A stretch of 47,288 nucleotides of DNA, taken from positions 1-47,288 of the forward strand of contig JACADW010000136.1 in the NCBI GenBank assembly GCA_013388445.1, given 5' to 3'. A model generated the notes under the pieces. It saw nothing but the letters and a program-made list of their open reading frames with translations. It did not search any database and had not been told where the DNA came from. The stretch comes from Acidobacteriota bacterium (lineage in GTDB: Bacteria > Acidobacteriota > UBA6911). Of the stretch, positions 1-47,288 are shown piece after piece. Positions within the stretch are counted from its first letter, which is position 1; every line of letters starts with the position of its first letter. The translations under genes and the position numbers were made by a program.

Positions 1-1313
1 GCATAAAGGATCAGGATGCTGTCCACAGGCAGCCGGTAGCGGATCAGCGTCCAGGTCAGCAGATGGATCAGCGTGTATGTAGAAATGAAGAGAAAAAGGA
101 GCAGGTGGCCTTCACCGGGAGATCCGCGCAGATCAGGAATTGAGTTCGCCCGCCTCAAAAGCAGTGAAAGCGACACAAGTGCGAGACCCAGGATCATGAA
201 GGGGAAGAAAAGTCCGAACGACAGGGTCCGCACCACGTTACTCGCAAGGCTCGACTCGGGGGAGGGCCAGAACTTGAAATATTCCTTCATGCGGCTCAGC
301 GAGAGCAGCAGGTAACGCCAGGGGTCGTCGCGGACGAATGCGATCCCCTGACGAAGCAACTCGCGGTCCATGGAAGCCTCGTCCAGGGCCTTAAGCCCTG
401 GGGGGATGAGGCTTCCGTATGAAGGTGCCTGATCGGGCAGTATCGGGATGAAGGTCGTCCCGTGCACCGGGTGATTTCCCCAGAAAAAGGCAAATCCCGC
501 GTTCGTATTCAACAGCACAAATCGTCCGAAGGCGAGATAGTTCCGGATGGTCCAGGGCAGGATCGTCAGCATGATGACGAGGCACGCAGTCAGGAGGCCG
601 GAAACCATGATGCGACGGTCGTGCCGCCGGGGATCGCCACGGAGCACACAGACCAGCCAGCCAAGGAGAAAGGGCGCGAATAACAGGAAGACTTGCCGCA
701 GCAGGATGGCCGCTCCGACCGCGAGGCCCAGCAGAATCCAGGCAGCACGCTGCCTGCGGTCCACTCCGAGGTCCGGAGAGGCCAGGCGCGTAGCGATGTC
801 CACGCTCCAGAGTATCGCGAGGACGTAGAACGATTCTGTCATCAGGGCCCCGGCGTAGTAGACAAAGTAGCCATAGACGGCGGTGATCAGAGCGGCAATC
901 AAGCCCGCCCTCCCCCCCATGAGGCGCTTTCCGATGCGCCATGAGAGCCAGGGGTGCAGCAGCCCCACGGCAATCGCCTGTACCAGCCGGGCAGCCAGCG
1001 GACTACTGCCGAAAAGCCAATAAACCTGTGCAAGGTAGAGAGTGTACAGATAGCTCCAGTGTGCGGTAGGTTTGCCCTCTTTTGTGGCGGGCCACCAGTC
1101 CCTCTCGAACGAAAAACCATGGCCATCCACAACCCGGCATGCCAGCGTGTGATAGGAGATCTGGTCATGAGTTCCAGGCAGTGCCTCGACCACATTACCC
1201 TGATAGAAGGCGGAAAACAGGCGCAGGACCGCGCTAAGGAGCAGAATGCCGACGAGTGACTTTTCCGCTTTGGTCCACAAAAACGGCAGCAGCTTGATCG
1301 ATCCCTGGCTCAC
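1..1313 (-). CDS. GT-C fold membrane glycosyltransferase (ArnT/PMT-like, GT39/GT83 style). The C-terminus is cut by the left window edge.
   Basis: Absent from the ORF track because there is no in-window stop. My own minus-strand translation from GTG at 1313-1311 stays open to base 1. It reads VSQGSIKLLPFLWTKAEKSLVGILLLSAVLRLFSAFYQGNVVEALPGTHDQISYHTLACRVVDGHGFSF...AIAVGLLHPWLSWRIGKRL...LPWTIRNYLAFGRFVLLNTNAGFAFFWGNH... It has many hydrophobic helices and an early D-x-x-S-Y periplasmic loop. An in-frame TAA lies upstream at 1346-1344. Confidence 0.7.
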   Translation of the reverse strand, partial: MSQGSIKLLPFLWTKAEKSLVGILLLSAVLRLFSAFYQGNVVEALPGTHDQISYHTLACRVVDGHGFSFERDWWPATKEGKPTAHWSYLYTLYLAQVYWLFGSSPLAARLVQAIAVGLLHPWLSWRIGKRLMGGRAGLIAALITAVYGYFVYYAGALMTESFYVLAILWSVDIATRLASPDLGVDRRQRAAWILLGLAVGAAILLRQVFLLFAPFLLGWLVCVLRGDPRRHDRRIMVSGLLTACLVIMLTILPWTIRNYLAFGRFVLLNTNAGFAFFWGNHPVHGTTFIPILPDQAPSYGSLIPPGLKALDEASMDRELLRQGIAFVRDDPWRYLLLSLSRMKEYFKFWPSPESSLASNVVRTLSFGLFFPFMILGLALVSLSLLLRRANSIPDLRGSPGEGHLLLFLFISTYTLIHLLTWTLIRYRLPVDSILILY

Positions 1314-1520
1314 TCGGCCCCGCGCGTCATCCGTAGGGGGTGATTACCTGCGGCTTGCACTCCTTCCCGCCCGCGTCAAAGTCTAATTGTCGATCGCCTG
1401 CATCGACAAAACCACGGCAGGGATCAGCCGCACCCGAAGCCGACGATTGGGCCTCGAGCCATGAACCGCATTGCTTCACGCGCGCAGGCCGGTTCATCGA
1501 ACGCTGATTGACTTGCGATC

Positions 1521-1539
1521 GCCGGACTGGCGGTCCGGC
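1521..1539. repeat. REP-like palindromic unit GCCGGAC-N5-GTCCGGC
   Basis: gccggac tggcg gtccggc. It is followed by cgcacgaacc, a string also found at 17277-17286. Confidence 0.8.
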
Positions 1540-1603
1540 GCACGAACCAGACGGGGAGAATCTCATGTGACCACCGGCCCATTCGTCAGTCGGGGCCGAT
1601 TCC

Positions 1604-1622
1604 GCCGGACCGCCGGTCCGGC
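1604..1622. repeat. REP-like palindromic unit GCCGGACC-GCC-GGTCCGGC. It lies just downstream of the GT4 stop on the minus strand and may be a terminator hairpin.
   Basis: Perfect 8-bp stem with a 3-nt loop, 5 nt from the GT4 stop codon (1628-1630). Confidence 0.8.
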
Positions 1623-1627
1623 CTTGA

Positions 1628-2857
1628 TCAGGCCGAGGGAGTCTGATAAATCCGATCCCAGGCCTGATAGAGCTTGCGCCAATCGTAATGCGACTGCAGG
1701 GTCCGACGACCCTCGAGTGTGAGGCGAGACGCAAGCAGCGGGTCCCGGGCCACCTCAAGGACCGCCGCGGCGAAATCGGCAGGCCGGTCGGCCAGGCGGA
1801 TGTTCTCTCGGTCTATGGCCTGTATGCCCTCTGCACCGATCGTTGTGCTGACCACCGGCAGGCCCCAGGACCACGCGTCGAGGATCTTGACCCGCATTCC
1901 ACCAGCCGCGAGCAGAGGGACAATGATGACGGCCGTCTCCGAAAGGAAAGGCGCCGGGTCATCGACGTAGCCGGTGGCCTCGATTGAGGAATCGGAAACA
2001 GAGGCAAGCTCCCGAGATGAATCCCTTCCGATGACAGTCAAGATCAGGTTCGGAGCCAGTATCTTGACCTGCGGCCAGACCTCCCTTATGAACCACCGAA
2101 TGCCTTGCGAGTTTGGGGGCCAATGAAGTCCGCCCAGGAAGGTGATCCGGTTCTTTGCCGCTCGATGATCCAGCTGCAGGCATACAGCGGGATCGACCGC
2201 TATCGGGATTACCGTTTCGGCTGCAATCCCGGCCGGCGCCTGCGATTGCCGGGCAAGAAATGCCTGCCGATCCTGTTCGGTGACCCAGACAATCCGGTCG
2301 AACCGCCGGCATGTTTCTTCCTCGTGCCGGGCCATGATGCGGGCTTCCCGACGGAGTATGGCGCGTTTCAACGGATTGCTTTCCTGACCGGCGAGCCTCT
2401 TGACCACATTAAAGACAGCGTTATGTTGGTCGAGAACGACAAGAGGCCCGTTTCCCGCCGGAGCGCAATTGCGCGCAAGCAACGCGTACGGTGCCATCCA
2501 GAGCTGGTCGGAATGCACTGCATCGAAGGAAGGCTCCCTGCGCAACACGTCTTTGATGAGACGCGCCATGGACGGGATCCAATCCCTGGTCACGAGGAAT
2601 GGCTTTCCCGTGATGAACGATCTCATGAGGGCTACACCATCCAGGAACCGGGAGCGGGGCATGGGCAGGGTGTGAATGCGCCGACAGTAACGACTCAGAT
2701 GATGCACGTCTTCCAGGCGATCTGCGGCACGAGTGAAGGATATCAGCGTCACCTCGTGATTGGACTCGGCCAGATGGCGAAGAACCAGATAAGCCCGGGT
2801 CTTGGGTCCGGCATCCATTGGATACGGCAGGACCTGCGTCAGGAACAGGATATTCAT
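1628..2857 (-). CDS. Glycosyltransferase family 4 (GT-B, glycosyl transferases group 1)
   Basis: 409-aa ORF. The N-terminus MNILFLTQVLPYPMDAGPKTRAYLVLRHLAESNHEVTLISF and the C-terminal part GYVDDPAPFLSETAVIIVPLLAGGGMRVKILDAWSWGLPVVSTTIGAEG are typical GT4 donor-binding motifs. The N-terminus resembles EPS-locus stp1-like sugar transferases, recalled from memory only. Confidence 0.85.
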   Translation of the reverse strand: MNILFLTQVLPYPMDAGPKTRAYLVLRHLAESNHEVTLISFTRAADRLEDVHHLSRYCRRIHTLPMPRSRFLDGVALMRSFITGKPFLVTRDWIPSMARLIKDVLRREPSFDAVHSDQLWMAPYALLARNCAPAGNGPLVVLDQHNAVFNVVKRLAGQESNPLKRAILRREARIMARHEEETCRRFDRIVWVTEQDRQAFLARQSQAPAGIAAETVIPIAVDPAVCLQLDHRAAKNRITFLGGLHWPPNSQGIRWFIREVWPQVKILAPNLILTVIGRDSSRELASVSDSSIEATGYVDDPAPFLSETAVIIVPLLAAGGMRVKILDAWSWGLPVVSTTIGAEGIQAIDRENIRLADRPADFAAAVLEVARDPLLASRLTLEGRRTLQSHYDWRKLYQAWDRIYQTPSA

Positions 2858-3015
2858 TGCCTAGCCCATCGAAGTGAACTCTATCAGATAATCCGCTAAG
2901 GGGGTAGCCTTTCGCTTCGCCGGCGGCTGTCGGGCCCTGCGTTTTGCACTGATTCATATGCAGGCCGAGTGCAGGCAGGGAATCTCTCCGCGCCCGACTT
3001 CCACCTGATCCACCG

Positions 3016-3939
3016 CTAGAGGCCACGCAACTCCCTTACCAGCCGCCGGTAGAGCCGGGCCAGTTCAAGAGCCCGGTCGCGCCGATTTCCCCTAAACAGG
3101 AGCGCCAGCGGACTCATGATCTGCCTTGCCATCGAAGCGGCGAAGAGCACGAGCTTGTAGGTTCTGGCTGCTCCTCTTCCATGGTGTGTCCGGAAGTAGG
3201 CGATCTTCTCCCGGTACAACCGCAAAAACATTTCCGCCTTGACCTGCTTTGTGCTTTGCCCACCGTAGTGCCTCACTCTGGCCAGCGGAACCCAAAAGAT
3301 ACGCCAGCCCTTGGATCTCAGCTTTCGGCACAGGTCCTGATCTTCCGAATAAATGAAATGGCTCTCGTCGAGGAGGCCGCACTGGTCCAAGACTTCGCGG
3401 CGCACCATAATGCAGGCTCCCATGAGGACTTCGACCTCACGGGGGGTATCGGTCCGCCAAGCCGTCATGTGGTAAGAACCGACCGGCCACAGGCCGTCCA
3501 GATGAAAGAGCCGCCATGCCTCTCGGAACAGCGTAGGTTCGGGATAGGCGGAGACCTGCAAAGAGCCGTCACCATTCAGCAGCATCGCCCCAGCCGCACC
3601 GGCCCCGGGATGCGTGTCCATGAACCGCATCATCTCGCTCAGAGCTCCGGGCAATAACTCCGTATCCGGATTCAGAAGTAATACATACAGCCCACTGCTG
3701 TGGCGGATCGCTTGATTTGTTCCCCGCGCAAATCCCAGGTTTTCGGGATTCTGAATGGCGCGCACCGAAGGAAACGCAGCTGCTACCGGCGCCAAGCTTC
3801 CGTCGGACGACGCATTATCGACCACAATTATCTCGATGTCCGTCATACCGGACCTGACCTGATCCGCGACCACCGAATGAACGCACCTATGCAGCAGCTC
3901 TCCGACGTTCCAATTTACTATGACAACTGAGAGTTTCAC
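3016..3939 (-). CDS. Glycosyltransferase family 2 (GT-A)
   Basis: Core KLSVVIVNWNVGELLHRCVHSV...IIVVDNASSDGS...LGFARGTNQA...LLLNPDTEL. I trimmed the 389-aa track ORF to the GTG at 3939-3937. That start overlaps the upstream gene's stop as GTGA, and the extra N-terminal 81 aa are unlike a GT2. Confidence 0.85.
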   Translation of the reverse strand: MKLSVVIVNWNVGELLHRCVHSVVADQVRSGMTDIEIIVVDNASSDGSLAPVAAAFPSVRAIQNPENLGFARGTNQAIRHSSGLYVLLLNPDTELLPGALSEMMRFMDTHPGAGAAGAMLLNGDGSLQVSAYPEPTLFREAWRLFHLDGLWPVGSYHMTAWRTDTPREVEVLMGACIMVRREVLDQCGLLDESHFIYSEDQDLCRKLRSKGWRIFWVPLARVRHYGGQSTKQVKAEMFLRLYREKIAYFRTHHGRGAARTYKLVLFAASMARQIMSPLALLFRGNRRDRALELARLYRRLVRELRGL

Positions 3940-5360
3940 GCCCGCCGCCTGAGCCGCTGTTCCAGCGCGATCAGTCCGCCCATAAAAACCCAGGGCAGGA
4001 TACTGGTCCGAAATCCCGGAAATCCTGTGTTGTAGATAAACGGAATGACCCAATCCCCCAAAGCAGCTGCTACCAGCGTGGCAAACAACCCCGCAAGCAC
4101 TGAATAGACATATGCCCTTTCGAATCCTTCCTTGGCCTGTGATCGATGCTTCCAGGCCGTCCGGAGGACCGCGCACGCAAACCACAGGAAGAGGGCAAGC
4201 CCTACGAGACCCGTCTGACCGATGAGATCAAGGTAATTGTTATGAGAGTTGAACTTGATGTACCACCCGAGAATCGGGTAAAGCAGAGTGTAGTGGTAGT
4301 AGTTCGCCGGTCCCAATCCCAGCACGGGATTTGCCGCCAGCAGTGGAAACAGGCTTTTCATGGCTGCGACACGCGTCTCATAGCTATAGAGGTTATCACC
4401 TGCAGTAGCCAAGTCCGTGAAGTAGCCGGCACTAAGCAGGGAAAGAAATACGATGGCCGGCGCCGCAGCCAGGATCGGGATCGGGAACCGCAGCAGGAGT
4501 ATCACCAAGACCGAGAGTACGGGGGGGAACCACCCCGAGACCCAGGTTCTTAGCTGCGTGAGCCCTATGAAGATCGCAGTCAGCGCTACAGCGGCCATTG
4601 TGAGCCTGGGTATAAGCCTGAGTTCCCGATTCATTATCGCCTGGCCGGCGCTGAGGGCGACCAGCCAGGTCCAGAACATGCTACCCCGGGTTACGGCGTC
4701 GGGCAGAAAGGCGCCCAGACTGGACAGCAAGCCCGGCAAGAGGCGAAAAGCCAGGTGGATCGATCCGGCCCCGATGAAGAAGTACGCGATCCCCTTCAAC
4801 CACCGTGTATCCTGCAGGTAATGGGCGGCTACCAGGAAGAGACCGCCTGAAAAAAGAAAGATGGCAAGCTGGCCGAGCTGCGCGGAAAGGGATGCCGGCG
4901 GCACGGGGAACCACGGGTATTGTCCCACGAGAAACGCCAGCAACGCGGTAACCATAAAAAGGTTGAGCGGGACGATCGTGCGGGAAAAAACCTGACCGTG
5001 CCGCTCACGCTCGAACACATGATGAACAAGCCAGACTGCGATGAGAACCGCCGACATGAGAACTGCCCCGTGCAAACCCGTATGCGTCCCGGTCGCAATC
5101 TCTTGTCTTACGAGGATTCCGCCGACAAGCAGCAGCGCGAGACCCGCTTGGGGACATTGAAACAGGAAAGTCAGCGAAGCAGACCCGAAGACCATTGCCA
5201 GCTGCAGAATGACGATCCGGTCAAGCGTATACGATCCCATGGCCAGGACCGAACCCACCGCAAGAACAGCCAATCCCAAGCCCAGAAGAAGCCCCCCTCG
5301 GACAGACCACCGAACGGAGACCAGGACGGACGAACCAGGAAGCGAAAGCCTCAAACTCAT
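3936..5360 (-). CDS. O-antigen ligase / Wzy-like polysaccharide polymerase family integral membrane protein
   Basis: 474 aa, with roughly 10-12 hydrophobic helices. It has a periplasmic-loop motif FNSHNNYLDLIGQTGLVGLALFLWF, as in the Wzy_C/O-antigen ligase domain. It sits between GT genes. Confidence 0.75.
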   Translation of the reverse strand: MSLRLSLPGSSVLVSVRWSVRGGLLLGLGLAVLAVGSVLAMGSYTLDRIVILQLAMVFGSASLTFLFQCPQAGLALLLVGGILVRQEIATGTHTGLHGAVLMSAVLIAVWLVHHVFERERHGQVFSRTIVPLNLFMVTALLAFLVGQYPWFPVPPASLSAQLGQLAIFLFSGGLFLVAAHYLQDTRWLKGIAYFFIGAGSIHLAFRLLPGLLSSLGAFLPDAVTRGSMFWTWLVALSAGQAIMNRELRLIPRLTMAAVALTAIFIGLTQLRTWVSGWFPPVLSVLVILLLRFPIPILAAAPAIVFLSLLSAGYFTDLATAGDNLYSYETRVAAMKSLFPLLAANPVLGLGPANYYHYTLLYPILGWYIKFNSHNNYLDLIGQTGLVGLALFLWFACAVLRTAWKHRSQAKEGFERAYVYSVLAGLFATLVAAALGDWVIPFIYNTGFPGFRTSILPWVFMGGLIALEQRLRRRA

Positions 5361-5485
5361 AGGTTTGTCATTTTACGAGTGCATAAGCAGGCCATCGACC
5401 GACAACTGGCTGCAATTCCAGCGCCCCACGAACACCGAAACTGCGGATCGGCGATGGAGCACACTGCCTGCCATCGGAACGAGCT

Positions 5486-7156
5486 TTATCGGCCGAAGGC
5501 CCAGCCGAGATGCTCCATCCCCACGCGGACGGCACGCTGGAAAGTTCGTGTGTCACCGAAGAGCATCTTGATGTAAGTGAAGACAGGTCCGGGACGGAAG
5601 GCCCACTCGCGGAACGCCCGCCGCTGCCAATAGAGCAGATCCTCGGCCGAGAGGTTGCCGTATTCGAGGACGGTGTCCTTATCCATGTCGACCTGTTCCC
5701 ACCGCGTTCCCTTGCGGAACCATCCGTTTTCCACGACCTGGAAAAAGAATGGCGTCCCGGGATATGGAGCAGCCACATGGAAAAGAGCGATGTCCAAGGG
5801 CAGAGACTTCGACAAGTCGATCGTCTCCCGGATTGTCTCCACCGTCTCTCCCGGCAACCCGATGATGAAATACCCCCAGTTCCGGATGCCTGCCTCCTTC
5901 GCCCATAGAAGCGCCTGCCGCGCCTTTCCGGGCGATGCGCCTTTGCGCGCCCGCTTGAGGATCATCTCGTTGCCGCTTTCGATCCCCCATGATATCATCC
6001 AGCACCCCGCACGCCCCATCATCCTCAGCATCTCCTCGTCGACATAGTCGACCCGGCTGTTGCAGGTCCACTTGATGCGCAGTCCTTCTTTGATGATGAG
6101 CTCGCACAGTTCCATGACCTGCGCACGGTTGACGGTGAAGAGGTCGGCGTACATATGGATGTTGTGGATGCCAAGACCGTACAGGAGCTTCAGCTCCTCC
6201 ATGATCTTCCGCGGAGAGAGCAGGCGGACTGAATTCTGATACGAGACGTGCTTGATGCAGTAAGAGCATCCGGCCGGGCAGCCTCTGCTTGTGACTATGA
6301 AAGTGAAGGGGCCTTTCATCAGGGGCATCCTATAGCGTTTCAAGGGCAGGAGATGATGCAGGGGCATCGGCAAATCGTCGAGGCTGGGGATGAAGGGCCG
6401 GCTCGCATTGATCCGGATTTCACCAGCCTTGCGCCAGACCAGCCCCTTGATCTGTGACAAGTCAGGCGGCGCGTCTCCCCCATCGACCATGCGTCGAGGC
6501 TCCCATGAGGGATCTGTCTTATGCAGCAGGGCCCGGATCCACTCGGGCTGTGTGACTTCACGATCCTCGAGATAGTCCACCAGTTCCCTGATGGTGAGCT
6601 CGGGCTCGCCCCGGAGCACATAATCGAGTGCCGGGTAGTCGCGCATCGTCTCAAGGGGCATGGGTGTCACGTGAGTGCCGAAGGCCATGGTCCGTGCGCC
6701 GATGCTCCTGGCCAGCATGACACCATACATGTCATTTGTGAGCGTCGGCGCGGTAACCTGCGTCAGGTAGTACTTCGGCGACCTCGCGCGCAGCACGTTT
6801 TCAAACTCGTTCCAGCTCATTCGCTCGGCGATGGCATCCACGATGGCTACCGAATAGTCGGGGTGGAGCATTGCCGCGATCTGTGCAAGCGAGCACTGCG
6901 GCCAGATCATTTCCTCGCGGCTTCGCCGGCCGACGCGGTGCTGAGTTCTGATCCATATGCCCCCGTCAGGCGACGGGGGATTGACCAGCAGAACATCCAC
7001 GGCCGTTTCAGGCCGCAGCCTCGCCAGGCCGCGCACGGCCACCCCTGCGTCCGGGAAATCCACTGTCCGAACCGGCCGGATGGTTCGCGTGCCCAGATTG
7101 TGCCGGATCTCCGGCGGTATCTCCTGAACCTTCTGATCGCGCACCTGGTCGTTCAC
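5486..7156 (-). CDS. Cobalamin-binding-domain (class B) radical SAM enzyme
   Basis: 556 aa. The N-terminal stretch is Rossmann-like and B12-domain-like (VDVLLVNPPSP...IVDAIAERMSWNEFENVLRARSPKYYLTQVTAP...AFGTHVT). It is followed by the radical SAM cluster motif SRGCPAGCSYC (CxxxCxxC, about nt 6257-6280). Confidence 0.9.
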   Translation of the reverse strand: MNDQVRDQKVQEIPPEIRHNLGTRTIRPVRTVDFPDAGVAVRGLARLRPETAVDVLLVNPPSPDGGIWIRTQHRVGRRSREEMIWPQCSLAQIAAMLHPDYSVAIVDAIAERMSWNEFENVLRARSPKYYLTQVTAPTLTNDMYGVMLARSIGARTMAFGTHVTPMPLETMRDYPALDYVLRGEPELTIRELVDYLEDREVTQPEWIRALLHKTDPSWEPRRMVDGGDAPPDLSQIKGLVWRKAGEIRINASRPFIPSLDDLPMPLHHLLPLKRYRMPLMKGPFTFIVTSRGCPAGCSYCIKHVSYQNSVRLLSPRKIMEELKLLYGLGIHNIHMYADLFTVNRAQVMELCELIIKEGLRIKWTCNSRVDYVDEEMLRMMGRAGCWMISWGIESGNEMILKRARKGASPGKARQALLWAKEAGIRNWGYFIIGLPGETVETIRETIDLSKSLPLDIALFHVAAPYPGTPFFFQVVENGWFRKGTRWEQVDMDKDTVLEYGNLSAEDLLYWQRRAFREWAFRPGPVFTYIKMLFGDTRTFQRAVRVGMEHLGWAFGR

Positions 7157-7203
7157 AGAAACTCCTCTCCCGTGGCTAGGCTCTTACGACTTATCGCCGG
7201 AGC

Positions 7204-8529
7204 CTACTGCTCTACCGTCTTAACAGAACTGCTCGTCGGCTCACCCTCTCGCCGATTGGTGTCGTCCCGCATTTCCCGCTGGATCAGTGTGTCGCGCTCG
7301 GCGAGCGCCTCCAACACCCTTGCTAGTATCCATGATATCAGGAATTGAAGCCCTACCAAGAGGAAAAGCGCGCTCCCCAGCAGCCATAGCCAGAGGCGGG
7401 ACATCTCCCAGCCGGCCGAGCCGAGCACCATGGCCGTTGCGGTCAATGCCGCCCCCATGGCGATTGCCAGGAGTCCGGCCCAGCCAAAATAAGATTCCAG
7501 GGATCGCTCGAAAAGGCGTCCCCCGAGCAGTCCCTGTCGCACCGGCCGGTGATGGAATAAAGCCACCAGGAAGTTGAAGGTCACTCCCAGAGAATAAATA
7601 CTCACGCCGGCCACGCCCAAGACCAGGGCCAGAAATACGGCCAGGACTCCCCAATATCCGAGGGTCGTGATTCCCCGCATCCGGGCCAGAACGAGCCACA
7701 TGCCGGCTGCCAGGGACATTGCAAACAGTAAGAGGCCCACCAGACCCAGGACCTTCACCGGGTTGTATTCGAGAGAAGTCCAGAGAATTGTCTTCAGGAA
7801 GCGGGTTCCATCCCGGACCACGCTCAGCTTCGAGCGGCCCCGCCGTTCGCTGTAGGGGATCGGCAATTCAACGACCGCCAGCCCCTCGTGCATGCTGCGC
7901 GTGCTCATGACCGGTGTGAAATTGAGTCCGTCGGGGAGTGGGTACAGCCTGGACAGCGCCGACCTCCGGAGCACTCTCATACCGCTTGCGGGATCGGCAC
8001 AACGCCGGTGGCCGATCACCGTCACGAGGCTGGACCAGATCAGATTGCCGAGACGGCGGACCGGAGGCATTCTGCTGTCGGCGCCCGAACGCCTGGAGCC
8101 GACTGCCACATCAGCCCCGTGCCGCAGGATAGCCACGCAGAGATCGGACAGCCGTTCCGGAGGATACGTGCCGTCGGCATCGAGGAAGGCCAACAACTCC
8201 CCTCGGGCTTGACGCAAACCCGTCTTTATGGCCGCGCCATAGCCTCGGTTTCCATCATGGCGAATGAGTCGTACTCCCGGCATCCGGCTCACGATGTCGG
8301 CCGTTCTGTCGCGTGACCCGTCATCCACGACAATCACCTCGACGCCGCGGAGTCCGACCTCCTTCAAGGGATCTTCCGTCGCTTTCACGCGCCTCACGAT
8401 TTCGGCGATGCCGGCCTCTTCGTTCAACGCAGGGATGACCACGGAGAGCAATGGCGGCGCAGGTTGGGAACCGCCGGATTGAGAGTTCTCGACCCCGTCA
8501 TGAACCTGTTTGCCGGTGCTGGGCTGCAT
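7204..8529 (-). CDS. GT2 polyprenyl-phosphate sugar synthase-like glycosyltransferase (DPM1/ArnC/GtrB style) with a C-terminal multi-helix membrane domain
   Basis: 441 aa. Motifs: LLSVVIPALNEEAGIAEIVRRV, VIVVDDGSRDRT, FLDADGTYPPE. The C-terminal ~190 aa are strongly hydrophobic (LGLVGLLLFAMSLAAGMWLVLA..., WLWLLGSALFLLVGLQFLISWILA). Confidence 0.85.
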   Translation of the reverse strand: MQPSTGKQVHDGVENSQSGGSQPAPPLLSVVIPALNEEAGIAEIVRRVKATEDPLKEVGLRGVEVIVVDDGSRDRTADIVSRMPGVRLIRHDGNRGYGAAIKTGLRQARGELLAFLDADGTYPPERLSDLCVAILRHGADVAVGSRRSGADSRMPPVRRLGNLIWSSLVTVIGHRRCADPASGMRVLRRSALSRLYPLPDGLNFTPVMSTRSMHEGLAVVELPIPYSERRGRSKLSVVRDGTRFLKTILWTSLEYNPVKVLGLVGLLLFAMSLAAGMWLVLARMRGITTLGYWGVLAVFLALVLGVAGVSIYSLGVTFNFLVALFHHRPVRQGLLGGRLFERSLESYFGWAGLLAIAMGAALTATAMVLGSAGWEMSRLWLWLLGSALFLLVGLQFLISWILARVLEALAERDTLIQREMRDDTNRREGEPTSSSVKTVEQ

Positions 8530-8546
8530 GGTGGTGTTCCCTTTCC

Positions 8547-9338
8547 TCAGAAATAGACCTGCGCGTCCCTCGAAGGCCTTGGATCCTTGCCGATCTCACG
8601 CACCACCCTGGCGGGTATGCCGGCCACGACCGTGTGGGGCGGAATGTCTCTAGACACAACAGCACCGGCCGCCACGACGGCGCCTTTGCCTATCCGGACG
8701 CCGTCGGTCACGATCGCTCCGGCACCGATCCAGACGTCATCCTCGATGCAGATGCCTCTGGCCGTGATCCCCTGGTCCACGAAAGGGCGATCCGCGTCAT
8801 CGAACAGGTGATTCACCGCCAGGAGCTGCACCATGGGCGAGGTGTAGACCCGATTGCCGATGGTTATCCCACCTTGCCCGCGCAGCACGTTATACTCGCC
8901 GATGAGGCTGTCCTGGCCTATCCATATGCCGGAGTGAGGGATGTTCCGGAAATTGTAGACGTGAAGCACCGATCCGTACATGACGAGGGTTCTCGGGCCG
9001 ATCACGATACCCTTTGGGCACGCATGGAGATAGACCCGCTCATCCAGGTAAGAGCCTTTACCCAGCCTTATGTTTCGGGTGTGGCGGAGGCGAACGCCTT
9101 TTTCGACTGCTGCGAGCCCATCCATCTTCAGGATCAGCCGGTACAACAGCGCACGCAACGCGATACCCGCGATTGTCGGCACCCAGCCGGCCAGGCCCGT
9201 CACGGACTGTTCAAGAAGGTATCGTGCAGGTCCGCCGGATTGTCTGCTTATATAGAGCCTGAGGCCCGCCGACAGGGTGCCTCGGGCCTCAGAGTTTGGC
9301 ACTGCATTCATGGTTTCGGATGTGATTCTGCCCGGCAA
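8547..9338 (-). CDS. Left-handed beta-helix (hexapeptide repeat) acyl/acetyltransferase
   Basis: The C-terminal half has hexapeptide repeats: [51 protein letters not shown]. The N-terminal hydrophobic stretch resembles WcaF/sugar O-acetyltransferase-like proteins of EPS loci. The start codon is uncertain. Confidence 0.85.
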
Positions 9339-9731
9339 ATCGGAGTGGCCGCTATCGAAAGACGCTCCTGCACAAGCGCCGGGCCGGAGGCGCAGCTGAC
9401 TCGGCAGCGGGCCTCGGGAGTCGTGCGACAGACGGCTCGTCCGCCGAGAAGCGTTGCTGCCGGACCAGCGGCGCCCGCTCTGTGGGATGGCTTAAGGCAC
9501 CTGCGGCCTACGATTCATTATGATGGCCCCGGTCATCCGCCGGGCGGCCGCAGCTTGCTCTGCCCGGGCATACTGTCATGCGTCGGTGGTTGCGCGCCGC
9601 GCCCATGACGGACAGCTGCGGAAGGAGATCTCGGAGATGGTGCAACCCATTCTCGATACTATGGTCGCGCCTTGGACCCGTGACCTGCCACGACCGGGCT
9701 CAGCAACCCCTGGCACCTACAGACCCCTGTC

Positions 9732-11951
9732 CTATGCCGGCTGCTGCTTGTCCGTCGGTTCGCTGTAGTAGTACTTCCTGTAGAAGGAGTATTCAGGGTT
9801 CTTCAGGTCCACATAGTTGAGCGCCGCCCCCAGGATCGAAGCTCGTGAGCGGACGAGACTGAGGTTGGCCCGCGCCACGACTTCCTTCGGCGTCACGCCT
9901 GCTCTGACGATGAGTATGACGCCGTCCACCTTCGAAGCGAGGATGCTGGCATCCGCCACGCTGAGAACCGGCGCACCGTCGATCAGGACAAACTGGAACT
10001 CCTGCTTCAGCGCGGCGAGGCATTCGGAAAGGCGCGGCGCTGAAAGCAGAGCCACAGGGTTGGGGGGGGTCGGGCCTGCAGAGAGCACGAAGAGGTTCGG
10101 CACATGCGTATCCCGGACGTTGATCTCCCCGCCGGCCAGATGGGTGCTGAGCCCACAGCCATTTGCGACACCAAACCATCTGGAGAGCGACGGATTCCGA
10201 AAGTCAGAATCAATCAGCAACGTCCGGAAACCGCCCTCGGCAAGCGTCCTCCCAAGGCTCACGCAGGTAAGGGTCTTACCTTCCCGGGGTGTGGATGATG
10301 TAATCAGCACGCACCTGGGGGGCTTAGCGGGTCTCGAGAGCAGCAGCGATGCCACTATGGATCTGTAGGATTCCCGGGCGCGCACATCCATTGTCTTGAG
10401 GGCAAGCACGGGAAGCGGGCGGGCACCTGAGCTCCCGGCATCGTCGTAGATACTTGCCAACTTCTTGCGGTTCCCGGTCTGGATGGCCGCTTTTCTGGGA
10501 TCCCGCAGTTTCATCGCCGGGATCCAGCCGAGCATGGGAAGTCCCAGCACTTCAAGATCTATGGCGTTTTTCAGAGACCGGTCCAGATATTCAAGGAGCA
10601 AGGCCAGGCCCATTCCTGCAGATAACCCAAGGAGCAGGAGCAGGGAGATGTTCCAGAGCTTCTTGGGCTGGTACGGGACCCTTCCCGGCTGCGCACGGTC
10701 CACGATGCGGATGTTCTCGAACTCGAGACCCGGACTGACGCCTGTCTCGTTCAGGCGCTGGAGCAGGCCCTGGTAGAGCTGCTGACTTGCATCCAACTCC
10801 CTTTTCAGATTGTTGAACTGCACGCCTGCCTCACTCAGCCGGTCCACCAGCAACTGCTGCTCCTTGAGCGTCTGATTCAACATCTCGTACTCATGCTGAA
10901 TGGAGCTCAGGCGGATCTGCGCATCTCTTTTCGCACGCGCGATCGCCGCGCGCTTTTCCTGCAGCAACTGCTCCCGCGCAACGGCGAGGTCTTTTCTCTT
11001 CTGTATTACCTGCGGCCAGTTCTCGCCGAACTGCGTGAGCAATCGGGACAGGTCCTGCTCGTTCTGGATCACGGTCGTTTCCAAGGATGTGATCGCCGGA
11101 CTTCGAAGGCTCTCGGGGAATTCCTCGGGTGTGATTCCCTGGATCTGCTGCAATTCTGCCTGCCGGGCGATGTAGCTGGCCTGCGCTCGCGCGAGGTCAG
11201 CGCTCAAGAGGCCAAAACGCTGGCGTATGACGTTCACTTGGTTGCTGTCCGTGTCCAGGATCTTGTTCCGGCGTGCGTATTCGATCAGATCCGCTTCGGC
11301 CTGCTCGACTTTCTTCCTGAGCGCTGCGAGCTGCGTCTCAAGGAATTCGTTGGCCTTGCGCGTAGTATCGATCTTCCTCTCAAAATGCAGCCGCATGAAT
11401 TCCTCGGCGATGATATTCGCAGCCAAGGCGGAAAACTCAGGCTCGAAGGAAATGTAGCTTATCTTCACAATCTGGCTGCCATCGATGCGCCGAATCTGCA
11501 TCCCCGCGCCGAAATCGCCACGGATCATCAGCTGATCCCTGGGCGGATTCCTGGCTTTGTATTCCTTAGCAGCACGCTCGTAGGAACTCATCATCAGCGT
11601 GGGGCTCCTGAGCAGTTCATCCTGGGTTTTCATGTAGAGTTCGTAATCGCGGGAGGGCTGAAAAACGGAGTCTGAAACCGAATTATAGGGCAGAACTTTT
11701 ACCGCTTCCGGCTCGATCTGAACGACGGCCGTTGAAACGTACGTCGGCGTCACCAGGAATGTGTATATCGTCCCGGGTATCATAACCACGAGCGTTGCTA
11801 TCAGGATCAGCAACTTCCGGCTGGCGAGTGCCATAAATATCCGGCGCACATCGAACTGGCCGGAGAAATCGCGGGCTCTCGCTGCCGCGTAGCTCTGCAC
11901 CTCCGACGCCGGCGCCAAAGAAGTGTGGGTGGTGGGGATCAAGCTTTCCAT
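9732..11951 (-). CDS. Polysaccharide co-polymerase + BY-kinase (Wzc/EpsG-like chain-length determinant tyrosine autokinase)
   Basis: 739 aa. N-terminal TM helix plus Wzz-like region, then a long coiled coil and a second TM helix. P-loop TSSTPREGKTLTCVSLG, Walker A-prime LLIDSDFRNP, Walker B FVLIDGAPV. Tyr-rich tail YVDLKNPEYSFYRKYYYSE. Confidence 0.9.
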   Translation of the reverse strand: MESLIPTTHTSLAPASEVQSYAAARARDFSGQFDVRRIFMALASRKLLILIATLVVMIPGTIYTFLVTPTYVSTAVVQIEPEAVKVLPYNSVSDSVFQPSRDYELYMKTQDELLRSPTLMMSSYERAAKEYKARNPPRDQLMIRGDFGAGMQIRRIDGSQIVKISYISFEPEFSALAANIIAEEFMRLHFERKIDTTRKANEFLETQLAALRKKVEQAEADLIEYARRNKILDTDSNQVNVIRQRFGLLSADLARAQASYIARQAELQQIQGITPEEFPESLRSPAITSLETTVIQNEQDLSRLLTQFGENWPQVIQKRKDLAVAREQLLQEKRAAIARAKRDAQIRLSSIQHEYEMLNQTLKEQQLLVDRLSEAGVQFNNLKRELDASQQLYQGLLQRLNETGVSPGLEFENIRIVDRAQPGRVPYQPKKLWNISLLLLLGLSAGMGLALLLEYLDRSLKNAIDLEVLGLPMLGWIPAMKLRDPRKAAIQTGNRKKLASIYDDAGSSGARPLPVLALKTMDVRARESYRSIVASLLLSRPAKPPRCVLITSSTPREGKTLTCVSLGRTLAEGGFRTLLIDSDFRNPSLSRWFGVANGCGLSTHLAGGEINVRDTHVPNLFVLSAGPTPPNPVALLSAPRLSECLAALKQEFQFVLIDGAPVLSVADASILASKVDGVILIVRAGVTPKEVVARANLSLVRSRASILGAALNYVDLKNPEYSFYRKYYYSEPTDKQQPA

Positions 11952-12917
11952 ATACGAATCCTTGGTCGAGTGCCGCGGAGCGCGCCACCCGGATAATCAT
12001 CTGCCTTCGTGAGATAAAACGCAATATTGCCGCCGGCAAGTGCGGGCACGGATCTCCGGCTCGCCGGAGGAGAAGCACTATAACATCCCACGGGCATTTG
12101 GGAATCCCGACTTGCCGAGCCGGAATTCAACGGCTCAGTCTCTCTGTTCATCGGCACGTGACGTGAAAACGCCCAGATCCACGGTGTAAGCAATGAGTGG
12201 ACATGCTTCCGAATAGACTCCGTCCCTCTCACTCACAGTCCTCGCTGGCTCCGCTGACCTCACTCAGGAGATTGGATCCGGAGCGGCCAGGAAAGAGCTG
12301 CATCGAACCATGAGAGTCAATGACCCGTTTTCGAGGAGGGGATGCCGCCTATTATCCCTCAGTCGGCCGCCGCTAGCAAGCCCTGCGGGAAAAAACTGCG
12401 AGAATGGCATCTCATGATCCTCAAGCGAGCGGGTTTGACCGGACCAGGCATCAATCCGCATCACGGCACCCGGCACGCTGCGGTCAATATCAAGACCCGA
12501 ACTTGTGCTTGGTACGACGACTACCCACTCGGCCGGCTCGATCCTCCCGGGACGCCAGTTCGTCTGTCTGAGGACCTCTGCCACCCGGCGCCCCCGGTCC
12601 AGTCGAAGCGGGCAAGATGCTCGCGCGAAACGATCTCCACGAGCCCAGTAAACCTATCGGAACAACAGTGCGCTGGCGTGAGATTCATGATCCGCGAAAT
12701 CTTGCCAGCTCCACAGGGTCGAATCAAGCCCCAGAGTCGCCCGTCTCCGTTAAGAGTCTCAAGCAACGCTGATCGCGCGGGCAGCTTGGTTTTCGCATGC
12801 GGCCGAACGGGTATTCCATCAGCGGCATTCACCACCGATCGCACATGGGCGTTACCCGGCTCGACAGGCCAGATCCCTATTATCACTGGACCGGAGAACG
12901 CTCCGGCGGGGGGTCGA

Positions 12918-13688
12918 ATGCGCGGCCGGCGTGTGGACCTGCGGATCCAGGCTCGGACTTGTAGTAAAACCAACCTCGATGCTTTCTCGCAGGTCTTTTC
13001 CACGATTCCCGTCCTCATCGACGAGGCATCGACGACCTTGTACTTCCCGCAGGTGGCGGACGGCGGCACCTACCGGACCAACTTCATCCTCCTCAACCCG
13101 GGGACAAGCCCGGCAACAGCAAGGTTGGAGTTCTACGATGACGACGGCAACCCGCTCGGACTCCCGATCGGGGGCCTGGTCCGGACAAGCCATGAGGTGC
13201 AGCTGAGCTCACGCGGAGCAGCGCGTTTCCTGACCGACGGGACATCGACGTCGGTGAAAGTCGGATGGGTCAAGGTCACCTGCCCTACGGCCATCGGCGG
13301 GTCGTCCATTTTTCAGACCCTGAACGGAAACGTGATCACTTCCGAGGCGGGCGTCGCATCCTCACCTTACTTGTCCCGATTCACAGTCTACGTCGAGACG
13401 GCCGGGTCCGCCTGGTCCGGACTGGCGATCTGCAACCCGGGCAGTTCGGCTGTGGACGTCACGCTCAAGCTCCGTGACTCGTCCGGCGCCCAGAGAGACA
13501 CATTCATCCTCAGGCTTCCGGCCCGTGGGCACGTCGCGCGCTTTTTCACGCAGTGGTTCGGCGACTACCCGAACTTCGAGGGAACGCTCGAGGTCGTCTC
13601 CTCCACGCCGGTGAGCGGCGTGGCGTTGCGCTACGACAACCCCGGCCTGACCGTCTTCGCCACCCTTCCCGTGGTTGCCATTCAATAA
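12918..13688 (+). CDS. Two-repeat paralog of the C-terminal module of the downstream secreted proteins. No signal peptide is visible, so it may be a truncated remnant.
   Basis: The track ORF is 12342-13688. Only from about 13030 onward does the frame show high third-position GC and clear paralogy. Examples: TLYFPQVADGGTYRTNFILLNPGTSPATARLEFYDDDGNPLG and WSGLAICNPGSSAVDVTLKLRDSSG, with the tail VSGVALRYDNPGLTVFATLPVVAIQ versus FALFGTNNLSVLSAIPAQPAP. The ATG at 12918 is the nearest in-frame start and is a guess. Confidence 0.45.
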   Translation: MRGRRVDLRIQARTCSKTNLDAFSQVFSTIPVLIDEASTTLYFPQVADGGTYRTNFILLNPGTSPATARLEFYDDDGNPLGLPIGGLVRTSHEVQLSSRGAARFLTDGTSTSVKVGWVKVTCPTAIGGSSIFQTLNGNVITSEAGVASSPYLSRFTVYVETAGSAWSGLAICNPGSSAVDVTLKLRDSSGAQRDTFILRLPARGHVARFFTQWFGDYPNFEGTLEVVSSTPVSGVALRYDNPGLTVFATLPVVAIQ

Positions 13689-13837
13689 TCCTGGAATACA
13701 GGACGGTTTCGCTGTAACATCTGCGGTTATCGTCAGCCAAGTTGACCGGCGACAGAAACCACGCGATATGTGACAGATTGCACATATCGGATGTGTGTCT
13801 CTATAGGATTATTTGGGCGTCCGCGTGGAGTGTCCGC

Positions 13838-14350
13838 ATGGCTCATACTTTCGGAATTATGCGAGATTCGTCGAAGGCAATCCTCTGGTGCGTCGTCCTT
13901 TGCGCCCTTGGCAGTCCGCCTGCCTGGGCGGATGACGTCGGGCTGGCCTGGGATCCTAACACAGAAACCGACCTCGCCGGGTACAAGGTCTACTACGGCA
14001 CCGCGTCCCGCACGTACGGGCCGCCTGTCACCATCGGACTTCAAACCACATATACAGTCACGAACCTGCCGCCCGGCACCTACTATTTCGCGGTGACGGC
14101 TTACAACACCGCCGGCCTGGAAAGCGGATTCTCGAACGAGGTATCCGCCAACATCCCGGGCACGCCCTCGGGTTGCGATTGTAACGGCGACGGCCAGACC
14201 AACGTCAGCGACATCCAGACACTGGTCAACGTCGTCCTCGGGGCGATCCCGGGCGGATCGGCCTACGATGTCAACCGGGATGGGGTGGTCGATATTGTCG
14301 ACGTGCAGATACTCGTAAACGTCATCCTTGGTCTCAGGAGCTGCCCATGA
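13838..14350 (+). CDS. Small secreted protein: signal peptide + Fn3-like domain + type-I dockerin-like domain
   Basis: Signal peptide MRDSSKAILWCVVLCALGSPPAWA; the alternative ATG at 13859 is also possible. Fn3-like LAWDPNTETDLAGYKVYYGTASRTYG...GTYYFAVTAYNTAGLESGFSNEV. Duplicated Ca-loop/helix CDCNGDGQTNVSDIQTLVNVVLG and DVNRDGVVDIVDVQILVNVILG (about nt 14174-14335). I trimmed the track ORF start at 13742. Confidence 0.8.
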   Translation: MAHTFGIMRDSSKAILWCVVLCALGSPPAWADDVGLAWDPNTETDLAGYKVYYGTASRTYGPPVTIGLQTTYTVTNLPPGTYYFAVTAYNTAGLESGFSNEVSANIPGTPSGCDCNGDGQTNVSDIQTLVNVVLGAIPGGSAYDVNRDGVVDIVDVQILVNVILGLRSCP

Positions 14351-17067
14351 AGCCCAACACACTCCACCGCACTCATCTGATATTGCACAGCTGCCTGATT
14401 CTGGCCGCTCTGTTACTCCTTCCGTGTGCCGCGCAGGCGCAGACTCCGTCGCTCTCAGTAGGAACGGCCGCGGGTCTCCCGGGCACAAACGTCGACATCT
14501 CCGTGTCGTTTACTCCAGGGGCAACCGCCGTCAGTTCCCTTCAGTTCGAGCTGACTTTTCCCTCCTCACTGGGCTATGTGTCGACTGCCACCGGCGCTGC
14601 CGCAACCGCGGCGGGCAAGTCTGCCACGGGGAATGCTATAGCCGGCGGCGTGCGGGTTCTCGTATTCGGACTCAATCAGAATGCGATCGGGAGCGGCGCC
14701 GTTGCGATCATTACGCTGAGTATCGCCGGCGGTACCCCTGCGGGAAACATCGCAATCGGCATCATGTTCATCAACGCGTCGGATCCGAATGGGAGCCCGG
14801 TAACCGTCACCGGCACGGGCGGGACGGTGACAGTGAACGCCCCCGCCGACACCACACCGCCGACGATCAGCAACGTTTCGGCCGGCAGCATAACGCAGAC
14901 CTCTGCCGCCATCACCTGGACCACAAACGAGGCCGCAGACAGTCAGGTTGAATACGGCACGACCACATCCTACGGAAGCAGCACGACGCTCGATTCCACG
15001 AGAGTCACCGCCCACTCGCAGGCGCTGAGCGGACTGACGGCCGGCACTCTGTACCACTACCGCGTGAGATCGAGCGATGCGGCCGGCAACCTCGCCGTTT
15101 CCACCGACTACACCTTCACGACGGCCTCAGGGTCGGACACCACCCCTCCCGTGATATCCGCGGTATCGGCGTCCGGCATCACCCCTTCGTCGGCCGCCAT
15201 CCGGTGGATCACCAACGAACCGGCGGACACGCAGGTCGAGTACGGCACAACTGCTGCATACGGATGGTCCACCAGCCTCAACGGCGCTGCGACCACGACT
15301 CACAACCAGACACTCAGCGGCCTCTCTGCAAGCACGACCTACCACTACCGTGTGAGATCCCGGGACACGGCCGGCAATCTCGCCGTGTCCACCGACTATA
15401 CCTTCAGGACGGCTGACCCCGACAGCGAGTCGCCGGGGATCACGGATGTCAGGGCCGAGCCCGGGGACCTGTCGGCGATCATCACATGGACGACCGACGA
15501 ACCTTCCACATCTCAGGTGGAATTCGGCACCACAAATGCATACGGCGAGCAATCCGCCGTGTCGAACAGGATGGTCACATCGCACTGGGTGCGCCTGACC
15601 GGGCTCACGGAGTTGACGGAATATCATTTCAGAGTGCTGTCCAACGACCCGTCAGGCAACCTCGCGGTTTCAATGGATCACACCTTCAGGACGACCAAGA
15701 ACGAGCAGCGGCAGCCTGTGAGCCTCCATCTTCCCACTCTCTCGGGCGGCCAGGGTTCTCAGAGCGCGTTGGGCTCCGGCGACAACGAATACACCGGAAT
15801 AGCCCTCGCGAACCTGGATACGGTCGACGCAAACGTCATTTTCACGGCTTTCGATGCCGACGGAAATCCGCTGGCCGGTGCCAATATCACGAATCCGAAG
15901 CAGCTGTCGCTGAAGCCCGGCGCACAGTTGCCGAAGCTGGATTACGAGATCTTCGGCGCAGGCAGCGACCGAATCGGGTGGATGAGGATCGAGAGCGGCG
16001 CCGACAAAGTTACGGGATTCTTCCTAACCTTCGACACCGATCTGATCGTTCTGGACGGTGCAACCGCATCGGCCGAACCTGTCTCTTCCTTTATCCTGCC
16101 GGAGATCGGTGAGGGAGGTTTCACCAGGATCTACCTCGCCAATCCGAACTCCGAACCTGCCTCCGTCACACTCAAGCTCATGAAGTCGGACGGCTCACCG
16201 CGCGCGTCCGCCAGCCGGGTAATCAACGCTTACGGCGTCCTGAACGCCGACATCTACACCGACATCTTCCAATCAACGCCGGATCCTACGGACTATATCC
16301 AGGGTACGTCAGACAGGCGCGTGGTGCCTTTCGAGATGCTAGGTGAGACGGGGAAACACATACGGGTCCTCAGCGGCCAGGACACAGGCAAGGGTTTCAT
16401 GCGGATCTATTCTCCGCAGTATGCGGTCGGCGGCCCGTGGCGTTCGACCGTATCCGTGATAAACCTTGATCCCTGGGCGGCGAGCGTCACGATGAAGTTC
16501 ATCCCCAAGGGCTCCACGCAGCCCACATCGACGGTGGTTCGCAACATCCCGGCCAACGGCAAGATCTACCTTTCGGACCAGTCGATCTTCGTGAGTCCCG
16601 GTTCAGTTCCTCCGGGTGCGGTCGCCGAGGGATACTTGGATATCTGCAGCAGCGGCGGCGCGCGACTGAGCGGAAGCGTCGCGTTCGGGGATTCTCAGGG
16701 CGAGAGCTTCTCGTCGGCGCTGCCTCTGGTCGGTGAACTGAGGACCAGCGTCGTGTTCAGCCATGTCGCGTCCAACGATACCTACTTCACAGGCCTCGCG
16801 CTTCTAAACCCGGGCCTGAGTGCGGCGATGGCGAGGATCGAACTTTATGACGCCGAGGGAAACCGTCAGGAGAGCGCAGATCAGATCGTCCCCGCGCAGA
16901 CTCGGATATCGCGGCTGTTGACGGAATACTTCCCGAATCTCATTTACCAGAGCTGGACATCGGGATACATTCGGGTAAGCTCCACTGTGCCCACAGGCTG
17001 TTTTGCGCTTTTCGGCACCAATAACCTGTCGGTGCTGTCCGCGATTCCGGCTCAGCCCGCGCCGTAA
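14347..17067 (+). CDS. Large secreted modular protein: signal peptide + cohesin-like domain + 3 tandem Fn3-like domains + 4 copies of an unnamed beta-sandwich-like repeat
   Basis: 906 aa. The signal peptide ends in AAQAQT. The cohesin-like region spans aa 33-164 (nt 14443-14838). Three ~95-aa repeats (DTTPPxIS...ITWTTNExADxQVEYGTT..YG...YHYRVRSxDxAGNLAVSTDYTF) span nt 14845-15696. The C-terminal module spans nt 15718-17064. Its ATG overlaps the upstream stop (ATGA). Confidence 0.85.
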   Translation: MKPNTLHRTHLILHSCLILAALLLLPCAAQAQTPSLSVGTAAGLPGTNVDISVSFTPGATAVSSLQFELTFPSSLGYVSTATGAAATAAGKSATGNAIAGGVRVLVFGLNQNAIGSGAVAIITLSIAGGTPAGNIAIGIMFINASDPNGSPVTVTGTGGTVTVNAPADTTPPTISNVSAGSITQTSAAITWTTNEAADSQVEYGTTTSYGSSTTLDSTRVTAHSQALSGLTAGTLYHYRVRSSDAAGNLAVSTDYTFTTASGSDTTPPVISAVSASGITPSSAAIRWITNEPADTQVEYGTTAAYGWSTSLNGAATTTHNQTLSGLSASTTYHYRVRSRDTAGNLAVSTDYTFRTADPDSESPGITDVRAEPGDLSAIITWTTDEPSTSQVEFGTTNAYGEQSAVSNRMVTSHWVRLTGLTELTEYHFRVLSNDPSGNLAVSMDHTFRTTKNEQRQPVSLHLPTLSGGQGSQSALGSGDNEYTGIALANLDTVDANVIFTAFDADGNPLAGANITNPKQLSLKPGAQLPKLDYEIFGAGSDRIGWMRIESGADKVTGFFLTFDTDLIVLDGATASAEPVSSFILPEIGEGGFTRIYLANPNSEPASVTLKLMKSDGSPRASASRVINAYGVLNADIYTDIFQSTPDPTDYIQGTSDRRVVPFEMLGETGKHIRVLSGQDTGKGFMRIYSPQYAVGGPWRSTVSVINLDPWAASVTMKFIPKGSTQPTSTVVRNIPANGKIYLSDQSIFVSPGSVPPGAVAEGYLDICSSGGARLSGSVAFGDSQGESFSSALPLVGELRTSVVFSHVASNDTYFTGLALLNPGLSAAMARIELYDAEGNRQESADQIVPAQTRISRLLTEYFPNLIYQSWTSGYIRVSSTVPTGCFALFGTNNLSVLSAIPAQPAP
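14845..15696 (+). repeat. Three tandem ~285-bp coding repeats (Fn3-like domains) inside the 906-aa gene
   Basis: The repeats are visible at DNA level. For example, gccggcaacctcgccgtttccaccgactacaccttcacgacggcc compares with gccggcaatctcgccgtgtccaccgactataccttcaggacggct. The third copy is more diverged. Confidence 0.85.
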
Positions 17068-17108
17068 ACCCGGGTGGCCGCCTGATCACGACCCGGCATG
17101 TGCCGTGG

Positions 17109-17127
17109 GCCGGGCCGCCGGTCCGGC
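17109..17127. repeat. REP-like palindromic unit GCCGGGCC-GCC-GGTCCGGC
   Basis: Same right arm and loop as the 1604-1622 copy, with one G-T wobble in the stem. It lies 42 nt after the 906-aa gene's stop. Confidence 0.75.
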
Positions 17128-17298
17128 GTTGGAACCCGGCCATAGTCTCGCGAGAGGTAGCCTGCATTCGCCTGGCAAGCGCCCTCGGGTATGGTCTCGC
17201 CGGACGAGCCGTCTCCACTCCACTGGTGGTGCCTTTCGGATGTCTTGCGACGCGGGACAGGTGGAAAGCGCCGCCGGCGCACGAACCGGGAATGGTGG

Positions 17299-17317
17299 GC
17301 CGGACCACCGGTCCGGC
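17299..17317. repeat. REP-like palindromic unit GCCGGACC-ACC-GGTCCGGC
   Basis: Perfect 8-bp stem identical to the 1604-1622 copy, with loop ACC. Confidence 0.8.
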
Positions 17318-17445
17318 AGCTGCGGTCGTCTTGACGGCTGAGCCGGCCGGGCCGCGAAATCCCCCGTCTTTTCTGATATTTTGCACCGCCCCGAAACGTC
17401 AGGATCGACAAGGCTTTCCCTTCATGATACCCTTCCGGCACGCCT

Positions 17446-19299
17446 ATGCGAAAGCTTCCCGGCTCCGCTCTCATGCTCCTGTGCGGAGTTCTGCATGCGG
17501 AGGACGTGCAACTCGTATGGAATCCGAACACCGAGCCTGCCCTTGCAGGCTACAAGCTCTACCAGGGCACGGAGCCACGCAAATACACGACCAGCACCGA
17601 CGTCGGCAAGACCACCACCTTCAAGGTCACGGGACTGCAGCGCGGCATTCACTACTTTGCCGTCACAGCCTATGACTTCAGCCGCGTGGAGAGCGACTAC
17701 TCCAACGAGGTACGTGTCGCGATCGATCCGCCCGGCCAGCCATTCCCCGCGCCGGCGGTCCGCACCGTGGGGAATGCCGCCACGATAGCCTGGGAGACGG
17801 TCCGGCCCTCTGCCGTGCGCATCGACTACGGTCCGACGGTTGCCTACGGGAGTTCGGTCAGTTCCGGCTCCGTCTTCACCCTGAAGCACACGCTGGGATT
17901 GACCGGTCTTGCGCCTGCCACGACGTACCACTACCGGACCGTCTGCCGGGACGACGCCGGCAACGTCACCATCACCGGTGACATGGTCTTCACGACGCCG
18001 GCCGACGCCACAGCGCCGATTGCGGCCACCTTCTATTACCCGCGCACGGTCGGCCCGTCTGAAAACCGGATGTATACGGGTGTGGCTTTCGTCAATCTGG
18101 ACTCCGGCCCGGCCCTCTTGACCTTCAGGCCTTGGGCAGGGGCCGGAACCCTGAGCCCGGGCATCCGGATCCTCAATGCTGGCGAACAGATCGCCGTCCT
18201 GGATGTCGAGATCCTCGGCGAGAGCACGGCGGTCCAGGAATCTGCAGGTTGGGTGGAGGTGAATAGCACCACTGCGAGGATGTTCGGCTTCTTCATGAGT
18301 TTTGACCACGCGCTCAGTTCGCTCGAGGGCTCGACGCTTCTCCGTAGTCCTGTCACAGGCCTGCTTTTCCCTTCGCTCGTCGCCGAGCGTATGCCGCAGC
18401 TCATGCTGGCGAATCCGCGTGAAACGCCGGCCGGCGTGACGCTCGAATTCCTGGGCACGAACGGAACGGTCCTGAGATCGGTGTCTCTCGGCATCGGTGC
18501 GGCAGCAGCCGTCAGTGTGCCATCTCCCGTTGTATTCTCCCATGTCCGCGCCACTTCGGACACGCCGGTCGTGGGTTTCCAGGTTCTCGAGAGGCCCGGC
18601 GATTGGAAAGCCTTCCTGCCGGCTCAGAGCTTCGGATCGGGCGCAACCGTGCTCTGGGGGCTTCAGTATGTTCATGGGGACTTCTGGCATTCCCACGTCA
18701 CGCTCGTCAACACGGGTCCAACCGCTGACACTGTCTCTTTGCGATGGGTGGCGGATGACGGGACGCAAATCGGGCAGGCCCGGTCGCTCTCCATCCCGGC
18801 CAATGGCGGGGCCGTGGTCGCGGACCCCGGTGAATTCGGGGTGGGCGGAGACACAATCCGGCAAGGGTACATCGAGATCCGAAGTGCAGTCGCCCGCATT
18901 GCGGGAAGCGTGACCATCCACGATGAGGCCGCAGGACGATTCGCCACGGCCCTGCCGCTCATCTCCCAGCCGGCAAGCCTCCTTGTCGTACCGCACGTGG
19001 CAAGCGACGGGACTTACTTCACGGGTCTGGCCGTCGCGAACCCATCGGACGCCGACACCCGATTCACCGTCGAACTCCGAGGAGCCGACGGGAATCTCAG
19101 ATCGAGCGTGTCGGAAACCCTGGCTGCAAGAAAAAGGAAGGCGCGGCTGGTCACAGAATTGTTCCCGGAGCTGTCATCCCAGAGCGTGCTTTCGGGCTAT
19201 CTGCGGATCGTCGCAGACCGGCCCGTAGTGGCCTTCGCCGTTTTCGGCACACACGACCTTTCCCTCTTCTCCGCAATCCCCGCCCAGGCTGTGCAGTAG
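17446..19299 (+). CDS. Secreted modular protein: signal peptide + 2 Fn3-like domains + 4 copies of the same unnamed repeat
   Basis: 617 aa. Signal peptide MRKLPGSALMLLCGVLHA. The first Fn3 is a paralog of the dockerin protein's (VQLVWNPNTEPALAGYKLYQG...HYFAVTAYDFSRVESDYSNEV). The second is like the 906-aa protein's (IAWETVRPSAVRIDYGPTVAYG...YHYRTVCRDDAGNV). The C-terminal module runs from about nt 18013 and ends in FAVFGTHDLSLFSAIPAQAVQ. Confidence 0.85.
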   Translation: MRKLPGSALMLLCGVLHAEDVQLVWNPNTEPALAGYKLYQGTEPRKYTTSTDVGKTTTFKVTGLQRGIHYFAVTAYDFSRVESDYSNEVRVAIDPPGQPFPAPAVRTVGNAATIAWETVRPSAVRIDYGPTVAYGSSVSSGSVFTLKHTLGLTGLAPATTYHYRTVCRDDAGNVTITGDMVFTTPADATAPIAATFYYPRTVGPSENRMYTGVAFVNLDSGPALLTFRPWAGAGTLSPGIRILNAGEQIAVLDVEILGESTAVQESAGWVEVNSTTARMFGFFMSFDHALSSLEGSTLLRSPVTGLLFPSLVAERMPQLMLANPRETPAGVTLEFLGTNGTVLRSVSLGIGAAAAVSVPSPVVFSHVRATSDTPVVGFQVLERPGDWKAFLPAQSFGSGATVLWGLQYVHGDFWHSHVTLVNTGPTADTVSLRWVADDGTQIGQARSLSIPANGGAVVADPGEFGVGGDTIRQGYIEIRSAVARIAGSVTIHDEAAGRFATALPLISQPASLLVVPHVASDGTYFTGLAVANPSDADTRFTVELRGADGNLRSSVSETLAARKRKARLVTELFPELSSQSVLSGYLRIVADRPVVAFAVFGTHDLSLFSAIPAQAVQ

Positions 19300-19602
19300 C
19301 TTTTCTCCAGGCAGGAGGTCGCAGGGCCGGAGCGCCGGTCCCCGCTTCGCGAGGACAGGCCGGCGCACAATCTTCCCGGGGGTGTTGCCCTGAGGCTTCG
19401 AGTCCTGGAGTCTTGGAGGCGGCTTAAGTCCTGAGACCCCAAAGCCTCGAAGGCTCAAGGCGGTATTCGGAGAACAGAATACGACGCACAGGGATCGCGA
19501 TTTTCACCGCAAGGCGCCGGACGCCTCGAACCGCTCACAATCAAGGCTCCCCGCATCGCGGTGAGGTCACCGACCGTCTGCTGGGGGTCCTGACGAAAGA
19601 GG

Positions 19603-19689
19603 TGGTGCCGAAGGGGGGACTCGAACCCCCACGAGCTTAAGCCCACTAGACCCTGAACCTAGCGCGTCTGCCAGTTCCGCCACTTCGGC
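19603..19689 (-). tRNA. tRNA-Leu (anticodon CAG), type II with a long variable arm, CCA encoded
   Basis: The reverse complement reads GCCGAAGTGGCGGAACTGGCAGACGCGCTAGGTTCAGGGTCTAGTGGGCTTAAGCTCGTGGGGGTTCGAGTCCCCCCTTCGGCACCA. Acceptor stem GCCGAAG/CTTCGGC. Anticodon stem CTAGG/TCTAG with loop TTCAGGG. T-arm GGGGG-TTCGAGT-CCCCC. It is close to the E. coli tRNA-Leu(CAG) layout. Confidence 0.95.
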
Positions 19690-19997
19690 CTCTTGCGTGA
19701 GAGGTATGTTATGTGCGCCTGGTAGCCTTGTCAAGGCAACGGCCCCGATGCAACCGAGGTGAACCGGGAGGACAAGAGCCCAAACGGAAGTGAGGATTCA
19801 GAAGAAAGATCGGTGATGCGACTGGCAGGAGTTTGCTTCTCACTCTCGCTCGGGTTCTTTCTGCATCGCGGGTTGGCAAGCCGAACCGTGGATGCCAAGC
19901 CGGCTGTCGTACCTACGATATCAGGCGCCGTGGGGCCGCCCCGCTGCGCGGGATGATTGAAGCGCCACCGGCGCCCACTTTGCGGTCCGGCCCATGA

Positions 19998-21167
19998 CTA
20001 CCGCTGATCGAACGCCTCAGACAGACGGCACCACCGCCGAGGATCCTCTGATTCAAGGGCAGCCGGGTCCGCTCCCAGCTGTCTGGCCCGCGCCAGCGCC
20101 TCATCCGCCTTCTCCGTTTCTCCGCAAGCCTCGAGCGCCCCGCTGAGCAGATAGAGGACTCTCGGGCGGTTCGGCTGCAAAGCGTCGGCCTGTTCGAGCA
20201 GCGAGCGTGCCGCTTCCACGTTGCCCTGCAGGTAGCGCAGGATGGCCAGATTCAGCAAGACAGCCGGATCGGACCGCGAAAGTCTTTGGGCTTCGAGCAG
20301 GTGCTCTGCCGCCACGGCATAGTCGCCCCGGCGGAGCTCTGCGACGGCGAGATTATTCAGCGCGGCCGCCGATGGTCGCGCCGAGACTATGGATGCGAAC
20401 GATCGCGCCGCCTCGGCCGCCAGGTCCTTTTTCAGGTAGCACACCCCGAGCAGGAACTGGGATTCCAGATAGCGCGCGGGCCGCCTGCGCGCCGGCTCCA
20501 GGTATCGGATCGCGCTCTCGCAGTCTCCGGAATCGTAGTAGTAGCGTCCCAGCCGGAACTGCGCTTCGGAATAGCTTGGGTGGAGATTCACCGCCCGCCT
20601 GAGCGCGAGGACCTGGTCCTCTTCGTTCGTGCTCTCGAGGCTCGCGATGAGCGCGGCAAAGGCCGAATTCGGGACAGTCCGCGTTCTCTTCTTGAACGCC
20701 TCGCGCGATACGGGCGGGTCGAGCCCGGCGTTGCTGATCAGATTGAAGGCGAGCTCGTTTTCCATCTGAGAGAGAAAGGAGAGCGGACCGCTTGCAGATA
20801 CTGCTCCACCCTTGCGCATTGTCTTCAGGTCGAGCACCTGGAGCGTGATATTGATCCCTCCGGGTGTCCCGGAATAGGAACCGGTCACGACATAATCCAC
20901 CGCCGCCAGCTGGCCCACCCGGATCATGCTGGCCATGCTCAGCGGCAACCCCGGCGGCAAGTCGGCGTGCTCCAGAAGCTCCAGCCGCTCATCCCGGTCC
21001 AGAGCTTTGACACCCGGGACCTGTATCTGTTCGGAGACCGACAGGGCAATCCCTTCAGCCAGCCAGCCGAGCGCGGCCGTGGCTTGATTCTCGGGAGGGA
21101 AAATCAGGAAATTCACGTCCGCGGCCTGCGCCGCGGACAAGCAGAGAAACCAAAAGACGAATCCCAC
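19998..21167 (-). CDS. Secreted TPR-repeat protein
   Basis: 389 aa with a GTG start. Signal peptide MGFVFWFLCLSAAQA. The C-terminal half has TPR-like repeats (AQFRLGRYYYDSGDCESAIRYLEPA..., ESQFLLGVCYLKKDLAAEAARSFASI..., LNNLAVAELRRGDYAVAAEHLLEA..., LLNLAILRYLQGNVEAARSLLEQA...). It is the last gene of the ABC operon, with a 1-nt overlap. Confidence 0.75.
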   Translation of the reverse strand: MGFVFWFLCLSAAQAADVNFLIFPPENQATAALGWLAEGIALSVSEQIQVPGVKALDRDERLELLEHADLPPGLPLSMASMIRVGQLAAVDYVVTGSYSGTPGGINITLQVLDLKTMRKGGAVSASGPLSFLSQMENELAFNLISNAGLDPPVSREAFKKRTRTVPNSAFAALIASLESTNEEDQVLALRRAVNLHPSYSEAQFRLGRYYYDSGDCESAIRYLEPARRRPARYLESQFLLGVCYLKKDLAAEAARSFASIVSARPSAAALNNLAVAELRRGDYAVAAEHLLEAQRLSRSDPAVLLNLAILRYLQGNVEAARSLLEQADALQPNRPRVLYLLSGALEACGETEKADEALARARQLGADPAALESEDPRRWCRLSEAFDQR

Positions 21168-21961
21168 TACTGCTCCAGCACGTATTCCTTCTCGCGAAGA
21201 ATCAGGCTGGCGCTGGCCAGGAAAAACGCGGCCATCAACACCAGCGTGATCACCGACTCAAGCGCCGGTGTCCGCTCGCCGATCATCATCGCGATCGCAC
21301 TCGCCGTATCCGCATGCGGTGAAATCGACTGCACATAATGGGTGACCGTCAGCTTGCGCGTGAAACCGGGCAGGTAGGAGATGATCCCTTCCCACCCGAA
21401 CGCATAGATCAATCCGACCAGGATCGGATGCTTCAGCCACGCTCCGAGCAGGCTGAAGAATGCCCCGTAAACCAGCATCGCAAGGAATACGATGCCGACA
21501 TCCTTGCCCAGCGTGCCGACGTCCCGCATAAGCCTGGTCGTATCCGGACCGAGATAGAGTACCAGATAGCTGACCAGGATGGTCGGGATAACGAGCATCG
21601 AGCTGATCCAGACCAGGGCCAGGTACTTGCCGATCATGATCGCCGGCTTGGGGACCGGCCTCGTGAACAGATAAGTAATGGTCCTGCCCTCGAGTTCCTC
21701 CGAAATGAGCGCGGTCCCGTAGAAGAGAGTCACGAACGTCACGAGAAAATGGATCACGGCCGTCGCCATGAGAGTCCCGAACACCTGCTCGGGCGTGAAC
21801 GGCACGCGGATCCAACTGAAGCTCAGGATCAGGCGGCCGAGGACCGCGAGCCCGACGATCACAAGCGAGACGGCTGCAATGAATAGGGTCTTCTTGCTCC
21901 AGAAAAGGGTATCCAGAGTCAACAACCCGATCGTCTTGACCGGCTTGACCAAATTTCTCAT
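21167..21961 (-). CDS. ABC-2 type transporter permease
   Basis: I trimmed the track ORF (to 22180) to the ATG at 21961-21959, which overlaps the ATPase stop as ATGA. The product is MRNLVKPVKTIGLLTLDTLFWSKKTLF...GTALISEELEGRTITYLFTRPVPKPAIMIGKYL, with six hydrophobic helices. It is NosY/ABC-2-like. Confidence 0.8.
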   Translation of the reverse strand: MRNLVKPVKTIGLLTLDTLFWSKKTLFIAAVSLVIVGLAVLGRLILSFSWIRVPFTPEQVFGTLMATAVIHFLVTFVTLFYGTALISEELEGRTITYLFTRPVPKPAIMIGKYLALVWISSMLVIPTILVSYLVLYLGPDTTRLMRDVGTLGKDVGIVFLAMLVYGAFFSLLGAWLKHPILVGLIYAFGWEGIISYLPGFTRKLTVTHYVQSISPHADTASAIAMMIGERTPALESVITLVLMAAFFLASASLILREKEYVLEQ

Positions 21962-22881
21962 TTGACCAGGTAATGGAAAACGGCCTGAAGGTTGTCGTCC
22001 GGCGAGGTCAGCTCGTCGAGGTCGATCCCACGGCTCAGAAGCAGCCCGGGCAGCCGATCGTAGAATGCGTCGGGCTGACGTGACTCGACCGTGAGGGCGT
22101 TTCCCTCCGGATGAAAACGGACACCGACCACATCCGAAAATCCCACAAGCGCCTCCGCCAGGCGCCGCGGGTCGGAACACCGGATGTGGACATTATGCGG
22201 GTGTTTGTCGATCAGTTCGCGGATCTGATGGACATCGCCTTCCGCGAGGACCCGGCCATTGTGCATCAGGAGGATGTTGCCGGTCATGGCCTCGATTTCG
22301 TGCAGGATGTGGCTCGAGACCACGACGCACTTCCCTTCGCGTCCCCAATCGCGCACCAGCTGTATTGCCTCGTGACGGCCGACAGGGTCCATGCCGGCCA
22401 GCGGTTCGTCCAGGATGATCACTTCGGGATCGTGGGCAACGGTCTGGGCCATCTTGATGCGCTGGCGCATCCCCTTGGAATAGGCCGCGATCTTCTTGTC
22501 GCGGTCCGCGGTGAGACGGACACGCTCGAGAGCCGCATCGGTTCGCCGGGATACTTCCTCTTCAGAATAGCCGTTCAGCCTCAGAAGCGACGAGACAAAC
22601 TCGGCGCCGCTCATGCGCTCATAGAAGGAATCCTGCTCGGGGCAGAATCCCATTCTCGCGAACAGCGGGTAGTTGTTCCAGATCCTCTGCCCGAAGACCG
22701 TTATCTCTCCCTGGCTCGGGCGCAGCTGGCCCATGATCATCTTCATCAGGGTCGATTTCCCGGCCCCGTTCGGCCCGAGGAGGCCAGTCACGCCGGCATC
22801 GACGGAAAACGAGACGCCGTTGACGGCAATCACCTGCCCGTACCACTTCGAAAGGTTGCGGGCTTCAAGGACGGCGCTCAC
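21958..22881 (-). CDS. ABC transporter ATP-binding protein
   Basis: Walker A GPNGAGKST, signature YSKGMRQRI, Walker B VIILDEPLAGMD, H-loop SSHIL. 307 aa. Confidence 0.95.
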   Translation of the reverse strand: MSAVLEARNLSKWYGQVIAVNGVSFSVDAGVTGLLGPNGAGKSTLMKMIMGQLRPSQGEITVFGQRIWNNYPLFARMGFCPEQDSFYERMSGAEFVSSLLRLNGYSEEEVSRRTDAALERVRLTADRDKKIAAYSKGMRQRIKMAQTVAHDPEVIILDEPLAGMDPVGRHEAIQLVRDWGREGKCVVVSSHILHEIEAMTGNILLMHNGRVLAEGDVHQIRELIDKHPHNVHIRCSDPRRLAEALVGFSDVVGVRFHPEGNALTVESRQPDAFYDRLPGLLLSRGIDLDELTSPDDNLQAVFHYLVK

Positions 22882-23720
22882 CTAACCACCTCCACGGCCT
22901 GCACGCGGTTGTGGACGACCCAGGCGCCCCCGCCGATGATCACGAGTACCACCACGACCGATATCCACACCGGGGACGGGTATCTCGGGTCGATGCGGAA
23001 TATCGTGTCGCCGAGCTGCTCGATGTTGTTTCCGAGAGAAACCCACGCCACGCGCCTCGAGCGCAGGATCCCGCTCAGGATGCCGTAAAGGATCTGGCTG
23101 AAGAAGAAGACGGCCGCAAAGTTGATCCCGGCGAAGCGGCTGCTGCGCGTGAGCGAGGAGAGCGTCAGGATGACGAGTGCGAAGGTGAGGACCATGACCA
23201 GAGAATAGGCCGTCACGGATACCGGCACCCAGTAGTGTTCCCGCAGAAAGGCCGTATCGGGCGCAAAGAGCACCGCGAGCAGGAACAGGATCAACCCGGG
23301 GACGAGCGTCGGCAGCGAGAGAAACCAGACAAGGACGCCCAGCTTCCCGATCACGTAATCGCGGCGCGTAATCGGTTTCGAGAAGTAGATCTGCAGAGCG
23401 TTGGCCCGGAGGTCGTTCGAGATCAGCCCGGCACCGGCATAGATCGCGATGAAAAACGCGAAGAACATCTGCTGGCTGATGAAGTCCTCGAAGAACCTCG
23501 CGTTGATCTTCAGAAAAGGCGCGCTCGCCCCGACGACCGTCGCGAAGTAGATCATCGCGCCGCGCACGACAAAGGGGATCGCCGAGAGGATCATCAGAAC
23601 AAGGAACCGGCGCCTCTTCATGAGCAGCTGGATTCCCTGCCGCGTGATCACCCACCACCGGTACGGGTGCGACGTCCATTCGCCCTTCCAATGGCGGTAG
23701 CCGAGGTCATGAATCGGCAT
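22878..23720 (-). CDS. ABC-2 family membrane protein (permease partner)
   Basis: 280 aa. N-terminus MPIHDLGYRHWKGEWTSHPYRWWVITRQGIQLLMKRRRFL, followed by six hydrophobic helices. The start and stop overlap both neighbouring ATPase genes. Confidence 0.75.
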   Translation of the reverse strand: MPIHDLGYRHWKGEWTSHPYRWWVITRQGIQLLMKRRRFLVLMILSAIPFVVRGAMIYFATVVGASAPFLKINARFFEDFISQQMFFAFFIAIYAGAGLISNDLRANALQIYFSKPITRRDYVIGKLGVLVWFLSLPTLVPGLILFLLAVLFAPDTAFLREHYWVPVSVTAYSLVMVLTFALVILTLSSLTRSSRFAGINFAAVFFFSQILYGILSGILRSRRVAWVSLGNNIEQLGDTIFRIDPRYPSPVWISVVVVLVIIGGGAWVVHNRVQAVEVVR

Positions 23721-24630
23721 GCGACTCTCCTATCACCTGGAGGAACACATCCTCTAGCGACTGGCGCAGCGGCACGAGGTGCCGGATCTGGACGCGGCCA
23801 TCGCGTGCCGCCTCGAGGAGCGTCCGGCTGTCCAGGCCGCCGGCCATCCGAATGCGGAGGACGCCGTCTTCGTTGCGTGTGCAGCGGCAGCCCAGCGCCT
23901 CGAGCTTATCCGCGAAGCCGCTTCCGTCTCCCTTGAGCCGCACTTCATAGACCGCGCCCGACCCCCGCTTCAGGTCCTCAATATTGCCGCTGGCCAGCAT
24001 CCGGCCTTTGTGGATCACCATCGCCTCGCGGCAGACCCATTCGACATCGGGCAGCAGGTGCGAGGAGAGGACCACGTGAATCCCCTTGGTGCTGGAGATG
24101 TCGCGGATGAGCTCGAGCATCTCCATGCGCCCTTTGGGATCCAGGCCGTTCGTGGGTTCATCCAGGAAGACCAGCTCGGGGTCGTGCACCAGCGCCTGCG
24201 CCAGTTTGATGCGTTGCTTCATGCCGGCCGAGTACGTCTCGACGTTGCGGTACCGGGCCTCGCCAAGGCCCACATAGAAGAGCGTTTCGTGCGCCCGCCG
24301 CAGCGCGTCTTTCGGCTTCATGCCCGAGAGCTGTCCGGCGTAGGCGACATAGCTGACGGCGTTCATGCCCGGGATATGGCAGTCGTTCTCGGGCATGTAG
24401 CCGATCTTCTGCCGGATGCCCAGTTGCTCCTTGCGGATATCGCAGCCCAGGACCCGCCCGGTGCCGCTTTCAGGTTCGATGAACCCAAGAAGTGTATTCA
24501 GCAGCGTCGTCTTGCCGGCGCCGTTGGGGCCGAGCAGGCCCGCGGAGCCTCCCGAGAAACGGACGTTCACACTGTCGAGGATCTTTTGCGTCCCGAAACG
24601 GACATTGATGTTATCGAGTTCTATGATCAA
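23707..24630 (-). CDS. ABC transporter ATP-binding protein
   Basis: Walker A GPNGAGKTT, signature YSAGMKQRI, Walker B LVFLDEPTNGLD, H-loop SSHLL. The track start at 24678 is a TTG. I prefer the in-frame TTG at 24630, which gives MIIELDNINVRFG, a typical ABC N-terminus. The start remains uncertain. Confidence 0.9.
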   Translation of the reverse strand: MIIELDNINVRFGTQKILDSVNVRFSGGSAGLLGPNGAGKTTLLNTLLGFIEPESGTGRVLGCDIRKEQLGIRQKIGYMPENDCHIPGMNAVSYVAYAGQLSGMKPKDALRRAHETLFYVGLGEARYRNVETYSAGMKQRIKLAQALVHDPELVFLDEPTNGLDPKGRMEMLELIRDISSTKGIHVVLSSHLLPDVEWVCREAMVIHKGRMLASGNIEDLKRGSGAVYEVRLKGDGSGFADKLEALGCRCTRNEDGVLRIRMAGGLDSRTLLEAARDGRVQIRHLVPLRQSLEDVFLQVIGESHADS

Positions 24631-24913
24631 GAGGCAGCTCTCGGCGTGTATTACGAAGGGGAACGGGGAGAAGTTCAAGCGGAAAAAGCAGGATGCAGCA
24701 TTACGAAGAGTCGCTCATCGGTGCGGCATGCACCCAAGCGCCCGGCAACCGCTCAATTGTTTGATTCTTAGAGTCCTGCAGTCTTTGAGAGAATCTCGAA
24801 GGCGCCGGGCCCCCAGGAGTCAAAGAAGTAATTCCGAGGCAGAACGCGGGCGGGGCACACGGTCGCTGGAAATGGGGCTTGTTTGAGCTGGGGGTGGGGC
24901 TTACAATCGAATC

Positions 24914-25243
24914 ATGAAAGCCGCTGCCATATTCCTTACATTGCTCCTCGCTACGGCCGTATTCTCCGTAGAAGGAGATACTTACAGGCTTCTGTCCGTT
25001 TCAACATCGGCCAAGCTCGTCCTGGTTTCACAGCCCGGAACAAAGACCAAGTTGCTGCTCGACGCTTCGGCCGCGAAGATCACTGTCGACGGGAAGCCCG
25101 CTGAGTTCAAGAACCTCAGCGATTACTCCACGATCCACGTCCGACTCACCCAGAAGAAGTTCAATAAGGAAGGAGTCGCTATCGACGGCACCGCCACCGA
25201 GATACGCATCCTGACGCCCGAAAACGTACCAGCTGAGAAATAG
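24914..25243 (+). CDS. Small secreted hypothetical protein
   Basis: 109 aa. Signal peptide MKAAAIFLTLLLATAVFSVEG. Codon third positions look coding. I recognise no family. Confidence 0.5.
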   Translation: MKAAAIFLTLLLATAVFSVEGDTYRLLSVSTSAKLVLVSQPGTKTKLLLDASAAKITVDGKPAEFKNLSDYSTIHVRLTQKKFNKEGVAIDGTATEIRILTPENVPAEK

Positions 25244-25296
25244 ACACTTGCAAGCCCCTCAATCATCGAATCGCGGCAACGAGACATTTTCCTCCG

Positions 25297-26346
25297 ATGG
25301 GTCCCTCCTTTAAGAAGTACGCCGACAACTGGGAAACCGAGAGATACGAACTCCTGAACACTCGCGTCTGCGACCTGCAGTTCAACTTCCAGGGAACGCT
25401 GTTGAGCCGCTGCCTGCAGAAGCTCTTCTCCGAGCTTGCGGCCAAGAAGATCCAGTTCCGTCCCCAGTATTTCTTTACCTGCGGGGGAGACGAGTGGGGC
25501 TGCCCGGACCGGGTTCCCATCATCGGCATTCCCTTCCACCTCGCCGACAACCGCCTGACGCGTATCGAGCGCGAGATGGGCTATACCTCCTACGACAAGC
25601 GCGACCTCATGATTCTGCTCCGGCACGAAACCGGGCATGCGGTCAACTATGCGTATACGCTCTACAAGACAGCGGAGTGGGAGGAGATTTTTGGCGATTT
25701 TCAGAAGGTTTACCCAACAAACTTCAGGTTTAAGTTTAACCCTTACAGCCGCAACTATGTGCAGAGTCAGGGCGATCCGAAATACTACGCACAGGCTCAT
25801 CCGGACGAGGACTTCGCGGAGACCTTCGCCGTGTGGCTCACACCGCGGTCGAACTGGCGCAGGCGCTACGAGAACTGGCCGGCGCTCCGCAAACTGGAGT
25901 ACATCGACCGGACCATGCGGCGCCTGAGGCACCGCAAACCGCAGGTCCACGCGGGGCCGCTGGATTCGGCCTACCATACGCGGACCTACAGGCTGATCGA
26001 GTACTACGGAGAGAATATCGACGACTTCAAGGACAACGCCCTAGGGATCTACGATGACGAGCTCAAACGGATATTCCCCGTCATGGCTGAGGGAGTGGAC
26101 CGGCGGATTCTGGCAAAAGACCTGATCCGGAAGAACCGGCGGTTCCTGATCCGGACGATCGCCGACTGGACCGGAGCCCGCGACAAGGTTGTGGCGCCGG
26201 TGATCATCAAATTCTTCCGGCGCTCGCGCGACCTGGGACTCTACCTGCCCGAGGAGGAGGAAAGCTACCGCCTGGCCTCGCTCACGGCGCTCGGAACCGC
26301 CGTCGTGATGAACTATCTCCACACGGGACGCTACATCCCCGATTAG
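25297..26346 (+). CDS. Putative zinc metallopeptidase-like protein (HExxH)
   Basis: 349 aa with LLRHETGHAVNYAY (HExxH) and a downstream DEDFAETFAVW. It resembles the putative zinc-binding metallopeptidase family of bacteria. This is from memory, not searched. Confidence 0.65.
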   Translation: MGPSFKKYADNWETERYELLNTRVCDLQFNFQGTLLSRCLQKLFSELAAKKIQFRPQYFFTCGGDEWGCPDRVPIIGIPFHLADNRLTRIEREMGYTSYDKRDLMILLRHETGHAVNYAYTLYKTAEWEEIFGDFQKVYPTNFRFKFNPYSRNYVQSQGDPKYYAQAHPDEDFAETFAVWLTPRSNWRRRYENWPALRKLEYIDRTMRRLRHRKPQVHAGPLDSAYHTRTYRLIEYYGENIDDFKDNALGIYDDELKRIFPVMAEGVDRRILAKDLIRKNRRFLIRTIADWTGARDKVVAPVIIKFFRRSRDLGLYLPEEEESYRLASLTALGTAVVMNYLHTGRYIPD

Positions 26347-26409
26347 GGTGCGGATCTTGCTCTCAGAAACCTCCGGCAGCCGGACATTCCATCTGTTCCT
26401 CTTCGCGCC

Positions 26410-26457
26410 TTAGAGTCTTCAAGTCTTGGAGCTCCAAACCCCAAGACCCGAAGTCTC
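26410..26457. repeat. Dispersed intergenic repeat (TTAGAGTCTTCAAGTCTTGGAG ... AAGACCCGAAGTCTC) downstream of nuoN
   Basis: AAGACCCGAAGTCTC (26443-26457) recurs as an exact reverse complement at 29360-29374. TTAGAGTC-T----AGTCTT-GAG recurs at 24768-24791 and, in a looser form, at 19399-19419. Confidence 0.75.
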
Positions 26458-26485
26458 AAAATCCCAGCGACAGAGACGTTTTCCG

Positions 26486-27979
26486 TCAGTTGCCCAGGAA
26501 GAGGTGCCACGACGAACTGGTAAGCCTCTGGACCGGATTCCAGAAAAGCATGAGGCAGACCGTGGGAACAAGCATCACCCAGATGAGCGCGAGATTTCCC
26601 CAGGAGACCCGGACACGAGCCGTCTCTTCGCCCGTATCGATCACCATCGCCTTCATCACGCGTGCGTAATAATAGACGGCGACGACACTGTTGAGTGCGC
26701 CGATGACCGCCAGAAAAACCAGATTTCGGTTTACGGCCGCGGCAAAAACGTAGAACTTGCCGAAAAACCCCGCCAGGGGGGGAATCCCCATCAGGGATAG
26801 CAGGAAGATGGACATCGCGACGGAGAGAAACGGCGACCTCCTGGAGAAGCCCCGGTAGTCCTTGAGCTCGAAGCTGCCTGTCCGGTTGTAGATCTCGATC
26901 ACGATGATGAACGCGCCCAGGTTCATGAAAAGATACGTAATGAGATAGACCAGGACCGACTGCAGCCCGTCCCCGCTCAGAACCGAGGCCCCCATGAGCA
27001 TGTATCCGGCGTGGGCGATCGATGAGTAGGCAAGCAGCCGCTTCATGTTCTCCTGGCGCAGCGCGGCGATGTTGGCAAACGTCATGGTGATGATGGAGAG
27101 CACCATCACAATCGGCATCCAGTTGATCGAGACGAGGGTCGCCCACTGCGGCGGGACGCCGTGCGACTCCGCGAGGCCGGTGAAGAAGAACCGGACCAGC
27201 GTGGCGAAACCGGCCGCCTTCGGTGCGACGCTGAGGAATGCGGTCACGGGAGTCGGGGCCCCGGTGTAGACGTCCGGGCACCAGAAATGGAAGGGAACCG
27301 CGGCGGTCTTGAACCCGAATCCGGCAATGACGAGGACGGTTGCCACGAGCAGCATCAGCGCATTCCCGCCCGGATGCGCAGCCCCGGACAGCACATCGCG
27401 GATCGCCGACATCTTGGTCGTGCCGGTGAGGCCGAAGAGGAGCGTCATGCCGTAAAGCATCGCGCCTGAGGAGACTGCCCCGAAAAGCAGGTACTTCAGG
27501 GCAGCCTCGTTGGAGGCGCGGTCGTTCTTCAGATACCCCACCATGATGTAACTGCCGACAGACACGGTCTCGAGCGCCAGAAACAGCATAAGAAGGTCGG
27601 TGCTCGCGGCCAACAGCATCATCCCGAGTGTCACGCCCGCGAGCAGGGCGTAGAACTCCCCGACCTGGCGCTTCGCAAGCTCGCTCGATCCGGGCGCTGC
27701 CAGCAGGACAAGGAGGGATGCCAGCAGCAGGAAGGCCTTGAAAAAGACCGCCATCGGGTCGAGGGCGATCATCCCGTAGAACAGGCTCCGGGGCTCGGCG
27801 CCGAAAAGCGGAATCGTGAACGCGAAGGCCGCGAGGAGTCCGGCCGCGGCGACGACGAAGGTGAGCGTCCTGCGTATGCGCGCCAGGGAAAGGTCGGCAA
27901 GGATGACCAGCAAGAGCGTGCCCGTGACGGTGAGCTCGGGGATGAAACTGTAGAGATCCGCGATAAGTTTCGGGTCCAT
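26486..27979 (-). CDS. nuoN: NADH-quinone oxidoreductase subunit N (antiporter-like)
   Basis: 497 aa. Matches: EFYALLAGVTLGMMLLAASTDLLMLFLALETVSVGSYIMVG, SNEAALKYLLFGAVSSGAMLYG, and PFHFWCPDVYTGAPTPVTAFLS. The last is N-specific (PDVY-GAPTP). Confidence 0.9.
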   Translation of the reverse strand: MDPKLIADLYSFIPELTVTGTLLLVILADLSLARIRRTLTFVVAAAGLLAAFAFTIPLFGAEPRSLFYGMIALDPMAVFFKAFLLLASLLVLLAAPGSSELAKRQVGEFYALLAGVTLGMMLLAASTDLLMLFLALETVSVGSYIMVGYLKNDRASNEAALKYLLFGAVSSGAMLYGMTLLFGLTGTTKMSAIRDVLSGAAHPGGNALMLLVATVLVIAGFGFKTAAVPFHFWCPDVYTGAPTPVTAFLSVAPKAAGFATLVRFFFTGLAESHGVPPQWATLVSINWMPIVMVLSIITMTFANIAALRQENMKRLLAYSSIAHAGYMLMGASVLSGDGLQSVLVYLITYLFMNLGAFIIVIEIYNRTGSFELKDYRGFSRRSPFLSVAMSIFLLSLMGIPPLAGFFGKFYVFAAAVNRNLVFLAVIGALNSVVAVYYYARVMKAMVIDTGEETARVRVSWGNLALIWVMLVPTVCLMLFWNPVQRLTSSSWHLFLGN

Positions 27980-27982
27980 GGC

Positions 27983-28288
27983 CTATCCCTTGAGTGTGTC
28001 GGCGCGGTCGAGATTCACGGTCCTGAGCATGCGATACATCGAGAGGACAATGGCCAGCGCCACGGCCACCTCGGCGGCGGCGACGATGATGATGAAAATC
28101 GCAAAGACCTGGCCGTTGAGGTTGCCGGCCGCATACTTGGAAAAGGCGACGAGGTTCAGGTTTGCCGAGTTGAGGATCAGCTCGACACCCATCAGCACGC
28201 TCACGGCGTTTTTGCGCGTGAGGACGCACATGATCCCCAGCGAGAAGAGCGCCGCGCTGATCACGAGGTAGTGCCCAAGACCGATCAT
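27983..28288 (-). CDS. nuoK: NADH-quinone oxidoreductase subunit K
   Basis: 101 aa. LGIMCVLTRKNAVSVLMGVELILNSANLNLVAFS...AAAEVAVALAIV. Confidence 0.9.
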   Translation of the reverse strand: MIGLGHYLVISAALFSLGIMCVLTRKNAVSVLMGVELILNSANLNLVAFSKYAAGNLNGQVFAIFIIIVAAAEVAVALAIVLSMYRMLRTVNLDRADTLKG

Positions 28289-28791
28289 TCCGCCCTCCTT
28301 CTCACGATCATCGCCGCCCCGATCAGGGCGATGAGCAGCAGGACCGACGCGACTTCGAACGGCAGGATGAAGTCCTTCATCAACAGGGTTCCGATCGCAG
28401 CGGTCGTGGGCTCAGGCTGCCGCGGCCCGGCGTTGTACCAGGCGGTCTGCATCATCGCCAGGACCAGGACTCCGAAGACCGCGAGCATCAGGAGCACCGA
28501 CGGCGCGACCTGAAAAGTCTCCGTCTTGAGGTTGAGATCGTAGAGCTTGTGCGTGAGCATCACGCCGAAGAGCAGGAGGATCAGAATGCCCCCGACGTAG
28601 ATCACGAGCTGGGTCGCCGCCAGGAAGTCGGCGCCCAGGAAAACGTACAACGCTGCCACCCCGAAGAATGTGAAAAGTAGCCCGAAGGCCGAGTAGATCA
28701 GGCTCCTCGAGAAGACCACGACCGCCGCCGAGGCGAGGGTCACAGCGGCAAAAAAGTAGAAAACGATCTGGCTCAAAAGACTCGTATCCAT
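28285..28791 (-). CDS. nuoJ: NADH-quinone oxidoreductase subunit J
   Basis: 168 aa. IVFYFFAAVTLASAAVVVFSRSLIYSAFGLLFTFFGVAALYVFLGADFLAATQLVIYVGGILILLLF. It overlaps nuoK by 4 nt. Confidence 0.85.
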   Translation of the reverse strand: MDTSLLSQIVFYFFAAVTLASAAVVVFSRSLIYSAFGLLFTFFGVAALYVFLGADFLAATQLVIYVGGILILLLFGVMLTHKLYDLNLKTETFQVAPSVLLMLAVFGVLVLAMMQTAWYNAGPRQPEPTTAAIGTLLMKDFILPFEVASVLLLIALIGAAMIVRRRAE

Positions 28792-28800
28792 GGCAAGGGC

Positions 28801-29298
28801 TCAGGCTTTCGCAGCCGGCTGCTCCTTCTCAGCGGGACTTGCGTACCGCGGTTTGTCCACCGCGAAGTGATAGATGTGATCCCTCTTGTCGTACACGGCG
28901 TACTCGTACTCCTTCGTCATCACCAGGCAGTGCGTGGGACAGGGAAAAGTGCACAGCGCGCAGTAGCAGCAGAGCGTCATGTCGATGTCAAACACAAACG
29001 TCCGGAGCTTGATGGGCGTCCCGTCGGAAGCGAAGACCGGCGGCTCGTCCTTTCCGCGCTTTTCGGTCTGGATGTCGATGCAGTCGGTCGGGCAGGCGCG
29101 CGCGCACTGACCGCATCCGATGCAGTCCTCGATCCTGTTGAACAGCCTCATGCGCGCCCGCTCGGGCAGCGGCGCCTTCACCGTCGGGTACTGAATCGTG
29201 TACCCCTTATTCGGGCGGAAGAGGTGGCGGATGGTGATCCACATGCTGTGCCATGTCGTTGTCCATCCGTACCACAGGTCCTTGAGATAACGGGTCAT
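28801..29298 (-). CDS. nuoI: Divergent NuoI-like 2x[4Fe-4S] ferredoxin subunit
   Basis: 165 aa. CIGCGQCARACP and CCYCALCTFPCP cluster motifs. There is an insertion between them (EKRGKDEPPVFASDGTPIKLRTF) and an acidic/Ala tail. It sits between nuoH and nuoJ. Confidence 0.8.
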   Translation of the reverse strand: MTRYLKDLWYGWTTTWHSMWITIRHLFRPNKGYTIQYPTVKAPLPERARMRLFNRIEDCIGCGQCARACPTDCIDIQTEKRGKDEPPVFASDGTPIKLRTFVFDIDMTLCCYCALCTFPCPTHCLVMTKEYEYAVYDKRDHIYHFAVDKPRYASPAEKEQPAAKA

Positions 29299-29354
29299 AG
29301 TGCTCTGATTCGGATCCTCGAGAGAACCACCGGGAATTCGGAACTAAGAACACG

Positions 29355-29425
29355 CCCTCGAGACTTCGGGTCTTCGAGGCATGCCTGCTCAACCTCGAAG
29401 ACTTAAATGCTCGAAGACTCGGAGA
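29355..29425. repeat. Dispersed intergenic repeat cluster in the nuoH-nuoI spacer
   Basis: ccctcgagacttcgggtcttcgaggc is an imperfect palindrome that contains the reverse complement of AAGACCCGAAGTCTC. It is followed by cctcgaagacttaaatgctcgaagactcgg, which contains two CGAAGACT words. Confidence 0.75.
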
Positions 29426-29488
29426 ATCCCCGACAGGATCTCCATGCCGACCCGGGCTGTGTCCGGAGTCCCGGGATTCTGAGTTTCT

Positions 29489-30544
29489 TCACCACACTGC
29501 CAAGAGTCCCGCCCCCAGCACCAGCACGAGTGCCAGCGGCAGCATGACCTTCCAGCACAGGTACATCAATTGATCCACGCGAAGGCGCGGAAGCGTCCAG
29601 CGCAGCCATATCTGGACGAAAACAAGAGAGAGCGCCTTGAGAAAAAACAGGATCGGGCCGGGTATCAGCTGTTTCGGTACCCACTGAGCCGGCAAAACCT
29701 GCGACCACCCGCCCAGGAAGAGCGTGGTCGCAATGCCGGCGACCAGGAACATGTTCGAATATTCAGCCAGAAAGAAGAACGCAAACCGCATCCCCGAGTA
29801 CTCGGTATGATATCCGGCCACCAGTTCGGACTCCGCCTCCGGTATGTCAAAGGGCGTGCGGTTCACCTCCGCGAGCGAGCAGATAAAATAGAGAAAGAAG
29901 GCAAGGAAAGTGAAGGGATTGCGGAAGACGAACCAATTCTGAATCCCGCCCGTCTGGGCCCGGACGATCTGCTGCATCGAGAGACTGCCGACGATGATAA
30001 TGACCGGCATCACCGAGAGCGCGGCCGGGATCTCGTAGCTCACGATCTGCGCGGCCGAACGCATGCCGCCGAACAGAGAGTACTTGTTGTTCGAGGCCCA
30101 GCCGGCCATCAGAATGCCGACGACCGTCAGGCTGGCCACTGCGAACAGGTAGAGCACCCCGATATTGAGGTCCGCAACGATCGAGGAGATCCCGAAGGGA
30201 AGCACCACAAAGGCGGCAAAGGAAGGGATGAAAACGATCGCCGGGGCGGCTTTGAAAAGTGCCTTGTCCGCGGCTGCAGGGACGATGTCCTCCTTCAGCA
30301 GCAGCTTTATGGTATCGGCAATCGACTGGGCCCAGCCGTGCCACCCCCCGACATACATGGGGCCCAGGCGGTCCTGCATGTGCGCCGCGACCTTGCGCTC
30401 GAGCCAGATTGCGAACATCGCCAGGACGGCGACGAACAGAAAGAGGATGACCGCGCTCACTGCCGGCGGAAGGATCGCCTGTACCCACACGGGCAGGGCC
30501 GTGGTGTAAGGAATCAGTTCCAGAAGGTCTCTGATAGATTCCAT
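29489..30544 (-). CDS. nuoH: NADH-quinone oxidoreductase subunit H
   Basis: I trimmed the track ORF (to 30715) to the ATG at 30544, giving [15 protein letters not shown]...[42 protein letters not shown]...[27 protein letters not shown]...[10 protein letters not shown]. Confidence 0.9.
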
Positions 30545-30671
30545 TAGAACGATTCTCCGGAGGTCGCTCCCTCGGGCAGTTTCCGGTCTCAACCTGGGAT
30601 GCTGCCCGCGAGCGGGTTCGTGCGACCGATGAACCCCGGCCGAAGGCTTGCGAGAACTCAGAACATTCCCG

Positions 30672-31796
30672 CTAACGGTCCAGTTCCACGAGCACGATGT
30701 CGACGCTGCCCACAATCGCCACGATGTCGGCGATCATCGCGCCCCGGCTGTACTCCCGGAAGCCGCTCATGACGGTGAAACAGGGCGACTTCACCTTCAC
30801 ACGGTAGGGCTTTGAGGTGCCGTCGCTCACGATGTAATAACCCAGCTCGCCGCGCGGGCACTCCGTGCGCATGTAGACCTCCCCTACTGGAGGTTTCACG
30901 CGCTTCGGGATCGTCGCATGCACGTCTCCGGGGGGCAACTTGGCAATCGCCTGGCGGATGATCCTGCAGCTCTGCAGCACTTCCCAGATGCGGACCATGT
31001 ACCGGTCGTAGCAGGAGCCTACGGGCCCGAACTCGCCTTTCCCTACGGGAACCTCGAAGTCAAATTCCTCGTAACCGAGGTAGGGCTCGTTGCGCCGGAC
31101 GTCGAACTTGATCCCGCTCCCACGCAGGTTCGGCCCCGTGATGCCGTAGCTGACGGCCACCTCAGGCGGGATGATCCCGACAGAGGCCGTGCGCTTGATA
31201 AAGATGTAGTTGTAGGAGAGCAGGCGGTTCAGGTCCTCGACCAGCGGCTCGAAGTAGTCCAGGAATTCGATGATGCGCCTCTCCAGCCCCTCCGGCAGGT
31301 CGAACATCAGCCCGCCGATCCAGTTGTAGTTGTACAGAAGCCGGGCACCGCACGTTTCCTCGAAGAAGTCGAGGATCTTCTCGCGGTCGCGGAAACAGTG
31401 CAGAAACGGCGTCCAGGAGCCGAGGTCCAGGCCATAGGTTCCCGCTGCGACCAGGTGACTGGCGATACGGTTGAGCTCGGCCATGATTATGCGGATGTAG
31501 CGCACACGGTCATTGACCTGGATACCCATCAGTTTCTCGACCGCCAGGACATAGCCGAGCTCCATGTTCATGGCGGCGACATAGTCCATACGGTCGGTAA
31601 AGGGGACAACGCCCGGATATTCAATGTTTTCGGCGTGCTTTTCAAAGCAGCGGTGCAGATAGCCGATGTGCGGGATCGCTTCGACGACGACCTCGCCGTC
31701 GGTCTTGAGCTCGAGGCGCAACACGCCGTGCATCGACGGGTGCTGCGGACCCATGTTGAGGGTCATTATGTCGCCGCTGTAGTCGAGGTTCATCAA
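30672..31796 (-). CDS. nuoD: NADH-quinone oxidoreductase subunit D
   Basis: 374 aa. [27 protein letters not shown]...[13 protein letters not shown]...[15 protein letters not shown]...[11 protein letters not shown]. Confidence 0.95.
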
Positions 31797-32083
31797 TAGA
31801 CTGCTTCCGTACGTGAGTTCATCGGACTCTTATCTCTCGTGGCACGACGACCGGAGAAGTCAGAATGCAGAAGGCGACGAAAAATGGCCAGTCGGATTCT
31901 TGTTTCGTTGTCTCCCGACAGGAGTCGCCGGCATCGCGCGAAATCGGAACTTCGACTTCGCTATCCAGAATTGAGAAGCCCGAGAAACGCCGGCAGTCCC
32001 AGCCGCCGTTTTCATGTCCCTTACGCCGGTCCCTCGACATTCTGAATTCTCATGCCTGTTGTGCCCGTTCCCCTCCCCTACCA

Positions 32084-32551
32084 CTAAACAGGCATATCAT
32101 GATACTTCCCCGGAAAGGTGTAATCCTTCCTCAACGGATACCCCTCCCAATCGTCCGGGCAGAGGATGCGTCGGAGGTCGCTGTGCCCCTCAAAGATGAT
32201 TCCGAACATGTCGTACGCTTCCCTCTCATGCCAGTTCGCCACCTTCCAGACCGACTCGACCGTCCGGATCCTGGGGTTGTCGCGCGGCAGCCGGCACTTG
32301 AGCGTGTAGCGATGGTGATACGTCAACGAGTTGACCACATAAACGACCTCGATCCGGTCCTTGTAATCAACGCCGCCGAGAAGCTCCAGGTGGTCCATCT
32401 TCAACTTCTCATCGTCGTGGACAAAGCGGGCGACTTCGAGGATGGCTGCCGGGTCAACCAGGCTCCACGAACAGAGTCCGTCGAGCCTGGATTCGGGAAT
32501 CCGGTCCCCGAACCGTTCCTTGAGTAGGGCTTCGATCTCCCGGGGCGTCAT
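32084..32551 (-). CDS. nuoC: NADH-quinone oxidoreductase subunit C
   Basis: 155 aa. SVWKVANWHEREAYDMFGIIFEGHSDLRRILCPDDWEGYPLRKDY. Confidence 0.9.
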   Translation of the reverse strand: MTPREIEALLKERFGDRIPESRLDGLCSWSLVDPAAILEVARFVHDDEKLKMDHLELLGGVDYKDRIEVVYVVNSLTYHHRYTLKCRLPRDNPRIRTVESVWKVANWHEREAYDMFGIIFEGHSDLRRILCPDDWEGYPLRKDYTFPGKYHDMPV

Positions 32552-32555
32552 TCTT

Positions 32556-33050
32556 TCAGGCCTCGCTCTTCCTGGCGATGGTCTGCCGCCGGATCTTGTC
32601 CTTCAGTTGGATCAGCCCTTCGAGGAGTGATTCGGGCCTTGGCGGGCATCCGGGGACGTAGACGTCGACGGGAATAACCTCGTCGACTCCCTTCAATACG
32701 TGGTAGCCGTATTTCCAATAAGGCCCACCGTTGTTAGAGCAGCTTCCCATCGAAATCACATACTTCGGGTCGGCCATCTGCTCATAGAGGCGCCTGATGC
32801 GGATACCCATCTTCAGGGTCACGGTTCCGGCAACGATCATGATGTCGGCCTGCCGGGGGGTCGCGCGATATGCGCCGGCTCCGAAGCGGTCCAGATCGAA
32901 ACGGGATGCACCTGTCGCCATCATTTCGATGGCGCAGCACGCCAGGCCGAACGAGAGCGGCCAGGGCGAGGACGACCGCGCCCAGTTGAACACCCAGTCC
33001 AGGGATGTAACTAGAACGTTGTCTTCAAACTTGCCTTCCAGAACACCCAT
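32556..33050 (-). CDS. nuoB: NADH-quinone oxidoreductase subunit B
   Basis: 164 aa. [39 protein letters not shown] and VPGCPPRPE (N2 cluster ligands). Confidence 0.95.
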
Positions 33051-33508
33051 AGGAGCCTAGTCTCCTTTGTGCCGCAAAACCGGCTGTTCATATCAAAGAC
33101 CAGATTCGACCTGGAGAATCATCTTCGGTCTAAGTGCTTGCCGGCATGATATTTGGAGGATAGCCTCCCCTCCTATTCCCGTCCAGGAGCGGGTCGACTT
33201 CGGAGTCCGGGTTGCCGAATTGCGCATCCATCGAATGGCGTTTGTTGCGCGAGATATCCTCCTCGGGGGCCTCGCCCCTTGGCGCCAACGCGCGCCCGCT
33301 CCTTCAGCCCGAAGGTCGAACCGCCCGGCTCACGGGAATTCGGGGATTCAGAATCGATATTGCCGGCCTTGCCGTTCAGAGATGCCCGAGACCATCACCC
33401 TCGTATCCCTACTGTCAGTGTCCGACCGGGGAACCGTGATCCCTGGAACCGCCGCCTCGGGAATGAAGTGACGCCGTCCACCTCCAAACAGTCCGGGCTC
33501 AGCCCCAC

Positions 33509-33901
33509 CTATTTCCGCTGCGCATATTCATAGTCTTCAGGTCTGACCCAGGCCAGGTCTCCTTTCCTCCATACATAGGCGAGACCGACCACGAGTATCG
33601 CGATGAAGATGAGGCCTTCGATAAATGCAAACATGCCCAGGTTCTTGAAAACCACCGCCCAGGGCAAAAGGAATATGATTTCAACATCGAAAATGATGAA
33701 GATCAGAGCGACCACATAGAACCTGATGTTGAACTGGATCCATGCAGAACCCTGGGGAATCTCACCACACTCGTAGGTGGAAAGCTTCACTTCCGATTGA
33801 GCTCCGGTCGGACGCACCAGCCGCCAGAAAACAAGGGCGACGGCCAGAAACACCAGGCCCATCACCATGAAGATCAGCACGCTGGAAAAATCCGCCATCA
33901 T
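33509..33901 (-). CDS. nuoA: NADH-quinone oxidoreductase subunit A
   Basis: 130 aa. [45 protein letters not shown]. Confidence 0.9.
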
Positions 33902-34336
33902 CGGGTCTATCCTTCCCTCCGTCCACAGAATTAGCCCGTTACCTTACCTCCACGCGGGAGATATTTCAAAGCATTTGTGAAGGCGAGCATGAAGCTCGAA
34001 GTGTAAGCGAAAGAATACATAACCGGGCATCTGCCGTCAAACGAACTTGCTCCACTCAGTCAGCGCCGGGACGAAGTCATCGGGTCGCCGAGTGATCGCG
34101 TGATCAAGCCATCGAGCGATCAGGCGGGCCGGCGGCACATCCGTGGGCAGGGATGGGGCACGGTCTCAGCCGCTCGGACCAACGTGATCGAGCGATCAAG
34201 CCAACCAGCAGGCCGAGTGGCAGGCGTACCATTGCATCCGTCCCTTATCTGCTTGCTGGATCACCGAGTCATCAAGTTAGCCGGCAATCACCCGGGCACC
34301 CGCTTCCTCCGACGCTCGCTGGATCAATTGATCAGC

Positions 34337-34352
34337 CGATCACCTGATAACT
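34337..34352. repeat. Left copy of a perfect 16-bp inverted repeat (CGATCACCTGATAACT)
   Basis: Exact reverse complement of 37724-37739. It lies in the GATC-dense array upstream of the MDR reductase gene. Confidence 0.85.
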
Positions 34353-34430
34353 GGATTCCTCCATCACACAGGCTTGGGATGTGCTTGACATGCCCATCAG
34401 GCCTATGGGGATACTACAAAGGGGGACAAG

Positions 34431-35462
34431 ATGAAGGCAGTGCGGTTTCATAAACATGGTGGCATCGAGGAGCTCAAGTACGAGGACGTGGATGAGCCGG
34501 TGGCGGGACCCGGTGAGATCGTCGTGCGCGTCAAGGCATGCGCGATCAACCACTTGGACCTTTGGGAGCGGGTCGGCCTTCCCGGTGTGCGCATACCGCT
34601 GCCGCACATCTCCGGGTCGGACGTCTCAGGGATCGTCGAAAGTATCGGGCCGGGCGTAGAGAACATCAGGCCCGGAAGCGCGACGCTGCTCTATCCGGGC
34701 CTCAGCTGCATGCACTGTCCGGCCTGCTTTGAAGGCCACGACAACCTCTGCCGCCGATACACGATCTTGGGACTCCTGACGGACGGCGGTTATGCGGAGT
34801 TTGTCAAGGTCCCGGCGGTCAACGCCCTCCCTTTCCCCGAAGGGCTGTCATTCACGGGGGCCGCAGCCCTGCCGCTGGTTTTTCTGACGGCCTGGCACAT
34901 GCTCGTTACACGATGCGCGATCAAAGCCGGCGAGGATGTCCTGATTCTGGGTGCCGGGAGCGGCGTCGGGAGCGCGGCCGTCCAGATCGCGAAGTTCTTC
35001 CGCGCGCGTGTGATTGCGACTGCTGGATCCGCCGCAAAACTCGAAAAGGCCAGGGAGCTGGGCGCGGATTTCGTGATCGACCACAGCCGGCGGAGCATCC
35101 GGGATGAGGTCTGGCGCTTTACGCACCACCGCGGCGTCGACGTTGTTTTCGAGCACATCGGCAGCGCCACGTGGCAGGACAGCTTCGCCTCGCTGGCATA
35201 TCACGGCCGCCTCGTCACCTGCGGCGCGACCACAGGGCACGATGCCAGCATCGATATCCGCCAGCTCTTTGCGAAACAGATCTCCATCTTCGGGTCCTAC
35301 ATGGGCCCGCGGCACGAACTGCTCGAGGTGCTCCGGCTCGTCCAGAAAGGCTATCTGAGGCCTGTTGTTTCGGCGGTATTACCCCTTGAGGAGGCGGGCC
35401 GCGCCCAGCAGATGGTCGAGAATCGGGAGCACTTTGGGAAGATAGTCTTGGCCGTGGCTTAG
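34431..35462 (+). CDS. Zinc-type medium-chain dehydrogenase/reductase (alcohol dehydrogenase / quinone oxidoreductase family)
   Basis: 343 aa. GEIVVRVKACAINHLDLW..., GSDVSGIVESIGPGV, structural-zinc Cys cluster CMHCPACFEGHDNLC, nucleotide fold ILGAGSGVGSAAVQIAK. A good SD (aagggggacaag) precedes the ATG. Confidence 0.9.
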   Translation: MKAVRFHKHGGIEELKYEDVDEPVAGPGEIVVRVKACAINHLDLWERVGLPGVRIPLPHISGSDVSGIVESIGPGVENIRPGSATLLYPGLSCMHCPACFEGHDNLCRRYTILGLLTDGGYAEFVKVPAVNALPFPEGLSFTGAAALPLVFLTAWHMLVTRCAIKAGEDVLILGAGSGVGSAAVQIAKFFRARVIATAGSAAKLEKARELGADFVIDHSRRSIRDEVWRFTHHRGVDVVFEHIGSATWQDSFASLAYHGRLVTCGATTGHDASIDIRQLFAKQISIFGSYMGPRHELLEVLRLVQKGYLRPVVSAVLPLEEAGRAQQMVENREHFGKIVLAVA

Positions 35463-35523
35463 CTCGTGCGCGCAGGCTCCGCCGCGCTGCACGCGATCTG
35501 CCAGTTTCAGTGGAAGAATTCCT

Positions 35524-37530
35524 ATGATACGACAGATACTGTTCGCTCTTGTCCTCATAGCGTCGCTGGGGTGGTTCGCGTCGAGCGCGCGCAGGCTGAT
35601 CAGGTCGATTCGGATCGGGAGGGAGGAGAACCGCTTTGACAGCCCCGGGGCACGCATCAGGAACGTGCTTGTCATCGCTTTCGGCCAGTCAAAGCTGCTC
35701 CGCGAGCCGCTGGCAGGGCTAGTGCATTTTTTCATCTTCTGGGGATTCATCATCCTGCTGACGGCGGTCAGCGAAGCCATCGCCGAAGGTCTCGTGCCGG
35801 GCTTCACGCTGGCTGTTCTGGGACCCCTCTTCCCGCCTGTTTCGTTCGTGCAGGAGACCATCGGCCTTCTGGTCGTCGTTTCATGCCTGGTCGCGCTGAG
35901 CCGGTGGTACGTCTTTCCTCCCAGGCGCTATTTCGGCCCCGAAATGACCGGCCATGTCAGGCTGGACGCGACGCTGATCCTCATCCTGATCACGGCCATC
36001 GTCGTGTCGATGTTCGGCACGAACGCCACCCGCATGGAGCTTGCGGCCGACCCCCAGCCGTCGCGGTGGCTATCCGTCCGGCTGGCGGGCATCTTCCATG
36101 GCGGCACGGCACTGAGCACGTGGTTCGAGTTGTTCTGGTGGCTGCACATCCTCCTGGTGCTGGGTTTGCTGAACTACCTGCCTTATTCGAAGCACCTGCA
36201 TGTCCTGACCGCGATCCCGAATGTATATTTTTCCTCGCTCAGAGCTCGGGGTGAGCTTTCGAAGCTCGACCTGGAGGACGAGAACGCCGAGAGATTCGGC
36301 GCCGAGGATGTGCGCGACCTGACGTGGAAGCAGCTCCTGGATGGTTATGCCTGCACCGACTGCGGCCGGTGCACCGCCTCGTGTCCGGCCAACGCCACAG
36401 GCAAGGCGCTCAGTCCCCGCAAGATCATCATGAACATCCGCGAGCGCACTGCCGAGCTGTCCCGAGTCGTCCTGGCGGGGGCGCTCGACCGGAATAGAGA
36501 GACAGCCGCGCACCGCCTGCTGGACAACTTCATCACAGACGAGGAGCTGTGGGCCTGCACCACGTGCCGCGCGTGCATGGAAGAATGCCCGGTCACCATC
36601 GAGCACGTCCCGGCCATCGTCGATATGCGGCGTTTCCTGGTTCTGACGGAATCGCGCTTCCCTGCCGAACTCACTAACACCTTCAAGAACCTGGAAACGA
36701 ACTTCAACCCCTGGGCCTTCAGCCCCGCCTCCCGGATGGATTGGGCGCAGGGTCTCGGCGTGAGGACGATGGCTGAGGCGGGCGGCGAGGCGGATATCCT
36801 GCTCTGGGTCGGCTGTGCGGGCGCCTACGACCAGCGGTACGTCAAGGTTACGCGCGCGGTGGCGACACTCATGATCGCAGCCGGCGTCAAGTTCGCCGTC
36901 CTCGGAGAAGAGGAGAAGTGCAACGGCGACCCTGCGCGCAGGGCCGGCAACGAGTACGTCGCGCAGATGCTCGTCGCGGAGAACGTAGAGACGCTCAACC
37001 GCTACAAGGTCCGCAGAATCGTCACCGCCTGTCCGCATTGTTTCAACGCCCTGAAAAACGAATACCCGCAATTCGGCGGTAACTTCGAGGTGATCCACCA
37101 TACCCAGTTTCTTGAACGCCTGATCGGATCCGGGCGACTGACACTCCGCGCCGACGGCCGAACCAGAACGACCTTCCACGATTCCTGCTACCTGGGCCGC
37201 TACAATGCCCTCTACGATGAGCCGCGCGCGCTGTTGACCGCGGCGGGCGCAGACCTGGTCGAAATGCGCCGCACCCGCGACCGCGGTTTCTGCTGCGGCG
37301 CCGGCGGAGCCAGAATGTTCATGGAGGAGACGGCAGGCAAACGCGTCAACATCGAGCGGACGGAGGAGGCCCTGGCGTCCCGCTGCCAGACGATCGCGAC
37401 CGCCTGTCCTTTCTGCCTCACCATGCTGACCGACGGCGTTAAAGCTCGGGAGGCGGACGGGTTTGTCCAGGTTCGCGATGTTGCCGAGATACTTGCGGAG
37501 AGGCTCCTGCACCAGCCGGTAATCAAGTAA
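35524..37530 (+). CDS. Membrane-anchored Fe-S oxidoreductase (HdrD/GlpC/DsrK-like; EtfD-like architecture)
   Basis: 668 aa. About 5 N-terminal TM helices. Two ferredoxin motifs, CTDCGRCTASCP and CTTCRACMEECP. Two CCG-type Cys-rich regions (CPHCFNAL, CCGAGG, CPFCLTML). Confidence 0.85.
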   Translation: MIRQILFALVLIASLGWFASSARRLIRSIRIGREENRFDSPGARIRNVLVIAFGQSKLLREPLAGLVHFFIFWGFIILLTAVSEAIAEGLVPGFTLAVLGPLFPPVSFVQETIGLLVVVSCLVALSRWYVFPPRRYFGPEMTGHVRLDATLILILITAIVVSMFGTNATRMELAADPQPSRWLSVRLAGIFHGGTALSTWFELFWWLHILLVLGLLNYLPYSKHLHVLTAIPNVYFSSLRARGELSKLDLEDENAERFGAEDVRDLTWKQLLDGYACTDCGRCTASCPANATGKALSPRKIIMNIRERTAELSRVVLAGALDRNRETAAHRLLDNFITDEELWACTTCRACMEECPVTIEHVPAIVDMRRFLVLTESRFPAELTNTFKNLETNFNPWAFSPASRMDWAQGLGVRTMAEAGGEADILLWVGCAGAYDQRYVKVTRAVATLMIAAGVKFAVLGEEEKCNGDPARRAGNEYVAQMLVAENVETLNRYKVRRIVTACPHCFNALKNEYPQFGGNFEVIHHTQFLERLIGSGRLTLRADGRTRTTFHDSCYLGRYNALYDEPRALLTAAGADLVEMRRTRDRGFCCGAGGARMFMEETAGKRVNIERTEEALASRCQTIATACPFCLTMLTDGVKAREADGFVQVRDVAEILAERLLHQPVIK

Positions 37531-37556
37531 TCGACCAGCCGAGGGCTTCGCCCTTG

Positions 37557-37583
37557 ATATCCCGCCAAAAGGCGGCGGGATAT
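37557..37583 (+). terminator. Hairpin 27 nt downstream of the Fe-S oxidoreductase stop (possible intrinsic terminator, no U-tract)
   Basis: ATATCCCGCC (37557-37566), a 7-nt loop, then GGCGGGATAT (37574-37583), forming a perfect 10-bp stem. A smaller AGGGC-TTC-GCCCT hairpin precedes it. Confidence 0.4.
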
Positions 37584-37723
37584 GGAAGCCAGAAGGGATT
37601 GACGAAGGCCCGAATCTGTCGTTCGGAACATGTTTCTCGCACCAACCCGATATTCCGCTCTCGCACTTTCTGCTTCTAACGAGAACAAACTTCTCGTAAC
37701 GAGGCCCATAACGGCCCTGATCA

Positions 37724-37739
37724 AGTTATCAGGTGATCG
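37724..37739. repeat. Right copy of the perfect 16-bp inverted repeat (AGTTATCAGGTGATCG)
   Basis: Exact reverse complement of 34337-34352. It lies 194 nt downstream of the Fe-S oxidoreductase gene. Confidence 0.85.
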
Positions 37740-38124
37740 ATTGAGCTACCGGTAGAGCGGCGCAATTGGCGCGGGCGTCTTTCTAACGTTTTGGATTCAA
37801 GGGATCAGGTGATCAAGTAATGGGGCTATCCACGTGTCGGTCGACAGCTACTGTCGCGAAACTCCGGAATTCTTCATGCTGGACATGGACCTCGACGTGG
37901 CCCTGGTCGTGGGCACGCGATAAACAGAGTGTGATCCTTTAAGTCTCACGAGTGTTGGAAGTCATTTCGAACCTGATCGACCACGTCGACGTCCGAGCCC
38001 GCGTCGAAGTCCAGGTCGCCAGGCGGCGCATGGATTGGGTTAGCGCGTTTTGCCACAGGCGCGCCGTAGCCCGATGGTGGGGACCCCGGCCCACACCCGG
38101 ATCCCACCCCGCTTGATAACTTGA

Positions 38125-38706
38125 TCACTTCGAGGAACGGCGGATGGAACAGCCGAACGGCGGCATCTCCTGTACCTCGACCAGACGGCCCGCGAGAATG
38201 GACTGAAGCGCATCCTCGGCGTAAGCCACCCTTCCCGATTCACCCGGGCGCCTGTTGTTGTCGATGGCGCCCTGGTATCGAATGACGCCGCCGCGGTCCA
38301 GGATATAGACGCTGGGAGCGTAGGCGGCTCCGACCCTGGAGGCCAGCACTCCGTCCGTATCGAGCAGCACAGGATACGGCAGGCGGAGATTCGCCGCGTT
38401 CCTGCGAATCTCGACCGGGGTTTCATTGGCGTTCGATGCAATTGCCAGCATGACCACGCCGCGGCCCGCGTAGGTATCCCGGAGCGCACGTAACCTCTCG
38501 TGGTAGGCGTGTACCACCGGGCACTTGAACGACCAGAAAGCCAGCACAACTACGTTTCCGGCGTAGTCCGAGAGCGCGTGCGTCCTGCCTTCGGTGTCCG
38601 TCAGGCGGATGCCGCCCACCCGGTCGCCCACGTCTGCTCCCATCGCGGGCGGAACCAGAAGTTCGACAGCCAGGAGTAAGGTTGCTGTTGTTCTCACACT
38701 GATCAT
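38125..38706 (-). CDS. Secreted thioredoxin-fold redoxin (AhpC/TSA-TlpA-like), apparently single-Cys
   Basis: 193 aa. It has a signal-like N-terminus. VVVLAFWSFKCPVVHAYHERL lies at the expected active-site position of redoxin-fold proteins. Confidence 0.75.
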   Translation of the reverse strand: MISVRTTATLLLAVELLVPPAMGADVGDRVGGIRLTDTEGRTHALSDYAGNVVVLAFWSFKCPVVHAYHERLRALRDTYAGRGVVMLAIASNANETPVEIRRNAANLRLPYPVLLDTDGVLASRVGAAYAPSVYILDRGGVIRYQGAIDNNRRPGESGRVAYAEDALQSILAGRLVEVQEMPPFGCSIRRSSK

Positions 38707-39048
38707 GATGCTTGAGGGGCGGCTTTGGTTTCACCCCACTTCAAGAGACTGATCGAGCAGTCGGTGACGAACTTAGCCCGCTTGGCTCGCCGACCTCAGG
38801 GGCATAGGATCAAAGGGGTAAAGCGGCAAAGGGTAAAATAGGCTGGAACCCCTCGAGCCCTCGGCCCCTTCAGGCGAACAGAAAAAGCGCGACGGAAACC
38901 AATTGTTCATATAGCTGTGCAATTTCCGGGACGTTCAAGTCATCAGCTGATTCAGCGGCAGGGCAAAGACCCCACCCGTGCTTTCTGCCGTTCCCTCGCT
39001 CTCCGGATCACTCGATCACTTGACAGCCGGTTAACCGCGTAAAGCGGG

Positions 39049-40527
39049 CTAGTCAATCCACGCGGTCCAGGACTGGAGCCGCTCTTTGAGCCGCGCCATG
39101 AACTGATCGGCAACTGCCCCATCGATGACCCGGTGATCGAAGGTCAACGAAAGGTAGACCATGGGCCGGATCGCGATCGCTTCGTTGATGACCACCGGCC
39201 TCTTTTCGATTCCGCCGATGCCCAGGATCGCGACCTGCGGCTGGCTGATGATAGGGGTGCCGAACAGGCCGCCGTAGACCCCGGGATTGGTGATCGAGAT
39301 CGTCCCGTTCTGGACGTCGTCCGGGCGGAGTCGTTTTGTTCGCGCTCTCTCGGCCAGGTCGTTGACTGCCAGGACGATGCCGGTAAAGGACTTCAAGTGC
39401 GCGTCCTTGACCACGGGAACGATCAGGCCGGTCTCCAGCGCGACGGCGACCCCGACGTTGATCGGCTTCTTGTAAACGATGTTGTCTCCCGAAACGGAGC
39501 AGTTGAAGATAGGAAACTCGCGGACCGTGTCGACGAGCGCTTTGACAAAAAACGGCGTGTAGGTGAGCTTGACGCCCTCGCGGCGTTCAAATTCCACCTT
39601 GTGCTTTTCGCGCAGTTGTACGATCGACGTCATGTCCACCTCGAAGACGGTGTTGACGTGCGCCGAAATGCGCTTGCTCGCCACCATCCGTTCTGCGATG
39701 GTCTTGCGCATCGGAGTCATGGCGACCGTTTCCGACTCACCGACGAATTGGGGAATTTCCGCAGGTGCTGGAGCGGCGGCTGCAGCGGGCGGGGCCCCGG
39801 CGGCGGTCCCGGCGAGCACTCCGGCAGGCGCTGCCGCTGCCTCGGCGACCGGCATTGCCTTCTGCGGCGGCGCAGGCTCCGCGGGCGCACTGACCGCGGC
39901 GAGGGCCGAGGGTGCGCCGGCCCTATCTTCGACGAACCGCTCGATGTCCTGTCGGGTAATCCGTCCCTCCGATCCGGTGCCGGTGACTTGCGAGAGGTCG
40001 ATATTGTGTTCGCGCGCAAGCCGGCGCACGAGCGGCGAGGTGCGGATGTCGCGCGGCTGGACTTTCGGGCCCGGCTTCGGGATCACAGTCGCGACGGCCG
40101 CAGCGGCAGGCAGAGCGGATGCAGGCCCCTCCTCCGACGCAACAGGCGGCGCCTCGACAGCGGCAAGAGCGGAGACGGCGGGTTCCGGCGGCGGCGCCGC
40201 TGCCGGAATAGAAGGTTCGGGTGTCTCAGGAGCGGCCTTGCTCTCAGGAACCTCGGCCGGGGCAGGCGCCGTCTCGGCCACTGCCTCGCCGGCCTCGCCG
40301 ATGAGAGCGACGACCGTGTTTACCTGCACCGTCGTGCCCTCGGGCACCAGAATCTCCTTCAAAATGCCCGCGGCAGGGGACGGAATCTCCGAGTCGACCT
40401 TGTCCGTGGAGATCTCGAACAGGGGCTCGTCTCTTCCGACGTTGTCCCCGACTTTCTTCAACCATTTGGTGATGGTCCCTTCGACGACCGATTCCCCCAT
40501 CTGGGGCATAATGACTTTTGTGGACAT
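39049..40527 (-). CDS. 2-oxoacid dehydrogenase E2 dihydrolipoamide acyltransferase
   Basis: 492 aa. Lipoyl domain MPQMGESVVEGTITKWLKKVGDNV...LFEISTDKVDSEIPSP. Long Ala/Pro linkers. Subunit-binding domain SPLVRRLAREHNIDLSQV. Catalytic domain with LSLTFDHRVIDGA. Confidence 0.95.
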   Translation of the reverse strand: MSTKVIMPQMGESVVEGTITKWLKKVGDNVGRDEPLFEISTDKVDSEIPSPAAGILKEILVPEGTTVQVNTVVALIGEAGEAVAETAPAPAEVPESKAAPETPEPSIPAAAPPPEPAVSALAAVEAPPVASEEGPASALPAAAAVATVIPKPGPKVQPRDIRTSPLVRRLAREHNIDLSQVTGTGSEGRITRQDIERFVEDRAGAPSALAAVSAPAEPAPPQKAMPVAEAAAAPAGVLAGTAAGAPPAAAAAPAPAEIPQFVGESETVAMTPMRKTIAERMVASKRISAHVNTVFEVDMTSIVQLREKHKVEFERREGVKLTYTPFFVKALVDTVREFPIFNCSVSGDNIVYKKPINVGVAVALETGLIVPVVKDAHLKSFTGIVLAVNDLAERARTKRLRPDDVQNGTISITNPGVYGGLFGTPIISQPQVAILGIGGIEKRPVVINEAIAIRPMVYLSLTFDHRVIDGAVADQFMARLKERLQSWTAWID

Positions 40528-40590
40528 TAGATCACTCTCTCCTATTCGCAGACTTTAAGGGAGCCCGACCATGGCCTCACATTCACCGAC

Positions 40591-40622
40591 TTCTGAATTC
40601 GGTATTCTGAATTCTGGATTCT
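40591..40622. repeat. Tandem TTCTGAATTC words (14-nt period) in the E1beta-E2 spacer
   Basis: ttctgaattc ggta ttctgaattc tgga ttct. The same 10-mer occurs at 32040-32049, and as the reverse complement GAATTCAGAA at 47095-47104. Confidence 0.85.
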
Positions 40623-40674
40623 TTCAGCCTTAGTGCCACCCAGCTCGCCTGTTCGGCAATACTATCCCGACCGG

Positions 40675-41649
40675 TCAATAGCTCGCAAGCCGGCGCGCCG
40701 TTGCGAGCACGTCGCTCACCTTCGGCAGGAAGTACTCCTCCAGCGGGGGGCTGAATGGAACGGGCGTATCCGGGGCCGTCACGCGCAGCACCGGCCCATC
40801 CAGGTATTCAAAAGCCTCCTCGTTGATGATCGCGCAGATCTCGCCAGCGATGCCTCCCGTCCGTGTGTCCTCGTGGAGGACGAACACTTTGCTGTTCTTT
40901 CTGACGGATTCGAGCACCAGATCCCTGTCAAGCGGCAGGAGGGTACGCAGGTCCACGACCTCCAGGTCGATGCCTTCGTGCGTCAGCTGAGCGGCCGCAT
41001 CCAGCGCCACATATACCATCGCACCATATGTGAGCACTGTCATCCCATTTCCGCGGCGGCGGATCGCAGCCTTGCCGATGGGCACGGTGTACTCATCCGC
41101 CGGCAGCGTCTCCTTTATGCGGCGGTAGAGGAACTTGTGCTCGAGGCAGATAACGGGATCTTCGTCGCGGATGGCCGACTTGATGAGGCCTTTGGCATCG
41201 TAGGCAGTTGCGGGAGCGACGATCTTCAGGCCCGGCGTGTGGAAGAAATACATCTCCGGGTTCTGAGAATGGAACGGCCCGCCGTGCACACCGCCGCCCG
41301 ACGGCCCGCGGACGACGATCGGAACGCCGGCTCCCCAGCGGTACCGGGACTTGGCTGCGACGTTCGTGATCTGGTCGAAGGCGCACGAGATGAAGTCGAT
41401 AAACTGCATTTCGGCCACGGGACGGAGTCCCATGTAGGCGGCGCCGATGGCTGCGCCGACAATCGCGGATTCGGAGATGGGAGTGTCGATCACACGAAGC
41501 GCGCCGAACCGGTCGAGCATTCCCTGCGTCACCTTGAAGGCCCCGCCGTAGGCTCCCACATCCTCTCCAAGGATGAAAACGCGATCATCTCTCTCCATTT
41601 CTTCCCAGATGCCTTGGCGGATAGCCTCAAGGTAGGTGGTCTGGCTCAT
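40675..41649 (-). CDS. 2-oxoacid dehydrogenase E1 component beta subunit
   Basis: Trimmed to the ATG at 41649, giving MSQTTYLEAIRQGIWEEMERDDRVFILGEDVGAYGGAFKVTQG...DTPISESAIVGAAIGAA. Confidence 0.95.
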   Translation of the reverse strand: MSQTTYLEAIRQGIWEEMERDDRVFILGEDVGAYGGAFKVTQGMLDRFGALRVIDTPISESAIVGAAIGAAYMGLRPVAEMQFIDFISCAFDQITNVAAKSRYRWGAGVPIVVRGPSGGGVHGGPFHSQNPEMYFFHTPGLKIVAPATAYDAKGLIKSAIRDEDPVICLEHKFLYRRIKETLPADEYTVPIGKAAIRRRGNGMTVLTYGAMVYVALDAAAQLTHEGIDLEVVDLRTLLPLDRDLVLESVRKNSKVFVLHEDTRTGGIAGEICAIINEEAFEYLDGPVLRVTAPDTPVPFSPPLEEYFLPKVSDVLATARRLASY

Positions 41650-42055
41650 CTGTCGAAATCCCAACCCGGTCGAGCCGGAATCCAAATAGATCCCGTCGTC
41701 CAGTAAGCTGAAATATGTGAGTGCCGTCAGGCATCAGCGTTCAGCATTCACCGACTCGCTGCTGCGGCAGCCTGATCACGGCAAGCTCGGGTGCGAAGCT
41801 CGCCGGGCTGCCGGCTGGCTTTGGAGCCGAGGGCTGAATGCTCATAGCCGACAGCGCCGGCGCGAATTGGCTACATCTCATAATGCACTTCCTGCCAGAA
41901 ATGCAATGACCTGATCTCTATGCGCCCAAGTGCCGAGGCCTCGTCCGGCTCCTCACGATACGGAGGGCTCGTCCGCCGGCTGTTGACTGGGTCTGCCGGG
42001 GGGGCGGTACGGTCCGCTAACGGACTCACAGCCTTTCTGGAGATCGTCATGGTCT

Positions 42056-43054
42056 TCACTCGTGATAGACCCCCCGCAGGCAATCTTCAGCAGGCGGATA
42101 CGGATTGTCTTCCGCCCATTCGACGGCGCGGTCCACCTCTTCGATCACACTCCTGTGGACGTAGTCGATATCGGTCCGTCTGAGCACTCCCTCGCGGAGT
42201 AACCACTGTTCGTAACGGAGGATGGGGTCCTTACTTTCCCACTCCTTGAAGAGCCGCTTCGGCACGTAGCTCGCGTCGTCGTGCGCCGAGTGCCCCGTCA
42301 TGCGGAAAGTACGGCACTCGATAAGCGTCGGTCCTTCGCCAGCCCGGGCTCTGGCAATGGCTTGCCGGACCGATTCGTACACGGCCAGAACATCGTTCCC
42401 GTCGATCGTCTCCCCCGGCATGCCATACGATGCCGCCCTGTCGGCGACATTTGCCACGGCCATCTGGGCTGCAAGAGGGGTCGAATAGGCATACTGGTTG
42501 TTGTTGCAGATGAAGACGACGGGGAGTTTCCGTACGCCTGCAAGGTTCATTCCCTCGTGCCAGTCGCCGCGGCTGGTCGCTCCGTCACCGAAATAGCACA
42601 GCACGACGCGGTTCTGTTTCCGAATCCTGAAGCTCAGAGCGATCCCGGCGGCGATGGGGACGCTGTCTGCCAGCATGCTGACAAAAGCGATGATATTCAG
42701 TCCCAGGTCTCCCATGTGCAGGTTCCCGTCGCGGCCGCGCGTATACCCGTCGCGGCGGCCCATGTACTGGGCGAGGACGCGCGGCGGTGTCATTCCGCGG
42801 ACCAGGAACGCGCCCATATCGCGGTGGGACGGGCAGATCACGTCGTCGGGAAGGGTCTGGATGGCGGACGCGACACCGATCGCCTCCTGGCCGCGACCGA
42901 CATATACGCCGCCGAGGATCTTTCCCTGGCGGTAGAGTTTGCGCTCGATCCGGTCCTCGAGTTCCCTGGCCAGAGCCATGAAGCGGAGCATCCGCCGGTG
43001 TGTCTCGGGGTCGATGGCCCGCGTGACCGGCCGCGAGACGGACTTTCTGGTCAC
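42056..43054 (-). CDS. 2-oxoacid dehydrogenase E1 component alpha subunit (TPP-dependent)
   Basis: LYRQGKILGGVYVGRGQEAIGVA...; TPP motif GDGATSRGDWHEGMNLA...FICNNNQYA. The track start at 43165 would overlap lipB by 97 nt. I prefer the GTG at 43054, 14 nt after the lipB stop and preceded by GGAAGG. The start is uncertain. Confidence 0.9.
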   Translation of the reverse strand: MTRKSVSRPVTRAIDPETHRRMLRFMALARELEDRIERKLYRQGKILGGVYVGRGQEAIGVASAIQTLPDDVICPSHRDMGAFLVRGMTPPRVLAQYMGRRDGYTRGRDGNLHMGDLGLNIIAFVSMLADSVPIAAGIALSFRIRKQNRVVLCYFGDGATSRGDWHEGMNLAGVRKLPVVFICNNNQYAYSTPLAAQMAVANVADRAASYGMPGETIDGNDVLAVYESVRQAIARARAGEGPTLIECRTFRMTGHSAHDDASYVPKRLFKEWESKDPILRYEQWLLREGVLRRTDIDYVHRSVIEEVDRAVEWAEDNPYPPAEDCLRGVYHE

Positions 43055-43068
43055 TCTCCTCGACCTTC

Positions 43069-43818
43069 CTACCTCGCCTGAAGCGACGCCGGCCGGTTTT
43101 TCCCGCTCCATCCGTCTTCCCATCTGCCTGCGAGCTCCGCGTGAAGTTCCTCTGCGGCCCGCCATTCAAGCCTGCGGCCGAAAAGGACGGCAAACTCAAG
43201 GGCGGCTCTGACAGCCACATCGCCGAGCTCAATCGGCCGGGCAAGAACCCGGCACATCGATGTGACTCCCTTCCCTGCAATCCCGCAGGGGATGATAAGA
43301 TCGTAATAAGACAGGTCCGTATTCACGTTGAGCGCGAAGCCGTGCCGCGTGACCCAGCGGCTGAGATGAACTCCCATGGCTGCGATCTTGCCGTCTCCGG
43401 TCCATACTCCCGTGTATCGAGGGTCGCGATATGCCCGGATCCCATAGGCAGCCAGCATGCGGATCAGGCATTCTTCCAGTCTCCGCATGTAGAGGTGGAC
43501 GTCCCTTTCGCCCGGCTCGAGCCGGAGGATCGGATACCCCACCAGCTGCCCCGGACCGTGAAATGTGATGTCGCCGCCGCGATCAGTCTCGAAGCGCGCC
43601 ACTCCCCGAGCCTGCAGAACCTCGTCAGGGACGACCAGGTTGTGCCAGTTTCCGTTGCGCCCGAGCGTGATCACCGGCGGGTGCTCCAGCAGAAGCAGCA
43701 CATCCGGCTCCATGCCCCGCTTCTTGGCTTCGCACAGGCGCAACTGCAGGTCGAGCGCAGATTCGTAATCTATACGGCCGAGCCGGATTGCCCAAAGCGA
43801 CTTCGCCGGCACAGTCAC
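43069..43818 (-). CDS. lipB: Octanoyl/lipoyl-[ACP]:protein transferase
   Basis: 249 aa, GTG start. LLLLEHPPVITLGRNG..., RGGDITFHGPGQLVGYPI, KIAAMGVHLSRWVTRHGFALNV, PCG. Confidence 0.9.
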   Translation of the reverse strand: MTVPAKSLWAIRLGRIDYESALDLQLRLCEAKKRGMEPDVLLLLEHPPVITLGRNGNWHNLVVPDEVLQARGVARFETDRGGDITFHGPGQLVGYPILRLEPGERDVHLYMRRLEECLIRMLAAYGIRAYRDPRYTGVWTGDGKIAAMGVHLSRWVTRHGFALNVNTDLSYYDLIIPCGIAGKGVTSMCRVLARPIELGDVAVRAALEFAVLFGRRLEWRAAEELHAELAGRWEDGWSGKNRPASLQAR

Positions 43819-43840
43819 GCCACAACCTCATGAGTCCGGA

Positions 43841-43902
43841 TTGCAGATTGTAGGATGCAGACCTACGGATGACCCCGCCACCCATCAATGTACAATCTGC
43901 AA
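43841..43902 (-). promoter_or_regulatory. Perfect 12-bp inverted repeat (stem-loop) filling the lpd-lipB intergenic gap
   Basis: TTGCAGATTGTA (43841-43852) and TACAATCTGCAA (43891-43902), separated by 38 nt. The right arm abuts the lpd stop codon (43903-43905). Confidence 0.6.
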
Positions 43903-45306
43903 CTAGAAATGGATAGCGGAGCCATAGATGCCATGCGCCGCTTCCATGATTCCCTCGGAGACCGTCGGGTGCGCATGGATCAGGCGCGAGACGTCCTCTG
44001 CAACTGCCTCGAGGCCGATCAAGGCCGTGGCCTCGCCCACGAGCTCCGTGACGTGCGGTCCAATCATGTGCACGCCGAGAACCTCGCGGTACTTCCTGTC
44101 GCAGACGATCTTTACGAATCCCTCGTTTTCCCCGAGAATGGTTGCCTTGCTGACCGCGGCAAAGGGGAACTTGCTCGTCACCACATCGATGCCCCGGTCC
44201 CGCGCGGCGGCTTCGGTCAGGCCGACGCTGGCCACCTCCGGACTGCAGAACGTGCAGTTGGGAACCAGGTCGTAATTGATCGGCTCGGCCTTTTCGCCGG
44301 CCATATGACGGACCGCGAGGATGCCCTCGTGCGAGGCAAGATGCGCAAGTTGCTGGGTCGGGACCAGGTCACCGATTGCGTAGAATCCCGGCACGTTCGT
44401 CTGCATGTGCTGATTGACCGGGACAAATCCGTTCGAGGTCGTGATTCCCACTCTCTCGAGGCCGATCCCTTCGGAGACCGGGCGGCGGCCGACCGCAATC
44501 AGGGCCTTCTCGGCGCTCAGCGTCCTGGTCGAACCGTCGGGGAGACTCACGGTCGCCTCGACTTTCCCCTCCTGGACAGTCAAGTTCTGGAGGGGCGCAT
44601 CCGTCAGGATCTTAATCTTGCGCTTGGTAAGGATCTTCTTCAGCTCCGACGAGATCTCGGCGTCCTCGACAGGCAGGACGCGAGGCAGCATCTCCACGAC
44701 CGTCACGTCTGATCCGAAGCGCGCGAAGATCGAGGCGAACTCGATTCCGACGGCTCCGGCTCCCACGACAAGGAGCGACTTCGGAACCGCCTCCAGGCTC
44801 AGTATCTCCCTGTTGGTTATCACGGAGTGTCCATCGAGCTCCAGGCCGGGGAGCATCTTTGCTTCCGAGCCTGTTGCGACCAGGATGTTTCTCGCCTTGA
44901 TCTCGGTTGTGGCTTCACCCTCGACATGGACGAGGCCGGGGCCTGTTATGGTTCCTTTGCCCCGGAACAGCGTGACTTTGTTCTTCTTCATCAGAAAGTC
45001 CACGCCCATCGACAGCTTCTTGACCAGTCTGTCCTTCCTGGCGCTCACGAGCCGGAAATCCAGGCTGACATCCTTGCAGAGGATTCCGAACTCCTTGCCG
45101 TTGAGGGCCTTCTCATAGAGGTCGGCGCTCAAAAGCAGGGCCTTCGTGGGTATGCAGCCCCAATGAAGACAGGTCCCGCCGAGTCTGGCGTATTTCTCGA
45201 TGAGGGCGACCTTCAGACCGAGCTGTCCGGCCTTGATGGCGGCGACGTAGCCGCCGGGGCCGCTGCCGATGATCGCGACGTCAAAAAGGATGGTCTCGTT
45301 GCTCAA
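43903..45306 (-). CDS. lpdA: Dihydrolipoyl dehydrogenase (E3)
   Basis: 467 aa. FDVAIIGSGPGGYVAA, redox disulfide GGTCLHWGCIPTK, NAD fold VVGAGAVGIEFAS, C-terminal HAHPTVSE. Confidence 0.95.
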   Translation of the reverse strand: MSNETILFDVAIIGSGPGGYVAAIKAGQLGLKVALIEKYARLGGTCLHWGCIPTKALLLSADLYEKALNGKEFGILCKDVSLDFRLVSARKDRLVKKLSMGVDFLMKKNKVTLFRGKGTITGPGLVHVEGEATTEIKARNILVATGSEAKMLPGLELDGHSVITNREILSLEAVPKSLLVVGAGAVGIEFASIFARFGSDVTVVEMLPRVLPVEDAEISSELKKILTKRKIKILTDAPLQNLTVQEGKVEATVSLPDGSTRTLSAEKALIAVGRRPVSEGIGLERVGITTSNGFVPVNQHMQTNVPGFYAIGDLVPTQQLAHLASHEGILAVRHMAGEKAEPINYDLVPNCTFCSPEVASVGLTEAAARDRGIDVVTSKFPFAAVSKATILGENEGFVKIVCDRKYREVLGVHMIGPHVTELVGEATALIGLEAVAEDVSRLIHAHPTVSEGIMEAAHGIYGSAIHF

Positions 45307-45566
45307 GGTTCACCTGCTCTCTCTGGGTCTGGACCTGATGTCCTGGGAAATGCGGGAAAGAGACACCGCGCCCGTTTCACGGCATCTTTCATGAGCAAAA
45401 GAAAAGCAATGCTACCATCGGGCTCGAACCTGCGTCAATTCATCTGGCGGCCCGCTCGGCGCGCACGCCGAAGCACGAAAACAGGCCGGAGCCGGGGGAA
45501 TCGGGTTGCAGGAAAGGGAATCGCAGAGACACAGTCTTTTGGCCGGAGCTTCGTTCTGATGGGGCG

Positions 45567-45572
45567 TATAAT
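45567..45572 (+). promoter_or_regulatory. TATAAT -10-like hexamer 9 nt upstream of the xdhC-family ATG (possible near-leaderless transcript)
   Basis: gggcgTATAATgcatccgccATG. I found no convincing -35 element and no SD in the 9-nt gap. Confidence 0.3.
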
Positions 45573-45581
45573 GCATCCGCC

Positions 45582-46400
45582 ATGGGCATTGACATCTTCG
45601 CGGAAATCGTCGAACTGAGGAAAAAGGGCGAGCGTGCCGCGCTCGTGACGATCATCAGTCGCCGGGGATCGACTCCCAGGCGGGACTCGGCAAAGATGCT
45701 GGTTTTTGAAGACGGCCGCACCGCAGGCACCATCGGCGGTGGTTGTGTCGAGGCCGAAGTCTGCACCGAGGCGCGTACCGTCATCCGGGATGAAAGAGGC
45801 AAGGTGCTCAGCTTCAGTTTGACCGACGACGACGCGGAGGAGAGTGGCCTCATCTGCGGCGGCACGATGGAGGTTTACGTGGAACCCATCCTTCCGGATC
45901 CGACGCTGTTTATCTTCGGGGCGGGCCATATCGGCTATTCCCTGTCGGAAGTTGCGAAAAACCTGGACTTCAAGATCGCCGTCGTCGATGACCGGGTGAA
46001 ATATGCCAGTTCCGAGCGCTTCCCCTCAGCCGAGTCCATCTACGTCGGCCCCTGGAACGAGGTCCTGCCCAAGCTTCCCATCAACGACAATTCCTTTCTG
46101 GTCATCGCCACGCGCGGCCACAAGTACGATCTGACCTGCCTGAGGCATGCGGTCCGCTCGCCGGCCAGGTATATCGGCCTTCTCGGTTCCCGCAGAAAGA
46201 CGAAGCTGTTTTTTGAGACCCTGGAAAAGGAGGGGATTGAAAGGTCCCTCCTCGACCGGGTTCACGCTCCGGTAGGGCTCGAGATCGGATCGGAAACGCC
46301 CGAGGAGATTGCCGTGAGCATCGCGGCCGAGCTTATCGCGGTCCGGAAACGGTTGGATGTCAGGCCGCTCAAGGAATCTCTCCGCGCCCTGAACCAGTGA
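45582..46400 (+). CDS. XdhC/CoxI family molybdoenzyme maturation accessory protein
   Basis: 272 aa. ALVTIISRRGSTPRRDSAKMLVFEDGRTAGTIGGGCVEAEV, then the Rossmann-like stretch LFIFGAGHIGYSLSEVAKNLDFKIAVVDDR and GLLGSRRK. Confidence 0.85.
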   Translation: MGIDIFAEIVELRKKGERAALVTIISRRGSTPRRDSAKMLVFEDGRTAGTIGGGCVEAEVCTEARTVIRDERGKVLSFSLTDDDAEESGLICGGTMEVYVEPILPDPTLFIFGAGHIGYSLSEVAKNLDFKIAVVDDRVKYASSERFPSAESIYVGPWNEVLPKLPINDNSFLVIATRGHKYDLTCLRHAVRSPARYIGLLGSRRKTKLFFETLEKEGIERSLLDRVHAPVGLEIGSETPEEIAVSIAAELIAVRKRLDVRPLKESLRALNQ

Positions 46401-46517
46401 GACCGACGGCGGTTCACGACTTTGCGCCGCCCAGGGCAGGCACGGGCGCACGATCGCCAGCAAGATGGCCGCCCAGCAGGGCCAACAAGGCGGATCCACC
46501 CTGCCGTCGGCGGCTGC

Positions 46518-47018
46518 CTATTGCAGGAGCTGATCGATGCGGTAGATCATTCCTTCACGCGTGTACGAGGCCATCTCCACGATTCCCGTATCCATGCGGA
46601 TCGCGTCCTCGGGGCAGGCTTCCACGCAGAAACCGCAGAAAACACAGACTCCGATGTCGATGTCGAAGACCCGGGGCATCTTCTCCACGTTGGGATCAGG
46701 GTGCTCCATTGCGATGATGTGGATACACCGGGCCGGACAGACCGTTTCGCACATCATGCAGGCAACGCACCGCGGTGTGCCGTCCGCTCGCCTGGTCAGC
46801 CGGTGCCGCGTGCGCAGGCGGCTGGCGAAAGGCCGCCGCTCCTCCGGGTACTGGTAGGTCACCGTCTCACCTTTCCCGACCTTGATTCCCAGGGCGCGTA
46901 CGACGTGGCGAGGAAAGTTCACCAGGAAGTGTCTTGCAGTCAAGGCGAGGCCCTTGGCGACTTCTGTTATGTATAGCCGCTCGAGCAGGGTCAACGGCTG
47001 CTGTCTGATCACACTCAT
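46518..47018 (-). CDS. nuoI: Canonical NADH-quinone oxidoreductase subunit I (2x[4Fe-4S]), with no nuo neighbours in the window
   Basis: 166 aa. GLALTARHFL..., YQYPEERRPFASRLRTRHRLTRRADGTPRCVACMMCETVCPARCI, IGVCVFCGFCVEACPEDAI. Confidence 0.85.
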   Translation of the reverse strand: MSVIRQQPLTLLERLYITEVAKGLALTARHFLVNFPRHVVRALGIKVGKGETVTYQYPEERRPFASRLRTRHRLTRRADGTPRCVACMMCETVCPARCIHIIAMEHPDPNVEKMPRVFDIDIGVCVFCGFCVEACPEDAIRMDTGIVEMASYTREGMIYRIDQLLQ

Positions 47019-47288
47019 GCGCGTGAACTATATCCAAACGAGCCCTCGATGTCCATCGAGCCGGCATCCGTCGTCCGGCAGGCATCCACAGAGGGAATTC
47101 AGAAGCCAGAAGTGCTCAACCATGAGCGGCCCGGGCAGGAGGGTTTCGATTCTGCCTATCGATCCTGAAACATGGATCAGAGGCTTTCCGTCATCAAAGA
47201 TCTGCGCAGGAAGACCCCCCGCCCGCGCGTGCATCGATTCTGAATCCTCAGATCAGAACATCGCTGCGGCAGCAGAAGCGACGGAGCC

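Follow-up and report, generated by a model that had tools for sequence, protein, structure and literature searches.

A C-terminal tetrad of ASRAH-superfamily domains on secreted Acidobacteriota proteins, predicted to act as a carbohydrate-binding anchor

The stretch of DNA analysed here as a whole, which we call the window, is 47,288 nt long and contains a group of four genes on the forward strand, A256, B202, C906 and D617, followed on the opposite strand by genes for a TPR protein and for ABC-2 transporters (Table 1). B202, C906 and D617 carry signal peptides that have, read from the sequence, the ordinary look of SPase I substrates, and A256 is devoid of one. The translation of B202 likely starts at the ATG in position 13838, and its stop codon overlaps the start of C906 by 4 nt. 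Its FN3 module is 52% identical to that of D617 over 82 aa, and its sequence shows two D-x-N-x-D-G repeats. The N-terminal domain of C906 (aa 31-178) has no Pfam match of its own; it is 47-50% identical to domains of P0057, P0026 and P0011 that pass the Pfam Cohesin gathering score, and BLASTP also aligns it to the P0193 cohesin (E=2e-4). A dockerin with two putative Ca-binding repeats and a cohesin are both encoded at this locus, and the two may form a pair.

Table 1. Positions of the features of the locus in the window
Feature	Position	Strand	Evidence or remark
A256, 3' remnant of a tetrad-protein gene	12918..13688	+	its units match tetrad positions 3 and 4
Final beta-strand FSQVFSTIPVLID left over from the preceding, lost unit	12984..13022	+	aligned to '...VFSTIPVLVDE', the strand between units in P0139, P0159 and P0168
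A256, block of units	13026-13685	+	
A256 unit 1, position-3-like	13026..13364	+	HMM 106.5 bits; independent u3 profile 56.4 bits; model pLDDT 95.8
A256 unit 2, position-4-like	13365..13685	+	HMM 118 bits; independent u4 profile 58.7 bits
B202, secreted FN3 + type I dockerin protein	13742..14350	+	Pfam fn3 34.5 bits; Dockerin_1 32.6 bits (gathering score 22.9)
C906: signal peptide, cohesin, three FN3, C-terminal ASRAH tetrad	14347..17067	+	
C906 cohesin domain	aa 31-178, nt 14437-14880	+	homology to Cohesin-passing domains
C906, three FN3 modules	~nt 14860-15711	+	
C906 tetrad (block 15757-17064)	15757-16077, 16078-16389, 16393-16737, 16738-17064	+	HMM 95.9-125.4 bits
D617: signal peptide, two FN3-type modules, C-terminal ASRAH tetrad	17446..19299	+	Pfam DUF5719 42.4 bits
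D617 FN3 modules	aa 18-99 (B202-like); aa 112-190 (second, FN3-like)	+	
D617 tetrad (block 18019-19296)	18019-18348, 18349-18636, 18640-18969, 18970-19296	+	HMM 82.5-123 bits
TPR protein	19998-21167	-	Pfam
Two ABC-2 permease / ABC ATPase pairs	21167-24678	-	Pfam

The initial annotation had recognized in three ORFs a single module of ~110 aa, in two, four and four copies, and every peptide that it quoted is found in the sequence. When the entire window was scanned in six frames with an HMM, precisely ten units, each of 98-115 aa, came out in this 2+4+4 pattern over A256, C906 and D617, all other matches being at the level of noise. By BLASTP, C906 and D617 align with E=1e-77 across ~530 aa, and A256 and D617 with E=1e-13; out-of-register alignments were also obtained, which points to an internal repetition. 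Independent profiles for the four tetrad positions (u1-u4) were built from 150 other proteins, the window's own proteins being left out. The units of C906 score 124-156 bits against the profile of their own position, and the ten units score mostly 13.7-72 bits against the profiles of the other positions, each of them having at least two cross-position matches above the highest score of the shuffled controls. The units of a tetrad are not equivalent, each of the four positions having its own consensus. No DNA-level repeat was found among the units, so the duplication must be old.

Could this resemblance be a fortuitous one between beta-rich proteins with much Ala, Gly and Ser, rather than the mark of a true repeated domain? 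Some pairs of units are only 15-20% identical, and three cross-position scores (7.0, 7.4 and 9.3 bits) are no better than those of shuffled sequences, whose top score was at most 9.8 bits with 1000 shuffles per profile. Against this stand the other cross-position scores, the comparison of the four position profiles among themselves by hhalign (probability 97.7-99.7%, E 1.5e-12 to 1e-25), the same fold predicted with high confidence for all units, and an Asn at the end of strand 2, the sole invariant column, present in all ten. A chance resemblance has practically no likelihood left, and the hhalign E values together with the shuffled controls rule it out: the ten units are homologous repeats. 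The G-[WY]-h-x-h-x-S motif (h, hydrophobic), present in about eight of the ten units, had been taken for the end of the unit and is followed by further strands. The tail common to the three proteins (LSAIPAQ or VFATLPV) forms the final beta-strand of the last unit; in A256 it is carried by unit 2 as VFATLPVVAIQ.

Although A256 does contain two units, it is not an intact two-unit gene but the 5'-truncated remnant of a tetrad protein. Unit 1 is nearest to position 3 and unit 2 to position 4 in profile scores, and the nearest relatives of A256 (50-63% identical) have two extra units upstream. In P0151, a protein of 1415 aa composed of LTD, beta-helix and tetrad, only residues 1181-1414 align to A256. 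The coding periodicity begins at ~12987, with a GC3 of 0.82 downstream and flat values (0.60/0.59/0.64) upstream, and no upstream homology was detected in any frame. What survives in A256 is the 3' half of the tetrad of a degraded gene, the relatives of which are LTD + beta-helix (polysaccharide-lyase-like) proteins.

The module, described initially as unnamed, belongs to a catalogued family. D617 matches Pfam DUF5719 (PF18986) with 42.4 bits for the full protein and 45.4 bits for the cassette alone (gathering score 26.2), its units 3-4 covering positions 64-213 of the 319 of the model, that is, a dyad. A256 remains below threshold (20.5 bits) and C906 has no match; of 40 relatives, 38 match DUF5719 at E<=1 (best 2.6e-13), D617 and most relatives being above or near the gathering score. 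The all-beta sandwich first suggested is borne out by AlphaFold models that are nearly all strand, both for the D617 tetrad (pLDDT 92.6, pTM 0.91) and for the A256 dyad (pLDDT 95.8, pTM 0.90). In Foldseek searches with these models, the low-rmsd matches were exclusively TM1070 (1nc7; TM 0.68-0.75, with an rmsd of 2.6-3.6 A over 112-117 columns, probability 1.00; TM 0.68-0.69 and probability 1.00 for the D617 tetrad) and ASRT, the sensory rhodopsin transducer of Anabaena (2ii8/2ii9; TM 0.70-0.77, probability 1.00), the remaining matches listed having rmsd values above 14 A. These two proteins are the prototypes (1NC7; 2II7/2II8/2II9) of the ASRAH superfamily, an eight-stranded beta-sandwich described by De Souza, Iyer and Aravind (2009, Biol Direct 4:25; PMC2739507), in which strand 2 ends with an almost absolutely conserved Asn. 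For each tetrad position, 97-99% of 152 relatives have this hallmark, within a strand 2 consensus [YF]-T-G-h-A-h-h-N or W-R-S-T-L-S-h-h-N. Judged by profiles and models, the ten units are ASRAH-superfamily domains of the DUF5719 sequence family, and constitute a family-level new member of an already known superfamily whose function is predicted only.

The units share the sandwich and the Asn of the prototypes and differ from them in their presumed ligand contacts. The SHEshChhN signature is absent: in place of its His and Cys, proposed to contact the ligand in TM1070, the units have Y/F and A, or R and S. The conserved Trp that follows a polar residue where strand 1 begins in the superfamily (W7 in TM1070; PMC2739507) is not evident in the strand 1 consensus (F/Y/L, e.g. 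LYsPQYv, vfsqvAS), the comparison being made on the consensus. No significant match to a CAZy-type CBM was obtained with Pfam or Foldseek; Pfam gave sub-threshold noise (Dit-like_CBM2, E 0.1; AMPK1_CBM, E 0.27; Agarase_CBM, E 0.029), and no CBM stands at low rmsd among the listed Foldseek matches. The replaced ligand residues, the missing CBM match and the Trp not evident in strand 1 count against the model favoured below. In sequence, the resemblance to ASRT itself is marginal: five of 40 relatives match PF07100 (best E 2.6e-4), and ASRT (2ii7) comes first in a PDB profile search, Asn on Asn, but with an E of only 0.24. Furthermore, PF07100 proper comprises stand-alone cytoplasmic proteins of ~125 aa with SHEshChhN, whereas the proteins of the window are multi-domain and secreted.

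In secreted proteins, ASRAH domains are reported to come without exception as dyads or tetrads (PMC2739507), an arrangement found again here; the predicted role, binding of carbohydrate at the cell surface, is likewise shared. PF18986 probably corresponds to the actinobacterial lipoprotein dyad family of that study; it has two units, whereas four stand here at the C-terminus of long multi-domain proteins. The actinobacterial lipoproteins have a lipobox Cys with N- and C-terminal extensions and are encoded near WhiB, glycosyltransferase and inactive zincin genes, whereas a canonical lipobox is absent here and the neighbours are TPR, ABC-2 and FN3-dockerin genes. The amidase-associated tetrads of Chloroflexi also have four tandem domains in a secreted protein and were proposed to form an intramolecular tetramer binding a cell-envelope glycan (PMC2739507). 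They differ by their phylum and their fusion to an amidase, the passengers here being cohesin, FN3, BACON and beta-helix, among others; of the domains listed for C906, D617 and 83 scanned relatives, none is an N-acetylmuramoyl-L-alanine amidase. The main text of PMC2739507 does not mention Acidobacteriota.

In this phylum, the four-unit block is a standard C-terminal cassette on many secreted proteins of soil members. The tetrad family amounts to 16,247 clusters (E<=1e-3), and all 17 genome matches are Acidobacteriota, with several paralogues per genome (at least five in one MAG). Among the 156 best-scoring relatives, 153 have exactly four units, and in 142 the cassette ends at most 15 aa from the C-terminus, with a conserved last strand; in a minority (P0023, P0035, P0008) it is internal or N-terminal. 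The passenger domains (cohesin, FN3, BACON, TIG, SBBP, LRR, PPC, subtilase, GSDH, and LTD + beta-helix) form a set typical of surface or glycan-active proteins. Around the tetrad genes, the conserved elements are the FN3-dockerin gene, the cohesin-tetrad genes, the TPR gene and the ABC-2 transporters. In two other loci (L001 and L003), B202 orthologues lie directly upstream of cohesin-tetrad genes, and orthologues of the TPR and ABC-2 genes (42-76% identity) follow the tetrad genes in the same order; the TPR gene also has an orthologue in L002 and L004, the TPR/ABC-2 orthologues having been found at 4 of 17 loci only. The EPS context initially invoked as a clue to function does not hold in this comparison: the EPS cluster adjoining the genes of the window is absent from the synteny conserved in the other Acidobacteriota loci.

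The model we propose, which we favour as a whole with somewhat better than even confidence, keeps the carbohydrate binding that had been guessed at the outset, a reasonable guess. The four non-identical units, arranged head to tail at the extreme C-terminus of C906 and D617, are predicted to pack as one rigid, compact body, which would be the single-chain counterpart of the homotetramer of solo ASRAH proteins, a pseudo-tetramer geometry suggested by the pTM of the model. For ASRAH domains, the binding of a sugar or another small molecule was predicted in a cleft lined by strand 2 and completed by the dimer interface (PMC2739507); the block would most likely bind a carbohydrate ligand in the corresponding strand-2-lined clefts at the domain interfaces. 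Once bound, it would tether secreted multi-domain proteins to cell-surface or extracellular polysaccharide, the cargo being here the cohesin-FN3 scaffold of C906 and the FN3 protein D617, and the small FN3-dockerin protein B202, encoded just upstream, would dock on the C906 cohesin. The tetrad is probably a carbohydrate-binding anchor, a function predicted for a family that is already catalogued and whose extracellular members have predicted functions only; we found no report in the literature of sugar binding shown for any ASRAH member.

Two other functions have to be weighed. The tetrad could be a structural or protein-binding body without glycan or small-molecule ligand, for instance the base of a stalk, or a module for oligomerisation or for binding a partner. 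This would agree with ASRT, the single ASRAH member studied experimentally, a cytoplasmic protein whose reported partners are its rhodopsin and DNA, as well as with the lack of conservation of the proposed TM1070 ligand residues and with the neighbouring cohesin, dockerin and FN3, which are protein-interaction modules. The polar and aromatic residues around strand 2 are, however, strongly conserved position by position, as in the TYFTGxAxLNP of unit 4, and catalytic domains active on glycans (beta-helix lyase-like, GSDH) are joined to the tetrad as they are to CBMs, so that we hold a purely structural or protein-binding role for unlikely. Alternatively, the tetrad could be an Acidobacteriota-specific domain for C-terminal sorting, secretion or outer-membrane attachment, comparable to the type IX C-terminal domain of Bacteroidota and recognized by a machinery rather than binding a free glycan. 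Its terminal position and conserved last strand, the extreme diversity of its passengers, its several paralogues per genome, its restriction to Acidobacteriota among the genome matches and the synteny of one subfamily with a periplasmic TPR protein and ABC-2 transporters would all fit such a role. But its ~440 aa in four domains lie far above any known sorting tag, its homologues include cytoplasmic solo proteins and Actinobacteria dyads (PMC2739507), the minority of internal or N-terminal cassettes and the few loci with TPR/ABC-2 orthologues are at odds with it, and no fold match to T9SS C-terminal domains was found; we regard a sorting function as quite improbable.

By analogy, the carbohydrate-binding anchor that we prefer may be set beside SLH domains, the CBMs of scaffoldins and the T9SS C-terminal domain, which are likewise conserved terminal modules on unrelated secreted proteins; the ~440-aa tetrad has no sequence or fold kinship with any of them, and it co-occurs here with cohesin and dockerin modules. 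That it might be a general surface anchor or sorting module of Acidobacteriota, comparable to SLH or T9SS C-terminal domains, and part of a non-cellulosomal cohesin/dockerin scaffold displaying proteins on the cell's own polysaccharide layer, is a speculative extension to which we give a low probability.

In conclusion, for the window alone our observations mainly improve the annotation. Acidobacteriota are among the commonest soil bacteria, and little is understood of how their cell surface is built and decorated. Many of the large proteins that they secrete have the tetrad block at the C-terminus, and its family counts thousands of members with a function that is predicted only. Could it bind a defined polysaccharide? 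If this were shown, it would assign a function to Pfam DUF5719, provide the first test of the ASRAH sugar-binding prediction made in 2009, and give a handle on the display of surface proteins in Acidobacteriota, their cohesin-dockerin pairs included.

Scanned in six frames with the repeat HMM, the whole window gave exactly ten units (2 + 4 + 4), the rest being noise, in agreement with the count and coordinates of the initial annotation. By BLASTP, C906 aligns with D617 at E=1e-77 and A256 with D617 at E=1e-13, out-of-register alignments being found too. Searched exhaustively as a profile, the ten-unit alignment retrieved 16,247 representative clusters at E<=1e-3, of which 1,251 reach E<=1e-30. 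Separate profiles were made for positions 1-4 of the four-unit block (tetrad) from 152 of the best proteins, and hhalign among them gave probabilities of 97.7-99.7%, with E from 1.5e-12 to 1e-25. When the profiles were rebuilt without the window's own proteins and the ten units were scored against the profiles of the other positions, the scores were mostly 13.7-72 bits, for a shuffle maximum of at most 9.8 bits (1000 shuffled units per profile); three cross-scores lay inside the shuffle range, each unit still having at least two clear cross-position matches. By BLASTP, hhalign and the cross-position scores relative to shuffles, the repeat is real.

Genes of the + strand run and their syntenic or flanking features (the number in a protein name is its length in amino acids)
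Feature	Position	Strand	Content or relation
Wzc-type gene	9732-11951	-	divergent to the A256 side
A256	12918-13688	+	2 units at 13026-13685
B202	13742-14350	+	Pfam FN3 and, at aa 146-195, type I dockerin
C906	14347-17067	+	signal peptide, N-terminal domain, three FN3 modules, 4 units at 15757-17064
D617	17446-19299	+	signal peptide, two FN3-like modules, 4 units at 18019-19296
TPR protein and two ABC-2 permease / ABC ATPase pairs	19998-24678	-	syntenic with tetrad genes, 42-76% identity in loci L001 and L003

The module, left without a name in the initial annotation, is in fact already catalogued: D617 passes the Pfam family DUF5719 (PF18986) with 42.4 bits (gathering score 26.2), A256 falls just under the threshold with 20.5 bits, and the scan of C906 with this family gave no match. 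Among 40 relatives, 38 match DUF5719 at E<=1 and five also match PF07100, the family of ASRT, Anabaena's sensory rhodopsin transducer (best E 2.6e-4). The NCBIfam scan assigned no family to the repeat region and gave only weak matches, on the FN3 and dockerin parts. The search of PDB sequences with the unit profile returned nothing significant, the top match being ASRT at E=0.24, in an alignment that pairs the invariant Asn of the module with the Asn of ASRT. On predicted structures, this lead was later confirmed by the fold search. The AlphaFold models of the D617 tetrad, aa 193-617 (pLDDT 92.6, pTM 0.91), and of the A256 dyad, its two units (pLDDT 95.8, pTM 0.90), are of high confidence and, among the Foldseek matches listed against the PDB, gave a low rmsd only with 1nc7 and 2ii8/2ii9, all at probability 1.00: TM 0.68-0.75 and rmsd 2.6-3.6 Å for Thermotoga TM1070 (1nc7), TM 0.70-0.77 for ASRT (2ii8/2ii9). 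All the other matches listed have an rmsd >14 Å, and the top ranks for both models (complement C5, CD109, GH2 enzymes, pilins, vicilins; TM 0.1-0.25) were rejected as multi-beta-domain artefacts. The beta sandwich suspected from the sequence is thus borne out by the models and by their match to TM1070 and ASRT.

The ASRAH superfamily was defined from the TM1070 and ASRT structures by De Souza, Iyer and Aravind (PMC2739507), who describe a beta-sandwich fold whose strand 2 ends in a nearly invariant Asn, solo forms that are cytoplasmic and tetramerise, and secreted forms that are always either dyads, as in a lipoprotein family of Actinobacteria, or tetrads, as in amidase fusions of Chloroflexi. 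This Asn is the sole invariant column across our ten units and is present at each tetrad position in 97-99% of the 152 relatives; its conservation, together with the fold, identifies the module as an ASRAH domain. Acidobacteriota were not found in the main text of PMC2739507, and literature searches for DUF5719 and PF18986 found no papers. The repeat-bearing genes add new members to a known superfamily and form a large acidobacterial family that is not described in the papers searched.

No repeat among the units was detected at the DNA level, so the duplication of the unit is old. Repetition in the DNA is confined to the three FN3 modules of C906 (15006-15695), with 64-76% identity and a period of ~285 nt, and a 50-nt piece at 17887-17936, in the second FN3-like module of D617, also matches this repeat. 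Since the FN3 repeats of C906 are still visible in the DNA, their duplication or exchange is much younger than the ASRAH repeats.

The tetrad behaves as a C-terminal cassette: 153 of the 156 best-scoring proteins have exactly four units, and in 142 of the 156 the cassette ends at most 15 residues from the C-terminus, with the consensus tail FALFGTxxLSVLSAIPAQ. The similar tail previously noticed in the three window proteins is present, and corresponds to the last strand of the last unit. The four positions differ from one another, each with a separate consensus (for example LYsPQYvvGgxWrstlSxvNL for unit 3 and TYFTGxAxLNP for unit 4). The residues conserved in a position-specific way lie at offsets -8 to -3 relative to the invariant Asn, and in the G-[YW] strand. 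The pTM values of the models (0.90-0.91) indicate that the domains would be packed in a fixed arrangement, and this predicted geometry would agree with the intramolecular tetramer proposed in the literature. The domains carried N-terminally as passengers vary widely, including cohesin, FN3, BACON, TIG, SBBP propeller, LRR, PPC, subtilase, glucose/sorbosone dehydrogenase and LTD plus beta-helix domains. All 17 related loci found in species-representative genomes belong to Acidobacteriota MAGs, often as tandem paralogues, with at least five copies in one MAG; as the search pattern, drawn from a 7-sequence alignment, was narrow, this taxonomic uniformity comes from a biased sample and the locus count is a lower bound. 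In several long-read MAG assemblies, tetrad genes are split by frameshifts (L018 at 9559-10885 and 13906-15232; L015 and L016 at ~7400-9300), and the public protein calls of the family are therefore often truncated (e.g. P0176, 295 aa).

In the window, the four + strand genes lie head to tail between the divergent Wzc-type gene and the convergent TPR gene, and secretion signals are present in three of the four proteins, A256 being without a signal peptide. The public call of D617 (P0001, 597 aa) leaves out the first 20 codons from the ATG at 17446 (17446-17505), and the longer reading gains a plausible signal peptide, MRKLPGSALMLLCGVLHA. A tRNA-Leu(CAG) gene (19603-19689, - strand) occupies part of the 700 nt that separate the D617 stop from the TPR gene.

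A256 is the remnant of a tetrad-bearing gene. Its nearest relatives (50-63% identical) have two extra units upstream, its own units are closest to tetrad positions 3 and 4 by the position profiles, and it opens with the last strand of a lost preceding unit, FSQVFSTIPVLID. P0151, a relative of 1415 aa (LTD, beta-helix and tetrad), aligns to the window by its last 234 residues only, and no homology was found upstream of A256 in any frame. Coding periodicity begins at ~12987 (GC3 0.82), the preceding ~1 kb showing a flat codon-position GC of 0.60/0.59/0.64. From the wzc start codon to the A256 fragment (11952-12986, ~1 kb), coding periodicity is absent in any frame; the ORFs on either strand at ~11.7-13.1 kb have no Pfam match, and Rfam gave none within 11900-13000. 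A mobile-element remnant was considered and is unsupported; the 11952-12986 segment has the appearance of a decayed stretch at a rearrangement junction. A faint leftover similarity to the lost unit is seen just upstream of 12984. In a related MAG, an A256-type gene follows LTD and beta-helix domains, and its apparent split is an assembly frameshift.

B202 and C906 share 4 nt, the stop of the first overlapping the start of the second (ATGA at 14347-14350). The N-terminal domain of C906, at aa 31-178, has 47-50% identity with domains scoring above the Pfam Cohesin threshold. The FN3 of B202 is 52% identical to the first FN3 of D617. The adjacent dockerin and cohesin genes (13742-14880) are kept as a pair in loci L001 and L003, which suggests a non-cellulosomal cohesin-dockerin complex; a literature search combining Acidobacteria, cohesin and dockerin found nothing relevant. 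The conserved order (L001 and L003, partly L002 and L004) comprises the FN3-dockerin gene, the cohesin-FN3-tetrad gene(s), the convergent TPR gene and the two ABC-2 permease/ATPase pairs, followed in L003 only by a metallopeptidase-like gene (PepMx). The TPR and ABC-2 genes could, for example, serve to export a ligand polymer or the tetrad proteins themselves. Upstream, the window carries an EPS cluster of GT4, GT2, Wzy-like, radical SAM, acetyltransferase and Wzc genes, in which the radical SAM enzyme (5486-7156, - strand) is of the B12-binding type. The EPS proteins matched no called gene of the 17 related loci by BLASTP (flanks up to 8 kb); the EPS link is therefore not conserved, and the functional argument formerly drawn from it fails.

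The model we propose is that the tetrad would bind an envelope or matrix carbohydrate and thereby tether its N-terminal domains, B202 docking onto the C906 cohesin. The earlier guess of carbohydrate or matrix binding thus loses its EPS argument and keeps its plausibility on other, indirect grounds, namely the published contextual argument for the superfamily (PMC2739507) and the CBM-like fusion of the tetrad to lyase-like and sugar-oxidising catalytic domains. The sugar-binding cleft of ASRAH domains, which strand 2 would line and the dimer interface complete, is itself a prediction (PMC2739507). Against glycan binding, what has been reported for ASRT is binding to its rhodopsin and to DNA, and the proposed ligand residues of TM1070 are not conserved in these units. 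The tetrad could instead be a purely structural or protein-binding body, or a lineage-specific sorting or attachment domain. If the tetrad were the general surface-anchoring module of the Acidobacteriota, the interest of these genes would grow.

Follow-up and report, generated by a model that had tools for sequence, protein, structure and literature searches.

The window analyzed here (the whole stretch of 47,288 nucleotides from an Acidobacteriota bacterium) carries two overlapping forward-strand genes for secreted proteins, P1 and P2, which bear a dockerin and a cohesin domain, respectively. They are accompanied by a paralog of P2 (P3) and by what is probably the remnant of a related gene (P4). 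The features of this region are as follows.

12972..13688, + strand: P4, probable remnant of a body-type protein, last two beta-sandwich domains only
13838..14350, + strand: P1, secreted Fn3-dockerin protein, 170 aa, putative adaptor
within P1: signal peptide, cleavage between A-W-A and DD
aa ~31-103 of P1 (nt ~13928-14146): Fn3 "head"
aa 113-166 of P1 (nt 14174-14335): dockerin
14336..14350, + strand: translational-coupling junction, from sequence reading
14347..17067, + strand: P2, large secreted protein, 906 aa
aa 1-~31 of P2: signal peptide
aa ~31-172 of P2 (nt ~14437-14862): single cohesin, from the ortholog profile and predicted fold
aa ~172-450 of P2: three Fn3/Pur_ac_phosph_N domains (Pfam; Pur_ac_phosph_N E 1.3e-27, 3 stretches)
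aa 453-906 of P2 (nt 15703-17064): body of four beta-sandwich domains, from the DUF5719 match and the AF2 model
17446..19299, + strand: P3, P2 paralog, 617 aa, 34% identity to P2 aa 376-903 over 535 aa
19998-21167, - strand: secreted TPR protein (Pfam; context only)
21167-24678, - strand: two ABC-2 permease/ATPase pairs (Pfam; context only)

Domain composition of P1 and P2

A first-pass annotation of this DNA had read P1 as a signal peptide followed by an Fn3 domain and a dockerin, and the profile searches that it proposed bear this out: P1 matches fn3 (PF00041) with E 1.8e-8 in Pfam, and its residues 114-163 match Dockerin_1 (PF00404) with 32.9 bits against a cut-off of 22.9 (E 7.7e-8), spanning profile positions 3-56 of 57. 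The loop of type I dockerins reads D-x-[DN]-x-D-G with a further D at position 12, and both of the D-x-N-x-D-G...D loops originally quoted are present in P1. On direct reading, repeat 1 is DCNGDGQTNVSD-IQTLVNVVLG and repeat 2 is DVNRDGVVDIVD-VQILVNVILG, i.e., the type I pattern of two ~22-residue repeats with an EF-hand-like loop followed by a helix. The D, N, D, and D positions of the loop are invariant in an alignment of 30 relatives of P1, as is a cysteine pair that brackets the dockerin (Cys113 and Cys169; alignment A2). The P1 family is a large one: a search at E<=1e-3 gave 1689 relatives, each standing for a cluster at 90% identity. Since the Cys residues of the signal peptide vary across this family, anchoring of P1 as a lipoprotein was rejected.

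The cohesin that had likewise been proposed for the N terminus of P2 was recovered via its orthologs, because the window's own region fails in Pfam: P2 aa 33-173 alone retrieved no Pfam family even at E<=10, falling below the PF00963 cut-off, and its phmmer matches in the PDB, all of them cohesins, were weak (E 0.43-1.3). A profile of 14 orthologous N termini, however, matched the PDB cohesins 2vn5/1g1k over their full length with E 1.8e-9. The profile search that was negative for P2 itself was positive for 12 of the 14 N-terminal domains of alignment A1 (PF00963, best E 2.9e-13), which combines the window's domain with 13 orthologs 49-68% identical to it. The cohesin fold is a nine-stranded flattened beta-sandwich (jelly-roll). 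Modeled alone with AlphaFold (AF2), the P2 domain is predicted to adopt this fold (pLDDT 96.2): in Foldseek, its model gave a best E of 1.7e-11 with TM ~0.8 and 109 PDB matches at E<=1e-3, the best 50 of which are all cohesins (TM 0.64-0.83), headed by a noncellulosomal cohesin of Archaeoglobus fulgidus.

The P2 ATG (14347-14349) and the P1 TGA (14348-14350) share a 4-nt ATGA overlap, exactly as previously pointed out. The junction reads gctgcccATGAagccc, with an AGGAG Shine-Dalgarno at 14336-14340 lying within Arg-Ser codons of P1. A GGAG in conserved Arg-Ser codons recurs together with an ATGA/GTGA overlap in 10/10 overlapped pairs of related loci, and by this reading of the sequence the P1 and P2 genes are translationally coupled.

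The C terminus of P2 (31.1 bits) and P3 (42.4 bits, E 6.1e-11) match DUF5719 (PF18986; cut-off 26.2), a family that we take to correspond to the actinobacterial ASRAH lipoproteins. The AF2 model of the P2 body (pLDDT 89.6, pTM 0.89) comprises four beta-sandwiches, and single body domains match the TM1070 and ASRT folds with a Foldseek probability of 1.00 (1nc7, TMt 0.74; 2ii7-2ii9, TMt 0.59-0.69), a likeness at E ~3e-4 and 15-20% identity. A body profile recovered 0 matches among PDB sequences. Matches of the whole body to CD109, C3, alpha-2-macroglobulin, transglutaminase, and pilins were rejected as generic arrays with TM < 0.2. The ASRT/TM1070 (ASRAH) superfamily has been predicted to be sugar binding, with its extracellular versions, which adjoin glycosyltransferase genes, being proposed to bind surface polysaccharide (PMC2739507). 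Because the body resembles ASRT/TM1070 in fold, this published prediction for the superfamily suggests that the body most likely binds polysaccharide. The P2 and P3 bodies share the DUF5719 match and the single-domain TM1070/ASRT fold with the ASRAH/DUF5719 surface proteins; they differ in having four tandem copies, predicted to form a compact unit, in their fusion to Fn3 and cohesin modules, and in being without a lipobox. A literature search returned no paper mentioning DUF5719.

Conservation, paralogs, and fusions

To the first-pass annotation, lack of co-conservation in relatives would have spoken against its proposal. A census of 19 nonredundant small Fn3-dockerin genes found the opposite. 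In 10 of them, the gene has a 4-nt overlap with a cohesin gene, and in 2 a cohesin gene is no farther than 20-40 nt away; downstream, there are cohesin fragments at ~300 nt in another 2 and a cohesin gene at 1-3 kb in another 3. The 2 that are without a cohesin gene are both from Portnoybacteria. Judged by this gene order, P1 and P2 have been conserved together in related loci of Acidobacteriota. In the reverse direction, a gene ending in a dockerin lies directly upstream of 13 of 23 related cohesin domains, and ~40% of the related cohesin genes have no adjoining dockerin gene. Since many cohesin genes thus stand without a dockerin neighbor and some clusters are cohesin rich (three cohesin versus two dockerin genes in locus L001 and two versus none in L005), the pairing is not obligatory.

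P3 is composed of a signal peptide, a P1-type Fn3 head (47.5% identical to the Fn3 domain of P1), one Pur_ac_phosph_N Fn3 domain, and the four-beta-sandwich body, with the cohesin being absent; P3-like genes are also found in the related loci L009 and L014. It may therefore be viewed, on its domain order, as a covalent counterpart of the proposed P1-P2 complex. As P3 has head and body in a single polypeptide, the dockerin-cohesin link would, by Rosetta-stone reasoning, join the P1 head to the P2 body. A different arrangement is seen in the relative L025, where a gene for an fn3-Dockerin_1-Fn3-body protein adjoins one for a cohesin-body protein. The two architectures each independently argue that P1 and P2 work as one unit. 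Of 68 loci from other phyla, 62 have the P1-type Fn3 at the very N terminus of the encoded protein (ORFs of 113-1324 aa), a position that fits a transferable head.

The first-pass annotation had further delineated a cluster of four genes between 12.9 and 19.3 kb, which stands except for its first member. Over 249 aa, P4 is 57% identical to the C terminus of a 1447-aa secreted protein of L014 with an LTD + PPC + beta-helix + body architecture. It has no signal peptide, no homology was detected upstream of 12972, and the stretch of the ORF before that position, starting at 12342, lacks a coding appearance; hence, P4 is probably a truncated remnant. Long antisense ORFs such as 17422-18996(-) and 13733-14488(-) were discounted, as they overlap homology-supported genes and such ORFs are common in ~62% GC DNA.

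Genomic context and anchoring

In the window and in L001, L005, and L008, the TPR gene and the two ABC-2 pairs are the immediate right-hand neighbors of the cohesin genes; L007 keeps the TPR gene without the ABC-2 genes, and L012 also retains the TPR gene. In the same relatives, collinearity runs on into Peptidase_Mx and nuo genes, and the co-location may be plain backbone synteny. The Peptidase_Mx gene (25297-26346), whose position we attribute to this synteny, was rejected as a possible parallel to the inactive zincin that is associated with ASRAH proteins in actinobacteria; its HETGH is intact, and it lacks a signal peptide. The left flanks vary by relative, with a CPBP protease and TPR gene, a PEP-CTERM protein, EpsI, or, in one case only, a Wzc-like gene; the link to an adjacent EPS locus that had been suggested for this cluster is therefore not a conserved one.

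Substrates of the PEP-CTERM system carry at their C terminus a PEP motif, a TM helix, and a basic tail, in that order. P2 and P3 end in ...SAIPAQPAP and ...SAIPAQAVQ, respectively, with a hydrophobic tail being absent, and such a sorting signal was rejected because no PEP-CTERM family is among the Pfam/NCBIfam matches of P1-P4. With neither this match nor a family-wide lipobox Cys, no anchor motif was seen, and P1-P3 carry only Sec signal peptides. The host being presumably a diderm, P1 and P2 could stay in the periplasm.

Proposed function and relation to known systems

Building on the domain identities, the coupling, the co-conservation, and the paralog and fusion architectures, we propose, with a probability of roughly 0.55, that P1 and P2 constitute a two-part nonenzymatic secreted protein held together by a 1:1 Ca-dependent dockerin-cohesin contact, with a glycan-binding or structural role at the surface or in the matrix. 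The 4-nt overlap and the Shine-Dalgarno in the last codons of P1 would favor equimolar synthesis of the two proteins, both of which would be exported via their Sec signal peptides. Outside the cell, the dockerin at the C terminus of P1 would plug into the one cohesin that P2 carries at its N terminus; a disulfide between Cys113 and Cys169 probably staples this dockerin. The product would run from the Fn3 head through the dockerin:cohesin joint and three Fn3 spacers to the four ASRT/TM1070-like beta-sandwiches, and it would bind glycans or serve a structural purpose at the cell surface or in the matrix and would not be an enzyme complex. As P2 has one cohesin and P1 one dockerin, the expected assembly is a 1:1 pair, and the "scaffold" of the first-pass annotation overstates it.

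The same annotation had found no catalytic partner. This holds locally, as Pfam, NCBIfam, PDB sequence, and fold searches recovered no catalytic family in P1-P4, the only matches being to fn3/Pur_ac_phosph_N, DUF5719, and beta-sandwich folds. Elsewhere it does not: a representative search combined with Pfam scans (a dockerin-only profile gave just fragments of <115 aa) showed the Cys-bracketed dockerin subtype C-terminal on M12B reprolysin-like proteases (P0408 and P0411) and at the end of a GH30 enzyme (P0429), a beta-helix protein (P0421), and a BNR protein (P0460). These dockerins score 80-90 bits on profile A4, like those of the small Fn3-dockerin proteins, and P0429 also has a Pur_ac_phosph_N-type Fn3 domain, as in P2. 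The P2 cohesin could in principle be a socket for other proteins with this dockerin subtype, including hydrolases. Taken further, P2 and its paralogs might be single-cohesin anchors that display hydrolases or proteases encoded elsewhere, with P1 as default occupant, cap, or competitor, which would agree with the cohesin genes that have no dockerin neighbor and with the clusters in which cohesins exceed dockerins. We nevertheless hold this to be unlikely: no such enzyme was placed in one genome with a P2-type cohesin, a scan found no enzyme-borne dockerin in the window or in the related sequence of L001-L088, and both the close 4-nt coupling and the fusions seen in P3 and L025 suggest that the cohesin is designed for the Fn3 head. 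Moreover, with 17854 proteins matched by the dockerin profile at E<=1e-3, likeness of subtype need not imply common specificity.

That same abundance, with dockerins being far commoner than cohesins, could be taken to mean that the modules do not interact at all, the dockerin being a Ca-binding stabilizer or a module for another ligand, the cohesin fold a generic beta-sandwich, and the adjacency a matter of co-expression. The Portnoybacteria genes without a nearby cohesin and the divergence of the window's cohesin beyond the reach of Pfam would suit such a reading, but we give it very little credence, as the overlap specifically with a cohesin gene is kept across many loci, the best structural matches are all true dockerin-binding cohesins, and the P3 and L025 architectures agree with interaction. 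The neighborhood, in turn, could suggest that P1-P3 are not a free protein of the surface or matrix but an envelope or periplasmic part of a polymer-export or envelope-spanning apparatus, together with the TPR protein, the two ABC-2 transporters, and perhaps Wzc-type EPS genes. The recurrence of the TPR and ABC-2 genes beside cohesin genes, the retention of the TPR gene in L007 and L012, the weak best NCBIfam match of the TPR protein to the XrtA/PEP-CTERM TPR protein PrsT, the exosortase-related (EpsI, PEP-CTERM protein) or Wzc-like genes beside some clusters, and the presence of only Sec signals on P1-P3 point this way. The collinearity through Peptidase_Mx and the nuo operon, however, has the look of a chromosomal backbone common to close relatives, L007 is without the ABC-2 genes, the left flanks vary among loci, and the transporters belong to ABC2_membrane_2/4, with a DrrA C-terminal domain on one ATPase, subfamilies that are presumably not of the Wzm/Wzt polysaccharide type; we thus consider an export role quite improbable.

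Cohesin and dockerin are a textbook high-affinity assembly pair, and to our knowledge their roles outside cellulosomes have been little characterized; Peer et al. reportedly surveyed the noncellulosomal versions in 2009 (cited in PMC8542988). In the pairs of A. fulgidus (cohesin, PDB 2xdh) and Clostridium perfringens (toxin/glycosidase complexes, 2jh2 and 2w1n), these are likewise modules on secreted proteins with no cellulose-degrading context. P1 and P2 differ from them in that their two translationally coupled genes form a unit that is conserved in Acidobacteriota, in that the dockerin, set within an invariant Cys pair, is partnered by a bare Fn3 domain, and in that the cohesin protein continues with Fn3 spacers and a body of ASRT-like beta-sandwiches. 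The cellulosome of Clostridia is a multicohesin scaffoldin that gathers dockerin-bearing glycoside hydrolases and has in addition a CBM and a cell anchor. P2, in contrast, has one cohesin and its host is an Acidobacteriota; no CBM, SLH, or GH family and no sortase anchor was found in P1-P4; and the coupled partner P1 is noncatalytic, with only Fn3 besides the dockerin. Enzymes with the dockerin subtype of P1 are, as in cellulosomes, nonetheless in the databases. Cellulosome-like systems include the R. bromii amylosome and a proposed complex of Cloacimonadota (PMC8542988). The same two modules are used in P1 and P2, and the P1 dockerin also has two near-identical Ca-loop/helix repeats. Type I dockerins with near-identical repeats can bind in two orientations.

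Our literature search found no paper describing an Fn3-dockerin/cohesin-body family. One speculative extension, which we rate as doubtful, is a "snap-on head" system in Acidobacteriota, where the Fn3 head, which many phyla have on diverse cargo, would be attached either covalently (P3 type) or noncovalently (P1 on a P2-type cohesin), giving a combinatorial self-assembling layer that organizes the exopolysaccharide matrix. Such a layer would include the Fn3-dockerin-body fusions and enzyme-borne dockerins and would be a protein matrix without a described counterpart. Acidobacteriota are an abundant, dominant, and poorly studied phylum of soils, and the pair opens questions of noncatalytic cohesin-dockerin roles, of partner specificity, and of glycan-binding proteins in the acidobacterial surface or biofilm matrix. 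With its coupled genes, a possible disulfide staple on the dockerin, and the covalent paralog P3 as a built-in control, P1/P2 may be a minimal natural 1:1 pair, and protein engineering could gain from it cohesin-dockerin parts that are compact and orthogonal.

A dockerin gene translationally coupled to a cohesin gene

Four ORFs lie on the + strand within 12.9 to 19.3 kb of the window. They are referred to here as P1 (the small Fn3-dockerin protein), P2 (the large cohesin protein), P3 (a P2 paralogue), and P4 (the first ORF of the cluster).

Features of the cluster
12342-13688, + strand: ORF of P4, with homology only in 12972-13688; C-terminal two-domain fragment
13838-14350, + strand: P1, 170 aa; signal peptide, Fn3, dockerin
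13928-14146 and 17500-17750: copies of the P1-type Fn3, in P1 and at the N terminus of P3, respectively
14336-14350, + strand: P1/P2 junction, reading gctgcccATGAagccc
14347-17067, + strand: P2, 906 aa; signal peptide, cohesin-like region, Fn3 domains, C-terminal region
17446-19299, + strand: P3, 617 aa; signal peptide, Fn3, one Pur_ac_phosph_N domain, DUF5719 (E = 6.1e-11)

P1, a member of a large family (1689 relatives at E<=1e-3), opens with a Sec-type signal peptide ending in A-W-A ahead of DD, followed by an Fn3 domain (Pfam PF00041; E = 1.8e-8) and a dockerin (PF00404; 32.9 bits against a cutoff of 22.9). Both calcium loops claimed for the latter in the first-pass annotation are present exactly as quoted there. 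The dockerin is bracketed by Cys113 (14174-14176) and Cys169 (14342-14344), which are invariant in 30 of 30 aligned relatives and may form a disulfide clasp holding its ends together. In some relatives, a second Cys pair lies between the dockerin repeats.

Reading of the junction sequence confirmed the proposed overlap between the stop codon of P1 (14348-14350) and the start codon of P2 (14347-14349). An AGGAG motif (14336-14340) lies within Arg-Ser codons of P1, and a GGAG is found 7 to 10 nt ahead of the overlapped start in all 10 overlapped pairs (the window and nine related junctions). In each, the codons for Arg-Ser in the dockerin protein's conserved C-terminal R-S-C-P double as this Shine-Dalgarno sequence of the cohesin gene; constraints on the protein and on the translation signal therefore overlap.

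The cohesin claimed for the N-terminal region of P2 was not borne out by Pfam on the window's own sequence: searched alone, the region recovered no family even at E<=10, and its three weak matches in the PDB (E = 0.43 to 1.3) were all cohesins. The claim did hold by orthologue profile and by fold. P2 has numerous full-length homologues, many of them with a precomputed match to PF00963. The N-terminal domain of P2 was aligned with the corresponding domains of 13 such homologues (49 to 68% identical to it), and the resulting profile recovered the Clostridium cellulolyticum scaffoldin cohesin (PDB codes 2vn5/1g1k; E = 1.8e-9) over its whole length, with nine further cohesin sequences ranking next, and 12 of these 14 domains individually matched the Pfam Cohesin family (best E = 2.9e-13). 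An AlphaFold2 model of the region (pLDDT 96.2) yielded 109 Foldseek matches in the PDB at E<=1e-3; the best 50 of the 109 are all cohesins, headed by the noncellulosomal cohesin of Archaeoglobus fulgidus (2xdh; E = 1.7e-11; TM 0.80). Because of the orthologue profile, the orthologue Pfam matches, the model, and the fold matches, we regard the prediction of a cohesin as sound, by homology and fold rather than by a direct profile match.

The synteny survey proposed in the first-pass annotation found the pair to be co-conserved in relatives. When HMMs of both modules were scored on all loci, 19 nonredundant small Fn3-dockerin genes were obtained, of which 10 overlap a cohesin gene via ATGA or GTGA; in the others, a cohesin gene follows after 20 to 40 nt (two genes) or 1 to 3 kb (three), a cohesin fragment lies ~300 nt downstream (two), or a cohesin gene is absent nearby (two, both from Portnoybacteria). 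Conversely, when metagenomes were scanned with the cohesin profile, 13 of 23 closer relatives had a dockerin-ending gene directly upstream, with overlap in 10. The pairing is therefore strongly but not universally conserved. Among the related loci, L001 carries two such pairs with 4-nt overlaps and a third cohesin gene, L007 and L008 carry one overlapped pair each, and L004 and L005 have cohesin genes with no dockerin neighbor. With each species represented by a single genome, full-length Fn3-dockerin genes were found almost only in Acidobacteriota/Terriglobia metagenome-assembled genomes, plus two Portnoybacteria. More distant cohesin relatives (26 to 41% identity) show two or three tandem cohesin domains 450 to 660 nt apart (L113, L116, L117, L118, and L119), with a dockerin between the first and second in L113 and L116; these are possibly multi-cohesin or self-linking proteins.

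The P2 body and its single-chain paralogue

Beyond the cohesin, P2 contains three Fn3/Pur_ac_phosph_N domains (Pfam; E = 1.3e-27, in three stretches), and its C-terminal 450 aa match DUF5719 weakly. No PDB relative of the C-terminal 454 aa was recovered by sequence. Modeled with 20 homologues, this body is predicted to comprise about four beta-sandwich domains (pLDDT 89.6; pTM 0.89). Fold matches to the whole body were generic arrays (TM < 0.2) and were discounted. Single domains matched Thermotoga TM1070 (1nc7; probability 1.00; TMt 0.74) and the Anabaena sensory rhodopsin transducer (2ii7-2ii9), the fold of the ASRAH superfamily defined by De Souza, Iyer, and Aravind (PMC2739507), who predicted sugar binding and proposed that the extracellular versions bind surface polysaccharides.

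P3 is a paralogue of P2 beginning at the latter's third Fn3 (535 aa aligned at 34% identity), and its N-terminal Fn3 is 47.5% identical to that of P1. It thus combines a P1-like Fn3 with a P2-like body and is the single-chain equivalent of what P1 and P2 would form when joined via dockerin and cohesin. P3-like genes also occur in L009 and L014. In L025, a single 711-aa protein (2337-4472) combines fn3, an internal Dockerin_1, a Pur_ac_phosph_N Fn3, and a DUF5719-type body; its gene lies upstream of an adjoining cohesin-body gene, and the product could cross-link two bodies. The P1-type Fn3 looks like a head or leader domain that is widespread and transferable. Among 68 loci from Nitrospirota, KSB1, Desulfobacterota, and other phyla (L021-L088), 62 have it at the very N terminus of an ORF, immediately following the signal peptide; the ORFs measure 113 to 1324 aa.

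The earlier description of a four-gene cluster stands for P1, P2, and P3 but not for P4. The latter matches (57% identity) only the last 249 aa of a 1447-aa secreted protein in L014 with LTD, PPC, beta-helix, and four-beta-sandwich body regions; because the homology is confined to this fragment, a signal peptide is lacking, and the upstream part of the ORF looks noncoding, P4 is a probable remnant rather than a full gene. Long antisense ORFs (13733-14488 and 17422-18996, - strand; 251 and 524 aa) and similar ones overlap homology-supported + strand genes and were rejected as genes.

A proposed two-chain assembly and enzyme-borne dockerins

We propose that P1 and P2 would be co-translated and exported and that P1 would then join P2 1:1 through a calcium-dependent dockerin-cohesin contact, yielding a head-spacer-body protein equivalent to P3. 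At the cell surface or in the matrix, its body would probably bind polysaccharide. The analysis shows the identities of the domains, the coupling of the genes, their co-conservation, and the fusion architectures, from which binding, disulfide clasp, stoichiometry, ligand, and location are inferred. That P1 and P2 bind each other we consider likely; the full scheme we hold at somewhat better than even odds (about 0.55).

A live alternative is that P2-type cohesins display dockerin-bearing catalytic proteins encoded elsewhere. Neither Pfam nor NCBIfam matched any catalytic family, whether glycoside hydrolase, protease, or other, in P1 to P4. A dockerin-only profile run against 1.84 billion representative proteins matched 17854 proteins at E<=1e-3, of which 935 reach E<=1e-10, and single C-terminal dockerins on enzymes and other proteins scored 80 to 90 bits, like those of the small proteins. 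The carriers include M12B reprolysin-like proteases (P0408 and P0411), a GH30 enzyme that shares with P2 a Pur_ac_phosph_N-type Fn3 (P0429), a beta-helix protein (P0421), and a BNR protein (P0460), and their dockerins have the same bracketing Cys pair. Thus, the first-pass statement that the pair has no catalytic partner is true only locally. Against enzyme display, the related loci scanned contain no enzyme-borne dockerin, and none of these five proteins has been placed in one genome with a P2-type cohesin.

Cohesin-dockerin modules outside cellulosomes form an established category (Peer et al. 2009, as cited in PMC8542988), and structures exist for a few of them (2xdh, 2jh2, and 2w1n). In the literature searched, no description of the P1/P2 unit was found, and the one paper naming cohesin, dockerin, and Acidobacteriota mentions each a single time. 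The unit differs from these in being a conserved, translationally coupled pair with a noncatalytic Fn3 as the dockerin partner, in its Cys-bracketed dockerin, in the placement of a single cohesin on an ASRAH-type body, and in the presence of the covalent paralogue P3 alongside.

Genomic neighborhood

The right flank of the cluster begins with a gene for a secreted TPR protein and two pairs of ABC-2 permease and ATPase genes. L001, L005, and L008 have them too; L007 is without the ABC-2 genes. Past these pairs, collinearity goes on into nuo genes by way of a small ORF and a Peptidase_Mx gene. We read this flank as chromosomal backbone shared by related Terriglobia and give it little functional weight. 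Between the ABC-2 genes and the nuo operon, L001, L005, and L007 keep the order of the small secreted ORF (109 aa) followed by the gene for the cytoplasmic Peptidase_Mx protein with an intact HETGH (24914-26346, + strand). An inactive zincin has been tied to actinobacterial ASRAH surface proteins in published work; a corresponding role for this Peptidase_Mx was rejected, its position being accounted for by backbone synteny.

To the left lies an EPS-type locus encoding a Wzc-like tyrosine kinase/co-polymerase, an acetyltransferase, GT2 glycosyltransferases, a B12-radical-SAM enzyme, a Wzy_C protein, and a GT4 resembling the PEP-CTERM/XrtA-associated stp1. The suggested link between the pair and this locus was not upheld, the left flank not being conserved: in relatives, its place is taken by a CPBP protease plus TPR, a PEP-CTERM protein, or EpsI, and L016 alone has a Wzc-like gene. 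Amid these EPS genes, the B12-binding radical SAM enzyme (5486-7156, - strand), whose best NCBIfam match is HpnJ-like (209 bits, well under the family cutoff), is unusual as a tailoring enzyme in a glycan cluster.
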